A stretch of DNA of 64,000 nt, from the NCBI GenBank assembly GCA_044223005.1, contig JBGAML010000002.1, positions 266,457-330,456 on the forward strand, in the 5' to 3' direction. A model generated the notes under the pieces. That model was not told the origin of the DNA. It worked only from the letters and a program-made list of their open reading frames with translations, and did not search any database. This stretch comes from Candidatus Eiseniibacteriota bacterium (lineage in GTDB: Bacteria; Eisenbacteria; RBG-16-71-46). Below, piece by piece: positions 1 to 64,000 of this stretch. Numbering within the stretch: the first letter of the stretch is position 1; the number at the start of each line of letters is the position of its first letter. Both the position numbers and the translations under genes were made by a program.

Positions 1-79
1 CGGCGCCGGCGACACCACCCGCGAGCACACCTGCGGTGCCGATCGTCACGGTCTTCAGGAAATCGCGTCGCGTGGTCAT
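1..79 (-). CDS. 5' end of a Tat-signal (twin-arginine) exported protein; the gene continues off the left edge of the window
   Basis: Reverse-complementing 1..79 gives ATG at 79 and the peptide MTTRRDFLKTVTIGTAGVLAGGVAGA, a classic TRRDFLK twin-arginine motif followed by a hydrophobic h-region. An AGGAG Shine-Dalgarno sits 5 nt upstream. Confidence 0.45.
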   Translation of the reverse strand, partial: MTTRRDFLKTVTIGTAGVLAGGVAGA

Positions 80-223
80 CCGGGACTCCTTTCGAGAGGT
101 CGGCCGTGTGAGACCGGAAACTAGCACGCGCGGCCAACCCGCTCGTAAACGCGACGAGCGGCCGCTCGCGCGGCCGCCCGTTCGCGGCTTCCGGCGCCCC
201 CGCGCCGTGCCCTTCCGGTTCCG

Positions 224-2980
224 TCAGCGCGCCAGCGCCAGGCGCTTCGCGCCGATCATGCGGCCGTCCACGACCACGCGCACGAAGTAGAGCCCGGCGC
301 GTGCCGTGGCGCCGCCGTCGTCGTTCGCGTCCCACGTCGCCGTGTGCCGGCCGCCGGAGAGCCGTCCGAGCGCGAGTGAGCGCACGCGCCGCCCGAGCAG
401 GTCGAGCACGTCGACGCGCACGTCGGCGTCGCGCGCGAGCGCGAAGCCGAGCGTCGCGGTGCCGCGCGAGGGGTTCGGGCCGAGCGCGTCGAACACCGGC
501 GCGTGCGGCCCCGGACCGTCGCCGACGCCGGCGCCGGCGACCGTCAGGCTCGCCGTCGTGCTCGTGTCGTTGCCACAGGCGCTCGAGACCACCATGTGGT
601 AGTCGCCCGAGTCGTACGACGTCAGGTTCGAGATCACCAGGTTCGGCGTACTCGATCCACCGATCGCCGAGCCGCTGAACGTGGCGCCGTCGGCGAGCGC
701 CGTGTTGCCGTGGTACCACTGGTACGCGAGTCCGGAGTAGCCGCTGGCCGCCGACGCGGAGAACGAGAGGGTCGCGCCGGGTCCCGCGCTCTGGGACGTG
801 GGCTGCTGCACGAGGAACGGCGTGCCGGTTTCACTGAATCGTGCCCAGTTCACGCGCCACATTCCCCCGGCGACGAGGAACTGGCCTCCCGCCTGCACCT
901 CGCCGTTGCTCGTCGTGAGCGCGAATACGGTGCCGTCGACCCCGGCGTCGGGCTGCTGCCAGCTGCCGTCGTACCAGGCGATGTGCGCCGCCGGGATGCC
1001 GCCCGCCGTGGTGAACTCACCGCCCACGTAGAGCCGCGTGCCCGTCGAAACCAGCGCGTGCACGCGCGCGTTCGTACCGCCCGTCGCATAGGTGCCGTAG
1101 CTCGTCCCGGTGTAGTAGGCGAGGTTTGGCGAGCTGTTGATGCCCGCGAACAGGCCGCCGATCGCCAGCGCACCGTTGTGGATCTCGAGCGCGAACACCT
1201 GGCCGATGAAGTTGCCGCCGCACGCGCTCCAGCTGGTCCCGTTCCAGCGTGCGAAGCCGCCGGTGGTGATGCCGCCCGCGGTGGTGAAGTCGCCGCCTGC
1301 GTACAGGTACCCGCCGAAGCTGCGCAACGCGCGCACGGTGCCGTTCATGCCGCCGCCGACGGGCTCCCATGCGCTGGTCGTCGTGTTCCAGCGCGCGACG
1401 TAGCTGGTCGTGACGCCCGAAGCCGTGAACGCACCGCCCGCGTAGGTGGCGTTGTTGAAGCGCTCGATCGCGTAGACGTCGGAGTTGAAACCCGCGCCCA
1501 TCGCCTGCCACGCCGGCGGCGGGAATCCCGAGACGGGATCCGTGACGTAGCGCGCGATCCGTGACGCCGGAACGCTGCCCGCCGTGCCGAAGTGTCCGCC
1601 GGCCACGAGCTCGTACTTGCCGGAGATGCCGGGGTTCTTGAACGAGCAGAGGGCGGACACCGATCCGTCGACCCCCGTGTCGTACGCCGAGAGACTCGAG
1701 CCGTCCCAGCCGGCGACGTTCTGCACGGCCGCGTTGCCGAGCAGCGACTGGGTGAAGCTGCCACCGGCGACCGTGCGCCCGAGATGGTTCGTCAGCGCGT
1801 AGACCGCGGACGAGTGACCGCCGCCGAACGCGGACCAGCTGCTGCCGTTCCAGTGCGCGAGGTGGCTCGCCGACCAGCCCTCGGCGTAGCCGAACGAGCC
1901 GCCGACGATCAGTTCGCCGTCCCAGGGATAGATCGCGCCCGGCTGCGCGAAGTAGTCGAGCCCCGAGCCCAGCGGGGACCACGAGGTGCCGCTCCAGGCC
2001 CAGATGTACTGCCCGCCGTCGTCGCCCGAGGCGATCAGCGAGCCGTTGTAGTAGCCGAGTGCCTCCACCGATCCCGGGAGGATGCCGTTGGGCCGGCTGA
2101 AGGCCGAGCCGTTCCACTTCGTGATGTACCGCATCTGCGGGGTGACGTTGTTGATCGTCAAGAACCGTCCGCCGATGTAGAGCTCGCCGAGGTAGGGCTG
2201 CAACGACGTGACGGGGGCGCTCGGCTCCGCGCCCGCGAGCGACGACCAGGTCGATCCATTCCAGGTCGCGAGGTACTGCGCGGGCCCGCCGTCCGCGATC
2301 GTGAAGTCCCCGCCGACATAGAGCTGGCCGCCGTACTGGGCGATGCAGGAGACGCTGTGGTAGCACGGGTAGATGCTGCAGCCCACGCCACTTCCGAGCG
2401 GCTGGAACCCGTTCGCATCGCTGGTCCAACTCGCGACGCGCTGGAGGGGGTGGACGCCGTCGGCGTCGGCCGTGAACGAACCCGCGAGGATCAGTTGGCT
2501 GTTCCAGACGGTCATGGCCTTGACGATTCCGTTCACGCCGTTCGGAAAGTAGCTGTTGCCGAGCGGCTTCCAGGTGCCCCCGTCGTAGCGCGCGACGTTG
2601 CTCGTGGCGACGCCACCGGCATGCGTGAACGCGCCGCCCACGACCAGTTCGTCGTTGTAGACCGCGAGGCTGTAGATCGGGCCGTCGGTGCCGGCTCCGA
2701 GCGGCTGCCACTGGCCCGTGGCGGGATCGAGCAATGCGACGTGGCTGGCCGCCACGCCCTGGATCGACGTGAAGAATCCGGCGACGACCAGCATCTCGGG
2801 CCGGTTGTCCGGTGGGTCCCACGAGAGCACGGCCATGACGGTGTTGTTGGTGCCGTTCACGCCCGTTCCGTTGTCGAGCGGTCCCGCCAGCCAATCGGCG
2901 CACTGGGCCGAAACCCGTGCAGGGGAGAGCGGAACGAACAGGGCGAGCGCGGTGGCGATCGCGAGAAGCGTGGAGCGCAT
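224..2980 (-). CDS. Large secreted repeat (beta-propeller-like) protein with a C-terminal FlgD-Ig/T9SS-type sorting domain
   Basis: I chose the internal start MRSTLLAIATALALFVPLSPARVSA (signal peptide), which has a GGAGAG RBS. The body carries >12 degenerate ~55-aa repeats (GG.F......A.WNG..W). The C-terminus is PNPSRGTATLGFALARDADVRVDVLDLLGRRVRSL...GLYFVRV. It is a paralogue of the 41801..44551 gene, sharing the N-terminal QC..WL.GP.DNGT motif. Confidence 0.75.
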   Translation of the reverse strand: MRSTLLAIATALALFVPLSPARVSAQCADWLAGPLDNGTGVNGTNNTVMAVLSWDPPDNRPEMLVVAGFFTSIQGVAASHVALLDPATGQWQPLGAGTDGPIYSLAVYNDELVVGGAFTHAGGVATSNVARYDGGTWKPLGNSYFPNGVNGIVKAMTVWNSQLILAGSFTADADGVHPLQRVASWTSDANGFQPLGSGVGCSIYPCYHSVSCIAQYGGQLYVGGDFTIADGGPAQYLATWNGSTWSSLAGAEPSAPVTSLQPYLGELYIGGRFLTINNVTPQMRYITKWNGSAFSRPNGILPGSVEALGYYNGSLIASGDDGGQYIWAWSGTSWSPLGSGLDYFAQPGAIYPWDGELIVGGSFGYAEGWSASHLAHWNGSSWSAFGGGHSSAVYALTNHLGRTVAGGSFTQSLLGNAAVQNVAGWDGSSLSAYDTGVDGSVSALCSFKNPGISGKYELVAGGHFGTAGSVPASRIARYVTDPVSGFPPPAWQAMGAGFNSDVYAIERFNNATYAGGAFTASGVTTSYVARWNTTTSAWEPVGGGMNGTVRALRSFGGYLYAGGDFTTAGGITTGGFARWNGTSWSACGGNFIGQVFALEIHNGALAIGGLFAGINSSPNLAYYTGTSYGTYATGGTNARVHALVSTGTRLYVGGEFTTAGGIPAAHIAWYDGSWQQPDAGVDGTVFALTTSNGEVQAGGQFLVAGGMWRVNWARFSETGTPFLVQQPTSQSAGPGATLSFSASAASGYSGLAYQWYHGNTALADGATFSGSAIGGSSTPNLVISNLTSYDSGDYHMVVSSACGNDTSTTASLTVAGAGVGDGPGPHAPVFDALGPNPSRGTATLGFALARDADVRVDVLDLLGRRVRSLALGRLSGGRHTATWDANDDGGATARAGLYFVRVVVDGRMIGAKRLALAR

Positions 2981-3229
2981 GGGGCTCTCCTGCGGCGGAG
3001 ATGGAGTGGGCCGGGCGAACCCGGGGGGGGCGGCGATCGCGGCGGGGGGACCCTCGGCCACCCACCGCGCTGTCGGGTTCCTACGTTCGAGCCGCCCCGG
3101 GCGAACGAGCCCCGGATCCGCCCTTGGTCCCGCGCGTTGCCGGGTCTACGCTTCGAGTGTCGGTCGTCGTTTCGGCCGGGCGGGCCGATCCGCCCGGGTC
3201 GTGCGGTGCGCCGGCACCTCGGAGGTCGC

Positions 3230-4573
3230 ATGCGTTCCCCACACGCTCCCCGCGCGCGCGCCGTCGCGCTGCTCGTCGCCGTGCTGCTGGTGCCATCGCT
3301 CGCCGCCGCCTACACGCAGCCCGATCTCTCCGGGCCATGGCGTTCGCAGAGCATCGGATCCGGACCCGGTGCGCCGTGGTGGGAGCGCAGCCGCGCGATC
3401 ATCACGACGAGCGGGGGCCTCACGGTCTACGCCGTCGACAATCTCGGCGAGCTCGACACGCTCCAGGCCAGCATCTCGCTCGACCCGGCGGGTATCGTCA
3501 CGTTTCCCGGCGCGCCCGCCTTCCACGGGGCGCTCGACCTGGGCACGACGTTCTTCGTGGGCACCGACACCTGGACCGGCTGGGGCGCCGGCACCACGGA
3601 GCTCAAGACGGCGGTCAAGTCGCTCGGCGGGTACACCGTCGCGAACCTCGCGGGCGACTGGGAGGTGAACTCGATCGCCTCGGGTGCCGGTGCGCCGTGG
3701 TGGATGCGCGGCCGGATGTCGATCGCCTCGAACGGCGCACTCTCCGGCACGTTCACCGACAACACGGGAGCGAGTGATCCCGTCGGGGGCTCGCTCGGCG
3801 TGGCGGCCGACGGCGCCGTCTCGCTCTCGTTCGCGCCGCTCGCGCAGGGCTGGGTCGATGCGGGGCGCACCGTGATGGCTCTCACCAACACGTGGTCCGA
3901 CGGCACGCCCGGAACGGCCGAAATGGCGGTGCTGTTGCGCATGGCCTCCTCGTACGCGCCGAGCGATCTCGCGGGCACGTGGGAGCTGCATATCCTCGCC
4001 ACCGGTCCCGGGGCGCCGTGGTGGAGCCATGGACAGATCGTGATCGCGTCGAACGGCACCGCCAGCGGCACCATGTTCGAGAGCGACGGCAGCAGTCACC
4101 CGGTGAGCGGCACGTTCACGCTCGCGTCGAACGGCGTGCTCGCTCGCAGCGGCGCGCCCACCGCGCGCGGCGTGCTCGACGCCGGGCGCACCGTCATGGT
4201 GTGGACCGACACGTGGACGACCGGCGCTCCCGGCACGAGCGAGATGACGATCGGCGTGCGAATCGCGGGCGGCTCGACGGCGGGCGCGCCCGCCCCGGCC
4301 GCGTCCGCGTTCGCGCTCGAGCGCGTGCGGCCGAACCCGGCGCGGGGCCGCTCGCTCGACGTCGCGTTCACGCTCGCGGACGCCGGCGCGGCGCGGCTCG
4401 AGTTGCTGGACGTCGCGGGCCGCGTGCTGGCCGCGCGCGACGTGGGCGCGCTGGGATCGGGAGCGCACCGCGTCTCGCTCTCGCCGGCCGCACCCGTGCG
4501 ACCCGGCCTGTACTTCGTGCGCCTGCGCCAGGGTGCGAACACGCGGACCGAGCGGGTGACCGTGCTGGATTGA
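3230..4573 (+). CDS. Secreted protein with three internal ~100-aa repeats (SGPGAPWW motif) and a T9SS-type CTD
   Basis: ATG 3230 follows GGAGG. The signal peptide is MRSPHAPRARAVALLVAVLLVPSLAAA. There are three repeats, each beginning SxGSGPGAPWW...IASNG. The C-terminal RVRPNPARGRSLDVAFTL...GLYFVRL is the CTD. The upstream part of the long ORF 1592..4573 is antisense to the previous gene and I discarded it. Confidence 0.7.
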   Translation: MRSPHAPRARAVALLVAVLLVPSLAAAYTQPDLSGPWRSQSIGSGPGAPWWERSRAIITTSGGLTVYAVDNLGELDTLQASISLDPAGIVTFPGAPAFHGALDLGTTFFVGTDTWTGWGAGTTELKTAVKSLGGYTVANLAGDWEVNSIASGAGAPWWMRGRMSIASNGALSGTFTDNTGASDPVGGSLGVAADGAVSLSFAPLAQGWVDAGRTVMALTNTWSDGTPGTAEMAVLLRMASSYAPSDLAGTWELHILATGPGAPWWSHGQIVIASNGTASGTMFESDGSSHPVSGTFTLASNGVLARSGAPTARGVLDAGRTVMVWTDTWTTGAPGTSEMTIGVRIAGGSTAGAPAPAASAFALERVRPNPARGRSLDVAFTLADAGAARLELLDVAGRVLAARDVGALGSGAHRVSLSPAAPVRPGLYFVRLRQGANTRTERVTVLD

Positions 4574-4592
4574 CCGCTGCCGCGGTTCCGAC

Positions 4593-4620
4593 GGGCGCGG
4601 CCGGTCCACCGGCCGCGCCC
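4593..4620. terminator. Bidirectional intrinsic-terminator-like hairpin between convergent genes
   Basis: A perfect 12-bp stem GGGCGCGGCCGG / CCGGCCGCGCCC with a TCCA loop, followed by a T-containing tail. It lies between the stop of 3230..4573 (+) and the stop of 4830..5396 (-). Confidence 0.45.
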
Positions 4621-4829
4621 GTTCGTGTTCGTTCCGGGCGTCCGCGGCCGGATGCAGTGTCCGGGGGGGCGCTCCGTTCGCGTTCTCTTCACGGAAGCGC
4701 GCCCGGCTTCTCGGTGGGCGCGAGTCGTACCGGGGTCCCCTCGACCCCAGTGCCCACGGGGGCCTCGTGTTCGCCCGATCGCTGTTCGCCGCCATCGATT
4801 GCACGGGCTCCCGCCCGCGGACCGCGCCG

Positions 4830-5396
4830 TCAGGAGCCGGCGGGACCGTGCAGCGCCTGGTGCAGCAGCGCGCGGGCGAGACGCCAGTCGCGGCGCACCG
4901 TGCGGTCGCTGATCTCGAGCGTCTCGGCGATCTCCTCGTCGGTGAAGCCAGCGAAGTAGCGCATCTCGACGATGCGCGCGTAACGCTCGTTCACGACGGC
5001 GAGCTGCGCCATGGCCTGGTCCACGGCGAGCACCTGTTCGGGATCGCCTTGCGAGGCGCCCGCGTCGTCGTCGAGTTCGACCTGTTCGAGCCCGCCGCCG
5101 CGCTTCTGCGCGGCACGTCGGCGCGCGTGGTCGACCACGATCTGGCGCATGGCCATGGCGGCGACCGCGAAGAAGTGGCGGCGGTCCTGCCACTCGAGCG
5201 ACGTGCGGTCGAAGAGCTTGAGGTAGGTCTCGTGGACGAGCGCCGTGGTGTCGAGCGTCACGCCGCGCCGCGACGGGAGCCGGCGGCGCGCCATCGCGAG
5301 CAGTTCGCGATAGACGACCTGGAAGAGCTCCGCGCGGGCGGGCTCGCTGCCGCCGCGGACGTCGCGCAGGAGGGACGTGATGTCGTCGTTTGCCAT
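4830..5396 (-). CDS. ECF-family RNA polymerase sigma-70 factor (kinase-associated ECF type)
   Basis: Regions 2 and 4 are recognisable (LFQVVYRELLAMARRRL; FFAVAAMAMRQIVVDHARRR; ERYARIVEMRYFAGFTDEEIAETLEISDRTVRRDWRLARALL). I chose the start at MANDDITSLL. It lies divergent from the adjacent Ser/Thr kinase gene. Confidence 0.8.
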   Translation of the reverse strand: MANDDITSLLRDVRGGSEPARAELFQVVYRELLAMARRRLPSRRGVTLDTTALVHETYLKLFDRTSLEWQDRRHFFAVAAMAMRQIVVDHARRRAAQKRGGGLEQVELDDDAGASQGDPEQVLAVDQAMAQLAVVNERYARIVEMRYFAGFTDEEIAETLEISDRTVRRDWRLARALLHQALHGPAGS

Positions 5397-5593
5397 GAGT
5401 GCGCGGCCCGGTCCTCGCGAGAGCGTGCGGCGGCGTCGCGAGCCCGCGCGGCCGCCGGCCCGCGTACGCCCGCCGGCACCGTCGCCGGGGGCAGCGAGCA
5501 TGCGGCGAGCTTAGCACTCGCGTGCCGCCCGGATCGACGGACCTCTCGCCGCGCGCGGGGCGGCTCGGGCCCCATGCTAACCTCGACACGTTC

Positions 5594-8374
5594 ATGAGCC
5601 GCCCGCACGCACCCGATGCCGCCGCGTCCGGGAGTGGTTCGCTCCCCGATCCCTGGAGCCGTTTCATGTCCTTCGACGCGTCGCGTTGGCCGCAGGTCGA
5701 GCGCATCGCCGGTGAGGCGTTCGAGCTTCCCGCCGACCAGCGTCGCGCCTTCGCCGAGCGCGAGTGCGGCGCGGACGCCGCGCTGCTCGCCGACGTGCTC
5801 GCGATCCTCGCCGCCGATGCCACCGCCGACCCGGCGCTCGACGTGCCGGCGAGCGAGCAAGCGGCGAACTGGCTCGAGACCGAGGACCGCGACGCGGGTG
5901 CCGGGCTGATCGGCCGCACGCTCGGGCCGTACCGGCTGGTCGGCGTGATCGGCGAGGGCGGCATGGGGCTCGTCTACGACGCCGAGCGCGCGGACGGCCA
6001 GTTCGAGCAGCACGTCGCGATCAAGCTGCTCAAGTGGGCGGGTGCGACGCCGGAATCGCGCAGGCGGTTCCTGCGCGAGCGCCGGATCCTCGCGCAGCTC
6101 GAGCACCCGCACATCGCCCGGCTGATCGACGGTGGCGTCACCGAGGACGGCTCGCCCTGGTTCGCGATGGAGCGCGTGGTGCCGGGCACGCCGATCGACG
6201 CGTGGTGCCGCGAGCGCGCGCTCGACCTGCGCGGGCGGATCGCGCTGGTGCTGCAGGCGTGTGACGCGATCCAGGTCGCGCACGCCCGGCTCGTCGTCCA
6301 CCGGGACTTGAAGCCCAGCAACATCCTCGTCGACGGATCGGGCACGGTGAAGCTGCTCGACTTCGGCATCGCCAAGCTCGTCGAAGAGGACGACGAACAG
6401 GTGACGCACGCGCACGCGCGGCCCATGACGCCGGCCTACGCCTCGCCCGAACAGGTCGGCGGCGGAGAGATCACCACCGCGACCGACGTCTACTCGCTGG
6501 GCGTGGTGCTCTACGTGCTGCTCACGGGGCGCGCGCCGTACGAGAAGCCCGCGACCGGCGCGGGCTGGAGCCAGGCGATCCTCGAGAGCGAGCCCCGGCG
6601 CCCGAGCGCGAACGTGGACGACCGATCGATCGCCTCGCGGCTCACGGGCGACCTCGACCGCATCGTGCTCAAGGCGCTCGAGAAGTCGCCCGAGCGCCGC
6701 TACGCCTCCATGGAAGCGTTCGCCGACGACCTGCGCCGTCACCTCGCGGGCCTGCCCGTGCGCGCACACGAGCCTTCGGTGAGCTATCGCGTGCGGAAGT
6801 TCGTCGCGCGCAACCGGCTGCTCGTGGGCGGTATCGCCGCGACGATCGTCGCACTGGCGATCGGGCTCGGCACCACGCTCTGGCAGGCGCAGCGCGCGCG
6901 CGCCGAGGCGCATCGCGCGGAGGCGGTGCAGGAGTTCCTCGTCAGCGTCTTCCAGTCCTCGGACCCCGACCAGGGGCAGGGCGAGGAACTGACCGCGAAG
7001 GAGATCCTCGAGCGCGGCCGCGCCCGCATCGACCACGAGTTCGCGAGCGACCCGGATGTGCGCATCGCGCTCTGGGAAGTGCTCTCGGACCTCTACACGA
7101 CGATCGGCGACTACCCGTCGGCGCTCGAAGCCTCGCGGCGCCAGTCGTTCGCCGCGCTCGAACGCTACGGTCCGGCGTCGGCCGCCTACGCCCACGCGCG
7201 CCGGGGCATGGCGTCCAACTACCTCGACGTCGAGAAGACCGACTCGACCGTGCTCGTGCTCGCGGAGGCGATGCCAATCCTGCGGCGCACGGTGGGGGAG
7301 CGCAGCGACGACATGATCGAGGCGTACAACGCGCAGGCCGGCGCGGCGGTGGAGCACGGTGACCGCAACGGTGGCATCGTCGCGCAGCGGCGCGCACTCG
7401 CGATCGCACGCACGCTCTACGGCGCCGAATCCTCCGCCGCGGCGCGAATCGAAAACGACCTCAGCGTGTCGCTCGGCGACGCGCCCGAGGGCCTGGTGCT
7501 GGCGCAGCACGTCGAGCGCGTCTACCGGCGCGAGTACGGTGCGGTGTCGTACCTGCACGGCGTCGCGCTCTACAACGTGGGCAACCTGCTCTACGGCGCG
7601 GGCCGGTTCCCCGAAGCCGCCGCGGTGTTCGACTCGCTGTTGCCGATCCAGTTGAAGTTGCTGGGGCCGAAGCATCCCAAGACCGCGCTCACGTACCGCC
7701 AGCTCGCACGCCTGGCCGGCAGCTTCGGCGACTACGACCGGGCGCGCACGCTCATGCTCCAGGCCATCGAGGCGATCGATGCCAACGCGGGCCCCGCGTC
7801 CACCGGCGCGGCGCTCGCCCGCGGCCAGCTCGCGTACATCGAATGGCAGGCGGGCCGCTACGACGACGCGATCCGGCGGGGCCGCGACGCCGTCGACATC
7901 CTGAAGCGTCGCGGCGAGCGCAACGGCAACCTCGCGCTCGCGCTGACCGAACTCTCGCCCGGCTACCTCGGCCACGGTGACGCCGCGCTCGCACGCGCGA
8001 CGGCAGAGGAGGCGGTGCAACTCTCCGAGGGCGAGGACTCGCGCTTCCTCGGCAACGCGCTCCGGCTCGCCGGCGAGGCGCGGCTCGCGCTGGGCGATCG
8101 CGCGGGTGCCGCGACCGTGCTGCAGCGTTCGCTCGCGGCGCAGCGCGCCAACGGCCAGGACCGCATGGTGCCGTACGCCACCGCGATCGGCCTGCTCGCG
8201 CAGGCGCGCGAAGGCACGGCGCCGCGCGCCGAGTGCGACTCGCTTCATCGCGCGGCGCTCGCGCTCTTCGCGAAGATCGCGCCCGCGCAGCAGCGCGAAG
8301 CCGTCGACGCGCGCGCGGCCTACGAACGCTTCCGGCACGGCAGTGCGGGGCCGGGGGGCGGCTCCGCACGCTGA
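5594..8374 (+). CDS. Serine/threonine protein kinase with a transmembrane segment and a long C-terminal TPR region
   Basis: Kinase subdomains are present: GEGGMGLVYDA, VAIKLL, HRDLKPSNILVD, DFGIAKL, SPEQ. A TM helix LLVGGIAATIVALAIGLGTTLW follows, then ~500 aa of TPR-like repeats. An alternative start is MSFDASRW at 5666. Confidence 0.8.
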   Translation: MSRPHAPDAAASGSGSLPDPWSRFMSFDASRWPQVERIAGEAFELPADQRRAFAERECGADAALLADVLAILAADATADPALDVPASEQAANWLETEDRDAGAGLIGRTLGPYRLVGVIGEGGMGLVYDAERADGQFEQHVAIKLLKWAGATPESRRRFLRERRILAQLEHPHIARLIDGGVTEDGSPWFAMERVVPGTPIDAWCRERALDLRGRIALVLQACDAIQVAHARLVVHRDLKPSNILVDGSGTVKLLDFGIAKLVEEDDEQVTHAHARPMTPAYASPEQVGGGEITTATDVYSLGVVLYVLLTGRAPYEKPATGAGWSQAILESEPRRPSANVDDRSIASRLTGDLDRIVLKALEKSPERRYASMEAFADDLRRHLAGLPVRAHEPSVSYRVRKFVARNRLLVGGIAATIVALAIGLGTTLWQAQRARAEAHRAEAVQEFLVSVFQSSDPDQGQGEELTAKEILERGRARIDHEFASDPDVRIALWEVLSDLYTTIGDYPSALEASRRQSFAALERYGPASAAYAHARRGMASNYLDVEKTDSTVLVLAEAMPILRRTVGERSDDMIEAYNAQAGAAVEHGDRNGGIVAQRRALAIARTLYGAESSAAARIENDLSVSLGDAPEGLVLAQHVERVYRREYGAVSYLHGVALYNVGNLLYGAGRFPEAAAVFDSLLPIQLKLLGPKHPKTALTYRQLARLAGSFGDYDRARTLMLQAIEAIDANAGPASTGAALARGQLAYIEWQAGRYDDAIRRGRDAVDILKRRGERNGNLALALTELSPGYLGHGDAALARATAEEAVQLSEGEDSRFLGNALRLAGEARLALGDRAGAATVLQRSLAAQRANGQDRMVPYATAIGLLAQAREGTAPRAECDSLHRAALALFAKIAPAQQREAVDARAAYERFRHGSAGPGGGSAR

Positions 8375-8618
8375 TTCACTCCCGGCCGGACGCGCAGGTC
8401 GCCCGGCACGTTGCGGATTGCGGTGCCACTCCGCTTCCGGGCCACCGGACCACTCCCGAACCGCCTTTGCGGCAGCACGAGGGCGCGGTACGCTTACCGG
8501 AATCCAGTCGTACTTTCGGCCCCGTCCGCCATCGGTCGGGACGCCCCGACCCCGGGGCGCCCCCCCGGCGACCCCGCTGGTGAGCGGCGCGGAGCCTCCG
8601 ATCGAAAGGCCCTCATCC

Positions 8619-10973
8619 TTGCGCACCTCACCCCCGAGATTCCTCGCTTCCCTGCTGCTGGCCGCGTCCCTCCTGGGTTCTCTCGCGTCGACCGCGTTCG
8701 CGGCCACCCCGTTCCCGATGGCCAGCGGCAACTACTCCGAGAACTTCTCCGACATCGCCAACTGGACCGCCAACTTCGCTTCCGGCATCGGCGCGCAGTA
8801 CTGGGCGTCCGTGGGCGTCGGCGGCTCGGCCGCGATCCCCGATCCCACGCACACCACCGTGAGCACCGCGGCGTTTACGACCGGCACCACGGGCGGCCTG
8901 CAGAAGGGGAGCGGCAACATCCAGCTGCTCTCGACCAACGGCACCGACTTCACGAACGCGTGCGCGATCGACCTGCTGCTGGACTTCACGGGCATGACCG
9001 CCGGGACGATCAGCTACGACTTCGCGACCGTGTCCAACTCGACCGGCAACCGCAACGGCTCGCTGCGCGTCTACACGAGCATCGACGGCGTCAACTTCAC
9101 CGAGCTGAGCGGGGCGTCGGTCCTCGACTTCACGAACAACGTCGCGTTCACGAAGGCGGTGCAGCTCGTGCAGCTGCCGGCCAACTTCGACAACTGCGCG
9201 ACGGCGCGCATCCGCTTCTACGACTACAACGGCACCGGCCCCGTGGGCTCCTCGGGTGCGCGTCCCAAGGCGTCGATCGACAACGTCGCCGTGACCGGCA
9301 CGCTCATGGGCGGCGGCGGTCCGGCCGGCCCCGTGATCTCGAGCATCTCGACGATCCCCGGTACGCCGCTCGACACGCTGGGCGTCGACGTGCAGGCGAG
9401 CGTGGTCGACACCGCACGCGCGATCAACGCGGTCTCGCTGGCGTGGGGACTCACGAGCGGCTCGCTCTCGAGCGTCATCAGCATGGGGCCGACGACGGGC
9501 AACTTCTGGCAGACCTCGCTGCCGATCCCGCAGCACTCGGGCGGCACGGTCGTCTACTACCAGATCACGGCGGTCGACGATTCGGTCACCGCGACCTCGC
9601 CGATCCTGAGCTTCACCGTCACCGGCACCGGCGGTTCGAGCAGCGGCGCGCCGGTCATCACGTCGGTCTACGAGGCCGGCGACTCCACGCTGCAGGTGTT
9701 CTTCAACACCGCGGTGGACCCGGTCACTTCGCAGATCCCGACCAACTACAGCGTCAACGGCATCGTCGCCACGAACGCGGTGCGCGACGGCTCGCTGCTC
9801 TCGATGGTCACGATCACCGTGCCGGGCATTCCCGCCGGCGACCGCACGCTCACGGTGAACGGCGTCGGTGACCTCGCGGCGCACTTCAACAGCAACGCGA
9901 CGTACGGCTTCCACTGGGTCGACGTCTCGATCCCGGCGGGCTACTACGACAGCGTCACGGGCCTGAAGGGCTACGCGCTGCTCGCCGCGTTGCACTCGAT
10001 CATCAAGGCGCACACGGTGATCAGCTACAGCAACACCGCGAACTGCTTCCCGCGCACGGACCGCCGCCCCGACGGCAACGTCTGGGACGTGTATTCCGAC
10101 ATCCCCGGCGGCACGCCGCCGTACGAGTTCGCGTTCGGTCCCATGGGCTCGGGCGGCAGCGAAGGCATCGCGTACAACCGCGAGCACTCGTTCCCGCAGT
10201 CGTGGTTCGGCGGCAGCGTGTCGCCCATGTACTCGGACCTCTGGATCATCTACCCGACCGATTCCAAGGTGAACGGCATGCGCGGCAACTACCCCTACGG
10301 CGTGGTCGGCACGGCGACCTGGACGTCCCTCAACGGGTCCAAGCTGGGCAGCAGCGCATCGGCCGGATACGGCGGCACGGTGTTCGAGCCGATCAACGGC
10401 TACAAAGGCGATCTCGCCCGCAGCCAGTTCTACGTCTCGACGCGATACTTCACCGAGGACTCGTCCTGGCCGGGGAGCGGCTCGGCGAACAAGTCGCAGC
10501 AGCTGCCCTGGGCCGCGGCGCAGTACCTCGCCTGGAGCGTCGGCGATCCGGTGAGTTGGAAGGAGCGCGTCCGCAACGGCGCGATCTACGAGTACCAGCA
10601 CAACCGCAACCCGTTCGTCGATCATCCCGAGTTCGTGAGCTACATCTACGACTCGACCAACGTCACCGGCGTCGCGCCGACGGCGACGAACCTGGCGACG
10701 ATGCTGCGCCCCGCGAGCCCGAATCCCTTCGGCGCCCGCACGGTCCTCGCGTACGACCTCGCGACGCGCGGCCGCGTCTCGCTGCGCATCTATGACGTGA
10801 CGGGCCGGCTCGTGCGCTCGCTGGTCCCCGGCATGGAGCAGGCGGCCGGGCACTACACGCTCGACTGGGACGGCCGTGACGACGCCGGCGCGTCGACGGC
10901 GGCCGGGCTCTACTTCAGCCGGATCGACGTCGATGGCGCGAGCGACGTGCGGAGACTCGTGCGCGTCCGCTAA
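8619..10973 (+). CDS. Secreted extracellular nuclease-like protein (Endonuclease I-like core) with N-terminal beta-sandwich domains and a T9SS-type CTD
   Basis: A TTG start at 8619 gives the signal peptide RTSPPRFLASLLLAASLLGSLASTAFA. The motif YNREHSFPQSWFGG resembles the EndA/Vvn endonuclease I catalytic region. The C-terminal PNPFGARTVLAYDL...GLYFSRI is the CTD. The 5' part of ORF 7977.. overlaps the kinase gene and I discarded it. Confidence 0.6.
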   Translation: MRTSPPRFLASLLLAASLLGSLASTAFAATPFPMASGNYSENFSDIANWTANFASGIGAQYWASVGVGGSAAIPDPTHTTVSTAAFTTGTTGGLQKGSGNIQLLSTNGTDFTNACAIDLLLDFTGMTAGTISYDFATVSNSTGNRNGSLRVYTSIDGVNFTELSGASVLDFTNNVAFTKAVQLVQLPANFDNCATARIRFYDYNGTGPVGSSGARPKASIDNVAVTGTLMGGGGPAGPVISSISTIPGTPLDTLGVDVQASVVDTARAINAVSLAWGLTSGSLSSVISMGPTTGNFWQTSLPIPQHSGGTVVYYQITAVDDSVTATSPILSFTVTGTGGSSSGAPVITSVYEAGDSTLQVFFNTAVDPVTSQIPTNYSVNGIVATNAVRDGSLLSMVTITVPGIPAGDRTLTVNGVGDLAAHFNSNATYGFHWVDVSIPAGYYDSVTGLKGYALLAALHSIIKAHTVISYSNTANCFPRTDRRPDGNVWDVYSDIPGGTPPYEFAFGPMGSGGSEGIAYNREHSFPQSWFGGSVSPMYSDLWIIYPTDSKVNGMRGNYPYGVVGTATWTSLNGSKLGSSASAGYGGTVFEPINGYKGDLARSQFYVSTRYFTEDSSWPGSGSANKSQQLPWAAAQYLAWSVGDPVSWKERVRNGAIYEYQHNRNPFVDHPEFVSYIYDSTNVTGVAPTATNLATMLRPASPNPFGARTVLAYDLATRGRVSLRIYDVTGRLVRSLVPGMEQAAGHYTLDWDGRDDAGASTAAGLYFSRIDVDGASDVRRLVRVR

Positions 10974-10998
10974 CGGACCGCAAGCACGCGACCTGAGA

Positions 10999-11024
10999 GC
11001 GGCGGCCGCGAGGGTGGCCGCCGC
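10999..11024. terminator. Hairpin downstream of the nuclease-like gene
   Basis: GCGGCGGCC / GGCCGCCGC is a 9-bp perfect stem with an 8-nt loop, located 25 nt after the stop. Confidence 0.35.
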
Positions 11025-11140
11025 GAACGACAAGGGTACCGGCCACCGGCCGGCCGGCGCCGGGTCGCTCGCGTTCACGTGCCGGGCGAACGGGTTACAC
11101 GTGATGTTTCATCTCCCGTGAGAGGGGCGAACCTCGTATC

Positions 11141-13339
11141 ATGAACCGCCCGAGCGCGGGGCCGGGCCCCCCGGCAACGCGCTCCCCGACGACTCCCGAG
11201 GCGACCCGCTCCCGCATGCCCCTCCGGCCGCTGCTGCTCCGAATGCTCCGATCGCGCCGCGCTCACGGCGCGTTCGCGCTGCTGCTCGTCGCCGCGCTCG
11301 CGGCTTCGCGTGCGGATGCGCTCTCGCTGCAGCTGCAGGTGCTCGGCCCCGGCGGTACGCCGGCGGAGGCGCGACTCCAGGTCATCAGCGTGCAGGGCCT
11401 GTCGGTGCCGCACGCGCCGGACGTCGAGCTCATGGCGCACTCGGGGTACAACGGCACCTACTTCTACCCGACGCCGGGCAGCGCGCTGGAACTCGACCCG
11501 GGCACCTACCGCGTGCGCGCGTGGCACGGGCCCGAGTGGTACGGCTACGAGCAGTCCTTCACGCTCGATCGCGACACGACGCTCGTGGTGCAGCTCTCAC
11601 GCATGGTCGACCTGCGCCCGCGTGGCTGGTATTCGGGCGACCTGCATGTCCACGCGGAGCATCCGCCCGTCGAGTACGCGGTGTCGGATGAACGCGCCGT
11701 GAGCATCGCACGCGCGGAAGGACTCTCCGTGCTGCACCTGCTCGACCAGGCGCGCAGCTTCACCGGGCAGGTGTCGACCCTCTCGGATTCGCTGGTGACG
11801 CTCTACTGCACCTACGAGTACCGCAACCAGACCGGCGGCCACGCGGTGTTCGCGGGCCTCACCTCGGCACTCGGCGACGAATGCTGCCTGCCGCCCGAGG
11901 AACCGTGGCCGATGCTGTACGACCTGCATGGATCCCTCGCGGCGCAGGGCGGTCTGATGGTGCTCGCGCATCCCCGCACGACCACGTTCGACGCGCCGCG
12001 GGACGACTGGCCCGGCGCCGGCATGGGACGCGAGATGGCGCTGCTGGGGGCGCTGGGCGGCATGGAAGCCATGGACGCCGTCTCGTACAGCAACGAGCCC
12101 GACGCCGACTGGAGCGATTGGTACGACCTGCTTTCGAGCGGCCTCGACATCCCGCTGTCGGCGGGCACGGACGCCGTGCTCGACTGGTACGACCACCCGC
12201 CGGCGGGCGGCTGGCGCGTCTACGTGCAGGTGGCCGCGGGGACGTCGAGCTTCTATTCGCGCTGGCTCGCCGGGTTGCGCGCCGGGCGGACGTTCGCGAC
12301 GTGCGGTCCGCTGGTCCCGCGCTTCGAGATCTCCGGCGTGGCTCCGGGCGGGACGCTCGCGCTCTCCTCGGACACCCTGCAACGGCCGCTGCGGATCGAG
12401 GCCCGGTGCGAGCACGGGCTCGCGAAGCTCGCGCTGATCGCCGACGGTGCGGAGGTCTGGAGCGCGGCCGTCGGCGGCCGCGAGAGCATCGACACCACGC
12501 TCACGCTCCGCATCACGACTCCGCGGTGGCTCGCGCTGCGCGTCGACGGGGCCAGCAGTCCCCCCGGGCTGAACGGCCTGGCGTCCGTCGGGCACACGAA
12601 CGCGATCCGCGTGACGCTGAACGGAAATCGTCGCCCGCTGGCCACCACCTGCGCCCGGCTCTGGGACGAGGTCCTCGACTGGGAGAACATGCTGATCGGC
12701 GACTCGACGCTGACGGCCGCGCACGCCGATTCGGTGCGCGCGCGCGGCGCCCGGGCGCGCGCCGTCTACGGCAAGCCGTGGGTCACGCGCAGCGGGTCGT
12801 TCCGCATGCTGACTGCCGGGGCCGTGGCGCCGGCGCGCTTCACGTGGCGGCGCTCGACCGACACCGAGGCGAACGATCGCGTGCGCTACCTGGTCGAGGT
12901 CGACACGGCATCCACGTTCCCCGCGCCCATGACCTGGACGTGCGAAGACACCACGCTCGTGGTCTCGCCCGCCAAGCACGGCCCGTGGTGGTGGCGCGTG
13001 ACGGCGATCGACCGCGGCGGCAACAAGCGCGTCGCGCAGAACGCGCCCAAGCTCTCGGGCGACGCGCCGCTCGACGCGCCGCCGCCGATGGCGACCCGCG
13101 CGGCCCGCGCCTATCCGAATCCGGCCCGCAGCGAAGTGCGGCTCGAAGGCTTCTCCGCGGACGCGCGCGTCTTCGACACTGCCGGCCGTGTCGTCGCCTC
13201 CCGCGGGCGCGGCCTCGAGCCCGCGGGCAACGCGTTCACGTGGCGGCTCCGTGGCGCAGGGCGCGCCGTGCCGCCGGGCCTCTACTTCGTCGCCGATCCC
13301 GCGCGGGCCCGGACCACGCGCATCGTCGTCCTGCCCTGA
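11141..13339 (+). CDS. Secreted PHP/CehA-like metal-dependent hydrolase domain protein with an FN3-like region and a T9SS-type CTD
   Basis: YSGDLHVHAEH is a PHP-type His motif. The C-terminus AYPNPARSEVRLEGF...GLYFVAD is the CTD. The start is uncertain: ATG 11141 has a distant GAGAGGGG RBS, while ATG 11243 gives the best signal peptide (MLRSRRAHGAFALLLVAALAASRADA). Confidence 0.55.
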   Translation: MNRPSAGPGPPATRSPTTPEATRSRMPLRPLLLRMLRSRRAHGAFALLLVAALAASRADALSLQLQVLGPGGTPAEARLQVISVQGLSVPHAPDVELMAHSGYNGTYFYPTPGSALELDPGTYRVRAWHGPEWYGYEQSFTLDRDTTLVVQLSRMVDLRPRGWYSGDLHVHAEHPPVEYAVSDERAVSIARAEGLSVLHLLDQARSFTGQVSTLSDSLVTLYCTYEYRNQTGGHAVFAGLTSALGDECCLPPEEPWPMLYDLHGSLAAQGGLMVLAHPRTTTFDAPRDDWPGAGMGREMALLGALGGMEAMDAVSYSNEPDADWSDWYDLLSSGLDIPLSAGTDAVLDWYDHPPAGGWRVYVQVAAGTSSFYSRWLAGLRAGRTFATCGPLVPRFEISGVAPGGTLALSSDTLQRPLRIEARCEHGLAKLALIADGAEVWSAAVGGRESIDTTLTLRITTPRWLALRVDGASSPPGLNGLASVGHTNAIRVTLNGNRRPLATTCARLWDEVLDWENMLIGDSTLTAAHADSVRARGARARAVYGKPWVTRSGSFRMLTAGAVAPARFTWRRSTDTEANDRVRYLVEVDTASTFPAPMTWTCEDTTLVVSPAKHGPWWWRVTAIDRGGNKRVAQNAPKLSGDAPLDAPPPMATRAARAYPNPARSEVRLEGFSADARVFDTAGRVVASRGRGLEPAGNAFTWRLRGAGRAVPPGLYFVADPARARTTRIVVLP

Positions 13340-13354
13340 TCCGCTCCCGCGCCG

Positions 13355-13969
13355 TCAGTGCGCGGCGCGTGCCGCGAGCGGCGCGCGCACGCTGATCGCG
13401 CCGCGCAGGTCCCCGGCCGCATAGCCGGTCGCCTCGTCCGCCGGGTAGCGCTCGGCCAGCAGCGCCCGCACGGGTGGCGAGAGGCGATCGGCCGGGCCGT
13501 GGCAGGCGAGGCAGGGCTCCTGCAGGGCGATCGGCTTCAGGTAGCGGATCTCGGCGCCGCCCTCCGGCGTGGCGACGACGAGCAGCGTCTCGGCGGGCAA
13601 CCGGCCGGCGATGCGATCCGCCTCGAACGCGGCGAGCACCGCGGCTTCGAGCGAATCGGGCGAGTTGCCGGGATTGCGCAGCCGCGTGCCCACGCGCCGA
13701 ACCGTCACGCCATCGCGCTGGTGGGCTTGCGTGCGGACCTGGGCGGAATCGGCGCACACCGCGATCGCGGCGCCGGGCCCGCCACGCTCCAGTTCGCTCT
13801 TGAGCAGCGTCATCAGGTCGCCGCCGAGCGCGTTCGCCGCGGCGCGCACGCGCTGGACGTCCGCGGAGTCGGGGGCCGGAACCGAGTGTGCGACGGGCGC
13901 GTTCGACGAGCAGCCCGCAGCGAGCACCGAGCCGAGCAGGAGCAGAGAGAGAGTGATCGTGGCGTTCAT
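13355..13969 (-). CDS. DUF3365-like lipoprotein with a C-terminal c-type haem-binding motif (CLACH)
   Basis: The start MNATITLSLLLLGSVLAAGCSS is a lipobox. CLACHG matches CxxCH. It lies downstream of the SQR gene on the same strand. Confidence 0.6.
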   Translation of the reverse strand: MNATITLSLLLLGSVLAAGCSSNAPVAHSVPAPDSADVQRVRAAANALGGDLMTLLKSELERGGPGAAIAVCADSAQVRTQAHQRDGVTVRRVGTRLRNPGNSPDSLEAAVLAAFEADRIAGRLPAETLLVVATPEGGAEIRYLKPIALQEPCLACHGPADRLSPPVRALLAERYPADEATGYAAGDLRGAISVRAPLAARAAH

Positions 13970-14194
13970 GTCGGGTGGCAACCGTTTCGGGTGGTGCACG
14001 CCGCGCGGTCGCGCCGCGGGAGCGGTGTGCGCGGGCATGCGATGGAAGGTCGACGTCTCGGGTGCATCGCTCACATCCCCGGCAGGTGCGGCACGCGCCG
14101 CGGGCCTGCACGAGGTGGGTGCGCCGAGCAGTTCTGGACGATTCGCGCCCGCCACGGCGCGCGGGCGCGGCCGAGCGAGCGTGGAACGAATCGT

Positions 14195-14377
14195 TCAGCG
14201 ATGTCCGCGGTGGCTCAGCCCGATGATGCGGATCATGCGCAGGTTGATCTCGACGAAGCGCCACATCTGCCACGGGATGAACGTGCGCCAGAACACCGTC
14301 GACGGCGTGGGCTTCGTCGCGTAGAACGCGGGATCCAGGTGGCGCGGCTTCGCGCGTTCGGCGGGAGTCGTCGTCAT
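14195..14377 (-). CDS. Small (60 aa) hydrophobic protein translationally coupled to SQR
   Basis: Its ATG lies 4 nt after the SQR stop and has a GGAGTGA RBS. The peptide is ...FWRTFIPWQMWRFVEINLRMIRIIGL. I found no family assignment. Confidence 0.4.
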   Translation of the reverse strand: MTTTPAERAKPRHLDPAFYATKPTPSTVFWRTFIPWQMWRFVEINLRMIRIIGLSHRGHR

Positions 14378-14381
14378 GCGC

Positions 14382-15836
14382 TCACTCCGGAATCATGCTC
14401 CAGCCCGGACGCAGCCGGGCCTTGTGCAGGAAGAGGTGGTGGAGAATGATCTTGATCCAGTGGCCCGCGAGCCCGATCTCGCCGAACGTCATGCCGAGAT
14501 CCCGCCCGTACTCGGGATAGCGCTCGAAGTCCGGCACGATGGGGAACACGGTCATCGAGGCCGCGGTGCCGGTGAACGGGTTCGCGCCGGCCGACGCCAC
14601 GCAGGCCGCGCCCATCTCGGCCATCGACGCGCGGTGCGTCGGGGCCTGCGCGCCGCGGATTATGTCGACGATGCTCTGTGCGACCGCCTTGCCGATCATC
14701 GCCGACGGCATGCCCGTCCGCGGCGGGGTGGGCGCGATCGCGACGCCGTTCGGGTTCTGGCGCGGCATCGAGATCGGATGCGGCGGGGCGAACGCGATGC
14801 CCGCCGCGAACACGTTCTTGTACGCGGGCGACTGGTAGGTGCTCGGCCAGTCGCGCGCCGACCACTGCTCGTAGGGCTTCGGCGTGTAGTCCGCGTCGAC
14901 GCGCATGAAGCCGTTCGGCTGGAACATCGTCGACGTGATGTCGGCGCCGGCTCGGTCGAACGCTTTCAGCCCCACGCCCGAGAAGGGCGGGAGCAGCATC
15001 GCGAAGTCGAACGGCTCCTCGTGCTCCTCGCCGGCGAGGTTCGTATAGCGCACCTTGTCCGGCAGGACCTCGAGCACGTGTGCGCGCGTGATCCAGCGCA
15101 GGCCGCGCTCGGCGAAGAGCGACTCCGTGAAGATCTTGCTCGGCGTGACGTAGCCGCCGTGACGCAGGTGGATGCCGCCCATGCCGAAGTCGCCGAGCTC
15201 GTACTCGTTCGAGATCCACGTGATGTCGGCCATGTCCCGCACGCCGCGGGCGCGGAGCTCGAACTCGAGGTTGACGATGTACTCGAACGCCGCGCCCTGG
15301 CACGTGCAGGTGCCGTGACCGGTCCCGATCAGGAACCGCTGGCGCTGACCCTGCTGCATCTTGACGACCGCGGCCTCGAGTGACCGGGACGCCTCGTGGG
15401 CGTGGCTTTCGGTGCAGACCGACAGGCTGTGCCCTTCGGGCCCCAGCCCGGGCGTCGCACCGAAGTTGAGCTTCGGCCCGGTGGCGTTGACCAGCCAGTC
15501 GTACGCGATCTCCTCGCGCTGGCCCTCGCGGCCGGCGAGCGTCGACTCGGCGACGACGAACGGCTTGAGGTCGTCGCCACGGCCCTCGGGGTGGATCTCG
15601 GTCGCCTTCGCCTGCACGAACCGGATGCCCGATTTGGCGTAGACGGGTGCGAGCGGGAAGGTCACCTGCTTCGGCTTCATCAGGCCGACGCCCACCCAGA
15701 TGTTGGACGGGATCCAGTTGTAGGTCGCGCGTGGAGCGACCACGACGACCTCGTGCTCGCGGCCGAGCCAGCGGCGCAGGAACGCCGCGGCCGTGTGGCC
15801 CGATACCCCCGATCCCAGCACCACGATTCGGCTCAT
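14382..15836 (-). CDS. sqr: Sulfide:quinone oxidoreductase (FAD-dependent pyridine nucleotide-disulfide oxidoreductase, SQR type)
   Basis: The start MSRIVVLGSGVSGHTAAAFL is a Rossmann FAD motif with an AGGAGGG RBS. The conserved SQR body is present (GTGHGTCTCQGAAFEY etc.). The competing frame 14374..16026 is Arg-rich nonsense. Confidence 0.8.
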   Translation of the reverse strand: MSRIVVLGSGVSGHTAAAFLRRWLGREHEVVVVAPRATYNWIPSNIWVGVGLMKPKQVTFPLAPVYAKSGIRFVQAKATEIHPEGRGDDLKPFVVAESTLAGREGQREEIAYDWLVNATGPKLNFGATPGLGPEGHSLSVCTESHAHEASRSLEAAVVKMQQGQRQRFLIGTGHGTCTCQGAAFEYIVNLEFELRARGVRDMADITWISNEYELGDFGMGGIHLRHGGYVTPSKIFTESLFAERGLRWITRAHVLEVLPDKVRYTNLAGEEHEEPFDFAMLLPPFSGVGLKAFDRAGADITSTMFQPNGFMRVDADYTPKPYEQWSARDWPSTYQSPAYKNVFAAGIAFAPPHPISMPRQNPNGVAIAPTPPRTGMPSAMIGKAVAQSIVDIIRGAQAPTHRASMAEMGAACVASAGANPFTGTAASMTVFPIVPDFERYPEYGRDLGMTFGEIGLAGHWIKIILHHLFLHKARLRPGWSMIPE

Positions 15837-16024
15837 CGCAGGGTTCCCTCCTGTGGTCCGGCGCGGCGAACAGGCTCCGTCTCGGGGTGAGAGACCCGAG
15901 CGGGCGCGGGGATTCGCGGCCCGGGGAAGGCGCGCCCGGGTCCCGATTGCGGAGGGAAACCGGCTGCGCGACGATGCACGGGCGGCGTGGCCGACGCCGC
16001 CCACCCCCACGCAAGGACGTGTCC

Positions 16025-17365
16025 ATGGACCCTGTCTACTGGCATCGGCTGCAATTCGCGTTCACGATCACCTACCACTACCTGTTCCCGCAGCTCACGA
16101 TGGGCCTCGCACTGCTCATCGCGATCATGAAGACGCTCGGCCGCCGGCCGGGCGGCGGGACGTGGAACGACGCCGCGCGGTTCTGGATCCGGATCTTCGG
16201 GATCAACTTCGCGATGGGCGTCGTGACCGGCCTGCCGATGGAGTTCCAGTTCGGCACCAACTGGGCCGTCTTCGCGCGCACGGCCGGCAACGTGATCGGC
16301 CACACGCTCGGCATGGAAGGCCTGTTTGCGTTCTTCCTCGAGTCGAGCTTCCTCGCGCTGCTCGTCTGGGGCGAGAAGCGGATCGGGCCCACGGGACACT
16401 GGCTCGCCTCGCTCGCGCTGTTCGTGGGCAGCTGGCTCTCGGGCTACCTGATCGTCGCGACGAACGCCTTCATGCAGCACCCCGTCGGCCACGTGGTCGA
16501 CGCCGACGGCACGATCCGGCTCGCCGACTTCGCGGCGTTCGTGTTGAACCCGTGGGCGATCGCCGCGTGGCTGCACACCATGACCGCCGCGGTGGTCACC
16601 GCGTCGTTCGTCGTGGCGGCTGTCGGCGCCTTCTACGTGCTGCGCGGGCAGGACGCGCCGGTCGTGCGCCGCTTCCTCGGGCTCGGCGTCACCGCGGGTC
16701 TCGCCGCGGCGATGATCGTCGCGTTCCCGACCGGCGACCACCAGGCCAAGCTCGTCGCGCGCCACCAGCCGATCGCACTCGCGAGCATGGAGGGCCGCTT
16801 CGAGAGCGGGCCCTACGCGCGCATCACGCTGATCGGCCAGCCCGACGTGGAGAAGCGCCGGATCGACAACCCGCTCCAGGTGCCCGGCATGCTGAGCTTC
16901 CTCGCGTTCGGCGCGTTCCACGCCGACGTGCCGGGGCTCGCGGCGTACCCGCCGGAGCAGTGGCCCGACAATATCGAGCTCCTCTACTACGCGTTCCACG
17001 TCATGGTCGGGCTCGGCACGATCTTCATCGGCATCATGGGACTCGCCGCGTTCCTGCAGCTGCGCGGCGCGCTCGTGCGCACGCGGGCGATGCTCTGGGT
17101 GCTGGTGCTCGCGTTCCCGTTCCCGTACATCGCCACCACCGCCGGCTGGCTGACGGCCGAACTCGGGCGGCAGCCGTGGCTCGTCTACGGGCTGCTGCGC
17201 ACGAGCCACGGCGCGAGCCCGCTCGTGCATCCGGGCAGCGCGCTCTTCACGCTGATCGGCTTCGCCGGGCTCTACCTGGTGCTCGGTCTGCTGTTCCTGT
17301 TCCTGGTCGGGCGTGAAATCGCCCACGGTCCGGTGTCGGGGCACGGGGAGGTGGGCCATGTTTGA
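16025..17365 (+). CDS. cydA: Cytochrome bd ubiquinol oxidase subunit I
   Basis: MDPVYWHRLQFAFTITYHYLFPQLTMGLAL... is the canonical CydA N-terminus; the Q-loop and haem ligands are conserved. It lies divergent from sqr. Confidence 0.9.
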   Translation: MDPVYWHRLQFAFTITYHYLFPQLTMGLALLIAIMKTLGRRPGGGTWNDAARFWIRIFGINFAMGVVTGLPMEFQFGTNWAVFARTAGNVIGHTLGMEGLFAFFLESSFLALLVWGEKRIGPTGHWLASLALFVGSWLSGYLIVATNAFMQHPVGHVVDADGTIRLADFAAFVLNPWAIAAWLHTMTAAVVTASFVVAAVGAFYVLRGQDAPVVRRFLGLGVTAGLAAAMIVAFPTGDHQAKLVARHQPIALASMEGRFESGPYARITLIGQPDVEKRRIDNPLQVPGMLSFLAFGAFHADVPGLAAYPPEQWPDNIELLYYAFHVMVGLGTIFIGIMGLAAFLQLRGALVRTRAMLWVLVLAFPFPYIATTAGWLTAELGRQPWLVYGLLRTSHGASPLVHPGSALFTLIGFAGLYLVLGLLFLFLVGREIAHGPVSGHGEVGHV

Positions 17366-18404
17366 GCTCTGGTACGGCATCGTCGCCGCGATGCTCACGG
17401 CCTACGTGATCCTCGACGGCTTCGACTTCGGCGCCGGCGCCCTGCACCTGTTCGTCGCGCGCGACGATCGCGAGCGGCGCACGGTGCTGGCCGCGATCGG
17501 CCCGTTCTGGGACGCCAACGAGGTGTGGCTGCTCGCCGCGGGCGGCGCGCTGTTCGTGGGCTTCCCGCGCGTGCTCGCCGCGGGGCTCTCGGGCTTCTAC
17601 CTCGCGATCTTCCTCGTGCTCTGGAGCCTCATCCTGCGCGGCATCGCGATCGAGTTCCGCTCGCACGTGCGCGACCGCATGTGGCGTGGCTTCTGGGACG
17701 TGGTGTTCGCGGCCGCGAGCGCGCTGCTCCCGGTGCTGTTCGGCGCCGCGCTCGGCAACGTGATCCGCGGCGTGCCGCTCACCGCCGACGGCTGGTTCCA
17801 GCTCACGCTCTTCACCACGTTCCAGCCACACGGTGCCGTGGGCACGCTGGACTGGTACACGGTGCTTGCCGGTGTCTTCGCGCTCGTTGCGCTGACCGCG
17901 CACGGCGCGCACTTCCTCGCGTGGCGCACCTCCGGAGCGGTGGGCGAGCGCGCGCGGCGCGCGGGCCGCGTGCTCGCGATCGTGCTCGCCGCGCTCTGGC
18001 CCGTGACCACGTGGGCGACGCTCGCGGTCGATCCCGCATTGCTCGCGGCTCTGCCGCACCGGCCGCTGGCGATCGCCGGGCTGCTGCTCGCGATCGGCGG
18101 TACGATCGCGGTCTTCGTGGCGAACGCGCGCGGGCGCATGCTCGCAGCGTTCCTCGGCTCGTGCGCATTCCTCGCCGGCATGCTGGTCGCCACCGCGGCG
18201 AGTCTCTACCCGGTGATGCTGCGCTCGACCATCGACCCGGCGCTCTCGCTCACCGCGACGAACGCCGGCGCGACGTCCGCGGGCCTCGCCACCGCGCTGC
18301 GCTGGTGGCTGCTCGGGATCCCGCTCGTGATCGGGTACTTCACGCTGCTCTTCCGCATCCACCGCGGCAAGGCGCAGCCGGCGGCGGACGGCGAGGGATA
18401 CTGA
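17358..18404 (+). CDS. cydB: Cytochrome bd ubiquinol oxidase subunit II
   Basis: MFELWYGIVAAMLTAYVILDGFDFGAG is the CydB signature. There is an 8-nt overlap with the cydA stop and a GGGGAGG RBS. Confidence 0.9.
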   Translation: MFELWYGIVAAMLTAYVILDGFDFGAGALHLFVARDDRERRTVLAAIGPFWDANEVWLLAAGGALFVGFPRVLAAGLSGFYLAIFLVLWSLILRGIAIEFRSHVRDRMWRGFWDVVFAAASALLPVLFGAALGNVIRGVPLTADGWFQLTLFTTFQPHGAVGTLDWYTVLAGVFALVALTAHGAHFLAWRTSGAVGERARRAGRVLAIVLAALWPVTTWATLAVDPALLAALPHRPLAIAGLLLAIGGTIAVFVANARGRMLAAFLGSCAFLAGMLVATAASLYPVMLRSTIDPALSLTATNAGATSAGLATALRWWLLGIPLVIGYFTLLFRIHRGKAQPAADGEGY

Positions 18405-18443
18405 GCCGCGTCATCAATCCCGTGATCTTCGTCTCGCCCGCGC

Positions 18444-18475
18444 GACGCCCGGCCGGTTCCGCCCGGCCGGGCGTC
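18444..18475. terminator. Hairpin after cydB (13-bp perfect stem)
   Basis: GACGCCCGGCCGG-ttccgc-CCGGCCGGGCGTC lies 40 nt after the cydB stop. It has no strong U-tract, as is usual in high-GC genomes. Confidence 0.35.
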
Positions 18476-18628
18476 GTCGCGTCTCGAACTTCCCGCCACT
18501 TGCGCCGCCGCCCACGGCATGCGCCCCCTGCGGCCAAACGCGCTCCGAGCCGAGACTTCGACGCGATCTCGCCCGGCGGGAGGCGCGTGCCTTCCGCTCG
18601 TCTCCGTCGTCGTCGTGGGAGGGCCGCC

Positions 18629-19781
18629 GTGAAACTCGTCACCGTCACGCACGATCCCCAGCGGGGCTGGTCGCAGCCGCTCGATTCGCAGCTCGATTCC
18701 CCGCACACGCTGGTGCTCGTGTTCGGTTCTCCCGACGCCACGCAGGTCGCGGCGCCGCTCGCCGAGCTCGCGCGCGCGCTGCCGCAGGCGCACGTGCTCG
18801 GCTGCTCGACCGCGGGCGAGATCCACGGCGACAAGATCCAGGACGACGGGCTCGTGGCCGCGATCGCGCGCTTCGAGCGCACGGAGCTGGCCGTCGCGCG
18901 CACGCACGTGGCGCAGGCGGCGGATTCGTTCGCGGCCGGTGAACGGCTGGCGCGCGAGCTCGTGCGCGAAGGACTGCGCGGCGTGTTCGTGCTCTCGGAC
19001 GGCCTCAACGTCAACGGCAGCGAGCTCGTGCGCGGGCTCTCGTCGGTGCTGCCGCCCTCGGTCGTGATCTCGGGCGGGCTCGCGGGCGACGGCTCGCGCT
19101 TCGAGCGCACGTGGGTGGTCGAGAACGGAGCGCCCGCGCCCGGTGTCGTGTCGTGCGTCGGCTTCACCGGCGATGCCGTGCACATCGGGCACGGCTCCAA
19201 GGGTGGCTGGGACAAGTTCGGGCCCGAGCGGCGCGTCACGCGCGCAGCTGGCAACGTGCTCTACGAGCTGGACGGCAAGCCCGCGCTCGAGCTCTACAAG
19301 ACCTACCTCGGCGACCGCGCCGCCGGCCTGCCCGCGACCGGGCTGCTGTTCCCGCTCGCGATCCGCGCCGCCGCGGGCGACGAGAAGGTGCTCGTGCGCA
19401 CGATCCTCGCCGTCGACGAAGCCACGCAGTCCATGACCTTCGCGGGCGACGTGCCCGAGGGCTCGCTCGCGCAGTTGATGCGCGCCAACTTCGAACGCCT
19501 GATCGCCGGCGCCGGTTCGGCCGCGCTGGCGACCGGCGCGCTGCAGGCGCCCGGCGCGCGCGAGGCCGACCATCTCGCGATCGCGATCAGCTGCGTGGGC
19601 CGCCGGCTCGTGCTCGGCGAGCGCACCGAAGAAGAGCTCGAAGCGACGCTCGAAGGTCTGCCGCTCACGGCGCATCAGGTGGGCTTCTATTCGTACGGCG
19701 AGATCTCGACCTATGCGTCGGGCATCTGCGACCTGCAGAACCAGACCATGACGCTCACGTCGATCCGCGAGGACCTGCCGC

Positions 19782-19792
<11 letters not shown>
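18629..19792 (+). CDS. FIST-domain sensory protein (FIST_N + FIST_C)
   Basis: The GTG start has a GGGAGGG RBS. LVFGSPDATQ...VLGCSTAGEI is the FIST N motif. Its stop overlaps the start of the next gene by 11 nt. Confidence 0.75.
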
Positions 19793-21598
<1,806 letters not shown>

Positions 21599-21602
<4 letters not shown>

Positions 21603-22297
21603 GCGCCTTCGCTCCGTTCCACGCGTGCGCGCTGCAGGCCGGTGCAGGGCGCGAGCGCGTCGAGCAGCTGCTGGTGCGTGACCGCGCGCGGGACGCGCAC
21701 CTCGAGCGAGGCGACCAGCCGGTCCTCGGCGGCGATGCGCTCGCTCTGCAGCACGTGGCTCTCGGCCGGGATCGCGGCGAGCATCGCGATCACCTGATCG
21801 AGCGAACGCGCGCCGCGCAGGTCGACCTGCACGCGCCGCACCTGGCGCTGGTCGTCCTTGTCCTCGAAGCGGCGCAGCGTGGTGAGCGCGACGAGTCCGA
21901 GCGCGGTGACGAACACGGCGGTCGAGTACATGCCACCGCCCGACGCCATGCCGATCGCGCCCACGAGCCAGAGCCCCGCGGCCGTGGTGAGGCCGAAGAC
22001 GTTGAAGCCGTTGCGCATGATCGCGCCGCCGCCCAGGAAGCCGATGCCCGTCACGATCGAGGCCGCGATACGCGACACGTCCACCTCGACGTGTTCGGCG
22101 GCGGTGTAGCGCTGGTGTTCGATGAACTGCGTCGAGACCACCATGTACGACGCGGCCGCGAGCGCCACGATCATGTGCGTGCGCAGCCCGGCGGGGCGCC
22201 CGCGGCGGTCGCGTTCGAGCCCGATGATACCCCCGAGGACCGCGGCCACGAGGATTCGTACGAAGAGCGAGAGATCCGGGATGCCGATTCCCTGCAC
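21599..22297 (-). CDS. mgtC: MgtC/SapB family membrane protein
   Basis: The GTG start has an AAGGAG RBS 5 nt upstream. VQGIGIPDLSLFVRILVAAVLGGIIGLERDRRGRPAGLRTHMIV is the MgtC signature. The upstream part of the ORF has no RBS. Confidence 0.75.
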
Positions 22298-22564
22298 GAG
22301 GACTCCTTGTCGTCGCGGCCGACCGGTCGGGACCCCGCCCGCCGCGCAACTGCGCACGGCTCGGGGCCAAAGAGCGAGGAGTATCACCGCGAGTTGCCGG
22401 ACCGAAAGCGCAATCCCCGCTCGCTGCCCGGGCGGCTCGCTTACCGCGCAGCGATTCCCGTGTCGCAACTCCCGCGAGCCTTCCACCGCGTGCGACGAGC
22501 CCGCGCGCGCGGCCGCGCCCGTCAGCCGGATCACCCGAGGCGACGGCGAGTTCCTGCGCGGCCG

Positions 22565-23503
22565 TCAGCGGTGACGCACGTAGTCCAGGTCCGTGTCCGC
22601 CACCCAGGTGACGCCGCCATCGGTGGAATGGTCGAAGAGCTGGCGCACGTGGTCCGGCCCGAGGCTGAAGAACGTGAGCCGGTCGGTTCGGCCGGGGGGC
22701 GTTCCCGGCTGCGGCTCGGCGAGGAACTCGAGTCGCTCTCCGATCCGGTGACCGTCATCGTAGTTCGTGACGTGCCCGGAGTCGTCCATCCAGTTCTGCT
22801 GCCAGCATCGCTTCGCCGGATTCCAAGCGTTGAAGCTCTTGCCATTGCCGCCCAGCCGGCCGCTCCAGTTCTCGAAGATCACGCACTGGCCGAGGATCGC
22901 TTCGACGTGGCTCGTGCCGGCGGGCCCGTGGCCGCGCAGGTTGTCGGTCACGTCCCAATCGCCGATCCAGAAGTCGAGCTGCCGCGACTCGGGCTGGTAC
23001 GCGCACGGCTCCTGGTTGCGACGAGCGCGGTCGATCGCGCTCGCGAATCGCGCGTCCCCGCGGATCGCCGTGAAATCGCCGTCGTCGAGCAGCTGCTGCG
23101 GCTGGCGGTAGCCCGCGTTCATCAGCCGATCGAGAACCGCGAGCGCCGAGTCCGCCTGGTTCGCGCGTGCGTGGGCGCATGCCGCGTTGTAGAGCGCGAT
23201 CGCGGCGGGGTAGCCCGTCGCGCTCGCCGTCTTCCAGGCCAGCGCCGAGCGCTCGAAGCGGCCCAGCGAGTAGCACGCCGAGCCGAGCCGGCTCCAGGCA
23301 CGCGCGTTCGCGGGTTCCACGGTGACGATCGTCTCATAGGCCGTCACGGCGCGGGACCAGTCGGCGTGAGCGAAGGCGGTGTCCGCGGCCGCATGGGCCG
23401 CTGCCGGCGTGGGCCGGGGCGCGGCGGTGGCAGTGGCGGTAGCGACGGTGGCAGCGACGAGCGCGATCGCGATGGCGAGGCCCCGAAGCGGGCAGTGGTT
23501 CAC
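22565..23503 (-). CDS. Secreted TPR-like protein of unknown function
   Basis: The GTG start has a GAGGGG RBS. The signal peptide MNHCPLRGLAIAIALVAATVATATATA is followed by TPR-like helices and then an uncharacterised C-terminal domain. Confidence 0.55.
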   Translation of the reverse strand: MNHCPLRGLAIAIALVAATVATATATAAPRPTPAAAHAAADTAFAHADWSRAVTAYETIVTVEPANARAWSRLGSACYSLGRFERSALAWKTASATGYPAAIALYNAACAHARANQADSALAVLDRLMNAGYRQPQQLLDDGDFTAIRGDARFASAIDRARRNQEPCAYQPESRQLDFWIGDWDVTDNLRGHGPAGTSHVEAILGQCVIFENWSGRLGGNGKSFNAWNPAKRCWQQNWMDDSGHVTNYDDGHRIGERLEFLAEPQPGTPPGRTDRLTFFSLGPDHVRQLFDHSTDGGVTWVADTDLDYVRHR

Positions 23504-23685
23504 GGCGGTCCCCTCGATCCCGATCGGGTGGATGGCGCCGCGATCCTACCATCCGGCGAGGGTTGCCGCGTCGGCGAATCGGGGGTGGCGCTGCCCGAAA
23601 CGCAGCTTGCAATTCGCATTGCGGCAGGGGCCGGGCGGTGCGCCTCGCGGCGATTCCACTGTGATTCCGGGAGCATCCTCTCGTT

Positions 23686-23700
23686 ACAATTGTTCGAACA
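23686..23700. promoter_or_regulatory. AT-rich overlapping palindromes (ACAATTGT / TGTTCGAACA) upstream of the paralogue array; candidate operator/promoter
   Basis: This is an unusually AT-rich patch in a 70% GC background, ~95 nt upstream of the first paralogue's ATG. I have no match to a known binding site. Confidence 0.25.
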
Positions 23701-23794
23701 CGCACATCGTCGGCGCCCCCGGGAGACGCCCGGGCCGCCGTGGGTATGGCCGGGAGCCAGCCCACCTCGTGACCCTCGCCACCCTCGAGGCCCC

Positions 23795-24889
23795 ATGTCC
23801 GGTCGCCATCCCTTAGCCCTGCTCCTCGCCATCGTGTTCGCGGCGCCCGCGTTCGCCGCGGACGGCCTGCCCACCACGGTGACCACGGCGCCGCAGGCCG
23901 CACGCGCGGCGACGACCGTCGACGCCTCGCAGGCGTTCACGTACCAAGGCATGCTCAAGAGCGCCGGGGCGCCGCTCAACGGCACGGCCGACCTGACGTT
24001 CACGCTGAGCGATGCCTCCACGGGGGGAAACATCTTCGGGACGCAGTCGCTGACCACGGCCGTTTCGAACGGACTCTTCACCGTGACGCTGAACGACGCC
24101 GGGCAGTTCCTCGCCACCGCGTTCGACGGTCGCGCGCTCTGGCTCGAGATCGCCGTGCGCAGCCCCGCGGGCTCGGGCGGCTACACCACGCTCACGCCGC
24201 GGCAGGCGCTCAGCGCTGCGCCGATCGCCAGCACGCTGGCGCCCATGGCCGTGATCACCGGAAACAACACGAACTCGGGTGCTGCCGCCCTCGAAGTGAA
24301 TGCGGCCGCCGCGACGGCCGGTGCGCCGGTCGCCGCGTTTCGCGCCGCAGCAGGAAACAACCTCGTTCTGCGCACGCTCTTTCAGGTGCCCACGGCGATT
24401 CAGGGCGACAGTTGGGACGGCGTCGGCGTCGCAGGAGTGACGTGGAACGGGACCGCGGTCCTCGGCAACGCGCTTAGCGGCGGGCTCGCGGGCAAGTTCT
24501 ACGGCGACGTCGACGTGACCGGGAAGGTGAAGTCGGATCGCTGGCAGTCGCGCATCGCGATCAACTCACTCGGGCCGCTCCCGATCACCAGTGCGTCGTT
24601 CTCCACGAAGGGCGGCACGCTGATGCTGAACTACTCGGGCTCGGGCTATTCCAACACTCCCGGTCAGATGATCGGCATGACGGTCACCCTCGACGGCGTG
24701 ACGTTCGTCGACAACACGGGCATCTACGCCAACTCGGCCAGCCAGCACCTCGCGTTCGTGCCCAAGACCTGGGTCCTGAGCAACATCGCCGCCGGCTCGC
24801 ACACGATCTCGTTGAGCACCATGAACGCCGCCACGCACACGGATTCCAACGACATCTTCAACGTCACCGTCACGGAGCTGCCGTGGTGA
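23795..24889 (+). CDS. Secreted paralogue P1 of a novel 364-aa family (conserved N and C modules, variable core)
   Basis: The signal peptide is MSGRHPLALLLAIVFAAPAFAADG. The conserved N module is FTYQGMLKSAGAPLNGTADL...NGLFTVTLND...DGRALWLEIAVRSPAGSG.YTTL.PRQAL. The conserved C module is DRWQ..AINS.GPLP.TSASF...GG.LM..YSGSGYS...IGMTV.LDGVTF.DNTGI.AN.ASQHLAFVPKTW...TDSNDIFNVTVTELPW. Confidence 0.7.
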   Translation: MSGRHPLALLLAIVFAAPAFAADGLPTTVTTAPQAARAATTVDASQAFTYQGMLKSAGAPLNGTADLTFTLSDASTGGNIFGTQSLTTAVSNGLFTVTLNDAGQFLATAFDGRALWLEIAVRSPAGSGGYTTLTPRQALSAAPIASTLAPMAVITGNNTNSGAAALEVNAAAATAGAPVAAFRAAAGNNLVLRTLFQVPTAIQGDSWDGVGVAGVTWNGTAVLGNALSGGLAGKFYGDVDVTGKVKSDRWQSRIAINSLGPLPITSASFSTKGGTLMLNYSGSGYSNTPGQMIGMTVTLDGVTFVDNTGIYANSASQHLAFVPKTWVLSNIAAGSHTISLSTMNAATHTDSNDIFNVTVTELPW

Positions 24890-25974
24890 CCGCGGCGCTG
24901 GCAATGGGCCTCGCGTTCCTCGCGACAGCGGGTCCCGTGACGCCCGGGACGACGGCGCCCGTGCCGACCGCCGCGCCGCAGCAGGCGCGCTCGGCCACCG
25001 CCGTCGACGCGGGGCGTGCGTTCACGTATCAGGGCATGCTCAAGAGCGCCGGGGCGCCGCTCAGTGCGACGGCCGACCTGCAGTGCACGCTCTACGACGG
25101 CGCCACTGCGGGCACCAGCTTCGGGACGCAGACCGTGACCACCACCGTCTCGAACGGGCTCTTCACCGTGACGCTGAACGATGCCAGCCAGTTCACCTCC
25201 ACGGCGTTCGACGGCCGCGCACTCTGGCTCGAGATCGCGGTGCGCAGTCCCGCGGGCAGCGGCGCCTACACGACGCTTTCGCCGCGCCAGGCGCTCTCTG
25301 CCGCGCCGATCGCGGCGACGCTCGCGCCCCAAGCCCGCATCCAAGCCACCTACACGGGCAGCTACAACGCGGGGCTCAATCTCGCAGCCCCGGCCAATAC
25401 CTTCAACCCGACTGCGCTGTCCGTCCTCGCGGGCCCGCGGACCTTCACGTGGCTGACGGACGTTCCGGCCGGCGTCCTGTCGGATACCGAATCGGGATAC
25501 GGAGTGGTCGGGACCACCAACACGGGCACCGGGCTATACGGCCGGACGTTGAATGGCAGCGGTACCGGAACCGCCGGACGCTTCGACGGCGACGTGAGCG
25601 TGAACGGCAAGCTGCTGGTGGACCGCTGGCAGTCGACGATGGCGATCAACTCGGTGGGCCCGCTGCCGCTGACCAGCGCTTCGTTCACGACGCACGGTGG
25701 CCACCTGATGATCACGTACTCGGGATCGGGCTACTCCAGTGTCGCCAGCACGCTGATCGGCATGACCGTCAAGCTCGACGGCGTCACGTTCATCGACAAC
25801 ACGGGCATCCTCGCCAACAACGCCAGCCAGCACCTCGCGTTCGTGCCCAAGACGTGGCTGATGAGCGGCGTTGCCCCGGGATCGCACACGATCGGACTGA
25901 CGCCCCTGAACATCTCCACCCAGACCGACAGCGGCGACATCTTCAACGTCACCGTCACGGAGCTCCCATGGTGA
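24883..25974 (+). CDS. Secreted paralogue P2 of the same family
   Basis: The GTG start overlaps the P1 stop by 7 nt (GTGGTGA). The N and C modules have the same architecture as P1, with a divergent central ~85 aa. Confidence 0.7.
   Translation: MVTAALAMGLAFLATAGPVTPGTTAPVPTAAPQQARSATAVDAGRAFTYQGMLKSAGAPLSATADLQCTLYDGATAGTSFGTQTVTTTVSNGLFTVTLNDASQFTSTAFDGRALWLEIAVRSPAGSGAYTTLSPRQALSAAPIAATLAPQARIQATYTGSYNAGLNLAAPANTFNPTALSVLAGPRTFTWLTDVPAGVLSDTESGYGVVGTTNTGTGLYGRTLNGSGTGTAGRFDGDVSVNGKLLVDRWQSTMAINSVGPLPLTSASFTTHGGHLMITYSGSGYSSVASTLIGMTVKLDGVTFIDNTGILANNASQHLAFVPKTWLMSGVAPGSHTIGLTPLNISTQTDSGDIFNVTVTELPW
25699..25857 (+). repeat. Near-identical 159-nt segment shared by paralogues P2 and P3 (second copy at 26787..26945)
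   Basis: A direct read of both stretches shows identity except for 2 nt (cgtcaag vs gatcaag) across GGCCACCTGATGATCACGTACTCGGGATCGGGCTACTCCAGTGTCGCCAGCACGCTGATCGGCATGAC...GTGCCCAAGACGTGG. The surrounding gene bodies are far more divergent. Confidence 0.7.
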
Positions 25975-27062
25975 ACGCAGTACTCGCAATGGGCCTCGCG
26001 TTTCTCGCGACGGCGGGCCCCGTGACGTCGGGGTCGACGACGGCGCCCGGCCCTGCCGCCGCGCCGCAGCAGGCGCGCGCGACGACCGCCGTCGACGCGG
26101 GGCGTGCGTTCACGTACCAGGGCATGCTCAAGAGCGCCGGGGCGCCGCTCAACGGCACGGTGGATCTGCAGTTCACGCTCTACGACGACCCCGCGGCAGG
26201 TTCCAGCTACGGAACGCACTCCCTGACGACGACGGTTTCGAACGGACTCTTCACCGTGACGCTGAACGATCCGCAGTGGTTCTATTGGTGGGCGTTCGAT
26301 GGCCGTGCGCTCTGGCTTTCGGTGGCGGTACGCAGTCCCGCCGGCAGCGGCGTCTACACGACACTTTCGCCGAGGCAGGCGGTGACTCCCGTGCCGATCG
26401 CGCAGACGCTCGTTCCCCTGGCGCACATCGAGACCGCCGATTCGAGCCCTGAAAATGCGGTGATCAACCTCTCGGCCCCGGCGGGCTTTACCAATCCGAC
26501 GGCGCTCGCCGTCACCGCCGGGCCGTCGATGTTCCACCTGGGGTCGACCGGTCCCGTCGGAGTCGAGGCCGACGTCGCGGCGGGAACCAGCATTCTCGGC
26601 ACCACGGACACGGGCGTCGCGATCCACGGGCGGACGCTGCACGGCGCCGGAACGGGACTCGCCGGGCGCTTCCAGGGTGACGTCTGGGTGTCCGGCAAGA
26701 TGCACGTGGACGGCTGGCAGACGCAGGTGGCGATCAACTCGACCGGCCCGCTCCCACTCACCAGCACGCCGTTCCTGACGCAGGGTGGCCACCTGATGAT
26801 CACGTACTCGGGATCGGGCTACTCCAGTGTCGCCAGCACGCTGATCGGCATGACGATCAAGCTCGACGGCGTCACGTTCATCGACAACACGGGCATCCTC
26901 GCCAACAACGCCAGCCAGCACCTCGCGTTCGTGCCCAAGACGTGGGTGATGAGCAACGTCTCCGCCGGCCTGCACACGCTCGAACTGACACGGCTCAACA
27001 CCTCCACCCAGACCGACAGCGGCGACATCTTCAACGTCACCGTCACGGAGCTCCCATGGTGA
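25968..27062 (+). CDS. Secreted paralogue P3 of the same family
   Basis: The ATG overlaps the P2 stop (ATGGTGA). The C-terminal module is ~85-90% identical to P2; the core is divergent. Confidence 0.7.
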   Translation: MVNAVLAMGLAFLATAGPVTSGSTTAPGPAAAPQQARATTAVDAGRAFTYQGMLKSAGAPLNGTVDLQFTLYDDPAAGSSYGTHSLTTTVSNGLFTVTLNDPQWFYWWAFDGRALWLSVAVRSPAGSGVYTTLSPRQAVTPVPIAQTLVPLAHIETADSSPENAVINLSAPAGFTNPTALAVTAGPSMFHLGSTGPVGVEADVAAGTSILGTTDTGVAIHGRTLHGAGTGLAGRFQGDVWVSGKMHVDGWQTQVAINSTGPLPLTSTPFLTQGGHLMITYSGSGYSSVASTLIGMTIKLDGVTFIDNTGILANNASQHLAFVPKTWVMSNVSAGLHTLELTRLNTSTQTDSGDIFNVTVTELPW

Positions 27063-28147
27063 ATGCAGCGCTGGCAGTGGGCCTCGCGTTTCTCGCGACG
27101 GCCGGCCCCGTGGCCTCGGGGCCCGAGGCGGTGACCGTTCGCACCACCACGCCGCAGGCGGCCCGGGCGGTCACGACCGTCGACGCGACGCACGCGTTCA
27201 CGTACCAGGGCATGCTCAAGAGCGCCGGTGCGCCGCTCAACGCGGTCGCCGAGCTGCAGTTCACGCTCTACGACGACGCGACTGCGGGAAACAACTTCGG
27301 GACGCAGACGTTGACGACGAGCGTCTCGAACGGGCTCTTCACCGTGACGTTGAACGATGCGAACCAGTTCGGAGCCCAGACGTTCGACGGCCGGGCGCTC
27401 TGGCTCGAGATCGCGGTGCGCAGTCCCGCCGGGGCCGGCGTGTACACGACGCTCACGCCGCGCCAGGCGCTCACCGCCGCACCGATCGCCGCCTCGCTGG
27501 CGCCCCTGTCGCGGATCCTGACGACCAACACCAACATGTACACGCCCGCGCTGTACGTCCTGTCGACGCCCGCGACGCCGAGTGGCTCGGCCTACGGCAT
27601 TCATGCGGTGGCCGAGGAGGCCGGTTTCTACACGAGCTTCTACGCCTCAACCGCGATCCAGGGCGACAGCTACGAGGGCCATGGTGTCGCGGGTTCCACG
27701 GGGACCGGCGACGCGATCTTCGGCTATGCGCCCTTTGGCGGACTCGCCGGCAACTTCGTCGGAAATGTGAACATCGCCGGCCAGCTGGTCGTGGATCGCT
27801 GGCAGCCTTGGATCGCGATCAACTCCACCGGCCCGCTGCCACTCACGAGCGCCAGCTTCCAGACGCACGGCGGCACCCTGATGCTCAACTACTCCGGCTC
27901 CGGTTACACGAACGTCGGCGGCACCCAGATCGGCATGACGGTGACGCTCGACGGCATCACGTTCGTCGACAACACCGGCATCGTCGCGAACTCCGCCGGC
28001 CAGCACCTGGCGTTCGTGCCCAAGACGTGGGTGCTGAAGAACATCCCCGCCGGCACGCACACGATCGGGCTGACGAAGCTCAACAACAACACCCAGACCG
28101 ACAGCGGCGACATCTTCAACGTCACCATCACGGAGCTGCCCTTCTGA
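27056..28147 (+). CDS. Secreted paralogue P4 of the same family
   Basis: The ATG overlaps the P3 stop through the identical ATGGTGA junction. It ends ...NVTITELPF. Confidence 0.7.
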   Translation: MVNAALAVGLAFLATAGPVASGPEAVTVRTTTPQAARAVTTVDATHAFTYQGMLKSAGAPLNAVAELQFTLYDDATAGNNFGTQTLTTSVSNGLFTVTLNDANQFGAQTFDGRALWLEIAVRSPAGAGVYTTLTPRQALTAAPIAASLAPLSRILTTNTNMYTPALYVLSTPATPSGSAYGIHAVAEEAGFYTSFYASTAIQGDSYEGHGVAGSTGTGDAIFGYAPFGGLAGNFVGNVNIAGQLVVDRWQPWIAINSTGPLPLTSASFQTHGGTLMLNYSGSGYTNVGGTQIGMTVTLDGITFVDNTGIVANSAGQHLAFVPKTWVLKNIPAGTHTIGLTKLNNNTQTDSGDIFNVTITELPF

Positions 28148-28719
28148 TGAAAACGACCCGCACGTCACTCCGCGCCCCGCTCGCCGGGGCCATGATTCTC
28201 GCGGCCGCGCTCCTGCTGGTGTCCACCCACCCGTCGCACGCTTCGAGCGGCCCCGGCTTCGAGCTCTCGTGGACCCGCGTCGCCAACGGCGGCACGACCA
28301 CTGCGAGCGGCGGCGCCTTCACGCTCTCCGGCACGATCGGCCAGCACGAGCCCGGTACGCAGACGGGCGGCGACTACTCGCTGTCGGGCGGCTTCTGGTA
28401 CGGCGGCGCCGCGCAGCAGGGCGTCGACGTGACGCCCACCACGGGCCCGCGCCACACCGAGTTCGCGCTGCACGGCTTCGTCCGCAATCCCGCGCCGATG
28501 GCCGACCTCACCGTGTCGTACGCCATCGCCGACGGCGCGCCCGCGTCGCTCGAACTGCTCGACGTGGCCGGCCGCCGCGTGGCCGAGACGAGCGCGCTGC
28601 ACCCCGGCACCGGCTCGGTGCGGCTCGAGCCCGCGGGTCGCATCTCGCCCGGGCTCTACTGGCTGCGGCTCAAGCAGGCGGGGAAGAGCGCCACCGCAAA
28701 AGCGGTCCTCGTGCAGTAG
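28147..28719 (+). CDS. Small secreted protein (190 aa) with a T9SS-type CTD, fifth and last gene of the array
   Basis: Its ATG overlaps the P4 stop (ATGA). The signal peptide is MKTTRTSLRAPLAGAMILAAALLLVSTHPSHA. A Gly-rich beta segment SGGAFTLSGTIGQHEPGTQTGGDYSLSGGFWYGG follows. The C-terminus LELLDVAGRRVAE...GLYWLRL is the CTD. Confidence 0.65.
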   Translation: MKTTRTSLRAPLAGAMILAAALLLVSTHPSHASSGPGFELSWTRVANGGTTTASGGAFTLSGTIGQHEPGTQTGGDYSLSGGFWYGGAAQQGVDVTPTTGPRHTEFALHGFVRNPAPMADLTVSYAIADGAPASLELLDVAGRRVAETSALHPGTGSVRLEPAGRISPGLYWLRLKQAGKSATAKAVLVQ

Positions 28720-28753
28720 CCGCAAGCGGTCCGTATTCGCGGCATCCGTCACA

Positions 28754-28796
28754 AGCACCCCGCTCCGGTTCGCCGGAGCGGGGTGCTTACTTTTGG
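28754..28796. terminator. Rho-independent terminator of the 5-gene array
   Basis: AGCACCCCGCTCCGG-ttcg-CCGGAGCGGGGTGCT is a perfect 15-bp stem followed by TACTTTTGG. Confidence 0.6.
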
Positions 28797-28971
28797 TGCG
28801 GGCGCGTCGCGCGCTCGCGCCGCCGTCGCGCCGTCATAAACACGTGCCGGGTGCACACGAGTTTTCAGCCGCTTTCCGATTGTCGGGTGCACCCTGCGCT
28901 CCCTAGCGTGCGCCCCCTGGCCACGACGCCAGCGCTGTTCCCGGATCGAGTCCCCCTCACCGGAGGTGCAG

Positions 28972-31137
28972 ATGGCTCCCCATCCCACTGCCGCCCGGCC
29001 GCGGTCCGTCGTGATGCAGGCACGACGACTCCCGCTCGCCGCACTCGCGCTCATGCTCGTGCCGATCGTCGCGCACGCGTACGACGCCCCCACGCACCAG
29101 GCCATGTCGATCGTGGCCGTGCGTCGCGCCGACTGCAAGGTCGACGACTACCTGAAGAACGAGCTGCTCGTGCCGCAGGGCATCGAGACCACCGCCGGCA
29201 GCAACTCGTTCGTCGATCGGCTGCAGGATGGCGCGCGCGACGAGGACGAGCAGTCGACGCCGCGCCCGCGCAACCACTTCTACAACCCGATCACCGGGAA
29301 CGGGCTCGACGACATCTTCTCGGGCAACTCTTCGCTGCAGTGGGCGTGGGACCATCCGGACAACCAGCAGGACTGGCACGCCGCGCGCGACGCGTACTTC
29401 CGCTTCTTCACCGCCGGCACCAAGGCCGAGCGCACGCAGGCGATGGGAGATGCGTTCTGGGACCTGGGCCACGTGATCCACCTGATCCAGGATCTCGGCC
29501 AGCCGCAACACGTCCGCAACGACGCGCACATCACGCACTTTCCCGGCGCGCCTTTCGAGGACTACTGCAGCATTCGCTACCGCACACCCGAGACCGTGGG
29601 CTCGCTCGGCACCGCGCCGATTCCGCAGCTGGTGCCCGGGCCCGGGCCGTTCGCGAACATCCCGAACAGCTTCTCGGGCTTCTGGGATTCGGGCCAGTAC
29701 CGCGGCCAGGACGACTTCGCCGGCTTCACGCTGGCCCCCGGCCTCGCCGAGTACTCGAACGCGTACTTCATCACCGACGACACCATGTTCGGCACGTTCC
29801 AGCTGGGCGTGCTGCCGCGCGCGGGCATGCCGCCGCTGCAGGTGCGGCTGCGGACGCCGTTCTTCTCGACCAACCACTCGACGAGCGCCAACCATCGCTT
29901 CAACGGCCCGCGGCTCGCCGACACGGACCTCGCGAGCTTCTACCCGGCCACGACGAGCAGCGTGACCGTCTACCGCGGCGGCGAAGGCACCACGGGCGCC
30001 ACGCACTACCTGACGCTCAACACGCGCGGCCCCGGCGGCGCCATCATCCACACCACGCGCAACATCTGCCTGCTGAACGGCGACAACTACATCGGCTTCG
30101 ACGACAACACCTACCAGGCGTACGCCGAGCAGCTGGTGCCGATGGCCGTCAGCTATTCCGCGGGCCTGCTCAACTACTTCTTCCGCGGCAAGCTCGACAT
30201 CGAGGTGCGCTGGATCGAGGCGCAGCAGCAGTACCAGATCACGGTCACCAACCGCTCCGGTGCCGATCTCGGCGCGGGCCAGTGGTCGCTCTACCAGGAC
30301 GACGGCAGCGACAACCGCAGCTCGGTCGGCGCCTCGTTCAACTATCCCGGCACGCTCGCCGACGGCGGCAGCTTCACCGGCACGTTCGCCGCGGCCGAAC
30401 GAAGCGGCGGCTACACGCTGGTCTTCCACGGCACGCTGGGCGACGAGAAGGACTGGGCCGTGGTCGGCAAGCGCTTCGAACTCGTGCGCGTGCTGATCAC
30501 GTGGGATCCGAAGTCGGACCAGGACCTCTACATGTGGGGCCCCGACGGCTCGCTGATCGGCTACTACAGCAAGGTGAGCTCGTACGGCGAACTCGACAAC
30601 GACAACATCGGCGGCACCGGGCCCGAGAACATCACGCTCAAGGACATGCGTGAGGGCAACTACCAGTTCATGATCGATTACTACCGGGACTGGTGGAAGG
30701 AGTACTACTACGACCAGCCCTCGAACACGTGCATCCCGTACGACACGCCGATCAACTACCCGGAGGACTACGGGTACGATCCGTGTTTCGAGCCCACGCC
30801 GATCACGGTGACGGTGAAGACGTATCACAACGCCGCCTCGCCGGTGCGCACGCAGACCTTCACCGCGGTGTGGCCCGACTACGGCTACTACCTGCCCGGC
30901 TCCGGCCTGGGTGAGGGGCAGTTGGACGACGCGTGGGCCGTGGTGCAGACGGTCACGGTCGACGCCGATCGCAACGTGACGATCACCGGCACCACGCCGC
31001 AGACCGCGCCGCCGCCGGCGACGCGTCCGTACGTGCGCGCCGTGGCCGCGTCACCGCCACCGTCCAAGGCCGGTGTGCCCACGACGGTGAACCTGACCAG
31101 CAAAGCCATGGCCGCGAAGCCGACGGGGGTGAAGTGA
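28972..31137 (+). CDS. Secreted zinc-dependent phospholipase C / S1-P1 nuclease superfamily protein with a C-terminal beta-rich domain
   Basis: GGAGG lies 5 nt before the ATG. There is a signal peptide. The motifs YDAPTHQAMS, NHFYNP and HVIHLIQDLGQPQHVRND match the H...D..QP.H zinc-ligand pattern of PLC / P1 nuclease. Confidence 0.6.
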   Translation: MAPHPTAARPRSVVMQARRLPLAALALMLVPIVAHAYDAPTHQAMSIVAVRRADCKVDDYLKNELLVPQGIETTAGSNSFVDRLQDGARDEDEQSTPRPRNHFYNPITGNGLDDIFSGNSSLQWAWDHPDNQQDWHAARDAYFRFFTAGTKAERTQAMGDAFWDLGHVIHLIQDLGQPQHVRNDAHITHFPGAPFEDYCSIRYRTPETVGSLGTAPIPQLVPGPGPFANIPNSFSGFWDSGQYRGQDDFAGFTLAPGLAEYSNAYFITDDTMFGTFQLGVLPRAGMPPLQVRLRTPFFSTNHSTSANHRFNGPRLADTDLASFYPATTSSVTVYRGGEGTTGATHYLTLNTRGPGGAIIHTTRNICLLNGDNYIGFDDNTYQAYAEQLVPMAVSYSAGLLNYFFRGKLDIEVRWIEAQQQYQITVTNRSGADLGAGQWSLYQDDGSDNRSSVGASFNYPGTLADGGSFTGTFAAAERSGGYTLVFHGTLGDEKDWAVVGKRFELVRVLITWDPKSDQDLYMWGPDGSLIGYYSKVSSYGELDNDNIGGTGPENITLKDMREGNYQFMIDYYRDWWKEYYYDQPSNTCIPYDTPINYPEDYGYDPCFEPTPITVTVKTYHNAASPVRTQTFTAVWPDYGYYLPGSGLGEGQLDDAWAVVQTVTVDADRNVTITGTTPQTAPPPATRPYVRAVAASPPPSKAGVPTTVNLTSKAMAAKPTGVK

Positions 31138-32915
31138 TGAACGCCCTGAATCGCTTCTTCCGCGCCGCCACCGATGTGCGCCGCAGCTCGTGGCTGCTCG
31201 CCTCGGTGGTCGTGGTGCTCACGGTGACGCTCGCCGTCGTCGCGAACGCCGCCAACTTCGCCATGACGCTCGCCACCCCGAACCAGACCGCACCTCCCGG
31301 CGGCAACGCCCTCTACACGGGCAGCATCGTCAACACCTCCGGGCACGCGATCACGCTCGACATCCAGGTCGAGTTCCTGACCAGTCCCGAATCCGAACTC
31401 TGGACGCTCGATCTCGCGCCCGAGTTCCTCGCGCTGCAGTTGGAGCTTCCCCCGGGCGGCTACAGTGGGCCGCTCTTCACCGCCGGTTGGGACCCCTCGC
31501 TCACCGGCGGGCTCTACGGCGTCGGCCGGCTCGTGCTGACCGATGCGAACGGAGTGGACGGCGTCGCCGCGGCGTCGTTCACGCTGAGCACGCCGGGCGC
31601 GGGGCCGTTCTGCACGAGCCAGGTGAACTTCCGCGGGCTCGAGAACTCGGTCGGGATCCTCGACTCGCTGGACCACCCGATCGTCGCCAGCGCGAATCCC
31701 GTGAACGGCAGCGTGTCGGTGGGCACCACCGACGGCCACTTCTGGAAGACCGCGCTGATCGCGAAGAACGTGGGCTCGCACGCTTCGCCGTCACTGGTGG
31801 TGGACGCGTTCCAGGCGCCGCACGTCGCCTACTACGACGAAGTGGCGGGCAGGCTCGTGCACGCGACCAACCCCGGCACCGGCTGGGTGAACGAGACGAT
31901 CGACAACGCCTCGGGCGCGGGACGCTCGCCGTCGCTGGCGATCGACCAGCTGGGCCAGCTGCACGTGAGCTACTACGACTCGGCGAAGCGGCAGCTGCGC
32001 TACGCCGCGCGCAGCAACGGCTCGTGGACGCCCGAGGTGGTGGACACGCTGCCCGGCGCTGGCGTGCGTTCGGCGCTGGCCACGGACGAGATCGGGCAGC
32101 CGTACATCGCCTACTACTCCGCCGACGAAGGCAAGCTGCGCCTGGCGCACCGTGCCGGCAACGGCTGGACGACCGAGGTGGTGGACGGCACCGGGCACAC
32201 CGGCCTGGCGCCGTCGCTGCGCTACCACACCGGCACGTTCTGGGTGTCGTACGGCGACTCGACGCCCGGCCACCACGCGCTGCGAATGGCGAGTGGTGTA
32301 CCCGGCGCGTGGAGCGCGGCCACGGTGGATTCGGGCGGGGATTGCGGATCGGCGTCGGTGATGACGCTGGACGGCTTCGACAATCCGCGCATCGGCTACT
32401 GGGATGCCGCGACGCAGACGCTGCGCTACGCGAGCAAGACCGGCCCCGTGTGGATCCTGGAGGACGTGGCCGCCAACTCGGCCGGTGCGATCTCGCTGGC
32501 GCGCGGCACGCACGACGAGCCCGTGTTCAGCTTCGCCGGCAGCACCGACGGCCTGATCCACCTGAGCACGGTGGGCCAGTGCCCCGTCACGATTCCGCTG
32601 TTCGGCGAGCCCACCGGCACCGACGCCACGCTGCCCACGGAGTTCGCGGTGATGGCCGCGCGCCCCAACCCGTTCCGGAGCACGAGCGTGATCACGTTCG
32701 CGAGCCCCGTGCGGGCCGAAGGCTGGGTGCGCGTCTACGACGCCGCCGGCCGCGTGGTGGCCGAACCCCTGCACCGCTTCATCGAGGCCGGCATGACGCA
32801 GGTCACGTGGGACGGCGCGGACCGGTCGGGTCGCAAGCTGCCCGCGGGCACGTACCTCGTACAGGTGCGAGTCGGCGCGAACGTGAAGTCGGCACGGGTG
32901 ACGCTGATTCGGTGA
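31137..32915 (+). CDS. Secreted repeat protein (YY-x-L-YA-x-NG-W-x-E-VVD repeats) with a T9SS-type CTD
   Basis: Its ATG overlaps the previous stop (ATGA). The signal/TM is SSWLLASVVVVLTVTLAVVANA. There are four ~45-aa repeats. The C-terminal RPNPFRSTSVITFASP...GTYLVQV is the CTD. Confidence 0.65.
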   Translation: MNALNRFFRAATDVRRSSWLLASVVVVLTVTLAVVANAANFAMTLATPNQTAPPGGNALYTGSIVNTSGHAITLDIQVEFLTSPESELWTLDLAPEFLALQLELPPGGYSGPLFTAGWDPSLTGGLYGVGRLVLTDANGVDGVAAASFTLSTPGAGPFCTSQVNFRGLENSVGILDSLDHPIVASANPVNGSVSVGTTDGHFWKTALIAKNVGSHASPSLVVDAFQAPHVAYYDEVAGRLVHATNPGTGWVNETIDNASGAGRSPSLAIDQLGQLHVSYYDSAKRQLRYAARSNGSWTPEVVDTLPGAGVRSALATDEIGQPYIAYYSADEGKLRLAHRAGNGWTTEVVDGTGHTGLAPSLRYHTGTFWVSYGDSTPGHHALRMASGVPGAWSAATVDSGGDCGSASVMTLDGFDNPRIGYWDAATQTLRYASKTGPVWILEDVAANSAGAISLARGTHDEPVFSFAGSTDGLIHLSTVGQCPVTIPLFGEPTGTDATLPTEFAVMAARPNPFRSTSVITFASPVRAEGWVRVYDAAGRVVAEPLHRFIEAGMTQVTWDGADRSGRKLPAGTYLVQVRVGANVKSARVTLIR

Positions 32916-32944
32916 CGCTCTCGCTGTAGGAGAGGAGAGGCAGA

Positions 32945-32993
32945 GACGCCCGCGCGGCGGTCCGGAAGTCCGGGCCGCCGCGCGGGGGCGTTT
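32945..32993. terminator. Intrinsic terminator after the 28972..32915 gene pair
   Basis: It is a ~20-bp imperfect GC stem (CGCCCGCGCGGCGGTCCGG...CCGGGCCGCCGCGCGGGGGCG) followed by TTT. Confidence 0.5.
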
Positions 32994-33483
32994 GGGCCCA
33001 AACCCAAGCCGGTAGGATAGTGCGTCGCACCGTCACCCACCCGCTGTTGGGCGTCCTTATCATCTTCGGGTAGAGTCCCCGCGGCACTGCCAACTACTCC
33101 AACGGCCGCCCGATCTCGCGATGCTCCCAAGACTCAGGGCGATCATTCATACGACCCCGAGGATTTCGGTCGCATGTCGCCCCCAGTCACGGATGGCCGC
33201 AAGCCCAAAGGGCCTATTCGCCCCAAGCCAGCCGCAGCGATGGTCGCCCCCGGCGGCGTCGAGCGAAAATGTCGCCGCGTTGGCTTCATGATTTGGTCGT
33301 CTGACGCGGTCTCCAATCGACCGCCTCGTGGCCATGAGAGGCACCTTCTGGAGGCGGGGCAGATCTTGCCAGTGTGCAGGGGCGACGGGGCATCGCAAAC
33401 GCAAGGTAGCGCTACATTGCCATGCGGCGGTGGGCAAACGGGCTCCGCTCGACTTCCCGGCGGCCCTACGCGGAGGCGTCGCC

Positions 33484-35598
33484 ATGCCCCCGTCCTCTGA
33501 TGTGCTGCTCGACCTCATTGTCGATGCGATAAGGCGAGTGAGGTCAATACGCCAAGATTCGCCCATTGTCTGGCTCGTGATCCCCGTGCTTGCCTGGCTG
33601 TTTGATGCACAGGGCCTCTTTTCAAATCTTCTGAGTGTAATGGAAAACAAGAGGCAAGCCCGAGCTGCGCGAACACTTCTAGCTCACATATACACTGCCG
33701 ACGATATCGATCGCTATACACGACATTATGTCAAACAGCACTATCTGCAGCACGCACCAACGCACTATGACGAGCCACGCGATGCGCGCCAAGGCGTCAA
33801 GGGGGAGCTGTTCGAATACGTGGATCGCTTTGTGACATCGAAGCAACCAGACGCCAAATTTCTGATGATCTTGGCAGACAGTGGCACCGGCAAGTCGTCA
33901 TTCTGCATAAACTATGTCGTCAAGCGCTCGAGACGTCCTCGCCCTGGATGCAAGTGGATATTGGATTCGCTCGGCGACCCCAAATGTCTCGATCGGGTTC
34001 AGGGTGTCGCCGAGCCGGAGAACGCCATTCTGGTCCTTGATGGTCTGGACGAGGATCCCGCGGCACTCGGCCGATTCCTGGAGCGGTGGGCGGAGATCGA
34101 ACGGGCCACCATTCGCTTCCGCCGTGTCGTGGTCACCTGCCGACTACAATTCATTACGACGGGTTCCCAGTTGCCTCATAGGTCGATTGTGGTTCGTCGT
34201 GCTGGCCCTCAGGCACTGGACGATGACCGTAGGTTCTCAGTCGACCACGTGTATATCTCGCCGCTCAGAGACAGGCAAATCAAGCAGTTCATAGACATGA
34301 GCGTACCGTTCTGGCGAAGGAGGGAGCGCAGCGGCGCGATGCGCCTGGTGAAGGCTATCCCACTGCTTAGCGTGCGCCCTATGTTGCTTGGCTATCTGCC
34401 GCACCTCGCCAAACAAGATCCTGACAGAAAATGGAGTACAACGGAGTTGTATAGAGAGTGTATTGAGCAGTGGCTTGCGCGAGAAGTCGATGCAGATGAT
34501 GCGGAATCCGCCGAGAGAAAGCGGCGCCAGTTGTTGGAGCTATCCATGCAGATTGCAGTGAGTATGTGCGTGCCATCGCACGGCTTGTCCTACCGGGCGG
34601 TTGACATAGCGACGACGCCGGCAGATGGCGGTACTCCGATTCCAACTGATGCAGACGCTGCGGGCGGCCAAAGGGCTGCTCACGCGCTGGAGATGCCGCT
34701 CAGAGATGTTGGTCGTAGTCTGTTGGTGCCCGCGAGCGGTGGTGGATTCAAGTTCGCGCATCGCTCGTTTGCCGAGTATTTTGTTGTAGAGGCCGCGCTT
34801 TCCGGCGAGCGGAGGGCGTGGGGGCAAATGAGCGACATGATGAGACTGTTCTTGAGTGAGCGTCTCGAAGCCTATTGGCCTGAGTTGTCGCGTGGCGTGA
34901 GGCTTCAAGGAACTGCGTGGACCCTGGGAGGCGTGGCCGACAATGCAAAGCTGGACATAGTCGTGCCTGAAGATGCGCGCTACGTACTGCTAAGTAGGCT
35001 GCTGGAGTGTGCAGATGCGCTCGGAAGGGCTCATGAGCAATATTATTCCAGCATAAGATTTGCGTGGGGTGACGAGAAGGTGCGCGGGACAGCAGACAAT
35101 GCGGTGCAGGGCGGGGCGGTGAGTATCAGCGGGCGGGCAATCGGAAGCGACTGGTATAGATTCGAGGAAGAGGCGAGCCCTCGCAATGGAAATGAGCCGA
35201 CATTCTGGGTGGATGTGCTGCCACCGCGATGTGAATATGGCTCTGGTACGTTCCAAGTTGGTTGGAACTCTGCGGGTCGTGTGCGACGTGCAATGTTGTA
35301 TGAGTCCGAGGTGGAGTTGCTTGTATCGGGGAGTCAGAAGACGGCAAAGCGTGAGGTGGTTAGGTGGCGGCGAGTAGGGGTCGCTGAACTCTTGTGCAGT
35401 AATGCTCTGGTGTTTGGCGCGTTGCGCGAGAGAACTGCGGCGGGGATGGCGAGCTTCGAGGCCGGAACATTGCGATTCAAGGTGCGAGGCACGGGGCAGG
35501 CGGTCGTCATGAAGGGCGCAACATGCGAAGGTATGGTGTGGGATCCCAGTTCGGGGTCGTATGAGATTCAGCTGTCGGACCCTTCCCACGCCGAGTGA
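33484..35598 (+). CDS. NACHT/STAND-family P-loop NTPase (bacterial NLR-like; candidate antiviral STAND)
   Basis: Walker A is FLMILADSGTGKSSF (aa ~134-139). Walker B is AILVLDGLDE (aa ~181-190). The sensor-1-like motif is RRVVVTCRLQ. The N-terminal region is ~120 aa with one hydrophobic helix (PIVWLVIPVLAWLF). A ~400-aa Trp-rich C-terminal domain is unassigned. GGAGG lies 8 nt before the ATG. Confidence 0.7.
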   Translation: MPPSSDVLLDLIVDAIRRVRSIRQDSPIVWLVIPVLAWLFDAQGLFSNLLSVMENKRQARAARTLLAHIYTADDIDRYTRHYVKQHYLQHAPTHYDEPRDARQGVKGELFEYVDRFVTSKQPDAKFLMILADSGTGKSSFCINYVVKRSRRPRPGCKWILDSLGDPKCLDRVQGVAEPENAILVLDGLDEDPAALGRFLERWAEIERATIRFRRVVVTCRLQFITTGSQLPHRSIVVRRAGPQALDDDRRFSVDHVYISPLRDRQIKQFIDMSVPFWRRRERSGAMRLVKAIPLLSVRPMLLGYLPHLAKQDPDRKWSTTELYRECIEQWLAREVDADDAESAERKRRQLLELSMQIAVSMCVPSHGLSYRAVDIATTPADGGTPIPTDADAAGGQRAAHALEMPLRDVGRSLLVPASGGGFKFAHRSFAEYFVVEAALSGERRAWGQMSDMMRLFLSERLEAYWPELSRGVRLQGTAWTLGGVADNAKLDIVVPEDARYVLLSRLLECADALGRAHEQYYSSIRFAWGDEKVRGTADNAVQGGAVSISGRAIGSDWYRFEEEASPRNGNEPTFWVDVLPPRCEYGSGTFQVGWNSAGRVRRAMLYESEVELLVSGSQKTAKREVVRWRRVGVAELLCSNALVFGALRERTAAGMASFEAGTLRFKVRGTGQAVVMKGATCEGMVWDPSSGSYEIQLSDPSHAE

Positions 35599-35652
35599 GG
35601 ACGCGAGTGAGCGTGACCCGATCTCGTGGACACCTTTCGAAAGGGGTCTACG

Positions 35653-35904
35653 ATGTCCAGCATGTCCAAGAACGGTGGTCGCCGCCAGCGGCGAGTGTTC
35701 AGTGTGGAGTTCATGGCGGGCGTGGCGGCAGCTGTCGATACGTTGCTGGGCGTAACAGTGCGCGACCTTCGCGCGAGCGTTCTGCACGAGAACGACACTG
35801 CCGAATGTGAGCTCGCTGCAGTTCGGCGGCTTGATGACAGCTACTCGAGTCTTCGACGAGAAATCGACCGCGCGACAGGAATCGGCCAACTGATGCCGAA
35901 GTAA
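35653..35904 (+). CDS. Small Arg-rich protein (83 aa) downstream of the NACHT NTPase
   Basis: AAAGGGG lies 6 nt before the ATG. The N-terminus MSSMSKNGGRRQRRVF is basic. It sits within the low-GC islet on the same strand, 55 nt after the NTPase stop. Confidence 0.4.
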   Translation: MSSMSKNGGRRQRRVFSVEFMAGVAAAVDTLLGVTVRDLRASVLHENDTAECELAAVRRLDDSYSSLRREIDRATGIGQLMPK

Positions 35905-35945
35905 GCGCGGACTCGGCTTCAGGTATCTTCGAACCCGCCTTCGCT

Positions 35946-37742
35946 CTAATTCCTCAGCGTCACCTGCCGCACCCAGACGCCCCGCACGCCCTGCTCCTGG
36001 CCGGCCAGTGCTCGGAACTTGCCGAACACCTCCGTGCCGCGTGATGCGCTGCCAGCCGACACCGGCAGGTCCGCGACGCCGCCGACGCCTCGCAGCTTGT
36101 CCAGCGGGGCGGCGCCGACGCGGGCGTAGCTGATCGGGCGGTCGGGCGAGACCGCGGGCAGCGTTGCGAGCTCGGCTTCGAGTTCGGGGACGGGTTGTGG
36201 GCTCGCCACCACGAGGAAATGCTCGTGGCCGCCGCGGCTGGTCACGACCCAGCCGCTTTCCTTGCCGGCGCGCGTGCCGGGCATTCGCACCGTGGCGCCG
36301 GCGGCGATCGGGTTCTTCTGGTCGAACAGTGGTTGCGGGAACAGCAGGTACGATTCGCCCTTGTCGTCGGCGTTGAGCACGTAGACGTACGCGGGCTGGC
36401 TCGCGCGGAACTCCAGCAGCAGCCGATCTCCGGGCTTCACGGCGTCGCCGTCCACCAGCGCGGTGGTCGAGCCGGCGTCGCCTCGCATCAGCGTCGCGCT
36501 CACGTCGTATGCGACCGGCGCCACTGCCGCAAGCGAAGGTGCGGGCGTCGGCACCTCCGTCGTCCGCGGCCGCAGGCGCGGCCACGCGAGCAGCGCGGCG
36601 ACGGCGACCACCGCCCCGATCGCCAGCGGCAGCGCGAGCTGGCCGCGTCGCGACGCGGTTACCGCGCGCGCGCCGCCCATCGTCCCGGCCGCGCTGCCCG
36701 CGACGGTCGCGTCACGCGCTGCCGCGCCCGCGTCGCGCGCGCCGACCGCCCCGGCGCCCGCATCCGCCACGCACGCCTCCAGCGCCGCGCGCGCGTCGGT
36801 CGCGCTCGCGAACCGCGCCGCCGGAGCTGCCGCCATCAGCCGCTCGATCGCGGCGACCAGCGCTGGCGGCGCACCCGGGGCGTCGGCGGCCAGCGCCACC
36901 GCGGGCCCCGCGGCGGCCTCCGCACGTAACGCCTCCAAAGAAGAAGCCGCGAACGGCGCGCGCCCGGTCAGCGCGCGCCGCAGCGTGACGCCGAGCGCGT
37001 ACAAGTCATCCGAAGCGCACGCGACAGCGCCAAGAAGCCGCGCGGGCGACATGTACGCGGGAGTGCCCGAAAACGGCCGCGCAAGCCCGGCAGCAGAACC
37101 CGCATGCTCCCCGAGCCCGAAGTCGACGAGCACGAAGTGGCCGTCGTCGGTGGCGATCACGTTCGCGGGCTTCACGTCGCGGTGCAGCGCTCCGGCGCCG
37201 TGCACGGCGGCCAGCGCGCGCGCCATCTCGGCGCCCAACTGCGCCACGCGCGCGGGCGCGAGTGCTCCCATGCCGAGCAGCACTTCGAGCGAGGGGCCGC
37301 GCAGGTACTCCATCCAGAACCCGGCGCGGCCGTCGTGTTCGGCGGCGCCGTGCACGGTGACCACGTGCGGATCGCGCACCCGCGCCAGCGCGCGTGCTTC
37401 GTCGAGCATGGTGCCGACGGGCGCTCCGGTGCGTGCGAGCTTCAAGGCGACCTCGCGCCGCAGCGAGGGGTCCCAGGCGCGATACACGCTGCCGTCGGCG
37501 CCTTCGCCGGCCTTCTCCAGCAGCAGCAGCTCGCCCCAGCGGCCGCCCTCGAACAGGCCGCCGTCGTCGGCGCCGTGCTGCAGCGAGCGGTGAAAGTCGG
37601 CGACGCGCGAGAGGTCGTGCAGCGTCCGCACGTGCTCGCGCTGCTTCGCGTCGGCGGCGCCTTCGGCGCGCGCCCAGTCGGTGGGCTCACCGTTGGCGAT
37701 CGACTCGAGCAGTTCCTGCAGTGCGCGTTCGTCAGGCGTCAT
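35946..37742 (-). CDS. Serine/threonine protein kinase with a TM segment and an extracytoplasmic C-terminal domain
   Basis: The kinase motifs are GEGADGSVYRA, VALKL, HRDVKPANV, DFGLG and SPAR. A TM helix LALPLAIGAVVAVAALLAW is present. Its start overlaps the upstream ECF sigma stop by 11 nt. Confidence 0.8.
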   Translation of the reverse strand: MTPDERALQELLESIANGEPTDWARAEGAADAKQREHVRTLHDLSRVADFHRSLQHGADDGGLFEGGRWGELLLLEKAGEGADGSVYRAWDPSLRREVALKLARTGAPVGTMLDEARALARVRDPHVVTVHGAAEHDGRAGFWMEYLRGPSLEVLLGMGALAPARVAQLGAEMARALAAVHGAGALHRDVKPANVIATDDGHFVLVDFGLGEHAGSAAGLARPFSGTPAYMSPARLLGAVACASDDLYALGVTLRRALTGRAPFAASSLEALRAEAAAGPAVALAADAPGAPPALVAAIERLMAAAPAARFASATDARAALEACVADAGAGAVGARDAGAAARDATVAGSAAGTMGGARAVTASRRGQLALPLAIGAVVAVAALLAWPRLRPRTTEVPTPAPSLAAVAPVAYDVSATLMRGDAGSTTALVDGDAVKPGDRLLLEFRASQPAYVYVLNADDKGESYLLFPQPLFDQKNPIAAGATVRMPGTRAGKESGWVVTSRGGHEHFLVVASPQPVPELEAELATLPAVSPDRPISYARVGAAPLDKLRGVGGVADLPVSAGSASRGTEVFGKFRALAGQEQGVRGVWVRQVTLRN

Positions 37743-38334
37743 GTCGCATCGCCTCCGCCAGTCGTCCGAGCGCGCGCGTCACGGCCATGCGCACGGCATC
37801 CCTGCTGTCGCGTCCGGTCATCACGCGGATCTCCTCGTAGTTCCAGTCGAGCTCCACCTTGAGGTGGAGCAGGTGCTGGTCCTCGGGCGAGAGCGTCGTG
37901 AACGCGCGTTCGTATCGCTGCGCGAGGTCGGCGCCGATCGCCAGTTCCAGCGGCGAGGGCCCGGCATCGGGGAGCGAGTCGGGCACTTCACCGGGTCCGG
38001 GACGCCGGTCGGCGTATCGGATCCCATCCCGAATACGATTGAGCACGGCGGAACGAACGTAGGCCTCGAACCCGCCGGGGCCGCGCAGTTCGACCCGGTC
38101 CAGGTTCTCGAACGTCCGCAGCAACGTCTCCTGCACCAGGTCGACGGTGTCGAACAGGCTCCGCGCGCGCGCCGGGATCCGGCCGCTGGCCCAGCGGCGC
38201 AGGCGCGGCAAGTAACGCGCGGCCAGCGACTCCAGCGCATTGCGGTCGCCGTCCTTGGCGCGGCGCAGCAAGCTGGTCGTCGACTCGAGCGCGTCGCCCG
38301 GCGAGGGCGGCAATGGAGCGGATGGAGGGCTCAT
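37732..38334 (-). CDS. ECF-family sigma-70 factor co-transcribed with the Ser/Thr kinase
   Basis: Regions 2 and 4 are present (LESLAARYLPRLRRWASGRI; FTTLSPEDQHLLHLKVELDWNYEEIRVMTGRDSRDAVRMAVTRALGRLAE). Confidence 0.8.
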   Translation of the reverse strand: MSPPSAPLPPSPGDALESTTSLLRRAKDGDRNALESLAARYLPRLRRWASGRIPARARSLFDTVDLVQETLLRTFENLDRVELRGPGGFEAYVRSAVLNRIRDGIRYADRRPGPGEVPDSLPDAGPSPLELAIGADLAQRYERAFTTLSPEDQHLLHLKVELDWNYEEIRVMTGRDSRDAVRMAVTRALGRLAEAMRHDA

Positions 38335-38507
38335 GGCGTCTCGGGGTCCCGGGGTGCTTCCGGCTGGCCGTTCATTGTAGAGGGCGCCACGCCTTGCTGC
38401 GAAGAACTGATCGCGAGCCGGGCCTTGCCAGTGCTAGCTTGCCCGGATTCGCCGCCCGGGCCGGCGTTTCCCGGCAGGCCCGATCATTCCCCGGAGGACC
38501 GCCCGTG

Positions 38508-41500
38508 ATGCGCCTGGCCTGCCTCGCCGCACTGTTCGCGCTGCTGCTGGGTGGCTCGTTCTCACCGTCGGCGGCGCGTCCCAAGGCTCCCGCGGGGCGG
38601 GACACGGTGGTCGTCCAGGCGGAGTGGGACAGCCTGATCGCGCTCCAGTCGGCGCGCCGGTACGCGGTGGTCGACAGCGTGGCGCAGGCGCTGATCGCGC
38701 GGATCGAGGCGTCGCCGCACCCGGACACGCTCGACCTCACGCACGCGCTCTCGTTCGTCGCGGCGGCGCGCTACTCGCAGCGGCTGGTCAACGACGGCAA
38801 GGCGGGCGACGCGATCGAGCGGCTGATCACGCTGCGCGCCCGGCACGTGCCGCCGGGCGAGAAGCTCATGGTGTGGGCCGAGGGCTGGGCGGCGCGTTAC
38901 TTCGACGACGTGGGCCAGCACGACAAGGCGTACGAGCACGCGCGAGGGTTCCTGGACCAGCTCCGGGCGCAGTCGCCCATGGACACGCTGCGCGTCGCGG
39001 CGGCGACCCGCCGCATGGCGCTGGCGCTGCACTTCCTGGGGCGCGAATCCGAGGCGCGCGAGCAGTTCCTGCGCGCGATCGAGATCGCGCGCTCCAAGAC
39101 GATCCCGACGTGGGAAGAGCAGCTCGCCACGCTGGGCGAGTACGGCCAGTACCTGAGCGATCTGGGCGAGTTCGACGCGGCGCGCGACTACCTGAACCGC
39201 GCGCGAGAGATCGGCGAGCACCACAAGGAGGCTGCCGCCCAGCTCGACGAGGTGTTCGGGCGGCTCACCACGCTCGAGCAGCGCGTGGGCAACCTCGCCG
39301 ACGCGGTGGACCTGGCGCAGCGCTCGTACGAGCTGACCCGCGTGCGCTTCGGCGAGAATGCGGCGCCGACGCTGCGGGCGCGCGTGCGGCTGGCGTACCG
39401 GATCTCCGACCTGGGCGATCACGCCGAGGCGCTGCGGCGGCTGCGCGAGATCGCGCCGGTCATGGCGGAGCAGATCGGCCGCACCAACCCGCAGGTGATC
39501 AACGTGCGCATCTCGGCGCTCGAGGACGCTGCTGCGGTGGGCGACACGACCGGCATGCGCGCCGAGCTGGCGGCGCTCTGGCCGATCGTCATGTCGACGG
39601 CGACGCCGCTCTCCAACGCCACCTACCTGCACGCGATGGGCTCGGTGGTCGCGCGATTGCGCGGCGACGAACGCGCCGCATGGGATTCGCTCGAAGTGGC
39701 GGTGCGCGGCATCTGGCCGGAACGCACGCGCTGGGGCGGCCGCCTCGCCGATCTCGCGAGCGAGGAGGCGGTGCTGCTGGCGGGGCCCGGCGACCGCGAC
39801 CGCGCGGAGCAGCTCTTCGCGCGCATCGACACGCTGACGCGCGAAACGAGCGCGCGCGCGGCGGCGGAGTGGCCGCACTGGCTCGAGTCGCGCGCGGGAC
39901 TCGAGGCGCGGCTGGGGCTCGCGGACTCGGCGTGGACGCACGCGCTGCAAGCGGCATCGCTGCAGCGCGAACGGCTTCGCTACCAGGCCTACGCGCTCTC
40001 CGACCACCAGGCGGTGCAGCTGGCCGAGCAGTCGGTCACCTCGGGCGACGTGCTGGACCAGCTGGCGAGCGCGGGCGATCCGGCGCGCGCGGCGGCAGCG
40101 TGGGAGCAGCAGATCCGCTGGCGCGGGCTGGTGCGCGAAGAGGTGACGTCGCGGCGCCTCGCGGCGTGGCAGGCGGCGGACACGGCGGTGGCGGGAGCGC
40201 ATGCGCGCTGGCTCGCGGCGCAGCGTTCGCTCGCGCAGCTCGTGGTCTCGGGTGCGGCGCACCCCGACGATCCGGCTACGGCGGAGCGCTTCGCGCAGGC
40301 GCGCGCGGCGGCCGACGCGGCCGAACAGCAGATGGGCCGCGCGGTGGGCGGCGCTTCGGTCGACACGGTGACGCTGACGCACGTGCTCTCGCACCTCTCG
40401 CCGCGGCAGGCGCTGGTCGGCTTCGCCACCGCGGGCACGGGTCGCGACGCGCGCACGCTGGGCGCGTTCGTCGCCGTGGCGGGCGGCACGCCGCGCTGGG
40501 TGACGCTGGGCGACGAGGGCGCGCTGGGCGACGCGATCGCGGCGTGGACGGCCGCGCTCGCGACGCCACCGTCGGGCGCGCCGGCCGCGATCCGCGCGGC
40601 GGAGCGGGCGTGCCGCGCGAAGGGTGCCGTGGTGCGCGAGAAGCTCTGGGCGCCTGTGCTGCGCGCGCTGGGCGACGTGACGGACGTGTTCGTGGTGCCC
40701 GAGGCCTCGACGTGGAACGTGCCGTGGCTCGCACTGCCGGTGGGCGAGGCGGGCTACGTGGCCGACGCGCCCTACGTGGTGCACCTGCTCAACGCCGAGC
40801 GCGAGCTGCTGCGGCCGTCGCTGCCCGCGAAGGGCGGGCTGCTCGCGGTGGGCGATCCGGATTTCGACCTGACGCCGGCGGCGGCCGACACGAGCCACGC
40901 CGCGACCCGCTCGGGTGTGACGGGCTGGCCGTGCGCCGACGGACGCCCGGCGCGGCTGGAATCGCTGCCCGCGGCGCGTGCCGAGGTGCAGGCGATCGCG
41001 GCGCTCTGGCCCGTGCGCGCGGGCGCGTCCGAGCTGCGCGTGGGAAATCGCGCCGACGAAGCGGACTTCAAGCGCGAGGCGCCGGGCCGCGCGGTGATCC
41101 ACCTCGCGACGCACGGCATCGTGCTCAGCGACACGTGCGTGGCGGTCGGCAGCACGGCGCTGCGCGGTGTGGGCGGTGTGGCCGCGCTCGCCGCGCCGTC
41201 GCAGTCGCCGAAGCGCGCGCCGGGCGCGAGCGCCGCCGCGCCGCGTGCCTCGGCGCCGCGACAGGTGCCGGGGCACGTGTGGCTCGCGTTCGCGGGCGCC
41301 AACCACGCGGCCGACGGCGCGCACGACGAGAACGAGGGCCTGCTTACCGCCGAGGAGGTGGCGACGCTCGACCTCGCGGGCACCGACTGGGTCGTGCTCT
41401 CGGCGTGTCATTCGGGCGAGGGCGAGACGTGGCTGCGCGAGGGCCAGTCGGGCATGCGCCGCGCGTTCCACCTTGCGGGCGTGCGCACGGTGATCGCGAG

Positions 41501-41687
41501 CCGCTGGGCGGTGGCCGACGCCGCGACGCGCGAGTGGATGGTGGCGCTTTATCGCGGGCGCTCGCACGGGCTCGCGGCCGCGCCCGCGGTTCGCGCGGCG
41601 GCGCGTGAGGTGCTGGCCCGGCGCCGCACCGACGGCCGCTCGACGCACCCGTTCTTCTGGGCGGGTTTCGAGGCCTCCGGGCGGTAG
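38508..41687 (+). CDS. Secreted TPR-repeat protein with a C-terminal CHAT (caspase-like) domain
   Basis: The signal peptide is MRLACLAALFALLLGGSFSPSAA. It has long TPR-like helical repeats. The CHAT region carries the His/Cys dyad context HLATHG...LSACHSGEG. It lies divergent from the ECF sigma/kinase operon. Confidence 0.75.
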   Translation: MRLACLAALFALLLGGSFSPSAARPKAPAGRDTVVVQAEWDSLIALQSARRYAVVDSVAQALIARIEASPHPDTLDLTHALSFVAAARYSQRLVNDGKAGDAIERLITLRARHVPPGEKLMVWAEGWAARYFDDVGQHDKAYEHARGFLDQLRAQSPMDTLRVAAATRRMALALHFLGRESEAREQFLRAIEIARSKTIPTWEEQLATLGEYGQYLSDLGEFDAARDYLNRAREIGEHHKEAAAQLDEVFGRLTTLEQRVGNLADAVDLAQRSYELTRVRFGENAAPTLRARVRLAYRISDLGDHAEALRRLREIAPVMAEQIGRTNPQVINVRISALEDAAAVGDTTGMRAELAALWPIVMSTATPLSNATYLHAMGSVVARLRGDERAAWDSLEVAVRGIWPERTRWGGRLADLASEEAVLLAGPGDRDRAEQLFARIDTLTRETSARAAAEWPHWLESRAGLEARLGLADSAWTHALQAASLQRERLRYQAYALSDHQAVQLAEQSVTSGDVLDQLASAGDPARAAAAWEQQIRWRGLVREEVTSRRLAAWQAADTAVAGAHARWLAAQRSLAQLVVSGAAHPDDPATAERFAQARAAADAAEQQMGRAVGGASVDTVTLTHVLSHLSPRQALVGFATAGTGRDARTLGAFVAVAGGTPRWVTLGDEGALGDAIAAWTAALATPPSGAPAAIRAAERACRAKGAVVREKLWAPVLRALGDVTDVFVVPEASTWNVPWLALPVGEAGYVADAPYVVHLLNAERELLRPSLPAKGGLLAVGDPDFDLTPAAADTSHAATRSGVTGWPCADGRPARLESLPAARAEVQAIAALWPVRAGASELRVGNRADEADFKREAPGRAVIHLATHGIVLSDTCVAVGSTALRGVGGVAALAAPSQSPKRAPGASAAAPRASAPRQVPGHVWLAFAGANHAADGAHDENEGLLTAEEVATLDLAGTDWVVLSACHSGEGETWLREGQSGMRRAFHLAGVRTVIASRWAVADAATREWMVALYRGRSHGLAAAPAVRAAAREVLARRRTDGRSTHPFFWAGFEASGR

Positions 41688-41800
41688 CCGCGCGGCGGCT
41701 CGGCCCCCGTGTTCGCTCCGGGCGGGCGGGACGTAGGGAGAACGCGAGCCCATCCGCGCGCGGTGCGTGGGTGGTCCGACCCACCCTCGAGGAGCGCCCC

Positions 41801-44551
41801 ATGCGCCGCCGCATCGCCGCAGCGATCCTGCTCACCGCCTGCTGCTGTGCCCCGCTGCCCACGTTCGCCCAGTGCGAGCGGTGGCTGCCCGGCCCGTTCG
41901 ACAATGGCACCGCCAGCAGCGTCGTCGGCAAGCTCTATTGCTCGACGTCGTGGGATCCGGACGGCGACGGGCCGCTGTTCCCGCGCCTCGTGGTGGCGGG
42001 CAGCTTCACCTCGATCGGCGGCGTCGCGACCCACAACGTCGCGTGGCGCGATCCCGCGACGGGAACGTGGAACGCGTTCGGTCCGGGGATCACCTTCACC
42101 GTCCGCGCGCTCGCGGTGCTGAACGGCCAGGTCGTCGCGGCCGGCGATGGCGACACGAATCCCGCGGCCGACGACGACAACGTCCTGCGCTGGAACGGCG
42201 TCTCGTGGGCGAGCCTGGGCGGTGGTACGGCGACGGGCAACGTGAACGCGCTCGCGGTCTGGAACGGCGAGCTCTACGCGGGCGGCTACTTCGTCGCGAA
42301 TCCGTCCTGGGCCGACCCCGTCAGCAACATCGGGCGCTGGGACGAGGCGACCGCGACGTGGCAATCCGTGGGCGGCGGCACGGACGGCACGGTGTCCGCG
42401 CTGCACGCCTGGCAGGGCGTGCTCTACGCGGGCGGCTCGTTCCACCACGCGGGCGGGGTGGCCGCGAACTACATCGCGCGCTTCGACGGCACGTGGCACG
42501 CGCTGTCGAGCGAGCCGAAGTACTACGTCAACGACCTCGAGGGCGGTTACAACGGCGAGCTCCTCGCGGCCACGTCGTTCACCGGCGCGAATGGCGCGAC
42601 GACCCCGGCCGTCGGGGGCTGGAACGGCTTCAGCTGGAACGTGCGGGCGGTGCAGGCGGTGCCGAGCGGCATCTTCCTGACCTGTGGCATCTACAATGGT
42701 TCGATCTACGCCGGCGGATCGTTCGAATCGCTCGATGGGATGTTGGCCGGAGGCGTGGCGCGATGGGACGGCACGCGCTGGGTGTCGGTCGGCCAGGGGG
42801 CCGTGAATCACGCGGCGGTGATCTACGACCTGGCACCCTACAACGGCGAGCTGCTCGCGGTGGGCGACGTCCAACAGCTCGACTTCATTCCCGTGGGCGG
42901 CATCGGCCGCTGGAACGGCACGGAATGGGGAGCGTTCGGCGGCTATTCGGCGCTGAGCGTGGCGGCGATGACGCCGTACAACGGCCGCCTGGTCGCGGGC
43001 GGGTACTTCCATGCGTACGCGGGCACGGGACCGTCCGTGTCGAACATCGGCGCCTGGCGAGGCACGACGGGGCTCTCGGCGTTCGGCACGGGGACGGACG
43101 CCGACGTCACGGCGCTGTGCGCCTACACGTCCGGAACCCTGGTGAATCCCAGCTACGAGCTGGTCGCGGGTGGGTACTTCACCGTCGCGGGCGGCCTCGC
43201 CTGCAATCACGTCGCGCGCTGGATCGAGAAGACGACCATCATCACGCCTCCGGCGTGGGCGCCGATGGGCCAGGGGTTCAACGCGGCGGTGAGCGCGCTC
43301 GAGCGCTACAACAGCGCGCTCTATGCCGGCGGCAGCTTCACGGCCTCGGGCGCCACGCCGCTCGGCCACATCGCGCGCTGGAACACGGCGGCCAGCAGCT
43401 GGGAATCGGTCGGCAACTTCGACGGCTCGGTCGAGGCGCTCAAGGTCTGGAACGGCCAGCTCTACGCCGGCGGCTCCTTCACCAGCGTGAACGGCGTCCC
43501 GACCGGTGGACTCGCGCGCTGGAACGGCTCGACGTGGTCCGCATGCGGCGGCGTCTTCTCCACCGGGTACGTGCATGCGCTCGAGGTCTACAACGGCCAG
43601 CTCGTGATCGGCGGGGAGTTCACCGGCGTGCCGGGCAGCCCGAACCTCGCGACGTGGGACGGCACCAGCATCTCCACGCTCGGCTCGGGCGGCACGAATC
43701 GCGCCGTCCACGCCCTGCGAGCGGCTGGGACCCGGCTCTACGTGGGCGGCGAGTTCCTGCTCGCCGGCGGCCTGTCGTGCCAGCACCTCGCCTGGTGGGA
43801 CGGGACGTGGCACGCGATGAGCGGCGCCACCAACACCGTGGAGTCGATGTGCCTCTACAACGGTGAGCTGCACGTGGGCGGCAGCTTCCAGTACGTGGAC
43901 GACGGCCTGCTCCGCGCTCCGACGTGGGCCCGCTACACCGAGACCGGCGTGCCGTGGTTCGCGACGCAGCCCTCGTCGCGCAACGTCGCGCCGGGGACGA
44001 ACGTCACGTTCACCGCGTCGCCGCCGCCGGGCTACAGCGGCTACTCGACGCAGTGGTACCGCAACGGCGTCCCGCTCGCTGACGGGTTCACGGGACATGG
44101 TTCGATCGTGTCGGGCGCGCACACGAGCACGCTCGAGATCGACTTCACCAACGGCCAGACCGACTGGGGGAAGTACCACGCGGAGATGAGCAACAGCTGC
44201 GGCAGCGTGCAGAGCGTGGACGCGACGCTGTCGTTCGACGGCTACGCCGACGTGGCGCCGGGCGGCACGCTCCAGACCGCGTTCGCCGCCATGGGCCCCA
44301 ACCCGAGCCGCGGCGCGACGACGCTGCAGTACTCGCTCGCCCGCGACGCCGACGTGCGCGTGCGCGTGCACGACATCGCGGGCCGGCTCGTGTGGTCGCG
44401 CGAGCTCGGGCACGTGGCGGCGGGCCGCCACGCCGCGGAGTGGGACGCCCGCGACGCGGGTGGCGACCGCGTGCGTGCGGGGCTCTACCTCGTGACGCTC
44501 GAGGTCGACGGCGCGCGGCTCGCGGCGCGGCGGCTCGTGGTGACGAGGTAG
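41801..44551 (+). CDS. Large secreted repeat (beta-propeller-like) protein with an Ig-like domain and a T9SS-type CTD; paralogue of 224..2980
   Basis: GAGGAG lies 6 nt before the ATG. The signal peptide is MRRRIAAAILLTACCCAPLPTFA, followed by the QCERWLPGPFDNGT motif. There are >12 repeats (YAGGSF....GG.....IARW.G..W). The C-terminal PNPSRGATTLQYSL...GLYLVTL is the CTD. Confidence 0.75.
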   Translation: MRRRIAAAILLTACCCAPLPTFAQCERWLPGPFDNGTASSVVGKLYCSTSWDPDGDGPLFPRLVVAGSFTSIGGVATHNVAWRDPATGTWNAFGPGITFTVRALAVLNGQVVAAGDGDTNPAADDDNVLRWNGVSWASLGGGTATGNVNALAVWNGELYAGGYFVANPSWADPVSNIGRWDEATATWQSVGGGTDGTVSALHAWQGVLYAGGSFHHAGGVAANYIARFDGTWHALSSEPKYYVNDLEGGYNGELLAATSFTGANGATTPAVGGWNGFSWNVRAVQAVPSGIFLTCGIYNGSIYAGGSFESLDGMLAGGVARWDGTRWVSVGQGAVNHAAVIYDLAPYNGELLAVGDVQQLDFIPVGGIGRWNGTEWGAFGGYSALSVAAMTPYNGRLVAGGYFHAYAGTGPSVSNIGAWRGTTGLSAFGTGTDADVTALCAYTSGTLVNPSYELVAGGYFTVAGGLACNHVARWIEKTTIITPPAWAPMGQGFNAAVSALERYNSALYAGGSFTASGATPLGHIARWNTAASSWESVGNFDGSVEALKVWNGQLYAGGSFTSVNGVPTGGLARWNGSTWSACGGVFSTGYVHALEVYNGQLVIGGEFTGVPGSPNLATWDGTSISTLGSGGTNRAVHALRAAGTRLYVGGEFLLAGGLSCQHLAWWDGTWHAMSGATNTVESMCLYNGELHVGGSFQYVDDGLLRAPTWARYTETGVPWFATQPSSRNVAPGTNVTFTASPPPGYSGYSTQWYRNGVPLADGFTGHGSIVSGAHTSTLEIDFTNGQTDWGKYHAEMSNSCGSVQSVDATLSFDGYADVAPGGTLQTAFAAMGPNPSRGATTLQYSLARDADVRVRVHDIAGRLVWSRELGHVAAGRHAAEWDARDAGGDRVRAGLYLVTLEVDGARLAARRLVVTR

Positions 44552-44734
44552 GGCAGCGGGGCCGCGCGGCGGGCAGGCTGCGCGTGAGGCGAAGCGAGGC
44601 GGGCCGGGACGCGACGAGGCGCTCCGGCCCGCGGCGTTTCGGGTGCGAACGGCGTCTCGTGAAGGAGTACGATCGGTGCGCCGAAAACGAGCGGCATCGT
44701 GTCCGACGTGCGCCCATCCCGCCCCGGAGGCCCC

Positions 44735-45745
44735 ATGCGACTGCGCTTCTCCGCCTGCCTGTTGCTCCTGACGCTCGTCGGACCGGCCGCCGTCCGCGCC
44801 GCCGAGGCCCCGTGCCCGGCCGCGATCAGCGGCTCCGGTTCGGCGACCTGGTATTCGCCGCCCGACGACGCGAGCGTCGCGTGCGGCCTGCCGGCGGTGA
44901 CGCCGGGGGAATACACCGTCGCGGTGACGCCGTCACGATGGGCGGGCTCCGGGATCTGCGGGCGCTGCCTCGAGGTGACGGGGCCGCTCGGGACCATCGT
45001 GGCCCGCGTGCGCGACGAGTGCCCGAGTTGCACGAGCGGGGATCTCGACATGAGCCAGGCGGCGTTCGCCGCGATCGGCAACCCGCTGCTCGGCATCGTT
45101 CCCATCACGTGGCGTTCGACGCCGTGTCCGTTTTCGACGCCGGTCAAGATCTCCATCGATCCGGGCTCGAACATCTACTACGTCGCATTCAAGGTCCTGG
45201 AGCACCGGTTCGGGATCGACTCCGTTCAGGTGAAGGAGAACGGCGGTCCGGGCTACTTCACGGCGCCGCGAACCACCTACGATTCGTTCGTCGCGACCAC
45301 CGGCACGGCGCTGGCGTTCCCGCTCGCGCTGCGGCTCTTCGACGTGCACGGCCAGGCCATCGACGAGACCATGACGTCGGCGGACCTGGCGTCGGGCGGC
45401 GTGTACGCCGGCACGCACCAGTTCCCGAATCCGGTCTGCCTCACCGCCAGCGCGCCGCCACCCGCTGCGAGCGCCATGCCCGCGGCCGCCGCACCGAACC
45501 CGTTCGCGTCGGCGACGCAGCTGCGTTTCACCCTCGCGCTCGATCAGCCGGTGCGCGTGGAGGTCTTCGACGCGGGCGGCCGCCGCGTGCGCTCGCTCGC
45601 GAACGGCGCCATGACCGCGGGGCCGCACGCGCTCGCGTGGGACGGGCGCGACGGCGCGGACCTCGTGGTGCCGGCGGGGCTCTACCTCGTGCGCATCATG
45701 GGCCGCTACGAGTCGCACGTCCTTACCGTCGCCCGCATGCGCTGA
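44735..45745 (+). CDS. Secreted expansin-like protein (DPBB domain + expansin C-terminal/CBM63-like domain) with a T9SS-type CTD
   Basis: GGAGG lies 4 nt before the ATG. The signal peptide is MRLRFSACLLLLTLVGPAAVRA. GSATWYSPPDDASVACG...CGRCLEV is the DPBB signature of EXLX-type bacterial expansins. The C-terminus PNPFASATQLRFTL...GLYLVRI is the CTD. Confidence 0.6.
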   Translation: MRLRFSACLLLLTLVGPAAVRAAEAPCPAAISGSGSATWYSPPDDASVACGLPAVTPGEYTVAVTPSRWAGSGICGRCLEVTGPLGTIVARVRDECPSCTSGDLDMSQAAFAAIGNPLLGIVPITWRSTPCPFSTPVKISIDPGSNIYYVAFKVLEHRFGIDSVQVKENGGPGYFTAPRTTYDSFVATTGTALAFPLALRLFDVHGQAIDETMTSADLASGGVYAGTHQFPNPVCLTASAPPPAASAMPAAAAPNPFASATQLRFTLALDQPVRVEVFDAGGRRVRSLANGAMTAGPHALAWDGRDGADLVVPAGLYLVRIMGRYESHVLTVARMR

Positions 45746-45762
45746 CGCGCCGTTCGCGACAT

Positions 45763-45791
45763 GGGCCGGGGCGCTCACCGCGCTCCGGCCC
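45763..45791. terminator. Bidirectional hairpin between convergent genes
   Basis: GGGCCGGGGCGC-tcacc-GCGCTCCGGCCC is a 12-bp stem with one mismatch. It lies between the stops of 44735..45745 (+) and 45817..47844 (-). Confidence 0.4.
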
Positions 45792-45816
45792 GTGGTGCGT
45801 GCGCGCCGCGCCGCGT

Positions 45817-47844
45817 CTATCGCACGATCTCGAAACGGCGCACGAGCGTGCGGCCCGCGGCCTCGAGCCGCGCGAAATAGATGCCGGGCGCCGGCGCCCT
45901 CCACGTCGCGCGCACGTGACCCGCGGCGTATTCGCCGTCGGCGAGCACGGCGCACTGGCGGCCGCCGACGTCCAGCACGCGAAGCCGCGCGTGACCCCGC
46001 GACGCGAGGCTGAAATCGATCGCCACCGTGCCGGGTGAGGGATTGGGGGCGATGGGGGCGAGTGCGAGTGCCGTGATCTTCGTCCGCGGGACGGCGGTCG
46101 ACGCGGCGGCGGGCACGTACACGGCTTCGACGCGGTGGTTCGCGCGGACGCCGGTGAACGTGAAGCGGGTCAAGTCGCCCTGGTCGGCGCCGTCGACCAG
46201 CAGCGAGGCGATTTCGTGCCCGGGCTGCGGCGTCGCAGTCACGGTCACGTTCGCACCGGCGGCGACCGTCGTGGGGCCCGCGGGCGCGACCGAACCGCTG
46301 CCGGTCGCCGCGGTCGTGAGCGTGAAACTCGTGGGCACGCCGTCGGGTTCCACCGCGCCGGCGTAGCCGCCCTCGAGATCGGCGCTGCGCGCGCCGCTCT
46401 CGGGGAGCAGCGTGGGATCGAACGTCGCGAACGTGGAGTCCGCGAAGCGCGGGCTCGCCCACACGAACTTGTCCGGCAGCCCGTAGCCCGGGCCGCTCGC
46501 CGGCGCGCCCGAGACGGTTCCGAGCCGGATCGCGTGGCCCGGCGTGCCGCCGGCCGAGTAGACGACGCCGCCCGAGTCCACGAACACTCCAGTCTCGGGC
46601 ATCTCGATGGTCGCGAGCGAGCCCGCGGCGTTGGGGGCCGTGGAGTAGAAGATGTTGCCGACGATCTTCGTGCCCGACGCAGCCACGTACGAGTTGAACT
46701 TGGCGACGGTGGGATAGGTCGAGAGGAAGGTGTTGTGGCGGACGACGCAGTTGCGCGTGATCTTGCCGAACTGGAAGGCGATCGCGCCGTCGCAGCGGAC
46801 CACGTTGAACTCGATCGTGTCGGTGTTCGCGTCCTCGGTGTAGCCGAGCCCGTAGGTTTTCGGGTTCGCGAGGTTGAAGACGTTGTGCCCGAGGTAGTGG
46901 TGGTGCACCGAATGCTGGATGTGCCCGTCCTGCGACAGCCCGAAGTTGACGCCGGCCGTGCCGTGCGCGTTCACCACGTTGCCGATGTAGCGGTTCCACG
47001 CCGAGCTGTCGCGCCAGCCCCAGTAGGCGACCGTGTTCGCGTTCGAGTTGAAGTCGAGGTTCCAGGTGTTGCCCTGGAACGAGTTGAAGTAGGAGAAGTA
47101 GGTCTCGGAGGCGAACGCGAACCCCGAGTCGTTCTGCGTGAAGTTGAATGTGTTCCCGGCGAACGTGTTGTACTGCGCCCGCATCAGGACGATGAACTGC
47201 ATGTCGGCGTTCAGCGTCTTGGTGTAGTCGAAGCGCGAGTTCTGGATCAGGTTGCCCGTCACGCGGCAGTCGTAGTCGCGCGTGTCGCCGCCGTCGGCGT
47301 TGCCCAAGTCGTCGCGCATGTTGATGTGGCAGTCGAGCCCGGAGAGCTGCAGGCTGTCGTAGACGCAGTGCTTCGCGACGGCATCGAGGCTGCCCGTGCC
47401 GTGGACGCCGATCAGCGAATCGAAGCGCGCGACGTACAGGTTGCCGCCGAGCTTGCGGCTCGAGTACGGGCGTGAACCCGCGCCGGCGCTCGTGGCGATC
47501 CACTTCACGGTGACGTAGTCGCCCCAGTCGCCCGAGCCGCCCTGGCCCGCGCGGTCGAGCCGGATGCCCGCGACGACCGCCGAATCCGGCGCGGCCATCG
47601 AGCCGCAGTACGTGATGCGCTGGAGCGCGGTGCCGTTGGCGTGCGGCTGGACCGGGACCGTGTACGTGCCCGGGGAGACGAGCACGAGGTCGCCGGCCAC
47701 GACGCCGGCATTGGCCGCGAGGAGCCCGGCGTCGTCGTGCACGAGCCACGTGGTGGCGTGCACCGCGGCGTGAGGGAGCGCGGCCAGCGCGAGCGCGAAA
47801 ACGGCCATGCGGGCACGCGCGAACGGGGGGGGAGCGAGTCGCAT
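45817..47844 (-). CDS. Secreted right-handed parallel beta-helix (pectate-lyase-like) protein with a T9SS-type CTD
   Basis: The signal peptide is MRLAPPPFARARMAVFALALAALPHAAVHA. There are >8 PbH1-like repeats (TGNLIQNS, FAGNTFNF, FQGNTWNL, IGNVVNAHG, IVGNIFYS). The C-terminal APNPSPGTVAIDFSL...GIYFARL is the CTD. Confidence 0.7.
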   Translation of the reverse strand: MRLAPPPFARARMAVFALALAALPHAAVHATTWLVHDDAGLLAANAGVVAGDLVLVSPGTYTVPVQPHANGTALQRITYCGSMAAPDSAVVAGIRLDRAGQGGSGDWGDYVTVKWIATSAGAGSRPYSSRKLGGNLYVARFDSLIGVHGTGSLDAVAKHCVYDSLQLSGLDCHINMRDDLGNADGGDTRDYDCRVTGNLIQNSRFDYTKTLNADMQFIVLMRAQYNTFAGNTFNFTQNDSGFAFASETYFSYFNSFQGNTWNLDFNSNANTVAYWGWRDSSAWNRYIGNVVNAHGTAGVNFGLSQDGHIQHSVHHHYLGHNVFNLANPKTYGLGYTEDANTDTIEFNVVRCDGAIAFQFGKITRNCVVRHNTFLSTYPTVAKFNSYVAASGTKIVGNIFYSTAPNAAGSLATIEMPETGVFVDSGGVVYSAGGTPGHAIRLGTVSGAPASGPGYGLPDKFVWASPRFADSTFATFDPTLLPESGARSADLEGGYAGAVEPDGVPTSFTLTTAATGSGSVAPAGPTTVAAGANVTVTATPQPGHEIASLLVDGADQGDLTRFTFTGVRANHRVEAVYVPAAASTAVPRTKITALALAPIAPNPSPGTVAIDFSLASRGHARLRVLDVGGRQCAVLADGEYAAGHVRATWRAPAPGIYFARLEAAGRTLVRRFEIVR

Positions 47845-47989
47845 CGCGGAAGAGTCCGTGTTGCCGGCCCCGCGATGCAACGAACGTTCGCGTCAATTCC
47901 GAGTTTCGACACGCAAACGTTGCGCTCGACTGGGGTCGCGTTCGCCCGCGCTGAACGCGCGGTACGTGCGGGGCGTGTATCGTGTCGCC

Positions 47990-50338
47990 ATGACGCTCGA
48001 GGATGCGGCCACGCGCCACCTGCACGAGGGACTCTGGGGCTGGGATCCGACGCCCGGAATCGTCGCCGTGTGGGCCGAAGCGGGCGGGCGTGCGACCGTG
48101 TGGCGGCGGCTGCCGGATTCGGGCGAACTGGTGCGCGAGGAGGAGCGTTTCCGGCCGTGGGCGCTGCTCGACCGGCTGGACGACCTGCAGCACCTGGGCG
48201 AAGCGCTCGCGCCCGAGGGCGACCGGCGCGCCGCGGTGACGTGGCGCGAACTCGACGGCCCGGGCCAGCTGCGCTTTCGCGTGAGCGCCGACGACGGTCG
48301 CATGCTGACGCGCACGATCCTGCGCGGCGCCTCGGCGCGGCTGGGCCGCGAGGTCGAGAGCCTGCGCGATCTCGGCAAGGAGCACGTGCTCGCGCTGCCG
48401 CCCGAGGAGCAGTACCTCGTCGCCACCGGGCGCACGTACTTCCGCGACCTCGCGTACGACCAGCTCCACCGGCTGCAGTTCGACCTCGAGACGACCGGGC
48501 TCTTCGCCGACCGCTCGCGCATCTTCATGGTGGCGATCCGGCATCCGGACGGCCGCGAGGAGGTGCTCGACACGCCGCACACCGACGATGCGTCGGAGGC
48601 CGACCTGATCCGGCGGCTGGTCGCGCGCATCACCGCGAGCGACCCGGACGTGATCGAGAACCACAACCTGTTCGGCTTCGACCTGCCGTTCCTGGCCGAG
48701 CGCGCGCGCCGCCTGGGGGTTCCGCTGCCGCTCGGGCGGATCCCGTCGCTGGGCCTGCGATCGCGGCCGACGCGGCGCGACGCGGAGCGCATCGTGATTC
48801 CGGGGCGCGAGTGCATCGACACACTGGACGCGGTGCGCCGGTACGACTTCGCGATCCGCGAGCTGCCGGGCCATGGGCTGAAGGCCGTGGCGAAGCACTT
48901 CGGGATCTCCGGCCCCGAGCGCGTGCTGATCCGCGGCGATCTCATCCACGCGACCTTCCGCACCGACCCCGAGCGCGTGCGCCGTTACGCGACCGCCGAC
49001 GTGGTCGAGGTGGCGGCGCTGGCGCGGCTGCTGGGCGGCGCGGCGTTCGCTCTGGCGCAGATCGCGCCGCGGCGCTACGAGAAGCTGGCCGACGCGGGCG
49101 CCGCGACGGGCGTGATCGATCCGCTGCTCGTGCGCGCCTACCTGCGCGCCGGCCATGCGGTGCCCGCGCACGCGCCGAGCGACGGCACGACGCACACGGG
49201 CGCGGCGCTGCACCTGTTCGCGACCGGCGTCGCGACGCGCGTGGTCAAGGCGGACGTCGCGAGCCTCTATCCGTCGCTCATGCGCGCGTTCCGGATCGGC
49301 CCCAAGCGCGATCACCTGGGCGCGCTGCTCGCGCTGGTGGACGGGCTCGTCGAGCGCCGGCTCGCCGCCAAGGCGGCGGCGAAGATCGCGCCGCCGGGCT
49401 CGGCCGAGCGGTTCATGCACGAGGCGATGTCGGCGGCGATGAAGCTGGTGGTGAACACCGCCTACGGCTACCTCGCCGCGGGCGGGGAGCTGACGCGTTT
49501 CGCCGACGTGCACGCCGCCAACGAGGTGACGCGCCGCGGCCGCGAGACGCTGGGCATGATCTGCCGCGAGCTGGCCGCGCGCGGCGTGACACGGCTGGAG
49601 GCCGACACGGACGGCGTCTACTTCGCGGTGCCGCCGGAATGGACCGAGGCCGACGAGCGCCGCGTCGTCGCCGAGGTCGCGGCGCTGCTGCCGAAGCTCG
49701 TGCAGCTCGAGTTCGAGGGCCGCTACGCCGCGATGCTCTCGCACGAGCCCAAGAACTACGCGCTGCTGGGCTACGACGGCAAGCTCACGCTGCGGGGCGT
49801 CGCGTTCCGCTCGAGCCGCGCCGAACCGTTCGGCGAGGCGTTCCTGCGCCGTGCGGTCGGCTGCCTGCTCGCGGGCGACGTGGCCGGCGTGCGCGAGGCG
49901 TACGTGCACACGCTCGACGCGCTGGCGGCCCGCGCGTACGCCACGCACGACGTGTCGGCGCGCGTGCGGCTGACCAAGAACGCCGCGCAGTACGCCGCGA
50001 CACGGGGCTCACGCCGCGAGCTGCCGTACGAAGCCATGCTCGCCGCCGGCCGGCGCGAGTGGCGCCGCGGCGAGCGCGTGCGCGTCTACCGCACGCACGG
50101 CGGGGGAGCCGGCTGGGTGCGCGAGCGGCCCACCGCCGACGACCCGCGTGACTACGACGCCGCCCACTACCGGCGCGTGCTGCGGAAGAACTTCGTCGCC
50201 CGCCTCGCCCGCGCGTTCACCCCCGAGGACTTCGCCGCACTCTTCGAAGACCCCACGCAGGGCACGCTCTTCGGCGTCGACAGCACCACGGTGCGCCCAA
50301 TCCTGCGCGAGGTGGAGGGCGGGGAGTCGCCGGGGTGA
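47990..50338 (+). CDS. polB: Family-B DNA polymerase (Pol II-like)
   Basis: Exo I is FDLETTG, Exo II is NHNLFGFDLPFL, Exo III is YATADVVEV. Pol motif A is DVASLYPSLM, motif B is KLVVNTAYGYL and motif C is EADTDGVYF. Confidence 0.85.
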   Translation: MTLEDAATRHLHEGLWGWDPTPGIVAVWAEAGGRATVWRRLPDSGELVREEERFRPWALLDRLDDLQHLGEALAPEGDRRAAVTWRELDGPGQLRFRVSADDGRMLTRTILRGASARLGREVESLRDLGKEHVLALPPEEQYLVATGRTYFRDLAYDQLHRLQFDLETTGLFADRSRIFMVAIRHPDGREEVLDTPHTDDASEADLIRRLVARITASDPDVIENHNLFGFDLPFLAERARRLGVPLPLGRIPSLGLRSRPTRRDAERIVIPGRECIDTLDAVRRYDFAIRELPGHGLKAVAKHFGISGPERVLIRGDLIHATFRTDPERVRRYATADVVEVAALARLLGGAAFALAQIAPRRYEKLADAGAATGVIDPLLVRAYLRAGHAVPAHAPSDGTTHTGAALHLFATGVATRVVKADVASLYPSLMRAFRIGPKRDHLGALLALVDGLVERRLAAKAAAKIAPPGSAERFMHEAMSAAMKLVVNTAYGYLAAGGELTRFADVHAANEVTRRGRETLGMICRELAARGVTRLEADTDGVYFAVPPEWTEADERRVVAEVAALLPKLVQLEFEGRYAAMLSHEPKNYALLGYDGKLTLRGVAFRSSRAEPFGEAFLRRAVGCLLAGDVAGVREAYVHTLDALAARAYATHDVSARVRLTKNAAQYAATRGSRRELPYEAMLAAGRREWRRGERVRVYRTHGGGAGWVRERPTADDPRDYDAAHYRRVLRKNFVARLARAFTPEDFAALFEDPTQGTLFGVDSTTVRPILREVEGGESPG

Positions 50339-50402
50339 GGTGGCAGGAGTAGGCTCGCGACGCGCGTCTCATCTCTTGCCGTCCCCCGGTCAGGAGTCGG
50401 TC

Positions 50403-51386
50403 TTGCGAATCGCAGTGTTGGGGCTCATCGGTTTCGCCCTCAGTTTTGGGGTCGTCGTGCAATCGGCCGGCGCAGCAGCGCAGCCGGACTCGGTCGTGTC
50501 GTACTTCTCGCGGAGTGCAGATGGCTCGCGCGACGAATGGCGTATCTGGGACTCGCGCACGCGGAGGGACGCGCTCTTCCTATCGACGACGGCCGAGGCG
50601 GGATTCGAAGGCGTGCGCTGGGACAAGACCTTCGATCACGCCTGGTTCTCCAGGGGCGACTCGATCTTCGTCGTTCCATGGCGGATCGGCGCCAGGCCGC
50701 ACGCCGCGGCAAGCCTGCCTTCAGGCAGTCCCATCTGGTGGTTCAACGCCGACCTGCGTCGCTGGCAGTGCGTTCGATACCTGCTGTTGGACAGTCGGCG
50801 CGGTCCAGTCGATTCGCGCGTCGCGGCCGAACTCCTGGACTCGGACTCGACGGGATCGAGTTGGCGCATGGTTCGTCGAGACACCATCAGCCGCGACGAA
50901 TACGACTCCGAGTTCGACGTGTCGGATTGGCCGGAAGCTCGCGGAGGGGTACGCACGAACCACACGCGCTCTCCGGAGGATTTGAGAGGGGAGCCCGCCG
51001 CCGTCGAGGGTGGCGACGTGTTCGACACAGCTCAGGTGGTGCTCATCCACGATAGAGCTCTTTCGGACGAAGCGCGCGCGCGCCTCTCGTGGTTCGTGAG
51101 CTTTCTCACAACTCCCGTCCGCGGCATCAGCTATTCTTCCTTCGAGGCAGGGGCTCCGGAGGAGGACTTCCTCACCGGGCCCATTTGTTACGTCGACCTC
51201 GAGCACAGAGTGAGGCGCTGCCTGACCGAGGCCCCCGCGCGAGGGTTCCTGTTCAGCCAGTACCGGAACTTCATCCTGCTGCCAACGATTCCCGCCCCGG
51301 TGATCCTGGACGACACAGGGAGGATGCTCCTGCAGATGTCGGAATATGCCAGCGACGCCGTCTGGGTCCCGCGACCGCGGCGCTGA
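50403..51386 (+). CDS. Hypothetical membrane-anchored protein (moderately lower GC, ~60%)
   Basis: A TTG start follows CAGGAG. The N-terminal TM/signal is LRIAVLGLIGFALSFGVVVQSAGAAA. I recognised no family. The 5' part of ORF 50148.. overlaps polB and I discarded it. Confidence 0.4.
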   Translation: MRIAVLGLIGFALSFGVVVQSAGAAAQPDSVVSYFSRSADGSRDEWRIWDSRTRRDALFLSTTAEAGFEGVRWDKTFDHAWFSRGDSIFVVPWRIGARPHAAASLPSGSPIWWFNADLRRWQCVRYLLLDSRRGPVDSRVAAELLDSDSTGSSWRMVRRDTISRDEYDSEFDVSDWPEARGGVRTNHTRSPEDLRGEPAAVEGGDVFDTAQVVLIHDRALSDEARARLSWFVSFLTTPVRGISYSSFEAGAPEEDFLTGPICYVDLEHRVRRCLTEAPARGFLFSQYRNFILLPTIPAPVILDDTGRMLLQMSEYASDAVWVPRPRR

Positions 51387-51425
51387 GATGTCGCCCCGCG
51401 TCCCGCGCGCTGCTACGCTCCACCC

Positions 51426-51941
51426 ATGAAGCCCGAACCGCATCCGCCGACGCCCACGGGGCCGATCGCGCTGAAGCCGATCGGCGTCGTGCGCTCGGAG
51501 TTCGTGTCGCCGGTGGGCACCCCGATCCAGCCCGCGTTCGGCCGCGAAGCGACGGGACAAATCGTGATCGAGCCCGAGTACGAAGCGGCGCTCGACGACA
51601 TCGAGGGCTACGACCGGCTCTGGGTCATCTTCTGGATGACGGGCGTGCGCGGGTGGAAGCCGCGCGTCGTGCCCTACCACGACACGCGTGAGCACGGCCT
51701 CTTCGCCACGCGTTCGCCGGCGCGGCCCAACCCGATCGGCATCTCACCGGTGCGGCTCGTGCGCCGCGAAGGCCGTGTGCTGCACATCGCCGAACTCGAC
51801 ATCCTGGACGGCACGCCGGTGCTGGACCTGAAGCCCTACGTGCCGGAGTTCGACGCGCACCCGGATGCCCGCTCGGGCTGGTTCGGCGAGGCACGCGGCG
51901 GCCGCGGCACCGCGGACGAGCGCTTCCACGAGGAGAAGTAA
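51426..51941 (+). CDS. trmO: tRNA (adenine37-N6)-methyltransferase TrmO/TsaA (YaeB family)
   Basis: The YaeB signature is GVVRSEF...GLFATRSPARPNPIGISPVRLV, and the DILDGTPVLDLKPY tail is present. Confidence 0.8.
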   Translation: MKPEPHPPTPTGPIALKPIGVVRSEFVSPVGTPIQPAFGREATGQIVIEPEYEAALDDIEGYDRLWVIFWMTGVRGWKPRVVPYHDTREHGLFATRSPARPNPIGISPVRLVRREGRVLHIAELDILDGTPVLDLKPYVPEFDAHPDARSGWFGEARGGRGTADERFHEEK

Positions 51942-52089
51942 CGCCCCTGCCGCGCGGCGGGCGCATTCCGCTCTTGCCTCGGGCGCCCTCGACTCGGCAG
52001 CATGTTCGCCCCGGCGGCAGCGCTCGCGCGTCCCGCCGGGACGAGCCGCACCCGACGCCGTCCGTCCCACCTCCGCGGGAGCCCTGCGA

Positions 52090-53325
52090 GTGAACGCCCT
52101 CGATCCCCGTCGCACGATCGCCGAACTGAAGGAACTCCGCAGCTTTTCCGCCGACGAGAACGGCGCGCAGCGCATCGCGTTCACGCCCATGTGGTCCAAG
52201 GTGCGCGAGTGGCTCAAGTCCAAGCTGGCGACGCTGCCGGTCGAGACGCACGTGGACGCGGCGGGCAACCTCTGGAGCACGTTGAAGGGCCGCTCCGAAA
52301 AGTGCGTGCTGATCGGCGGCCACATGGACTCGGTCCCCAATGGTGGCTGGCTGGACGGCTGCCTGAACGTGCTCGCGGGGCTCGAGGTGCTGCGCCGCAT
52401 CGATGCCGAGTACGACCACGTGCCGCCCGTCACGGTGCGGCTCGTCGACTGGGCCGACGAAGAGGGCGCGCGTTTCGGCAAGAGCCTGTTCGGCTCGTCG
52501 GCGTGCTCGGGCAACCTCGACGTCGCCGAGGCGCGCGGCCTCGTGGATCGCGACGGCATCCGGCTGCCGGATGCGCTCAAGAACGTCGGCATCGACTTCG
52601 AGAAGGTGACCGAGAGCGGCCGCGAACTGAAGAACGCCGTCGCCTACCTCGAGCTGCACATCGAGCAGGGGCCGGTGCTGCTCGACCTGGACCTGCCGCT
52701 CGGCGTGGTGCTCGGCACCTACGGCGTCGAGCGTCACGCGATCACGTTCCACGGCCAGGCGGCGCACTCGGGCAGCACGCCCATGAACCGCCGCCGCGAC
52801 GCGTTCCTCGCCGCGGCCAGGATGTCACCCGAGATCTACGCGATCGCCGGCCGCCAGGGTGGCGTGGGCACGATCGGCTCGTGCACGACCAAGCCCGGCA
52901 TCGTGACGAGCGTGGTCGAGGAGTGCCGCATCACGCTCGACCAGCGCCACCTCGACGCCGCCGCGCTCGCGCGCGCGCTCGCCGAGGCGCGGGCCGCGAG
53001 CGAGCGGTTCGCGAAGGAGGGCAACGTCGAGGTGGCGTGGAACCGGCTCTGGAGCATCGAGCCGGTGCTGTTCGATCCGCAGCTGCTCGGCTTCTGCGAG
53101 CAGGCGATCGCCGAGACGTGCGGCGAGGTCCACAAGCTGCCCTCGGGCCCGCTGCACGACGCAGCCGAGGTGGCTCGCGCGGGAGTGCCGACGGTGATGA
53201 TGTTCGTGCAGAGCCTGCACGGCATCAGCCACAACAAGATCGAGGACACGAAGGAAGAGCACCTGGAGCTCTGCGTGCGCGCCTTCGACCGCCTCGCCGA
53301 GAAGACGATCCGCGCCCACGCCTGA
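52090..53325 (+). CDS. M20-family Zn-dependent amidohydrolase (allantoate amidohydrolase / N-carbamoyl-L-amino-acid hydrolase type)
   Basis: The GTG start gives VNALDPRRTIAELKEL. IGGHMDSVPNGGWLDG is the metal-site motif. The dimerisation-domain conservation typical of AllC/AmaB is present. Confidence 0.75.
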   Translation: MNALDPRRTIAELKELRSFSADENGAQRIAFTPMWSKVREWLKSKLATLPVETHVDAAGNLWSTLKGRSEKCVLIGGHMDSVPNGGWLDGCLNVLAGLEVLRRIDAEYDHVPPVTVRLVDWADEEGARFGKSLFGSSACSGNLDVAEARGLVDRDGIRLPDALKNVGIDFEKVTESGRELKNAVAYLELHIEQGPVLLDLDLPLGVVLGTYGVERHAITFHGQAAHSGSTPMNRRRDAFLAAARMSPEIYAIAGRQGGVGTIGSCTTKPGIVTSVVEECRITLDQRHLDAAALARALAEARAASERFAKEGNVEVAWNRLWSIEPVLFDPQLLGFCEQAIAETCGEVHKLPSGPLHDAAEVARAGVPTVMMFVQSLHGISHNKIEDTKEEHLELCVRAFDRLAEKTIRAHA

Positions 53326-53401
53326 CCGGCGCCGGCGCGCCCTCGACGCAACGTCCGCCCGGCCTCGCGGCCGGGCGGGTGTTCGTGCGTTCGGAGCGGC
53401 G

Positions 53402-54100
53402 TCAGTGCGCGGGCGCGTTCTTCGGCGGCAGCGAGTAGCAGTAGGCCGGATACCCCGGCACCGCGTCGCGCACGCGCCGGTAGATCGTGGCGCCGCGCTG
53501 TTGCGTCTGCTGGAAGTGCGTCACGATCTCGAAGCCATTGAGCTCCGCCACGGTGTTGAGCCATCCGGTCGAGAGCATGTAGAGGTTGGTCGGATCGTTG
53601 TTCACCGAGCCCGGCGGCAGCAGCAGCAGGATCGGGTCCGGCACGTCGAGGATCAGGCCCTCGAACGCGACGATGTCGCGCGACATCTGGAACGCGTTGA
53701 TCGCCGCGGTGAGCGGATCGTTGACGTGGTAGAGCACGCCGTAGCAGAGCACCACGTCGAACTGCTCGTCGAGCGGCTGGTAGATCGAGCGCTTCACGAA
53801 CTCGACGCGGCTCCGGAAGTGGTCGTGCAGGAAGTCGAAGCCGTCGGTGCCGCCCCAGCGCACGTCGGGGTCGTCCATCGCGACCACGCGCGACGCGCCC
53901 CGCTGCTCGGCGCGGAAGCTGAAGTAGCCGTCCCAGCAGCCGATGTCGAGCACCGACTTGCCGGTCAGGTCGAGCGACGGAAAGAGGAACACGTCCTCGA
54001 GCCGGCTGACGTCCGAGAGGCCCGGGGTGAAGCGCCCGTCGCCGAGCGGAACCCGATGCCACCACTGGATTTCGTCGATTCCCTTGAGCGTCTGCTTCAT
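53402..54100 (-). CDS. Class I SAM-dependent methyltransferase (CmoB/Methyltransf_9-like)
   Basis: GAGGGGG lies before the ATG at MKQTLKGIDEIQWWHRVPLGDGRFTPG. VLDIGCWDGYF is SAM motif I. Confidence 0.55.
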   Translation of the reverse strand: MKQTLKGIDEIQWWHRVPLGDGRFTPGLSDVSRLEDVFLFPSLDLTGKSVLDIGCWDGYFSFRAEQRGASRVVAMDDPDVRWGGTDGFDFLHDHFRSRVEFVKRSIYQPLDEQFDVVLCYGVLYHVNDPLTAAINAFQMSRDIVAFEGLILDVPDPILLLLPPGSVNNDPTNLYMLSTGWLNTVAELNGFEIVTHFQQTQQRGATIYRRVRDAVPGYPAYCYSLPPKNAPAH

Positions 54101-54394
54101 GCGATCCCCCTCGGACGCGGTTCTGCCGCGATCGCGCACCCCGGCGGCGGCCGTCGTGGCCGGGCCGAGACACGCGGGGGTTTTCGGCGCCTCGGGGCGG
54201 CGGCTGCACCCTCGCGAGAAGCCGCTCGCGACGGCGCCATTCCGCGCGAGTCCGGCCGCCGGGTCGCGCATCGGAAGCAGTCCCCGGCCGTCTTCACGCG
54301 CGTTCCCGCTGCGGTGGTCCATCCTCCCCGGCGCGTCGCGGACGCGGCCCGTCCGGCCGCACCGGACCCCACCCGCGCACCAGGAGTTCCCGCC

Positions 54395-55651
54395 GTGTCC
54401 CGATTCTCCCGAGCGCCGCTCGCGCTCGCGCTGCTGCTCGCCTCCGCGTCACCCGCCGCCGCGCAGTGGTCGCGCGTCACCGACCTGCCCGCCACCACGA
54501 TGTACGCCGTGCGCGTGGTGGGCGACACGATCACCGCGAGCGGCGACAGCACGGTGCACGTGAGCACCGACGGCGGCGTCACGTGGACGCACTCCGCCGT
54601 CGTCGCACCGGGCGTGACGAGCGTGCAGGTGACGCTGGTGCGCGACCACCGGCTTTATGCCGCTACGTACGGCAACGGCGTCTTCACGAGCGACGACCTC
54701 GGCGTTTCGTGGCAGCCCTACAACACCGGGCTCGTCGGCGGCTTCTTCGATTCGCAGCTCGACGTGGTCGACATGGTCTTCCGCGGCGACAGCCTCGTCG
54801 CGGCGACGGCGGGATCGGGCGCGTGGGTGCGAAGCGTGCGCGGCGGGGGATGGTCGCCGTTCGGCAACGTGTTCGAACCCAACCAGTCGTCGAACATGAA
54901 CGCCGTCGCCTCCAACGGCACGCAGCTCTTCGCGTGCGCGGGCTTCAACGGAAACGCGTTCTGGCGCGACCCCGGCGATCCCGACTGGACGATCACGTGG
55001 CTCGACAACGTCGGCATCCTCGCCGGGCTCGCGCCGCTGTCGGCGATCTGGACGGGCCACCGCTGGGTGGTCGGCACCAACCGCTGGGTGTTCCGCAGCG
55101 CCACCGGGCACGAGCCGTGGTCACTCGCCGATCCGGGGCTCGGCACGTTGTTCATGACGTCGTTCGCGCAGCGGGGGAGCGATCTCTTCGGCGCGTTCAC
55201 GGTGCCCAACTTCACCGAGATCATGACCAGCCGCGACGAGGGCGCGACGTGGCAGCCGCTCGACGACCAGCCGGGCGTGTTCGTCTTCAACCTCGCGCGC
55301 CGGGGCTCGGATCTCTACGCCGCGCGCGCCGACGGACTCTGGAAGCGCTCGATCGCCGACGTCTCCGCGCCCGGCGCGGTGCCGCCCGCGCGGCTCCGGC
55401 TGGCGCTGGCGGCCGGCCAGCCGGTGGGCGACAACGTGCGCCTGCGCATCGAGATGCCCGGCCCGGGTCGCGTGACGCTCGAAGTCTTCGACCTCGCCGG
55501 CCGGCGCGTCGCCGCGCTCGCCGAGGCGGCGGCCCCGGCGGGTGCGTACGAGGTCTCGCTCGATCTGCGTGCGCTGCCCGCCGGCGTCTACCTGGCGCGC
55601 GCGAGCGTGGCCGGCGAACAGGCCGGCACGCGGCTCGTGCGCGTTCGGTAG
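54395..55651 (+). CDS. Secreted BNR/Asp-box beta-propeller (sialidase/Ycf48-like) protein with a T9SS-type CTD
   Basis: CAGGAG precedes the GTG. The signal peptide is VSRFSRAPLALALLLASASPAAAQ. The BNR motifs are STDGGVTW, SDDLGVSW and SRDEGATW. The C-terminus ...RVTLEVFDLAGRRVAAL...GVYLARA is the CTD. Confidence 0.7.
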   Translation: MSRFSRAPLALALLLASASPAAAQWSRVTDLPATTMYAVRVVGDTITASGDSTVHVSTDGGVTWTHSAVVAPGVTSVQVTLVRDHRLYAATYGNGVFTSDDLGVSWQPYNTGLVGGFFDSQLDVVDMVFRGDSLVAATAGSGAWVRSVRGGGWSPFGNVFEPNQSSNMNAVASNGTQLFACAGFNGNAFWRDPGDPDWTITWLDNVGILAGLAPLSAIWTGHRWVVGTNRWVFRSATGHEPWSLADPGLGTLFMTSFAQRGSDLFGAFTVPNFTEIMTSRDEGATWQPLDDQPGVFVFNLARRGSDLYAARADGLWKRSIADVSAPGAVPPARLRLALAAGQPVGDNVRLRIEMPGPGRVTLEVFDLAGRRVAALAEAAAPAGAYEVSLDLRALPAGVYLARASVAGEQAGTRLVRVR

Positions 55652-55667
55652 CGGCGGTGGCGCCGGG

Positions 55668-57089
55668 TCACTCGCTCCAGACCAGGCGCCGCGTTTCGCT
55701 GAGCGGGCCGGCCTCGAGCCGCGCGAAGTAGACGCCCGGGCTCGCCGCGGTGCCCTGCTCGGTGCGGCCGTTCCATTCGAGCGAGTAGGCGCCCGCGGCG
55801 TGGAAGCCGTGCGCGAGCCGCGCGACGGTGCGGCCCTGCGTGTCATAGAGCGTGAGGCTCGCGTCGCCGTCGTGCGGCAGCGCGAACGCGAGCTGGACGC
55901 GGCCGAATGCGGGATTGGGCGTAGGCGCGGCGAGCGCGCGCGTCGCGGGCGCGGAGCCGACGGCGAGCGTCGAGGCCTGCGGCAGGAGCACGACCGCGCG
56001 CGAGATGCCGCCCTGCGTCGCCGTCGCGAGGATCCAGCCGTCGGCGTTCATGTCGGCCACGTCGGTCAGCGTCCAGCCGGCGCCGCTCGCGTCGAGGCAG
56101 GCGCCGAGGTCGAAGATCGCGCCGTCGCGCCAGAGTACGATGCGCGTCTGCAGCGCGACCCACGGGAACACGGTCACGTCGATGAGTGACGACGAACCGA
56201 GCACGGTCGCGCCGTCGGCGCTGACGACCTGCGCGCGGGATTCGTTGTAGCCCGGCCACATCGGCAGCTCCGTCGGCGTGTGCAGCGTGTCGCGCGACCA
56301 GCGGGTCGCCCGGTCCAGCCCGAACGGATACATGGTGTAGCCCACGGCGTCGCCGGCGTCGTTCCAGTCGCCGGGCATGCTCTGGTTCGAGTTCGCGAGC
56401 GGCTCGAGCAGCACGGGTGTGTGCCCGGCGTCCGCGAGCCAGAGCGAGGCGCGATCGCCGATGCCGAGATTGGTGCGGCCGAAGACGCGTCCCGAGGCGT
56501 CGATCGCTTGCGCCTCGGTCCAGCCGAAGACGGGATCGCCGCTCGGGTGCATCGGCAGGAAGGAGCGGTCGAACCGGCCGGGCTGGCCGGCGCGCTCGAC
56601 CCAGATGGCGGCGTTCCAACCGCCGCCACCGCCGCTCTTGGTGATCATCCCGCAGATGGTGCCGGCGTCGTTCACGTCGAACGCATAGACGTTGGCGTTG
56701 CCGTCGCCGCCGCGGTCGAGATCGAGGATGTCGCCGGCGCGCCAGAGGATCGGCCGCGGCTGCGGGTCGGCGGTGTTGCTCCAGCCGACGATCCAGCCGC
56801 CGGCGTTCATGCCGCTCGAGAAGCTGCCGTCGAAGCCGGTGAGCCCGAGCAGGTCGGTGACCGAGACGACGCCGCCCTGCGCGGTGAGGTCCCAGCGCGT
56901 CGCGTGGCCGCCGAACGTGCCCGGGAGGTCCGTACCCCCGAGCACCGTGGGACCCGGGCCGAAGTGGCGCGGCACCGACGACGTGCCGCCCGGCAGCATG
57001 CCGAGATCGACCAGGTGGTAGAGCGGGGCGGCGGACGCGGCGGCGGCGAAGGCGAGCGCGACGGCGGCGAGGACGGCGGTGCGGCGCAT
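55668..57089 (-). CDS. Secreted HAF-type extracellular repeat protein with a T9SS-type CTD
   Basis: GGAGGAG lies before the ATG. The signal peptide is MRRTAVLAAVALAFAAAASA. The N-x-x-G-x-V-x-G repeats are VNDAGTICG, IDASGRVFG and WNDAGDAVG. The C-terminal APTPNPAFGRVQLAFAL...GVYFARL is the CTD. Confidence 0.65.
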   Translation of the reverse strand: MRRTAVLAAVALAFAAAASAAPLYHLVDLGMLPGGTSSVPRHFGPGPTVLGGTDLPGTFGGHATRWDLTAQGGVVSVTDLLGLTGFDGSFSSGMNAGGWIVGWSNTADPQPRPILWRAGDILDLDRGGDGNANVYAFDVNDAGTICGMITKSGGGGGWNAAIWVERAGQPGRFDRSFLPMHPSGDPVFGWTEAQAIDASGRVFGRTNLGIGDRASLWLADAGHTPVLLEPLANSNQSMPGDWNDAGDAVGYTMYPFGLDRATRWSRDTLHTPTELPMWPGYNESRAQVVSADGATVLGSSSLIDVTVFPWVALQTRIVLWRDGAIFDLGACLDASGAGWTLTDVADMNADGWILATATQGGISRAVVLLPQASTLAVGSAPATRALAAPTPNPAFGRVQLAFALPHDGDASLTLYDTQGRTVARLAHGFHAAGAYSLEWNGRTEQGTAASPGVYFARLEAGPLSETRRLVWSE

Positions 57090-57395
57090 GTTCTCCTCCG
57101 GGAGGGTTCGGCGCGGACGGGGGAGGTCGCGCCGGAGAAACGTGTTCAAACTTACAAGTGGAGGAGGATGGATATCGGGCTTACGCGCGGCGCACGCGCG
57201 CGTGACCTCCCGCTGCCCCACAGGTCGCCCGGCGCCCCGGGCCGGTTCGGCGGTGCGAAACCGCGCCCCCGGCGCGGCGCGTGCCCGCCGCCGCGTGCCG
57301 GTGCTATCGTCGCCCGGATCGCGCGCGGCCCACCCGTGGCCGCGCACCGTGCGTCGTTCCGCCGCGGCCCGCCGCGGCACACCGGAGGGTCGCGG

Positions 57396-58409
57396 ATGCG
57401 TCGCGTCGTGGGCTGTGTGCTGGCGGTGCTGGTCGCGCTGGCGATGGGAACCGGGGTCGCGCAGTCGGCGCGCCCGAAGATCGGGCTCTCGCTGCCGACG
57501 CAGCGCGAGGAACGCTGGGTGCGCGACAAGCAGGCGATGGAGGCCGAGGCCGCGCGGCTCGGGATCGACCTGCGCGTGCAGGTCACGGACAACGACGCGG
57601 CGCGGCAGATGGCCCAGTGCGAGAACCTGATCGCGCAGGGCGTGCAGGTGCTGATCCTCGCGCCGCACGACGCCTCGAGCGCCTCGGCGATCGTCGAGAA
57701 GGCGGCGCGCGCGGGCATCCCGGTCATCAGCTACGACCGCCTCGTCACCGATTCGCCGCGCGACTACTGGTACCTGTCGTTCGACAACGTGAAGGTGGGC
57801 GAGCTGCAGGGCGAGTTCCTCGCGAGCCGCGTGGCGAAGGGCAACATCGTCGTGCTGTCGGGTTCGCCGACGGACAACAACGCGAAGCTCTTCCGCCAGG
57901 GCGCGATGAACGCGCTCGCGGCCAAGATCAAGAGCGGCGCGTTCAAGGTGGTCATGGACCAGCCCGTCCGCGACTGGCAGCCCGCCGAGGCGCAGCGGCT
58001 CATGGAGCAGGCGCTGACCGCCAACGCCAACCACGTCGACGGTGTGCTCGCGCCCAACGACGGCACCGCGGGCGGCGCGATCCAGGCGCTGGCCGCGCAG
58101 CACCTCGCCGGCAAGGTGCCCGTGACGGGGCAGGACGCCGAGGTCGCGGGTGCGATTCGCGTCGTGCAGGGCACGCAGAGCATGACCGTGTTCAAGGACA
58201 CGCGCCTGCTCGCGAAGCAGGCGATCGCCATGGCGCTCGCGCTGGTGCAGAAGAAGCCGATCGACACCGGCGGCCGCACCGTGAGCAACAACAAGCACCC
58301 GATCCCGTCGGTGCTGCTCACCCCGAAGGTGGTGACGCGCGAGAACCTCGACGCGGTGCTGATCGCCTCGGGGTACCTGCGACGCGAGCAGGTCTACCGC
58401 AAGCCGTGA
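57396..58409 (+). CDS. xylF: D-xylose ABC transporter substrate-binding protein
   Basis: GGAGGG lies 6 nt before the ATG. It is collinear with E. coli XylF (RWVRDKQ, DRLV.D...YY.SFDN.KVGELQ, SPTDNNAKLF, ALTAN.N.VD.V.A.ND.TAGGAIQAL). Confidence 0.8.
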   Translation: MRRVVGCVLAVLVALAMGTGVAQSARPKIGLSLPTQREERWVRDKQAMEAEAARLGIDLRVQVTDNDAARQMAQCENLIAQGVQVLILAPHDASSASAIVEKAARAGIPVISYDRLVTDSPRDYWYLSFDNVKVGELQGEFLASRVAKGNIVVLSGSPTDNNAKLFRQGAMNALAAKIKSGAFKVVMDQPVRDWQPAEAQRLMEQALTANANHVDGVLAPNDGTAGGAIQALAAQHLAGKVPVTGQDAEVAGAIRVVQGTQSMTVFKDTRLLAKQAIAMALALVQKKPIDTGGRTVSNNKHPIPSVLLTPKVVTRENLDAVLIASGYLRREQVYRKP

Positions 58410-58428
58410 CGGCGGAGCGCCGGATCCC

Positions 58429-59973
58429 GTGAGCGACGTGCTGCTCGAGGTGCGCGGGCTGACGCGCGATTTCCCCGGCGTGCGCGCGCTGGAGGACGTG
58501 TCGTTCGACGTGCGCCGCGGCGAGATCCACGCGCTGGTGGGCGAGAACGGCGCGGGCAAGTCGACGCTCCTCAAGATCCTGGGCGGCATCGATCCCATGG
58601 GCGGCTGGAGCGGCGCGTTCGCGCTGGACGGCCGCCCGCAGCACTACCGTTCCGTGCGCGACGCGGAGGCCGCGGGCATCGCGGTGATCCACCAGGAGCT
58701 GGCGCTGGTGCGCACGCTCTCGGTGGCGGAGAACCTCTTCCTGGGCGCCGAGCGGCTCGCGGCGCCGGGCGTCGTGGACTGGCCGCGCACGACCCGCGAC
58801 GCGGAGGCCGCGCTCGCGCGCGTCGGGCTGCGCGTGAGCCCGGCGACGCGCGTGAGCGAGCTGGGCATGGGCGAGCAGCAGTTGGTCGAGATCGCGCGCG
58901 CGCTGACGCGCGACGCGCGGCTGCTGGTCCTGGACGAGCCGAGCGCGTCGCTCGCCGAGGCCGAGACCGACCGCCTGCTCGAGATCCTGAACGGCCTGCG
59001 CGCCCGCGGCGTGAGCGCGATCTACGTCTCGCACCGCCTGGGCGAAGTGCGGCGCATCGCCGACCGCGTCACCGTGCTGCGGGATGGTCGCGTCGTCGAG
59101 ACCGACGACGTCGGGCGCATGAGCGAGCAGCGCATGGTGCGCAGCATGGTCGGGCGCGAGCTGGGCGAGCTCTACCCGCACCGCGTGCGCGAGCCCGGCG
59201 AGGCGCTGCTCGCGGTCGAGGGCTGGACGGTCGCCGATCCGGCCGACGGCCGCACGCGCGTGCGCGACGTGTCGTTCGAGGTGCGCCGCGGCGAGATCCT
59301 CGGAATCGCCGGGCTCGTGGGCGCGGGCCGCACCGAACTGGTGACGAGCCTGTTCGGCGCGTGGGGCCGGCCGGTGGCGGGCCGCATGCGGATCGGCGGG
59401 CGCGAGGTGCGCGTGCGCGATCCGCACGAGGCGATCGCGCTCGGGCTGGGGCTCGTGACCGAGGACCGCAAGCGCGGCGGCATCGTGCCCGAGCTGGACG
59501 TCGTGCGGAACACGACGCTCGCGAGCCTCGCGCGCGTTTCGCGCGCGGGCGTGATCGACCACGCGGCCGAGGCGCGCACCGCCGCCCGCAGTGCCGCCGA
59601 GCTGCACGTGCGCGCTTCGGCGCTCGACCGGCGCGTGCGCGAGCTCTCGGGCGGCAACCAGCAGAAGGTACTGATCGCGCGGGCGCTGCTCGCCGAGCCG
59701 CGCGTGCTGTTCCTGGACGAGCCCACGCGCGGGATCGACGTCGGGGCGCGGGCCGAGATCTACGAGATACTCGAATCGCTCGCCGACCGCGGCGTGGGGG
59801 TGGTGATCGTCTCGAGCGACCTGCCCGAGGTGCTCGGCATGAGCGATCGCGTGCTCGTGATGTGCGAAGGCCGCGCGACCGCCATGCTGGCGCGAGCCGA
59901 GGCGACCGAGGAGCGGGTGATGGGCTTCGCGACCGGGGCGATCGCGGTGGCGGCCAGCGGGAGGCGATCGTGA
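58429..59973 (+). CDS. xylG: Xylose/sugar ABC transporter ATP-binding protein (two NBDs)
   Basis: There are duplicated Walker A motifs (GENGAGKST; GLVGAGRT) and a signature LSGGNQQKV. It lies immediately downstream of xylF. Confidence 0.85.
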   Translation: MSDVLLEVRGLTRDFPGVRALEDVSFDVRRGEIHALVGENGAGKSTLLKILGGIDPMGGWSGAFALDGRPQHYRSVRDAEAAGIAVIHQELALVRTLSVAENLFLGAERLAAPGVVDWPRTTRDAEAALARVGLRVSPATRVSELGMGEQQLVEIARALTRDARLLVLDEPSASLAEAETDRLLEILNGLRARGVSAIYVSHRLGEVRRIADRVTVLRDGRVVETDDVGRMSEQRMVRSMVGRELGELYPHRVREPGEALLAVEGWTVADPADGRTRVRDVSFEVRRGEILGIAGLVGAGRTELVTSLFGAWGRPVAGRMRIGGREVRVRDPHEAIALGLGLVTEDRKRGGIVPELDVVRNTTLASLARVSRAGVIDHAAEARTAARSAAELHVRASALDRRVRELSGGNQQKVLIARALLAEPRVLFLDEPTRGIDVGARAEIYEILESLADRGVGVVIVSSDLPEVLGMSDRVLVMCEGRATAMLARAEATEERVMGFATGAIAVAASGRRS

Positions 59974-61166
59974 CGGCGCGAGGCGGCTTCGCAGCGGGAT
60001 TCCGCGCCAACGCGCGGCAGTACGTGATGCTCGTGGCGCTGGCCACGATCTGGATCGTGTTCGCGTTCCTCACTGACGGTACGTTCCTCACCGCGCGCAA
60101 CGTGTCGAACCTCGTGGTGCAGACGGTGACGACCGCGATCCTCGCGATGGGCATCGTGCTCGTGATCGTGGCGGGACACATCGACCTCTCGGTCGGCTCG
60201 GTGCTCGGCTTCACGGGTGCGGTGTGCGCGACGCTCATGATCTCGCACGGCTGGGGCGTCGTGCCCTCGATCCTGGCGACACTCGCCGTGGGGCTCGCGA
60301 TCGGTGCGTGGCACGGCTTCTGGATCGCCTACCGGCGCGTGCCCGCGTTCATCGTGACGCTGGCGTCCATGCTCGCGTTTCGCGGGTTGATCATCGGGAT
60401 CACGGGCGGCCAGACTCAGGGGCTCGAGATGGCGCGCGAATCCGTGGCCGCGAGCTTCCAGCGGATCGGCCAGGGTAACCTGCCCACGTGGCGGCCCGCC
60501 GTCGAGGGCCAGTTGCACGACACGACGCTCGCCGCCTCGCTGCTGGTGCTCGCGATCGTGGTGGCGATGCGGCTGCGCGCCCGCGCCGCGCGGCGGCGCG
60601 ACGGCCTGCCGCCGGTGCCGGTGTGGATCGAGGCGGCCCGGCTCGCGCTGCTGGTCACGGCGGTCGCGGGCTTCGGCGGCGTCATGACGTTCTACCAGGG
60701 CCTGCCGTGGTCGGTCGTGCTGCTGCTCGCGCTCGCCGCGGTCTTCAGTTTCGTGGCCAACGACACCACGTTCGGCCGCCGGCTCTACGCGATCGGGGGC
60801 AACGCCGAGGCCGCGCGGCTCGCCGGGATCGACGTCCCGCGGACGACGCTGGGCCTCTTCGTCACCATGGGCGTGATGAGCGCGCTGGCGGGCATCGTGA
60901 CCACGTCGCGGCTGAATGCGGCGACCACGTCGGCAGGCCAGAACGCCGAACTCGACGCGATCGCAGCCGCGGTGATCGGCGGCGCGTCGCTGATGGGCGG
61001 CGAGGGCACGGTGGTGGGCGCGCTCGTCGGCGCGCTGGTGATGGCGTCGCTCGACAACGGCATGAGCCTGCTGAACCTCGACATCACGTGGCAGTACGTG
61101 ATCAAGGGACTGATCCTGCTCTTCGCCGTGTGGGCCGACGTGGCGCAGCGCAAGACCGCGCGCTGA
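59970..61166 (+). CDS. xylH: Xylose ABC transporter permease
   Basis: The GTGA overlap with the xylG stop follows GGGAGG. It has ~10 TM helices. The branched-chain/sugar permease EAA-like loop is ...YAIGGNAEAARLAGI. Confidence 0.8.
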   Translation: MTARGGFAAGFRANARQYVMLVALATIWIVFAFLTDGTFLTARNVSNLVVQTVTTAILAMGIVLVIVAGHIDLSVGSVLGFTGAVCATLMISHGWGVVPSILATLAVGLAIGAWHGFWIAYRRVPAFIVTLASMLAFRGLIIGITGGQTQGLEMARESVAASFQRIGQGNLPTWRPAVEGQLHDTTLAASLLVLAIVVAMRLRARAARRRDGLPPVPVWIEAARLALLVTAVAGFGGVMTFYQGLPWSVVLLLALAAVFSFVANDTTFGRRLYAIGGNAEAARLAGIDVPRTTLGLFVTMGVMSALAGIVTTSRLNAATTSAGQNAELDAIAAAVIGGASLMGGEGTVVGALVGALVMASLDNGMSLLNLDITWQYVIKGLILLFAVWADVAQRKTAR

Positions 61167-61187
61167 GATCGTCCGGGCGCATCCGCC

Positions 61188-61592
61188 TCAGCGGCGGAAG
61201 CGCCCGTGGCCGTGACCGAAGCGGAAGCCGAGGTCCACGAACACGCCCGGCCGCCAGGGCCCCCAGTAGGGCGCGTAGTACCACGCCGGGTAGGGGCCGA
61301 CGTACGACACGTACGGGTGCGGGCCCCACTCGGGGTCGAAGGCGGGGGCGAGGTCGCGGCCCTCGGTCTGCAGCATCGCCGAGATCACCGCGTCCGAGAC
61401 GCCGGCATCCTGCAGGTCACGGATGTCGCCGCCGTCCAGGTGGAACGTCGCGCCGCTGTACCGGATCTTCTGGACGATCAGCGAGTCGGCGATGCCGGAG
61501 CGGTGCATGAACACGACGTCCTTCGTGTTCATCGCCCAGGCGGCCGTGGCCGCCAGCATCGCGGCCAGGGTGAAGAGGACGAGGCGCCTCAT
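61188..61592 (-). CDS. Small secreted protein of unknown function (Tyr/Trp/Pro-rich C-terminus)
   Basis: It has an excellent RBS (GGAAGGAAGGAGG). The signal peptide is MRRLVLFTLAAMLAATAAWA. The C-terminus is ...YVGPYPAWYYAPYWGPWRPG. Confidence 0.55.
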   Translation of the reverse strand: MRRLVLFTLAAMLAATAAWAMNTKDVVFMHRSGIADSLIVQKIRYSGATFHLDGGDIRDLQDAGVSDAVISAMLQTEGRDLAPAFDPEWGPHPYVSYVGPYPAWYYAPYWGPWRPGVFVDLGFRFGHGHGRFRR

Positions 61593-61882
61593 GGCGAGCC
61601 TCCTTCCTTCCCGGCACGTGGGCCGGGATCGTCGCGGGTGTGGATCGCGCGGCCTTCACCCGTAGAGACGTACGAGCGCGCGGAAGGTTGTGGTGCCGGC
61701 GTCAGGAATGGCGTGCTGCCCCGGCCTCACGGAACCTTGTCGCGATCGTGTGCGTCCAACCGTCGGGAGGAGGGCACGCGGCGTCGCGACGTTCGCGCCG
61801 GCCCCCTGCACGCCGCGGTCCACGGCCTCCCGCGTGGCGCACGCGCGCCGCGCGATCGTCGGATCCAACCCGGAGCCGTGCC

Positions 61883-62647
61883 ATGCGCGCATTCGCAGGG
61901 GGTGCGTGGATCGTGTTCGCGGTGGGCCTCGCGGCCGCGCCGCGACTGGTGCACGCGGACGTCACGATCGTCGGGCGCTACACGTTCGTGAGCGGCGATA
62001 CGACCACGCGCGCGAGCTACTTCAGCTCGCGCCGCATCCGCGTCTCGACGCCCGACGGGCGCGAAGTCGTGTTCGATTCGAAGACGCAGCAGTTGACGCT
62101 GGTCGACCCGGCCCGTCACGTGTACTGGACGGGGCCGCTCGCGCGTGCCGACAGCGTCGTGGACGTGATCGACGGCTCGCGCTGGGCGGCGATGCTTCGA
62201 CACGCCGGCGGCGAGGTGAAGGACGAGTGGGCGCGCGACATGCAGTTCCCCGCCGACTCGGTGTTCGTCTCGAACCCGTTCGGCACCCGCACCATCGCGG
62301 GCTATCCGTGCAATCGCTGGACGATTCGCGCGGGTGGCCTCCTGAGCGGCGAGTACTGGGTCGCGTACGCGCTCGACACCGACGACTTCGAGCAGTCCAT
62401 GCAGGACGTGATGCTCGCCGCGTTCCGGGACCCGGTGGCCCGTGGCCTGATGAGCATGTACTGGGATTCGCGCGCGACCGACGGCCTGCCGCTCGCGTCC
62501 ACGGTGACGTTCACGTCGCCCACGCAACGCGGCACGTTCCACTGGGAGGCGCTGTCGGTGAGCGACGCGCGCATCCCGGAGAGCGCGTGGTCACCGCCGC
62601 CGGGCTGCGTCCCGGTGCAGCTCTCGGCCGAGGTCGCGGGTGAGTGA
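61883..62647 (+). CDS. Hypothetical secreted protein
   Basis: CCGGAG lies 7 nt before the ATG. The signal peptide is MRAFAGGAWIVFAVGLAAAPRLVHA. I recognised no motifs. Confidence 0.5.
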   Translation: MRAFAGGAWIVFAVGLAAAPRLVHADVTIVGRYTFVSGDTTTRASYFSSRRIRVSTPDGREVVFDSKTQQLTLVDPARHVYWTGPLARADSVVDVIDGSRWAAMLRHAGGEVKDEWARDMQFPADSVFVSNPFGTRTIAGYPCNRWTIRAGGLLSGEYWVAYALDTDDFEQSMQDVMLAAFRDPVARGLMSMYWDSRATDGLPLASTVTFTSPTQRGTFHWEALSVSDARIPESAWSPPPGCVPVQLSAEVAGE

Positions 62648-62705
62648 GCACGACGCCCCGGTGCCGATGCGGCACCGGGGCGTCGTCGTCCGGCGGGTCG
62701 TCCGA

Positions 62706-63179
62706 TCAGGCCTCGTGCGCCTCGACGAACCAGAGGTCCTTGTCGACTTCGCGCGAGATCTCGGTGGCGAGATCGGCGCTGTCGGCGTCGCCGGCTTCGG
62801 CGAACTCGTCGATCGCGGTGCGCACGTATTCGCCGAAGGTCGCGAGTGCGGCAGCGACGAGCGCGACGTGCTCGTGGTCGGCGACCACGTCCGTCGGGTA
62901 GGGCTCGAGCCGCGTGGCCTTCGCCGCGGCCTGCAGCGTGCCCGTCGGCTGGCCGCCCAGCGCGGCGACGCGCTCGGCGATCGTGTCGGTCCATTCGCCG
63001 CCGTGCTCGTAGACGTCGTCGAAGAGCTTGTGCAGCGCGATGAAGTTGGGGCCGCGCAGCGCCCAGTGGGCCTGCTTGGCCTGCATCGTGAGATCGGCGG
63101 CGTCGGCGAGCAGCTGGTTCAGCGAGGCGCAGACCTTCTTGCGCGCCTTCTCGGGCAGGGTGTTGCGGGTCTTGTTCAT
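62706..63179 (-). CDS. dps: Dps (DNA-binding ferritin-like starvation protein)
   Basis: The ferroxidase-site context HW.LRGPNF..LH..FD...E....D..AER...LGG.P and the Dps four-helix length (157 aa) are present. Confidence 0.8.
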   Translation of the reverse strand: MNKTRNTLPEKARKKVCASLNQLLADAADLTMQAKQAHWALRGPNFIALHKLFDDVYEHGGEWTDTIAERVAALGGQPTGTLQAAAKATRLEPYPTDVVADHEHVALVAAALATFGEYVRTAIDEFAEAGDADSADLATEISREVDKDLWFVEAHEA

Positions 63180-63307
63180 GTCGTGAGCCTTTCGCGTCGT
63201 GCGTGCCGCACGGGCAGGCCGCCCGCGCGGGATGTCGCGGCCGCGAAGACCGTAGACCCGGCGGCGCCGGGGCTCAACCGCGCCACACGTGCCCCGCGCT
63301 TGACCGG

Positions 63308-64000
63308 GTGCGCGGGCTCGCGCACCCTCGCCCGACTCGATTTCCGCGCTGGGCCGCCCCCGCGAATCGCGCGCGGGCCGGCGTCCCCGCGCCCGGCCGG
63401 GAGGGCGGTTCCATCCACCGCGAGTACGTCACCTCGGGCTTCCTCGCGCTGCGCACCCCGATGCTCCCGTTCTCGACGCTCGAGACGTGGGCGGCGGGAC
63501 TCACGTGCGCGCGCGATCCGGACGACGCGGCGTGCTGGCGGCGCGATCGCGAGGCGGCCCGCGCGGTGCTGCGCGCGCACCTCGCCGAGCCGCTGGTGCA
63601 CGAGGCGATCGCGCTCGCGTCGCCGGCGCTGCTCGAGCGGTTGCCGGCCTGGCTCGCCGATCCCGATGCGGAGCCCGGTGTGGAAGCGGGCCTGGTGAAG
63701 TACGTCTCGCGCATGGCGGCGCGAGCGACGCCCTTCGGCACGTTCGCGGGCACCTCGCTCGCGCGCATCGGCGGCGCGCCGCGGCTCGAGCTGCCCTCGC
63801 GCCGCACCGCGGTGCGCCATTCGCGCCTGGACATGGACGCGCTGAGCGAGGTGGTGGCGGTGCTCGAGCGTGATCCCGCGATCCGCGCGGGCGCGACCTA
63901 CTCGCCCAACACGAGCCTCTACCGGATCGGCGACACGCTGCGCTACGCCGAGGCCCGACGGCGCGACGGCGTGCGGACCTACTTCCTCGTGAGCGTCGAG
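63308..64000 (+). CDS. Lanthipeptide/thiopeptide-type dehydratase (LanB family, Lant_dehydr_N), truncated at the window end
   Basis: FLALRTPMLPF, IALASPALLERL and VKYVSRMAARATPFGTFAGTSLA match the LanB N-terminal signatures (f.lRtPllP; AlylASpsL; Y..Rm..R.TPFGlFAg). The start is uncertain. GTG 63308 is the first canonical in-frame start, but rare codons upstream suggest the true start lies nearer 63400. A strong GGGAGGG at 63399-63405 is followed 7 nt later only by an in-frame ATC. The next in-frame ATG (63455) would cut the conserved motif. Confidence 0.55.
   Translation, partial: MRGLAHPRPTRFPRWAAPANRARAGVPAPGREGGSIHREYVTSGFLALRTPMLPFSTLETWAAGLTCARDPDDAACWRRDREAARAVLRAHLAEPLVHEAIALASPALLERLPAWLADPDAEPGVEAGLVKYVSRMAARATPFGTFAGTSLARIGGAPRLELPSRRTAVRHSRLDMDALSEVVAVLERDPAIRAGATYSPNTSLYRIGDTLRYAEARRRDGVRTYFLVSVE

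Follow-up and report, generated by a model that had tools for sequence, protein, structure and literature searches.

The operon of five genes described here, P1 to P5, encodes four paralogous proteins that are probably cell-surface trimeric fibres with a head modelled as TNF/C1q-like, followed by a small protein, P5, whose C-terminal domain (CTD) is T9SS-like. It lies in a window of 64,000 nucleotides, the whole stretch of DNA that was analysed. We lean, with modest confidence, towards reading the operon as a cell-surface fibre system in which P5 exports or tethers trimeric fibres that themselves lack a CTD. Judged from gene order in homologous loci, the conserved basic unit consists of a single fibre gene and P5, and P5 is not an add-on to the array.

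Organization of the gene array

The features of the array are listed in Table 1. The first-pass annotation had described the locus as an operon whose secreted paralogues are tightly coupled and whose fifth gene encodes a CTD, and the gene coordinates and overlaps support this. The junctions GTGGTGA (P1/P2), ATGGTGA (P2/P3) and ATGGTGA (P3/P4) were found as described, and so was the closing terminator, its stem at 28753–28788. The P4/P5 junction, which had been given as ATGA, reads TGATG and is an overlap of 1 nt.

Table 1 Features of the P1–P5 array and its flanks (positions in the window)
Feature	Position	Strand	Description
Upstream intergenic region	23504..23794	+	presumed promoter site
P1	23795..24889	+	364 aa, ATG start; classical signal peptide, N module 23933-24238, Gly-rich stalk, TNF/C1q-like C module 24515-24886
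P2	24883..25974	+	363 aa, GTG start; N module 25018-25323, C module 25600-25971
P3	25968..27062	+	364 aa; N module 26106-26411, C module 26688-27059
P4	27056..28147	+	363 aa; N module 27194-27499, C module 27773-28144
P5	28147..28719	+	190 aa; signal peptide, ~60-aa GGFW domain 28243-28431, linker, T9SS-like C-terminal beta-sandwich aa 105-190 (28459-28716)
Intrinsic terminator	28753..28798	+	16-bp stem (12 G-C pairs), TTCG loop (4 nt), T-run

As read from the sequence, GAGG lies 4 nt ahead of the P1 ATG, and a GGAG sits within the conserved ...T-E-L-P-W codons ahead of the array junctions. This GGAG, combined with the overlapping stop and start codons, would couple the translation of each array gene to that of the next. 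A −1 frameshift fusing P1–P4, suggested by the −1 frame of each next gene, was rejected because the junctions have GGAG and a start codon and no slippery heptamer. A longer P4 starting from the GTG at 26942 was also discarded, since in P2 a stop codon immediately precedes the start. No sigma-70-like promoter consensus was found in the region upstream of P1, and the Rfam scan of the window gave zero matches. The genes around the array are ordinary chromosomal genes (histidine kinase, MgtC, TPR protein and CTD proteins). Homologous loci have no conserved neighbouring genes in common except by way of their CTDs, and about eight other ORFs of the window end in CTDs similar to that of P5.

Fold and distribution of the fibre modules

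P2–P4 are 56–65% identical to P1. The identity between copies reaches 72–82% in the N module (approximately residues 47–150) and 67–83% in the C module (approximately residues 245–364), which bears out the four-paralogue array with conserved N and C modules reported before. The same annotation had placed a signal peptide on all four proteins. By eye, this stands for P1, with its classical MSGRH...AFA|AD, whereas P2–P4 begin with MV(T/N)A(A/V)LA(M/V)GLAFLATAG, a stretch free of basic residues, and carry what are plausible but atypical signal peptides.

The AF2 fibre model has pLDDT >90 over residues 46–140 and 245–364. The C module is modelled as ten strands in a fold that superposes on TNF or C1q domains, and the matches of a Foldseek search against viral models were phage fibres and collagen/C1q proteins. 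Both results agree with the jelly-roll (C1q/TNF-like) fold that had been suggested for this module. The remark that neither module can be placed in a named family also holds: scans with Pfam, NCBIfam and PHROG gave no curated match for P1–P4. The C module had no Pfam or NCBIfam match at E <1, the C1q and TNF models included, and its profile found no PDB sequence better than E 0.85; profile searches of the PDB sequences gave nothing below E 0.1 for either module or for the GGFW family of P5. Peptidase_S74 (PF13884) was not matched by P1–P4, which have only the N module in common with S74 proteins.

In the 1,162 clusters matched by the C-module profile, the module is almost always C-terminal. 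Three tandem C modules occur in some proteins, as expected for a domain working as a trimer. The N module stands at the head of over 100 secreted fibre-like proteins, many of which end in Peptidase_S74, a chaperone domain of trimeric fibres. In P1–P4, the N-terminal beta-sandwich (N module) would form the docking end of the fibre and the poorly conserved middle a short Gly-rich stalk, while the C-terminal TNF/C1q-like head would nucleate the trimer and probably bind a ligand such as a glycan. The closest homologues of P1–P4 occur in Candidatus Eisenbacteria MAGs. The copy-number variation to be looked for in related genomes was seen in one relative, L101, which differs from this array in the number and order of fibre copies, whereas the fibre gene is single-copy in nearly all others.

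P5 and its pairing with fibre genes

P5 terminates, at residues 105–190, in a seven-strand Ig-like sandwich whose best matches are solved T9SS CTDs. The CTD scored 19.8 bits against TIGR04183 (cut-off 23; E 5.6e-4) and 13.5 bits against PF18962 (cut-off 27). The earlier assignment of a T9SS-type CTD to P5 is therefore upheld by the modelled fold but not by sequence scores, which stay below both curated cut-offs. No core gene of the T9SS machinery was present among the window ORFs scanned, and a literature search turned up nothing on T9SS in Eisenbacteria. The GGFW domain consists of three GG-aromatic-x-L repeats and was modelled with low confidence (pLDDT 35–47). P5 does not have the YLPL(V/I)LR tail of NF050076 and ends in the CTD instead; the only remnants of that tail in the P5 alignment are "GVDV" and "LVDVP".

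The fibre gene is followed by a gene for a GGFW protein at each of the six distinct homologue loci of Eisenbacteria type, L001 and L006 being one contig and counted once. The GGFW profile matched 790 proteins, mostly of ~95 aa, and an N-module ORF ends just upstream of the GGFW gene on the same strand in 34 of the 44 testable metagenome loci. Some N-module fibres, such as those of L008 and L095, have no GGFW neighbour. The tail of the partner varies with lineage. The "YLP-box putative sorting motif" of NCBIfam, on which our literature search found no paper, forms the end of most stand-alone GFW proteins, among them proteins named Chloroflexi; 26 of the 42 aligned members of the GGFW family have this tail, as does the partner at L002. 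The Eisenbacteria partners carry a CTD, and those of Phycisphaerae and Verrucomicrobiota carry other C-terminal extensions. The tail of a Phycisphaerae partner looked dockerin-like by eye and gave no Pfam match at E ≤ 0.01, so that it is listed as a resemblance only. On these comparisons of gene order and domain content, the fibre and its small partner with a swappable sorting signal appear to be an uncurated two-gene module of at least four bacterial phyla.

Divergence of the middle region

The middle of P1–P4 had been called essentially unalignable. It aligns among the copies with only 3-residue indels at 25–50% identity, keeps the Gly-rich pattern G.GV.G.T..G ... AG.F.G.V.V.G and falls into two subtypes, P1/P4 and P2/P3. 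A comparison of dN/dS between core and scaffold, proposed along with the idea of a hypervariable insert as a diversified specificity element, spoke against that idea: dN/dS in the middle is 0.33–0.81 between copies, and dS too is higher in this region (0.64–2.2, against 0.16–0.60 in the flanks). Moreover, P1 and its orthologue P0002 are evenly conserved, with identities of 0.76, 0.73 (middle) and 0.74 across the three parts. The flanks bear conversion tracts. P2 and P3 share an identical run of 89 nt, and the C module of P3 has a tract in common with P2 (approximately aa 271–330) with 92–99% nucleotide identity. The raised dS of the middle, the evenly conserved orthologue and the conversion in the flanks therefore look like the signature of old paralogues with homogenised flanks and a loosely constrained stalk between them. 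The array would have arisen by tandem duplication of a fibre gene, and gene conversion would have kept the N and C modules alike while the stalks drifted apart.

Proposed function and alternatives

In the model that we prefer, the GGFW domain of P5 would bind the N module, and the T9SS-type domain would direct P5 to export by the type IX secretion system and to attachment at the outer membrane. P5 would then export and/or tether fibres without their own CTD. We know of no precedent for a CTD-less protein exported together with a CTD partner. A wider form of this model is considerably more speculative, and we put it forward only tentatively: the N module and GGFW may be a general docking pair which hangs interchangeable trimeric fibres on the surface in at least four phyla, the partner bearing the sorting signal of the local envelope. 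In Eisenbacteria, this signal would be a T9SS CTD acting in trans, with the 190-aa P5 carrying and tethering the CTD-less fibres.

The small GGFW proteins, P5 among them, could instead be assembly factors or terminal fibre subunits and not anchors, which we consider improbable. Phage tail-fibre assembly proteins are encoded just downstream of the fibre genes, and the same order of a fibre gene and then a small-protein gene is found here. The partner, however, tracks the constant N module and not the variable heads, and it has a signal peptide of its own together with a C-terminal signal for sorting or anchoring that differs by lineage, which suits a protein residing at the surface more than a transient chaperone. 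The other form of this explanation is a tip or cap subunit that nucleates the fibre, as proposed for the CPR pilus protein PamT, a putative tip pilin that would nucleate assembly (bioRxiv 10.64898/2026.03.03.709456). The three GG-aromatic-x-L repeats could match a three-fold axis, and 40 of 42 GGFW proteins match CPR_pilus_PamT (NF058579) locally with a best E of 3e-6, but these matches cover only the first ~70 model positions, signal peptide included, and are far under the equivalog cut-off of 240 bits (14.7 bits for P5). A co-assembly of the four paralogues as heterotrimers is very unlikely in our judgement. The A, B and C chains of C1q are tandemly encoded and co-assemble, and the TNF/C1q-like fold of the head, the similarity of the N and C modules as likely assembly interfaces and the tight coupling of the genes, which would supply matched amounts of chains, are all consistent with such an arrangement. 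Nevertheless, four chains do not divide into sets of three, and homotrimers must work because nearly all related genomes have a single fibre copy.

That the array is a repertoire of diversified binders, with the variable core as a specificity determinant under positive selection, seems to us doubtful to a still greater degree than an assembly role of P5. The four paralogues with conserved flanks and divergent middles, the middles being as distant from one another as from homologues in other genomes, and the different number and order of copies in L101 are what such a repertoire might look like, and an early burst of positive selection after duplication may have occurred, the four sequences being saturated. 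The dN/dS and dS values, the orthologue pair and the conversion tracts described above argue against it, as does the location of the variability: the middle is rich in Gly, resembles a stalk and is poorly modelled, the head is conserved, and trimeric fibres usually bind ligands via the head. No reverse transcriptase of the kind expected at a diversity-generating locus was present among the ~40 window ORFs scanned. A prophage remnant or a toxin/immunity cassette is hardly credible. The fold resembles that of phage fibres, but a prophage origin was dropped because a tblastn search with P1 against 50,697 phage records gave no match, and PHROG gave none either. No toxin or immunity domain was found, and the ordinary chromosomal neighbours and the N-terminal signal peptides of all five proteins (those of P2–P4 atypical, by eye) also speak against both forms.

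Three sizeable families without a curated model or a relative of solved structure detectable by sequence search are brought together here, namely the N module, the C module (>1,100 clusters) and the GGFW partner (~800 proteins). If the docking system is real, it would explain surface decoration in many uncultured Chloroflexi, Planctomycetota, Verrucomicrobiota and Eisenbacteria and would offer an instance in which the action of a type IX signal in trans can be tested. The four-copy array is, in addition, a compact example of what appears to be concerted evolution, with flanks homogenised and stalks left diverged.

Comparison with known systems

The filaments of BclA and F-BclA in the Bacillus cereus group, which decorate the exosporium and the tips of Ena fibres, also have a C1q-like head. 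P1–P4 differ from BclA in having no collagen GXY stalk, no detectable sequence similarity and a different N-terminal attachment domain; moreover, they have a dedicated partner gene and belong to a host phylum with T9SS-type cargo signals. Bacterial TNF-like lectins are represented by the N-terminal domain of Burkholderia BC2L-C and the TNF-like lectin of Photorhabdus laumondii (PDB 9ib6). No sequence similarity links them to P1–P4, in which sugar binding is putative and the domain stands at the end of a fibre and not in a soluble lectin.

The nearest relatives by architecture are the Peptidase_S74 "tail fiber domain-containing proteins" of Planctomycetota, Verrucomicrobiota and Chloroflexi. 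Their N module is the same and directly follows the signal peptide (45–59% identical over ~100 aa). The Gly-rich stalk is similar too, and the same small GGFW gene often accompanies them, whereas in P1–P4 a TNF/C1q-like head replaces the self-cleaving S74 chaperone at the end. Like P5, T9SS type A cargo proteins (RgpB, mirolase, NucA) end in a seven-strand Ig-like sandwich, an architecture described in PMC11285876. In the system described here, the CTD is on the 190-aa partner and not on the large proteins that would need export. The stand-alone relatives of P5 among the YLP-box sorting-motif proteins (NF050076, NF053834) bear the YLP tail after the same GGFW domain, and in P5 the CTD takes its place. 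The proposed pairing of the N module with GGFW would have a role comparable to that of cohesin and dockerin.

Organization of the array

The four paralogous fibre genes P1–P4 and the small fifth gene P5 form a tight same-strand array, as the first-pass annotation had described it, and the terminator placed at the array end was found as a 16-bp hairpin with a T-run, which closes the five-gene unit. No σ70-type promoter was detected upstream of P1. The overlapping junctions had been read correctly for P1/P2 (GTGGTGA), P2/P3 and P3/P4 (both ATGGTGA), at each of which the downstream gene lies in the −1 frame, but the P4/P5 junction is TGATG and not ATGA. GGAG is located 5 nt ahead of every internal start, within the conserved final codons ACG GAG CTx CCx TGG TGA, so that the C-terminal T-E-L-P-W motif, as read from the sequence, doubles as the ribosome-binding site of the next gene. 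The third-position GC of P2 and of the extended P4 ORF, the only fibre ORFs listed by the composition screen, was 0.87–0.90, which matches the surrounding genes of the window (GC content of the window ~70%).

Coordinates of the features discussed, in the window and in homologous contigs
Feature	Sequence	Coordinates	Strand	Remark
P1	window	23795-24889	+	
P2	window	24883-25974	+	GTG start
P3	window	25968-27062	+	
P4	window	27056-28147	+	
P5	window	28147-28719	+	
Terminator	window	28753-28798	+	
ORF	window	224-3061	-	FlgD_ig/Por_Secre_tail-like C-terminal domain
ORF	window	~3280-4573	+	FlgD_ig/Por_Secre_tail-like C-terminal domain
ORF	window	7977-10973	+	FlgD_ig/Por_Secre_tail-like C-terminal domain
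ORF	window	30933-32915	+	FlgD_ig/Por_Secre_tail-like C-terminal domain
ORF	window	41771-44551	+	FlgD_ig/Por_Secre_tail-like C-terminal domain
ORF	window	44699-45745	+	FlgD_ig/Por_Secre_tail-like C-terminal domain
ORF	window	55668-58598	-	FlgD_ig/Por_Secre_tail-like C-terminal domain
Second ECF sigma, kinase-TPR pair	window	4830-8374		
Low-GC stretch	window	~33.3-35.9 kb		
Putative NTPase ORF	window	33328-35598	+	in low-GC stretch
Kinase, ECF-type sigma, TPR-CHAT	window	35946-41687		
ORF with weak polymerase match	window	47807-50338	+	
Two fibre-plus-GGFW pairs	L097	1635-5697		
Two fibre-plus-GGFW pairs	L090	591-5950		
Fibre/GGFW module with protease	L099	674-5782		

Structure and divergence of the probable fibre proteins

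None of the Pfam, NCBIfam and PHROG models matched P1–P4, in agreement with the earlier statement that their modules could not be placed in a named family, and sequence searches detected no solved relative of the N or the C module. The AF2 monomer model of the fibre protein, built on 22 homologues, is confident at residues 46–140, which form a six-strand beta-sandwich, and at residues 245–364, where a ten-strand jelly roll bears out the C1q/TNF-like fold guessed for the C module. The model is poor across the middle region, as would be expected if the middle were an intertwined stalk folding only as an oligomer. P1–P4 are quite probably trimeric fibres. The signal peptide ascribed to all four proteins is a textbook one in P1, whereas those of P2–P4 appear by eye plausible yet atypical, their N-termini MV(T/N)AxLAxGLAFLATAG being devoid of a basic residue.

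P2–P4 are 56–65% identical to P1, and the identity between copies is 72–82% in the N module, 67–83% in the C module and 25–50% in residues 151–244. The description of this middle as unalignable was too strong since it aligns with 3-residue indels only and keeps its Gly-rich pattern; two types occur among the copies, P1/P4 versus P2/P3. The proposed comparison of dN/dS in core and scaffold gave 0.33–0.81 for the middle, i.e. no excess of non-synonymous change. Moreover, dS is raised there as well (0.64–2.2 versus 0.16–0.60 in the flanks), and the contrast between middle and flanks therefore does not come from amino-acid selection alone. In P1 and its closest homologue, the orthologue P0002 from another sample, the three parts are equally conserved (0.76, 0.73 and 0.74). 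These results argue against a hypervariable core. The middles of the four paralogues are no nearer to one another (0.24–0.50) than to homologues in other genomes (0.33–0.44), and their N and C modules are closer among themselves than to those homologues. P2 and P3 have a common tract (approximately aa 271–330) of 92–99% nucleotide identity, within which 89 consecutive nt are identical, in surroundings of 78–86%. The simplest reading is that these are old paralogues whose flanks were homogenised by gene conversion, which the weakly constrained stalk escaped, and the apparent "hypervariable core" mostly reflects concerted evolution around this stalk. An early burst of positive selection on the middle may also have contributed, since four saturated sequences leave room for it.

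Distribution of the N and C modules

The search with P1 found ~18 full-length relatives and more than 100 further proteins having only the N module in common with it (~27–40% of the query), many of which have a C-terminal Peptidase_S74 domain and bear the name "tail fiber domain-containing protein". The named matches to P1 belong to Phycisphaerae, Verrucomicrobiota, Planctomycetes and Eisenbacteria. With the C-module profile, 1,162 clusters (676 below 1e-10) were found among 1.84 billion representatives. The C module lies nearly always at the extreme C-terminus of host proteins of 100 to 1,764 aa, and the stalks vary: a Limisphaerales protein consists of the N module, FG-GAP repeats and the C module, and other C-module proteins have long beta-helical stalks. 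Two relatives outside the window, P0133 and P0135 (~380 aa), are made up of three C modules in tandem, as expected if a trimer-forming domain were fused into one chain; they are possibly single-chain pseudo-trimers of the TNF/C1q-like domain. The N-terminus of P0133 is lipoprotein-like.

P5 and its family

All Eisenbacteria-type loci have, 0–50 nt behind the fibre gene, a gene for a P5 homologue (~40–56% identity; 53% for locus L001) or for a shorter protein that shares the N-terminal domain of P5, and the other neighbours compared between homologous loci are not conserved. P5 is thus, by gene neighbourhood, the conserved partner of the fibre gene. A profile of this GGFW domain, made from seven P5-type domains, matched 790 proteins, the majority of them 90–105 aa long and typically composed of a signal peptide, the domain and the tail YLPL(V/I)LR(NY); the few named ones come from Chloroflexi (Anaerolineae, Chloroflexia). 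At two loci of such small GGFW proteins, the gene 10 nt upstream starts with a P1–P4-type N module. Of the GGFW domains in 80 metagenome loci retrieved by means of this profile, 44 were preceded by 1,500 nt or more of sequence, and for 34 of these 44 an N-module ORF ends 57–160 nt ahead of the GGFW domain on the same strand, a spacing which places its end directly before the partner's signal peptide. The C module occurs in none of these GGFW-paired fibres and Peptidase_S74 in 4 of 10 sampled, so that the partner tracks the constant N module rather than the variable head. The pairing is common without being obligatory, as loci L008 and L095 lack the partner. In Verrucomicrobiota (L099), the module includes a protease, in the order N-module fibre (535 aa), reprolysin/M43-like metallopeptidase (358 aa), GGFW protein (190 aa) and N-module fibre (593 aa).

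The search for copy-number variation proposed earlier found mostly single fibre genes. The scan of species-representative genomes detected the family in four MAGs of Candidatus Eisenbacteria and in one of Limisphaerales, with one fibre gene at each Eisenbacteria-type locus. At least two copies are present in L101, a short contig of a relative (L102 is a near-identical strain), where the end of a fibre gene is followed by a P1-type copy and a P5 homologue. The P1-type copy is last there and first in the window; the array is hence a lineage-specific, rearranging expansion. Two fibre-plus-GGFW pairs follow one another in each of L097 and L090 (Phycisphaerae and another metagenome contig), so that the module was duplicated there as a pair, whereas only the fibre gene multiplied in the window.

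The C-termini of the partners differ between lineages. The majority of the stand-alone GFW proteins, some of which are named Chloroflexi, carry the YLP tail, known in NCBIfam as "YLP-box putative sorting motif", and the two YLP-box models match 26 and 18 of 42 members, respectively. The Eisenbacteria partner ends in the T9SS-like CTD, the Verrucomicrobiota partner in another domain of ~80 aa and the Phycisphaerae partner in a ~60-aa extension with two Asp/Gly-rich loops. This extension resembles a dockerin by eye, although Pfam gave no match. In L002, a C-module fibre is paired with a YLP-tailed partner, indicating that the partner tails are interchangeable.

Other features of the window

A FlgD_ig or Por_Secre_tail-like CTD is also found at the end of seven other ORFs of the 64-kb window, which include those of an Endonuclease I protein and of beta-propeller proteins (Rax2/DUF5122); putative T9SS-type cargo is very dense here. 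The low-GC stretch (0.59 versus about 0.70 elsewhere) may be an acquired island; its one long ORF, in which a Walker A motif (ILADSGTGKSSF) is accompanied by a Walker B-like one (LVLDGLDE), resembles a STAND/NACHT-type NTPase. Genes for a DUF4384-containing Ser/Thr kinase, an ECF-type sigma factor and a TPR-CHAT protein of 1,124 aa are grouped together, and a second ECF sigma gene accompanies a kinase-TPR pair. Another ORF gave weak matches to family-B DNA polymerase and RNase H-like exonuclease (E about 1e-7).

Proposed function of the module

Starting from the folds, families, synteny and sorting-signal swapping on the partner established here, we slightly favour an explanation in which P5 is an adaptor of the fibres. 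P1–P4 would be exported by Sec and trimerise via the TNF/C1q-like head, their N modules would dock on the GGFW domain of P5, and the CTD of P5 would bring the whole assembly across via the T9SS and attach it to the outer membrane. That P5 itself anchors or exports the fibres is a tentative proposal, somewhat short of an even chance, and the monomer model of the GGFW domain is of low confidence. In the chief rival explanation, the small partner would be an assembly factor or the terminal subunit of the fibre; 40 of the 42 GGFW members match the model of PamT, the tip protein of the CPR pilus, weakly and locally (NF058579; best E 3e-6; bioRxiv 10.64898/2026.03.03.709456), though far under the model cut-off and over the first ~70 positions only, signal peptide included. 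The match could reflect real distant homology or the effect of the signal peptide and Gly-rich composition.

In the adaptor explanation, the head would bind a ligand, possibly as a lectin, an analogy drawn from BC2L-C and the lectin of Photorhabdus (PMC3164656, PMC12914763). Both T9SS cargo and trimeric surface fibres bearing TNF/C1q-like heads are already known kinds. New are three uncurated families, linked as a two-gene module in several phyla, and the position of the sorting signal on the small partner rather than on the fibre.

Follow-up and report, generated by a model that had tools for sequence, protein, structure and literature searches.

We give about even chances to the reading that two convergent host genes of the 64-kb window (the window being the whole stretch of 64,000 nucleotides that was analysed) have been separated by an insertion of approximately 2.95 kb of foreign DNA (~33000-35945), and that this islet carries a single-gene, NLR-like STAND NTPase acting as an immune sensor. 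All features described below are on the + strand, and their coordinates are positions in the window.

A probably foreign islet between convergent host genes

The region from ~33000 to 35945 is the compositionally most deviant stretch of the window in GC content, GC3 and tetranucleotide usage. In 400-nt windows the GC content is 0.52-0.62 over positions 33400-35999 versus 0.68-0.82 in the flanks, with a minimum of 0.48 within the islet in 100-nt windows, and there is no second long low-GC run in the 64 kb. The top three tetranucleotide outliers are the 2-kb windows starting at 33001 (z 5.0), 33501 (z 5.6) and 34001 (z 4.4), and GC3 is 0.62 for the 704-aa open reading frame (ORF) and 0.67 for the 83-aa ORF that follows it, versus 0.86-0.94 in five neighbouring genes. 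The first-pass annotation had described a low-GC islet, had taken its composition as a sign of foreign origin and had proposed a codon and k-mer signature check; the islet is indeed an outlier against the remainder of the 64 kb (tetranucleotides) and against the five neighbouring genes (GC3), and its composition argues strongly for a foreign origin.

The shift in composition starts at ~33000, where GC drops from 0.74 to 0.61, and ends at ~35950, which places the islet between the 3' ends of the two convergent host genes. On the left, the upstream host gene (30933-32915) is followed 34 nt past its stop codon by a hairpin at 32949..32986 (inverted repeat I7, with an 18-bp G+C-rich stem of 94% complementarity and a 2-nt loop), which marks the end of host-type sequence, with the left edge of the islet next to it. 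Logan contigs L002 and L099 begin at 32978, within this hairpin, and positions 32978-45598 are matched identically by one Logan contig. On the right, 41 nt separate the islet edge from the stop codon of a Ser/Thr kinase gene, whose proximity had been noted from the sequence, and the earlier remark that neither tRNAs nor repeats mark the edges also proved correct, as the window contains no tRNAs and the edges carry no repeat longer than 8 nt. The foreign DNA would thus have entered between the terminator hairpin and the stop codon of the convergent gene. The first part of the islet (33000..33483) is a non-coding leader of intermediate GC content (0.61-0.71), presumably the location of the promoter and 5' UTR; a consensus scan of this leader gave no sigma-70-like site, and it had no Rfam match. 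Both the 704-aa gene and the neighbouring kinase gene are singletons at 90% identity among 15 billion proteins.

The islet gene encodes an intact STAND NTPase

The main ORF (33484-35598) is intact, encodes a STAND (NLR-like) NTPase of 704 aa, and has a Shine-Dalgarno sequence (GGAGG, 33470-33474) 7 nt 5' of the ATG; the identical product is recorded at NCBI and is present in three independent Logan assemblies. The criteria of Leipe et al. 2004 for STAND proteins comprise a Walker A motif (GxxxxGK[ST]), a Walker B motif (hhhhD with acidic residues), a sensor-1 arginine ending the next core strand, and a helical domain plus a winged-helix domain with a conserved histidine (NBD-HD-WHD). The Walker A/P-loop is ADSGTGKSS (residues 131-139, 33874..33900), and the Walker B motif is LVLDGLDED (residues 183-191, 34030..34056), with G134, G136 and K137 of the former and D186, D189 and E190 of the latter invariant in 150 relatives. 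The sensor-1 strand VVVTCR (residues 215-220, 34126..34143) has an invariant R220 and a C219 conserved in at least 90% of 64 relatives, and residues 214-220 are modelled as a beta-strand. These three motifs had all been recognised in the first-pass annotation, and are present as stated there.

The winged-helix motif FAHRSFAEY (residues 424-432, 34753..34779) was not part of that earlier description. K423, H426 and E431 are invariant in the 64 relatives, as are all seven invariant residues of the P-loop, Walker B and sensor-1 motifs. In NLRs a conserved winged-helix histidine, equivalent to the histidine of the plant MHD motif, contacts the bound ADP, and we take H426 to be this residue. The AF2 model has a pLDDT above 90 for residues 60-470, and of 89-96 in the FAHRSFAEY region; the best structural matches of the predicted fold are NOD2, NLRC4, NLRP3, NLRP1 and Avs4, while the Avs3 and Avs5 structures are also among the matches. 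With the three P-loop motifs, and with an NBD-HD-WHD arrangement seen in the AF2 model, the structural matches and the invariant H426, the 704-aa protein is a STAND/NLR-like NTPase by both motifs and predicted fold.

The N-terminal 120 aa had been described as a short region with one hydrophobic helix, and consist of just a TM-like helix (residues 27-53, 33562..33642, Kyte-Doolittle 19-residue mean of 1.85) and a conserved linker; the predicted model has one long helix spanning residues 27-66, and no N-terminal enzymatic effector was found. Since the hydrophobic helix is succeeded by the Lys/Arg-rich sequence ENKRQARAAR, the remainder of the protein is predicted by the positive-inside rule to lie in the cytoplasm.

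The C-terminal domain (residues 466-704, 34879..35595) is the presumed sensor, and is an orphan with no detectable relatives. The conserved STAND module extends to ~465, with none of the top 150 matches reaching beyond ~490, and therefore the unmatched domain is ~240 aa rather than the ~400 aa of the first description; its lack of repeats was upheld (no internal repeat, z 1.4), whereas the reported richness in tryptophan is mild (2.9%). The domain did not match any of 203 family tails (E above 1), and a separate database search with it returned nothing, a search which also missed the parent protein itself. Its pLDDT is below 50 in both models, giving no confident fold, while the tail length (252 aa) is close to the family median (249 aa).

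Relation to curated families

No PADLOC (PADLOC-DB v2.0.0), Pfam or NCBIfam model matched the 704-aa protein at E ≤0.01, and no PADLOC family did so at E up to 1; the PADLOC check that had been proposed for the region thus gave no known defence-system model. The Walker A motif had been called textbook NACHT, but the protein is not recognised by the Pfam NACHT model (PF05729, gathering threshold 26.7 bits), which gives no match even at E up to 10; this model is matched by 2/64 relatives, with one close relative scoring 16.4 bits. The nSTAND3 model (PF20720, gathering threshold 27.2 bits) likewise does not match the protein at E up to 10, and close relatives score 17.9-19.2 bits, under the cut-off, while 25/64 relatives match it at E ≤1e-3 (best 1.3e-10). 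The Pfam families nearest to the clade are nSTAND3 and nSTAND5, and nSTAND3 is the nearest curated family, without formal membership. PADLOC matches of the relatives are limited to mad8, PRTase_III-A, PDC-S60, GajB and AbiEi, each in at most 4/64.

Three known types of protein were considered and rejected. The tripartite Avs architecture does not fit, as there is neither an N-terminal enzymatic effector nor a large repeat sensor, and the tail is 240 aa. Nor is the protein an AfsR/MalT-type regulator, named in the first-pass annotation as the case that would speak against its proposal: Pfam searches found no HTH/SARP or other DNA-binding domain in it, and no such domain is among the 25 commonest of the 64 relatives. 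In KAP-type NTPases the TM helices are inserted within the P-loop NTPase. A Tmn/KAP-type NTPase was rejected, as there was no match in the PADLOC library, to which the Tmn models presumably belong, and the single TM segment precedes the NTPase and is not inserted in it.

A family with variable tails, and the divergence of the islet copy

The clade to which the islet gene belongs is large and uncurated (1,606 clusters at 50% identity), and the literature searched contained no experimental study of a member. Its common build is one N-terminal TM helix, the NTPase, and a hypervariable tail of ~250 aa: a TM segment lies ahead of Walker A in 121/144 representatives, and Walker A is found at about residue 122. 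The tails consist of pentapeptide repeats, C-type-lectin folds and orphans, with 52 of 203 being pentapeptide-repeat tails and 31 of Lcl_C type, next to smaller groups and 77 singletons. In 35/43 loci the family gene has a higher AT content than its flanks, with a mean GC offset of -4.2 points versus +3.3 for control ORFs. Neither IMG/VR nor a set of 50,697 phage records yielded a family member, and 72,556 plasmids yielded one.

At least five relatives are clean targets of diversity-generating retroelements (DGR), with mismatches between TR and VR at TR adenines only (14/14 in L021, 15/15 in L035, 17/17 in L075, 15/15 in L057 and 4/4 in L048), while a sixth (L042) is less clean, with 19/28 mismatches at adenines. 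In the DGR loci the family gene has its VR at the very 3' terminus, and RT and Avd lie next to it. The search of the islet locus, limited to the 64-kb window, gave no RT ORF, Avd or TR, and no islet sequence is repeated anywhere in the 64 kb; within this window the 704-aa gene is thus not a DGR target.

The islet copy retains 61/80 highly conserved positions (76%, versus a median of 95%), the lowest value among 150 members. The LLNRD motif has become LLVPA, N415 and R416 (97-98% conserved) are lost, and D91, F224, G235, R381 and E384 are changed. By this measure it is the most divergent of the 150 members, and as several near-invariant positions are lost, its activity is uncertain. These losses, together with the orphan tail lacking a confident fold, the lack of DGR parts and of a partner gene, and the strongly unadapted codon usage, would suit a decaying passenger, i.e. 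a once-functional family gene, possibly a DGR target, that was transferred and is now drifting without function, its ORF being open only because the transfer is recent. We consider this unlikely, since 704 stop-free codons at ~58% GC are very improbable without selection (a rough hand estimate puts the last 250 codons alone at about 1e-4), and the catalytic residues and winged-helix histidine are all intact, the Shine-Dalgarno sequence is good, the codon-position GC pattern is kept along the whole ORF, and the NTPase module is modelled with a pLDDT above 90. Orphan tails are moreover normal in this family (77/203).

Genomic neighbourhood and a possible role in defence

The neighbours of the islet are regulatory genes of host-type composition, encoding an ECF sigma factor, the Ser/Thr kinase and a CHAT-TPR protein, and its surroundings are not a defence island. 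Elsewhere in the family, one homologue, on a Paraburkholderia plasmid, comes immediately after a BREX-1 operon that is complete, three tandem STAND-Lcl_C genes adjoin phage terminase and portal genes (a prophage context), and the L084 homologue adjoins a full-length PD-Lambda-4_A gene. The 122 neighbours within 2.5 kb include a CBASS cyclase with phospholipase effector, a type I MTase and PDC-M71A, and besides the plasmid BREX there are approximately 4-5 strong, specific defence neighbours within this distance in 59 loci; about 45/59 loci have no strong defence neighbour, and several of the PADLOC neighbour matches are a generic kinase or helicase. The enrichment of defence neighbours is modest (binomial P of 0.002-0.17 depending on the null) and a crude proxy; the criterion of Lee et al. 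2026 is a clade-level enrichment, at P ≤1e-4, of DefenseFinder systems within 5 kb, or the presence of defence effector domains. There was no recurring neighbour family or conserved partner gene at the family loci.

The large share of loci lacking a strong defence neighbour, the absence of the family from phage records and the position of the islet gene next to the ECF sigma/kinase/CHAT cluster would fit a membrane STAND switch outside defence, which might serve to tell kin from non-kin, to execute programmed death of cells in a social bacterium, or to sense endogenous or environmental ligands. In the superfamily phylogeny, STAND clades with and without a defence role are intermingled (PMC13581612), and kin recognition has also been proposed for DGR-diversified STAND sensors (PMC10907252). 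The adjacency to the regulatory cluster is, however, probably accidental, because the flanking genes are host-like in composition and the islet is not, whereas hypervariable or DGR-mutated tails, AT-rich foreign signatures and a patchy distribution are typical of conflict genes, and several family loci do have strong defence neighbours, which makes a non-defence role improbable in our view.

With its variable tails, at least five DGR loci and defence or prophage neighbours, the family, taken as a whole, resembles a family of immune receptors. The first-pass annotation had put the islet forward as a candidate defence system, and this finds backing at the level of the family, in its hypervariable tails, DGR targeting and some defence neighbours, but not in model searches with the islet gene itself, which matches no defence model. 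It is reasonable, though not proven, to see in the islet gene a candidate immune sensor acquired by horizontal transfer.

The 83-aa ORF

The NTPase gene is followed by a co-oriented ORF of 83 codons (35653-35904), which starts 54 nt past the stop codon and encodes a basic orphan protein (pI 9.2, 13% Arg) of islet-type composition, in line with the earlier description of a small basic protein. The ORF has a plausible ribosome-binding site (AGGGG), received a gene call on Logan contig L003 and may be expressed. An imperfect palindrome (I8, 35624..35653, with 19-nt arms of 89% complementarity) lies between the two ORFs and overlaps the ribosome-binding region of the second; its RNA fold is no better than that of shuffled sequences (z -1.06).

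Database searches with the 83-aa ORF gave no homologue, and there was no match in Pfam, PADLOC, NCBIfam or PHROG. No similar ORF was found in the other loci fetched, 80 of which are family loci, and it is therefore not a conserved partner of the family. It was also tested as a candidate Avd and rejected (hhalign probability of 0.1% versus the Avd profile, and no Pfam bAvd match at E up to 10). Lacking a homologue, missing beside the 80 family loci and not being Avd, it leaves the suggested system of NTPase plus small ORF unsupported. A two-gene module, in which the 83-aa protein would be a regulator, toxin or antitoxin to the NTPase sensor, has the co-orientation, the 54-nt spacing, the matching GC3 values, the ribosome-binding site and the gene call in its favour, but is very unlikely given that the small ORF has neither homologue nor domain match nor counterpart at the 80 loci, that no neighbour family recurs, and that an ORF of 83 codons could be fortuitous.

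Avd proteins are small and basic, which can be counted in favour of the 83-aa ORF being an avd remnant. Least probable of all is a degraded DGR of which the NTPase was the target, with TR and RT deleted: although the active DGRs in L048 and L021 show exactly this order of family gene, small ORF and (TR, RT), and decay is known for DGR loci (PMC10907252), it is opposed by the Avd and bAvd results, by the lack of an RT ORF or any TR-like repeat of islet sequence in the 64 kb, and by a tail with no similarity to the DGR-targeted Lcl_C/FGE tails.

Proposed mode of action and significance

If the islet gene is a single-gene immune sensor, the 704-aa protein would be anchored in the inner membrane by its one N-terminal helix, with the NTPase module and C-terminal domain facing the cytoplasm. 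By analogy with characterised STAND/NLR proteins, it would rest as an ADP-bound autoinhibited monomer, and binding of a ligand to the variable C-terminal domain would trigger nucleotide exchange and oligomerisation. As the TM helix is the sole N-terminal module, the most likely output would be clustering of the TM helices at the membrane, leading to permeabilisation or growth arrest of the abortive-infection type. The family behaves like plug-and-play immune receptors, in which a constant TM-NTPase chassis is combined with pentapeptide, C-type-lectin (sometimes DGR-hypermutated) or orphan tails; among its members the 704-aa copy is divergent, DGR-less and equipped with a unique sensor. A bolder version, which we offer tentatively and think improbable as it stands, is that the clade represents uncharacterised membrane-tethered bacterial NLRs in which the TM helix is itself the effector, forming a pore upon ligand-induced oligomerisation, while the sensor is exchangeable and in some lineages DGR-hypermutated; the islet copy would recognise its trigger through a sensor fold with no relative among ~15 billion proteins.

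Should the family consist of immune receptors, it would represent a very simple bacterial NLR design, in which the NTPase serves as a switch between a TM helix and an exchangeable sensor. This design would join STAND pattern-recognition receptors with DGR-driven 'adaptive-like' diversification, both of which are actively studied, and would be a compact chassis for studying the retargeting of NLRs by sensor exchange and hypermutation. The islet locus matters less, being a single divergent DGR-less copy from a poorly sampled high-GC bacterium, and is chiefly of use in illustrating an orphan sensor domain and a clean single-gene horizontal insertion.

Comparison with known systems

Kaur et al. 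2021 (PMC8195603) and Dore et al. 2024 (PMC10907252) proposed that DGR-diversified STAND-FGS/CLec proteins act as antigen sensors, and the same studies describe DGR-STAND targets with TM segments or with N-terminal extensions lacking known domains. The clade shares with these the layout in which a C-terminal ligand-binding domain comes after a STAND NTPase, and five members (L021, L035, L048, L057 and L075) are DGR targets. Unlike these, the islet gene is without RT, Avd and TR/VR, and no C-type-lectin fold can be recognised in its tail; also, the NTPases of the published examples are of the nSTAND1 or NACHT type (PMC8195603, PMC10907252), whereas the clade is below threshold on these models, and the sensor role is itself a proposal in those proteins.

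Phage defence is provided by short NACHT proteins of the bNACHT01 type, whose C-termini diversify rapidly (bioRxiv 10.1101/2022.07.19.500537). Similar to bNACHT01 with its SNaCT domain (clade 14 of Kibby et al.), the clade is a single-gene design with a NACHT-like fold and no recognisable enzymatic effector, and has a short non-repeat C-terminal domain varying much faster than the NTPase module. It differs in lacking a Pfam NACHT or PADLOC match and in having a conserved N-terminal TM helix, and while anti-phage activity has been demonstrated for bNACHT01, the likeness of the clade is one of architecture alone.

With Avs proteins there is a common STAND core, with fold matches to Avs4, Avs3 and Avs5, and a defence-island context at some relatives; Avs5 carries Pfam nSTAND3, which is the best, albeit weak, Pfam match of the clade. 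Avs proteins are tripartite, with an N-terminal nuclease, SIR2 or protease and a large, usually TPR-like sensor of at least 400 aa (PMC13581612; bioRxiv 10.1101/2025.07.08.663546, also for nSTAND3 in Avs5), whereas the 704-aa protein has a TM helix alone at its N-terminus, a 240-aa non-repeat tail, and no PADLOC Avs match. Finally, while the 704-aa protein is bacterial, predicted to be membrane-tethered, and has neither the LRR sensor nor the CARD/PYD adaptor of the animal NLRs, it is NOD2, NLRC4 and NLRP3 that provide the closest predicted fold, at a sequence identity of 11-14%.

Composition, integrity and borders of the islet

The GC content of the islet is 0.52-0.62 in 400-nt windows over positions 33400-35999, with 0.68-0.82 on both sides and a mean of 71% for the window, and at 100-nt resolution the shift begins at about 33000, ends at about 35950 and reaches a minimum of 0.48. 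By tetranucleotide content the three most deviant 2-kb segments of the 64 kb all lie over the islet (z 5.0, 5.6 and 4.4), and GC3 is 0.62 in the main ORF and 0.67 in the small ORF versus 0.86-0.94 in five neighbouring genes. The compositional anomaly described in the first-pass annotation is thus borne out by GC, GC3 and k-mer statistics alike, and nothing else in the window deviates as strongly. The GC content also falls below 0.62 in two shorter patches, at 30451-30900 and 46651-47350, and a long plus-strand ORF over the latter (46135-47475) is an apparent antisense artefact.

The main ORF (33484-35598, plus strand) encodes a 704-aa protein and has a GGAGG sequence 7 nt 5' of its ATG. Its codon-position GC pattern, with position 2 lowest, is constant along its length, so the C-terminal part is in the correct frame. 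The identical 704-aa product is recorded by NCBI (337,867-bp contig) and in three independent Logan assemblies. One 25.6-kb Logan contig is identical to positions 32978-45598, which means that neither the islet nor its right junction is an assembly artefact, while the left junction rests solely on the NCBI contig, since the Logan sequence (L002 and L099) begins at 32978.

That position lies within a strong G+C hairpin with an 18-bp inverted-repeat stem (32949-32986), which follows a host-type gene for a FlgD_ig-domain protein on the left flank. On the right, the islet abuts a convergent Ser/Thr kinase gene on the minus strand with its stop codon at 35946, and it is therefore placed between two gene ends, where an insertion would be harmless. 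The edges agree with the first-pass annotation, with no tRNA genes in the 64-kb window and no islet-edge repeats longer than 8 nt; Rfam, promoter and terminator scans gave nothing meaningful. A perfect 14-nt inverted repeat (TCATACGACCCCGA at 33147-33160 and TCGGGGTCGTATGA at 35551-35564), of which about 0.07 are expected by chance in 6 kb, has one arm in the leader and the other within the NTPase ORF, at its 3' end; the islet is therefore not enclosed by this repeat, which may be a chance occurrence. The 660-aa FlgD_ig protein upstream contains 141-nt (47-aa) periodic repeats of the form HVAYYD...WT.EVVD (31817-32186), which suggest a beta-propeller-like repeat domain.

The right-hand neighbours (35946-41687) form a regulatory cluster of host composition, consisting of the Ser/Thr kinase with a DUF4384 domain, a minus-strand ECF sigma factor gene overlapping the kinase gene by 11 nt, and a divergently oriented plus-strand gene for a 1,124-aa TPR-CHAT (caspase-like) protein; this cluster is not a defence island. 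Exact look-ups returned only the same strain, the NTPase and the flanking kinase are both singletons at 90% identity, and in one scan of genome contigs the best match of the kinase had 40% identity.

The NTPase has a predicted NLR-like fold and belongs to an uncurated STAND clade

Searches of the main ORF against Pfam, NCBIfam and PADLOC gave nothing at an E-value of 0.01 or better, nor did these databases and PHROGs match either ORF at useful thresholds; with Pfam at E-values up to 10 there were just 13-14-bit matches to nSTAND1, nSTAND_NTPase5 and NPHP3_N. Sequence searches of the PDB with the protein and with a family profile returned spurious or pentapeptide matches only. A word-indexed protein search found just two relatives (three proteins), versus 1,606 clusters with an exhaustive phmmer search of 1.84 billion representatives (356 of them at an E-value of 1e-30 or better), and the former had thus misled us towards a rare protein; a lack of homologues by word-indexed search alone is unreliable for divergent proteins.

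The best 150 phmmer matches all align to residues ~50-465 of the islet protein only. Across two alignments, one with 150 relatives and one with 64, the Walker A (G134, G136, K137) and Walker B (D186, D189, E190) residues are invariant, as are the sensor 1 arginine R220 of the TCR motif and, in a winged-helix motif KFxHRSxxEY, K423, H426 and E431. AlphaFold2 with the family alignment modelled residues 60-470 with a pLDDT above 90, and the best Foldseek matches of this model in the PDB are NOD2, NLRC4, NLRP3, NLRP7/9 and Avs4, with E-values down to 1.5e-8. The protein is thus predicted to contain an NLR-like module of the NACHT type by fold, in what is by sequence an uncurated clade: among 64 relatives nSTAND3 is matched at an E-value of 1e-3 or better in 25 and NACHT in two, and close relatives score 18-19 bits on nSTAND3 with a cut-off of 27.2. 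The islet protein itself belongs to the STAND superfamily, and falls outside Pfam NACHT, Pfam nSTAND3 and all PADLOC systems, so the earlier description as a recognisable NACHT or Avs-type system does not hold. Nor is it a member of the AfsR/MalT-type regulators, the assignment named in the first-pass annotation as a refutation of a defence role.

The islet protein also diverges more than any other of the 150 members in the alignment: of 80 positions with a conservation of at least 85% it retains 61 (median of the family 95%), with changes at 413-417 (LLNRD to LLVPA) and D91A, F224I, G235I, R381D and E384T; its catalytic residues are intact.

A predicted membrane-anchored chassis with hypervariable tails

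A hydrophobic segment precedes Walker A in 121 of 144 family representatives and in the islet protein, which also conforms to the family in the position of Walker A (about residue 122) and in a tail of ~250 aa beyond the winged-helix motif. The helix is followed by Lys/Arg-rich residues (ENKRQARAAR in the islet protein, HQQRRRKK in P0002, a family protein of locus L001), and by the positive-inside rule the NTPase and tail are probably cytoplasmic.

The tails are hypervariable, with 203 tails falling into 52 with pentapeptide repeats, 31 with Lcl_C/C-type lectin domains, groups of 14 and 10, and 77 singletons, and further members carry FGE-sulfatase, LRR, GAF or CBS domains. The tail of the islet protein (residues 466-704) has no internal repeat, matches none of the 203 family tails (E-values above 1), and has a pLDDT that stays below 50 when the whole protein is modelled and is 39 when the tail is modelled alone. 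A word-indexed search with the C-terminal 249 aa alone was blank, which is a weak negative since that search also missed the parent protein. The C-terminal domain, with no relatives found, spans ~240 aa rather than the ~400 aa first described; such orphan tails are normal for the family, given the 77 singletons.

The basic 83-aa ORF (35653-35904, plus strand, pI 9.2) is present as annotated, co-oriented with the NTPase gene and starting 54 nt past its stop. No homologues were found, which is again a weak negative, as the search likewise missed this parent sequence, which is absent from that collection. There is no counterpart in the other fetched loci (80 of them family loci), and the ORF is thus not part of a conserved system. 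In L048 and L021 a gene for Avd, one of the proteins of diversity-generating retroelements (DGRs), is placed like this ORF, but hhalign gave a probability of 0.1% for Avd and this candidate was dropped. Its N-terminus (RRQRRVFSVEF) is reminiscent of an IS3-type OrfA, but there was no Pfam match and no tblastn match in plasmids to support a remnant, and this candidate was dropped as well.

Family genes are AT-richer than their flanks, and some are targeted by DGRs

We fetched 80 metagenomic loci, with ORFs called crudely. The family genes are almost always single, with a true tandem pair only in L001, and apart from near-identical contigs and DGR co-targets there is no recurring neighbour family. 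The family gene has a lower GC content than its flanks in 35 of 43 loci (-4.2 GC points on average; Wilcoxon P 9e-6), with +3.3 GC points for control long ORFs in those loci, and a foreign-looking composition is thus characteristic of the family.

Within ~1.8 kb, reverse transcriptases (RT; 5-6) and bAvd (5) are the most frequent neighbours, and eight loci carry an RT. The variable repeat is the last ~40-135 nt of the family gene in five loci, and the template repeat (TR) adjoins avd/RT. Mismatches between the repeats are solely at TR adenines in L021 (14/14), L035 (15/15), L075 (17/17), L057 (15/15) and L048 (4/4), and this pattern marks the five loci as bona fide DGRs hypermutating the sensor end of family genes; in L042 TR adenines account for 19 of 28 mismatches. 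Active-looking DGRs at the 3' end of family genes are thus seen at L021, L035 (the same as L038), L042, L048, L057 and L075. The gene order is the classic target-avd-TR-RT in L048 and L021, and in L035, L075 and L042 a single TR serves two targets on either side of the RT, upstream a ~995-aa protein gene and downstream the family gene. Within the 64-kb window the islet gene does not qualify as a DGR target, with no RT ORF and no islet sequence occurring twice.

Phage, plasmid and defence neighbours

Neither the 50,697 phage records nor IMG/VR contain a member of the family, and only one member is plasmid-borne, in Paraburkholderia sabiae pPs24235_2 (L018; NZ_CP125298.1, 139996-154614), where the gene follows a complete BREX-1 operon (brxC-pglX-pglZ-brxL) and one small hypothetical gene; genes farther downstream encode an AAA ATPase and a UvrD-like helicase. 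At L001:5312-11899, phage small-ORF, terminase (GpA) and portal genes are directly adjoined by three STAND genes in tandem. One encodes a 916-aa nSTAND1 protein with two Lcl_C domains, and the remaining two belong to the family and have Lcl_C tails, P0002 being the last of the three, and this trio looks like a prophage-edge receptor array.

We surveyed 122 non-RT neighbours within 2.5 kb at 59 loci, and a minority of loci have strong, specific matches to defence genes among them: a full-length PD-Lambda-4_A (1215 bits) adjoining the L084 gene, a CBASS cyclase (3.6e-182) with a phospholipase effector (3.2e-110), a type I methyltransferase (2.4e-235) and PDC-M71A (1e-153). Matches to PD-T4-6, mad6, MkoA, DpdF and GajB were not credited, since they reflect kinase or helicase domains of a generic kind; the housekeeping-type kinase of the window scores 3e-56 on PD-T4-6 via its kinase domain alone, so such matches are non-specific. 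The enrichment of defence neighbours (binomial P 0.002 to 0.17, set by the assumed background) is only suggestive.

Proposed mechanism and comparison with known systems

The finding of the first-pass annotation is real and its interpretation broadly sensible, if overstated in three places, namely the NACHT/Avs-type assignment, the small ORF as part of a system, and the defence role. The islet gene is, with high confidence, a horizontally acquired STAND/NLR-like gene, and its product is a divergent member of the NLR-like STAND conflict-system NTPases. For the proposed defence role there is circumstantial evidence at the level of the family, but its own locus is no defence island and the protein has no PADLOC match; we hold a role as a conflict or immune sensor, possibly against phages, with moderate confidence.

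STAND/NLR proteins are autoinhibited, ADP-bound monomers in which ligand binding at the C-terminal sensor leads to nucleotide exchange and then to oligomerisation, which brings the N-terminal modules into proximity. By analogy, the islet protein, if this divergent copy is active, would be a membrane-tethered cytoplasmic sensor whose tail may bind a ligand, and oligomerisation would have as its output the clustering of its single transmembrane helix, with membrane permeabilisation or growth arrest as the possible result. Such a membrane output is suggested because no enzymatic effector, adaptor domain or conserved partner is present. We give the scheme as a whole an even chance, and its membrane-effector step low confidence. 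The family itself, a transmembrane-NTPase chassis with swappable and sometimes DGR-hypermutated sensors, is more interesting than the copy in the islet.

Prokaryotic STAND proteins fall into 589 clades, of which 198 have an association with defence and are scattered among non-defence clades (Lee et al. 2026, PMC13581612), and so clade placement matters. Avs proteins have the same core but differ in being tripartite, since they also carry enzymatic effectors and large repeat sensors. Of the entities described so far, DGR-diversified STAND-FGS/CLec proteins come nearest, for which a role as counter-invader antigen sensors is a prediction only (Kaur et al. 2021, PMC8195603; Dore et al. 2024, PMC10907252). 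The nearest tested analogue is bNACHT01, a short NACHT protein whose C-terminal domain diversifies rapidly and in which no effector is recognised (bioRxiv 10.1101/2022.07.19.500537).

Follow-up and report, generated by a model that had tools for sequence, protein, structure and literature searches.

A gene module of ECF sigma factor, membrane Ser/Thr kinase and caspase-like protease, with a co-varying motif shared by kinase and protease, in uncultured bacteria

We analyzed a 64,000-nucleotide stretch of a Candidatus Eiseniibacteriota contig (the window), in which the overlapping genes of an ECF-type sigma factor and a membrane Hanks-type Ser/Thr kinase are transcribed divergently from the gene of a TPR-CHAT protein (Table 1). 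An ORF check of the window recovered all three genes at the coordinates and on the strands claimed by an earlier reading made from the sequence alone (the sequence-only reading), and public gene calls of equal length exist for the CHAT protein (P0001, 1059 aa) and the kinase (P0027, 598 aa), both with 100% identity and coverage. The sigma factor matched Sigma70_r2 (E = 9e-8) and TIGR02937 sigma70-ECF (54.4 bits, cutoff 42.9), the kinase matched Pkinase (E = 1.3e-30) and, at residues 435-517, DUF4384/PF14326 (E = 8.8e-16; 58 bits, cutoff 27), and the CHAT protein matched CHAT/PF12770 (E = 7e-49, 167 bits) and Pfam TPR_12. The sigma and kinase genes share 11 nt, from the kinase ATG to the sigma stop codon, with a GGAGG upstream of the kinase start; sigma-kinase overlaps of 8-17 nt also occur in loci L005, L006, L008, and L169-L171. 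A gap of 173 nt separates the CHAT gene from the sigma start. ORFs and profiles together upheld the identities, overlap, and gap given by the sequence-only reading, and no anti-sigma gene is present at the locus, in agreement with its claim that the sigma-kinase pair replaces an anti-sigma factor.

Table 1. Features of the locus and its surroundings, in window coordinates
Feature	Position	Strand	Basis
Membrane Hanks-type Ser/Thr kinase, 598 aa	35946..37742	-	ORF; Pfam Pkinase + DUF4384
Predicted disordered variable loop, kinase residues 552-579, directly after R551	36006..36089	-	AF2
Kinase ectodomain motif L550-R-G-V-G-G-V-A557	36072..36095	-	Alignment A1; locus survey
DUF4384 (PF14326) core, Ig-like beta-sandwich, predicted extracytoplasmic	36192..36440	-	Pfam
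Single predicted transmembrane helix LALPLAIGAVVAVAALLAW, kinase residues 369-387	36582..36638	-	Direct sequence reading
Kinase catalytic domain, residues 75-330	36753..37520	-	Gly-loop, VALK Lys101, HRDVKPAN, DFG intact
Cytoplasmic N-terminal kinase extension, ~70 aa, invariant D22-W23	37533..37742	-	Alignment A1
ECF-type sigma factor, 200 aa	37732..38334	-	ORF; Pfam; NCBIfam; overlaps kinase gene
Thr63 codon, candidate phospho-acceptor, sigma-2.2 motif D62-T63-V64-D65	38146..38148	-	Family alignment
Housekeeping (sigma-70)-type promoter-like site TTCGCA-N18-TACAAT	38374..38403	-	Upstream of sigma
TPR-CHAT protein (clan CD, caspase-fold), putatively exported, 1059 aa	38508..41687	+	ORF; Pfam; AF2 model
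Signal-peptide-like N-terminus MRLACLAALFALLLGGSFSPSAA	38508..38576	+	Read by eye from sequence
TPR superhelix, about residues 30-628	38595..40391	+	Pfam TPR_12; AF2 all-helical residues 30-627
CHAT protease domain, residues 709-1058	40632..41681	+	Pfam
CHAT catalytic His869	41112..41114	+	HLATHG motif
Variable low-complexity insert between catalytic His and Cys, residues 873-922	41124..41273	+	AF2 pLDDT <50
CHAT loop motif L885-R-G-V-G-G-V-A892	41160..41183	+	16 residues past catalytic His
CHAT catalytic Cys967	41406..41408	+	VLSAC motif
Intergenic motif TCCCTACGTCC, CHAT-propeller gap	41729..41739	-	Conserved across loci
Beta-propeller / I-set / FlgD_ig protein	41771..44551	+	Pfam
Second ECF sigma factor	4830..5396	-	Sigma70_ECF/PF07638, 182 bits
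Second kinase, Pkinase + TPR	5594..8374	+	Divergent from sigma 4830..5396; Pfam

The kinase family was compared in an alignment (A1) of 36 sequences with 45-66% identity over the full length. Residues K101, E115, D189, N194, and D207-F208-G209 are invariant, and a hydrophobic segment occupies the position of the predicted transmembrane helix in 36 of 36 members. The N-terminal extension has no Pfam match and may be a candidate sigma-docking segment; PknS of X. citri carries a comparable conserved extension of 83 aa (PMC13147305). In the AF2 model, the variable loop has a pLDDT below 50 at model residues 146-165 and 168-173. Like FGE-sulfatase and GUN4, DUF4384 is generally found as an accessory domain in both kinases and orthocaspases, so it may be merely a generic sensor domain.

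In region 2.2 of the sigma factor, a threonine at the position of Thr63 is invariant across 44 distinct family members, within the motif D/E/N-T-x-D-L-V-Q-E. The canonical sigma-2.2 motif is DxxDxxQE and the ECF43 consensus is QTTA (PMC13147305). Since the window sigma factor has D-T-x-D with the invariant Thr63, it is not ECF43-like, and because both aspartates of DxxD are retained, binding to core RNA polymerase may not need phosphorylation. Upstream of the sigma gene, the promoter-like site is the sole one of its kind in 35800..38600, where shuffles expect 0.0. Across the family, 30 of 38 upstream regions have a TAnnnT hexamer between -90 and -21, versus 3-6 of 38 in distal intervals, and the anchored consensus upstream of the sigma genes is TATnAT without a conserved -35. 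The sequence-only reading had looked to the intergenic region for a GGAAC-type ECF promoter; none was found there, the promoter-like site being of housekeeping type, and no ECF-type autoregulatory or shared two-block promoter was found.

The N-termini of CHAT orthologues resemble the signal-peptide-like one of the window protein, and we infer that the protein is exported to the extracytoplasmic side. The catalytic His and Cys on which the sequence-only reading had relied are present, and neither HLATHG nor VLSAC varies among the 17 CHAT proteins taken from the loci or within alignments A3 and A4. The insert between them differs in length and sequence among orthologues and is predicted to be disordered. 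AF2 models were monomers; that of the window CHAT protein had a pLDDT of 77 and a pTM of 0.69, and its best Foldseek matches in the PDB were DdvA (8ROT, E = 5e-12), human separase, and craspase Csx29 (8EEY/7ZOQ/8EEX).

The genes of the sigma factor, the kinase, and the caspase-like protease make up a module that recurs in many uncultured bacteria; the linkage for which the sequence-only reading had suggested a test thus proved conserved. In 50 of the 53 loci with a complete kinase N-terminus, the gene immediately upstream of the kinase gene encodes a sigma factor. Within 3.5 kb, 12 of the 21 loci informative upstream and 6 of the 48 informative downstream contain a TPR-CHAT gene, and of the 13 metagenome loci with readable sequence on either side, 9 have one flanking the sigma-kinase pair. 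A TPR-CHAT gene is present in all three megabase MAG loci (L169-L171), which were picked solely for sitting on megabase contigs, and the linkage also occurs in L005, L007, and L008. No CHAT gene was found around unrelated kinases in 1.31 Mb of control loci. All four relative orientations of CHAT and sigma-kinase genes occur, often as an operon (4-nt overlap in L170; gaps of 16 nt in L169, 32 nt in L171, and 6 nt in L123). Gaps in the many loci where CHAT shares an operon with sigma and kinase range from -4 to about 150 nt. CHAT is co-directional with sigma-kinase, tight or overlapping, in at least 13 loci and divergent in the window and about 11 others. The adjacency spans kinase ectodomain identities of 40-63%. 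In one subclade a second clan-CD protease, Peptidase_C11, joins the module; neither the window nor most loci have it. No gene beyond the module genes is conserved across the loci. P0002 and P0003 (52% identity), the closest CHAT homologues that a word search returned, have neither a sigma nor a kinase gene within 10 kb. Three of the 13 fully readable sigma-kinase loci lack a neighbouring clan-CD protease while their kinases keep the motif described below; adjacency is therefore not obligatory, and trans-acting pairs are assumed.

The window kinase and CHAT protein contain an identical 8-mer, LRGVGGVA, at residues 550-557 and 885-892, respectively. The two copies differ at the third position of 6 of 8 codons and thus do not reflect gene conversion. 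In the kinase, L550, R551, G552, and G554 are invariant and G555 nearly so (A1), and LRG[VIM]GG was found in nearly all of about 85 loci. In CHAT proteins, R-G-x-G is invariant in alignment A4, and R-G-x-G-G lies 16-17 aa past the catalytic His in 17 of 17 proteins. A single RG[VI]GG was found in 168,017 aa of background protein sequence and none in 120,952 aa of neighbouring genes, a background frequency of about 1 per 290,000 residues. Both copies open loops predicted to be disordered by AF2. Co-variation was assessed with 16 representatives by comparing within-locus with shuffled pairs (50,000 shuffles). With locus kinship uncorrected throughout, flanking residues gave 29 observed matches versus 16.1 expected (5 of 50,000 shuffles reached 29), core variable positions gave 41 versus 33.8 (7 of 50,000), and flanks and core combined were reached by 0 of 50,000. 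Matched variants include RGVAGLVTA in both L145 proteins and RGM in both L169 proteins. The co-variation may reflect recognition by CHAT or by another factor that varies among genomes. As a feature of the sequences, the shared, co-evolving motif suggests that the protease acts directly on the kinase sensor.

The closest known system is DdvA/DdvS of Myxococcus xanthus. DdvA is a periplasmic TPR-CHAT protein proposed as the site-1 protease for an ECF sigma factor, and DdvA-like proteins have been reported only in Myxococcota and one Comamonas species (PMC11506125). The module resembles DdvS/DdvA (PMC11506125; PDB 8ROT) in the genetic coupling of an ECF sigma factor to a putatively extracytoplasmic TPR-CHAT protein that has a His/Cys dyad, and the proposed logic, a caspase-like cut on the periplasmic side that starts signalling to the sigma factor, would be alike. 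However, DdvA fuses TPR-CHAT through a transmembrane helix to a cytoplasmic zinc anti-sigma domain, whereas the window CHAT protein is separate and lacks such a domain. DdvS is released by RseP intramembrane proteolysis; the membrane-spanning component of the module is a Hanks kinase, and sigma control would therefore be by phosphorylation.

Such control is known from the ECF43 pairs EcfP/PknT (Vibrio parahaemolyticus) and EcfK/PknS (Xanthomonas citri), in which an ECF sigma factor also sits beside a single-pass membrane Hanks kinase (PMC8999054, PMC13147305). These pairs likewise lack an anti-sigma factor and have a kinase with an N-terminal extension and an extracytoplasmic domain, and a conserved Thr in sigma-2.2. 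In ECF43, uncharged residues replace DxxD (QTTA) and position 3 is phosphorylated, whereas the window family has D-T-x-D with its invariant Thr at position 2. PknS has periplasmic TPRs where the window kinase has DUF4384, and no protease partner is described for ECF43 pairs, in contrast to the CHAT protein of the window module.

Type III-E Craspase consists of Cas7-11 with Csx29 (TPR-CHAT), Csx30, Csx31, and RpoE; Csx29 cleaves Csx30 where the C-terminal domain of Csx30 begins, a domain that is DUF4384 in some orthologues, and Csx30 binds an ECF sigma factor (10.1101/2022.08.17.504292). The combination of a TPR-CHAT protease, an ECF sigma factor, and a sigma-controlling partner, with DUF4384 in some Csx30 orthologues, is thus common to both. 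Craspase is cytoplasmic, RNA-guided, and Cas7-11-dependent with an anti-sigma-like partner, whereas the window locus has no cas genes, its partner is a kinase, and its CHAT and DUF4384 domains are predicted to be extracytoplasmic. A comparable arrangement is the cleavage of RseA by DegS and then RseP, in which a periplasmic protease attacks the periplasmic portion of a membrane-bound regulator of an ECF sigma factor. DegS is a serine protease with PDZ sensing and the inhibitor is destroyed, whereas here the protease would be a clan-CD cysteine protease and its target a kinase; the window module shows no sign of RseP-type intramembrane proteolysis or an anti-sigma factor. Among 473 cyanobacterial orthocaspases, 23 carry DUF4384 as a fused domain (PMC8283722). 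In these orthocaspases DUF4384 is thus joined to a caspase-fold protease (PMC8283722, PMC7475262), whereas in the window the two are separate polypeptides linked by synteny and motif.

We consider, with slightly better than even confidence, that these genes encode a conserved envelope-signalling module in which the CHAT protein acts on the kinase sensor and so gates sigma phosphorylation. The sigma factor and kinase would be co-produced from overlapping genes behind a housekeeping-type promoter, with no anti-sigma factor, and the kinase would control the sigma factor through phosphorylation, by analogy with EcfP/PknT and EcfK/PknS. The best candidate phospho-site would be Thr63, the invariant threonine of the core-binding motif in its D-T-x-D form. 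The extracytoplasmic beta-sandwich of the kinase would present an exposed L-R-G-V-G-G loop, and the exported protease would hold the same motif in a flexible loop beside its own active site, so that one cleft might bind both copies. The loop of CHAT itself would be an auto-inhibitory or auto-processing segment, and that of the kinase a substrate or pseudosubstrate, probably with Arg at P1. Clan-CD proteases commonly bear auto-cleavage sites resembling their substrate sites, as in the auto-processing of separase and caspases. A signal received through the TPR array or the ectodomain could alter cleavage or docking of the kinase sensor, which would switch kinase activity and lead to sigma activation.

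The direction of signalling could also be the reverse, with the CHAT protein, and perhaps the beta-propeller protein encoded next to it, being effectors turned on by the phosphorylated sigma factor while DUF4384 senses an unrelated envelope signal. ECF sigma factors often control adjacent genes, synteny alone cannot separate regulators from targets (PMC7826278), and the divergent CHAT genes suit an output. So does a conserved intergenic motif with a CGTC core near CHAT and propeller genes in several loci: TCCCTACGTCC recurs at equivalent intergenic positions in L005, L006, and L098 and upstream of CHAT in L091 and L098. However, its enrichment over control loci is only about 2.4-fold, it has no fixed -35 partner, its orientation varies, and no shared ECF-type two-block promoter was found. 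The loci in which CHAT follows co-directionally behind a housekeeping-type -10 also argue against an output, which would leave the co-varying LRGVGG motif unexplained. We regard this reading as unlikely, though it deserves weight, and the two may be compatible if the operon is also autoregulated. The housekeeping promoter, the co-operonic CHAT genes, and the shared motif together point to CHAT as a sensor partner, not merely a regulon output. Where the sequence-only reading proposed a regulated extracytoplasmic proteolytic module, the gene linkage stood, and the role of CHAT as a mere regulon output was less well supported.

A rather improbable alternative is that a third factor differing between genomes, such as a C11 protease, a chaperone, or an envelope structure, reads LRGVGG in both the kinase ectodomain and CHAT, and that these two are co-regulated or co-localised without acting on each other. 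The C11 (clostripain family) protease of one subclade is a candidate, kinases keep the motif in loci without a CHAT gene, and cross-genome co-variation cannot separate a locus-encoded factor from one encoded elsewhere. Yet the C11 gene is missing from most loci, no other gene is conserved across them, and none of the other neighbouring genes encodes RG[VI]GG. Moreover, a flexible loop 16 residues from the catalytic His of CHAT is the expected place of an auto-processing or auto-inhibitory segment.

It seems very unlikely that the module serves antiviral defence or programmed cell death. The closest characterised TPR-CHAT/ECF systems, DdvA/DdvS and Craspase, are both defence-linked, and the kinase gene adjoins a low-GC, horizontally acquired P-loop NTPase gene that could mark a defence island. 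The low GC noted beside the kinase by the sequence-only reading was confirmed (0.59-0.60 at 33-36 kb versus about 0.72 elsewhere in the window); its label NACHT was unsupported, as the P-loop gene (704-756 aa, just two distant homologues) matched no family in Pfam, NCBIfam, or PADLOC. Different genes take its place in the orthologous locus L005, which puts it outside the conserved module, and it is not kept in L006 either. PADLOC gave no match for CHAT and only generic kinase-domain matches for the kinase, and the annotated neighbourhoods of L001 and L169-L171 contain no cas, CBASS, or other defence genes, the neighbours being mostly housekeeping genes or genes for secreted glycoside-hydrolase and FlgD_ig proteins. 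Chance adjacency of TPR-CHAT genes merely common in these genomes would suit the unlinked closest CHAT homologues (L002, L004) and the three loci without a protease neighbour, but it is strongly disfavoured by the CHAT counts at the readable and megabase loci against those at control loci, by the four orientations across divergent ectodomains, and by the co-varying motif common to both proteins.

The propeller gene is a recurrent neighbour in the subclade of the window. Full-length relatives adjoin CHAT or sigma genes in L005, L006, L170, and L171, and a weaker one in L002, in varying orientations, and the protein is a possible accessory component or target. A paralogue at 227..2992 of the window is not linked to any CHAT gene, so the propeller-CHAT adjacency may be due to chance. 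Elsewhere in the window, Pfam matches supported the second, divergent pair of sigma factor and TPR-kinase described by the sequence-only reading.

The sigma, kinase and CHAT genes that the sequence-only reading had placed side by side were all borne out, and the public gene calls for the CHAT protein (P0001) and the kinase (P0027) have the same lengths. The sigma factor belongs to the ECF (group IV) branch of the sigma-70 family: it is small, contains only regions sigma-2 and sigma-4 and scores above the family threshold. Its gene overlaps that of the kinase by 11 nt, as first read, and GGAGG precedes the kinase ATG. As in ECF43-type pairs, a Hanks-type kinase is co-encoded and an anti-sigma gene is absent; no anti-sigma Pfam domain was found among the neighbours of the window genes, of the window CHAT's own locus (L001) or of three loci on megabase contigs (L169-L171). 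The coordinates of these and other features are collected in the table.

Features of the window and of related loci (L-numbers; positions without an L-number are those of the window)
Feature	Position	Strand	Description
ECF sigma	37732..38334	-	200 aa; TIGR02937 54.4 bits (cutoff 42.9); Sigma70_r2 E=9e-8
Hanks-type kinase	35946..37742	-	Pkinase E=1.3e-30; hydrophobic helix residues 369-387; C-terminal DUF4384
TPR-CHAT	38508..41687	+	PF12770 167 bits (cutoff 24); TPR_12; signal-peptide-like N-terminus
Conserved intergenic motif TCCCTACGTCC	41729..41739	-	
Same motif, other loci	L005 ~340; L006 ~6205; L098 ~3792, ~7162; L091 ~7871; L094 ~1455		
Propeller gene downstream of CHAT	41771..44551	+	beta-propeller / I-set, ending in FlgD_ig
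Other propeller gene	227..2992	-	beta-propeller / I-set, ending in FlgD_ig
P-loop gene	33328..35598, likelier start 33484	+	704-756 aa; Walker A-like GTGKS, Walker B-like LVLDGLDE
Small ORF beside P-loop gene	35626..35904		in low-GC stretch
Second sigma	4830..5396	-	PF07638 Sigma70_ECF, 182 bits
Second kinase	5594..8374	+	926 aa; Pkinase+TPR (cytoplasmic-type TPRs)
Peptidase_C11 between CHAT and sigma or, at contig edges, immediately before sigma	L136, L138 (6659..7894), L139, L156; also L133, L144, L157, L159, L160, L163, L164	- (L138)	
Family-type sigma directly after kinase	L150 4193..4771; L151 10767..11222; L162 3703..4263		CHAT-SIG-KIN-SIG order
Ectodomain-only ORF	L007 5625..5939	+	89 aa
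Secreted-looking protein after unlinked CHAT	L002 13278..13880; L004 13293..13895		200 aa

The kinase carries all Hanks hallmarks (Gly-loop, VAIK Lys, alpha-C Glu, HRD...N and DFG), and K101, E115, D189, N194 and D207-F208-G209 are invariant in the family alignment of 36 sequences (A1). Because every catalytic hallmark is invariant, the kinase is very probably catalytically active. DUF4384 (PF14326) spans kinase residues 435-517 (58.2 bits against a cutoff of 27). Conservation is higher in the ectodomain than elsewhere in the protein (mean column identity 70% vs 54% overall), and the domain is predicted to fold as an Ig-like beta-sandwich without a specific structural relative. Its profile recovered 2,332 representative clusters (50% identity), with the domain always at the protein C-terminus, and the Pkinase+DUF4384 architecture gave more than 2,400 matches at full-length identities of 45-66%. 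The named family members come mostly from Candidatus Eisenbacteria/Eiseniibacteriota MAGs. At the related locus L007, an ORF divergent from a CHAT gene matches just the ectodomain's C-terminal half (profile positions 88-192, E=1e-44); it either is left over from a second sigma-kinase module or encodes a piece of ectodomain that stands alone.

The window CHAT protein resembles the clan-CD TPR-CHAT proteins of the separase, craspase and DdvA class, in that the CHAT domain follows a TPR array and the catalytic dyad is kept. The dyad, which had been proposed from the sequence and marked for checking, held up: His869 (HLATHG) and Cys967 (VLSAC) are invariant in 17 locus-derived CHAT proteins and in the CHAT alignments A3 and A4. 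The protein is a putative clan-CD protease. When its model was compared with solved structures, the best match was DdvA, an anti-sigma factor, followed by separase and craspase Csx29; PDB sequence searches with the CHAT protein and with the ectodomain, full TPR-CHAT and CHAT-domain profiles gave no informative match. Signal-peptide-like starts could be read in most CHAT orthologues, so the protease and the kinase ectodomain would share an extracytoplasmic compartment. At two loci with unlinked CHAT orthologues (L002 and L004), the gene is followed by a conserved secreted-looking protein without a Pfam match, whose length equals that of sigma by coincidence and which is unrelated to it.

The two closest homologues within reach of a word-indexed search seeded with CHAT (52% identity) have neither a sigma nor a kinase gene within 10 kb. 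Taken alone, this result reads as a lack of conserved linkage, the finding that the sequence-only reading had named as speaking against the module. The kinase-seeded comparison showed that the module is conserved across loci. The layout of L005 is an exact mirror of the window (propeller–CHAT, then sigma–kinase), the CHAT gene is upstream and co-directional in L008 and convergent and downstream in L007, and it is absent from L006, a near kinase relative. With L007 and L008 combined, the kinase P0030 has a different CHAT gene on either side. Among the matches listed by a genome scan with the full-length kinase alignment, all were generic kinases, matched through the HRDxKPAN pattern, and those 80 loci were reused as a negative control. 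The family-specific ectodomain, when used to scan metagenomes, yielded 80 loci, which were annotated with HMMs built for the purpose; the sample is biased to soil metagenomes, and some of its loci are near-duplicates. In 50 of 53 loci, the gene immediately upstream of the kinase encodes sigma. A CHAT gene was found within 3.5 kb in 12 of 21 loci informative for the upstream side, in 6 of 48 informative for the downstream side and in 9 of 13 informative for both. No CHAT match was found across 1.31 Mb of control loci. All three loci picked solely for their megabase contigs hold the triad as an apparent operon (16-nt gap, 4-nt overlap and 32-nt gap). In three fully readable loci, the sigma-kinase pair has unrelated neighbours, indicating that CHAT adjacency is frequent and not obligatory. 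A deeper subclade carries a Peptidase_C11 gene (clostripain family, clan CD) between CHAT and sigma, a second protease of the caspase fold. In L150, L151 and L162, a second family-type sigma gene directly follows the kinase; no kinase of the module family comes after it within the available sequence.

A short motif is shared by the kinase and the protease. In the kinase ectodomain, L-R-G-V-G-G (residues 550-555) is invariant, and a low-confidence loop in the AF2 model starts directly after R551. In CHAT, L-R-G-V-G-G-V-A (residues 885-892) lies 16 residues past the catalytic His and opens a variable, predicted-disordered insert. The 8-mer is identical between the two window proteins; recent gene conversion as its source was excluded, since third positions differ in six of the eight codons. 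R-G-x-G-(G/A) occupies the equivalent position in all 17 CHAT proteins. A count of RG[VI]GG gave a single occurrence among 168,017 residues of unrelated high-GC proteins and none among 120,952 residues encoded by the other genes of the module loci. At variable positions the two proteins of one locus tend to agree: both have RGVAGLVTA in L145 and RGM in L169, and GGVEPL is paired with GGVEPI in L091. In the co-variation test, each distinct kinase motif was represented once (n=16), and 50,000 shuffles were made. Flanking residues matched 29 times vs 16.1 expected (reached in 5 of 50,000 shuffles), core variable positions matched 41 times vs 33.8 expected (7 of 50,000), and the combined value was reached in none of the 50,000 shuffles of these 16 related loci. 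Kinship of the loci lowers the number of independent co-variation events, of which at least five can be counted by eye. As the kinase and CHAT are not homologous, common descent alone cannot make their loops alike. Decay of the kinase motif in loci without an adjacent CHAT gene was considered and rejected, as L093, L110 and L134 retain RGVGG or RGIGG; RGVGE in L006, which lacks CHAT, is a single, anecdotal case.

The simplest account would be a single binding site for both loops, namely the active-site cleft of CHAT. The loop of CHAT itself would then be an auto-inhibitory or auto-processing segment, and the kinase loop would serve as substrate or pseudosubstrate. Its P1 residue would plausibly be Arg, which is found at P1 in substrates of separase, metacaspases and clostripain. 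A signal-dependent cut or docking event would alter the kinase sensor and hence kinase activity and sigma phosphorylation. In this scheme, the export of the protease, its interaction with the kinase and the cleavage are inferred, as are the site of phosphorylation and the direction in which the signal runs. We regard it as a real possibility, though one short of probable, that a receptor kinase is gated by an exported protease of the caspase fold, which cuts or occupies an ectodomain loop, that this loop is a co-evolving L-R-G-V-G-G degron which also serves as the protease's own auto-inhibitory or auto-processing segment, and that signals cross the envelope in three tiers, the protease acting on the Hanks kinase and the Hanks kinase on the ECF sigma.

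The proposed mechanism is supported by several precedents. The periplasmic TPR-CHAT region of DdvA has been proposed to start the release of an ECF sigma through a cut near the membrane (PMC11506125). The craspase subunit Csx29 cuts the sigma-binding protein Csx30 where its C-terminal domain begins, and in some orthologues that domain is DUF4384 (10.1101/2022.08.17.504292). Fusions of orthocaspases with DUF4384 have also been reported (PMC8283722). The module differs from these systems in architecture. DdvA has an N-terminal cytoplasmic zinc anti-sigma domain and a TM helix, whereas the window CHAT begins with a signal-peptide-like segment followed by TPR helices and gave no anti-sigma Pfam or NCBIfam match. 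The Craspase locus encodes Cas7-11 (gRAMP) and a CRISPR array, whereas cas families are absent from the annotated neighbours of the window CHAT gene (L001) and from L169-L171.

Other explanations account for the motif data less directly. The kinase and CHAT could both be clients of a third factor, an arrangement that gains some room from sampling at one locus per genome; similar loops in the two proteins would then reflect a common partner. CHAT could instead be merely an output of the sigma regulon. If the module served in defence, the motif data would likewise follow less directly, and PADLOC gave no match for CHAT and only generic kinase-domain matches for the kinase. Chance adjacency of CHAT leaves the motif data with a less direct explanation too.

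The sigma-2.2 segment, which contacts RNA polymerase beta', carries a family motif D-T-x-D-L-V-Q-E with Thr invariant at position 2 in 44 family sigmas. ECF43 sigmas have uncharged residues in place of DxxD (consensus QTTA) and carry their phospho-Thr at position 3 (PMC13147305, PMC8999054). The module family, which retains the two Asp residues, lacks this ECF43 hallmark. Thr63 of the window sigma is still, by reasonable inference, a candidate phosphorylation site.

The GGAAC-type autoregulatory promoter that had been anticipated was not recovered: a two-block -35/-10 search of 38 non-redundant sigma upstream regions found none above shuffled controls, and such a promoter is rejected at the sensitivity of this search. 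A single promoter-like site, TTCGCA-18-TACAAT, was found in 35800..38600 (0.0 expected), a short way upstream of sigma. A TAnnnT hexamer is present at -90..-21 in 30 of 38 family upstream regions, compared with 3-6 of 38 in distal windows, and alignment anchored on it yields TATnAT with no conserved -35. TATnAT without a -35 is the style of housekeeping promoters in high-GC bacteria. Given a housekeeping-type -10 and no ECF-type motif, the sigma-kinase operon is probably expressed constitutively. Constitutive expression fits a sigma held inactive post-translationally, and it fits CHAT as a co-expressed partner where CHAT lies within the operon.

Pairs of a sigma with a Hanks kinase are already in the literature, as is the control of ECF sigmas by TPR-CHAT proteins. 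We found no published description of the triad of sigma, DUF4384 kinase and free exported TPR-CHAT, of its C11 variant or of the shared motif, within an incomplete coverage of the literature. How ECF-controlling Hanks kinases sense signals is largely obscure; PknT, in the wording of a review, 'somehow senses' its stress (PMC8999054). The module suggests one specific source of input: an exported caspase-like protease encoded alongside the kinase, with a co-evolving loop motif common to it and the kinase's sensor domain. If the scheme is true, the module would contain the first bacterial Hanks kinase under the control of a protease, a counterpart in bacteria to receptor-kinase ectodomain shedding, and would answer concretely how kinase-linked ECF sigmas get their signals. 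The module joins three separate lines: ECF43 phosphorylation, TPR-CHAT control (DdvA, Craspase) and the recurrence of the uncharacterised DUF4384 beside caspase-fold proteases. The family is large, and its named members come mostly from the poorly studied Eisenbacteria/Eiseniibacteriota, where it may be a main envelope-signalling system.

The second, divergent sigma/kinase pair (4830..8374) noticed in the sequence-only reading is real and of a different type from the module pair; it lacks DUF4384, and no CHAT gene adjoins it. As for the low-GC NACHT gene reported downstream of the module kinase, the low GC content stood (0.59 vs 0.72), but the NACHT label did not, the P-loop gene having no Pfam, NCBIfam or PADLOC match. 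Only two distant homologues (31-32% identity, one carrying PF07603) were found among 5.8 billion proteins, and the product is probably a horizontally acquired orphan NTPase. The window contains no tRNA gene at which the low-GC stretch might have integrated, and the orthologous L005 has DUF3800-type genes at the position of the P-loop gene.

The intergenic motif TCCCTACGTCC lies 34-85 nt upstream of, and antisense to, the FlgD_ig/propeller gene in four loci and upstream of CHAT in sense orientation in two. Its enrichment is weak (about 2.4-fold over control loci) and its orientation variable, and no partner element was found in the loci compared. Large beta-propeller/I-set proteins ending in FlgD_ig are encoded in the window and in L005, L006, L170, L171 and L002, and recur beside CHAT or sigma in the window's subclade in various orientations. 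The same C-terminus is present on many other secreted proteins of these genomes, including glycoside hydrolases and an amylase, which suggests a lineage-specific C-terminal sorting or anchoring tag; the TIGR04183 score is 20.7, just under the cutoff of 23.
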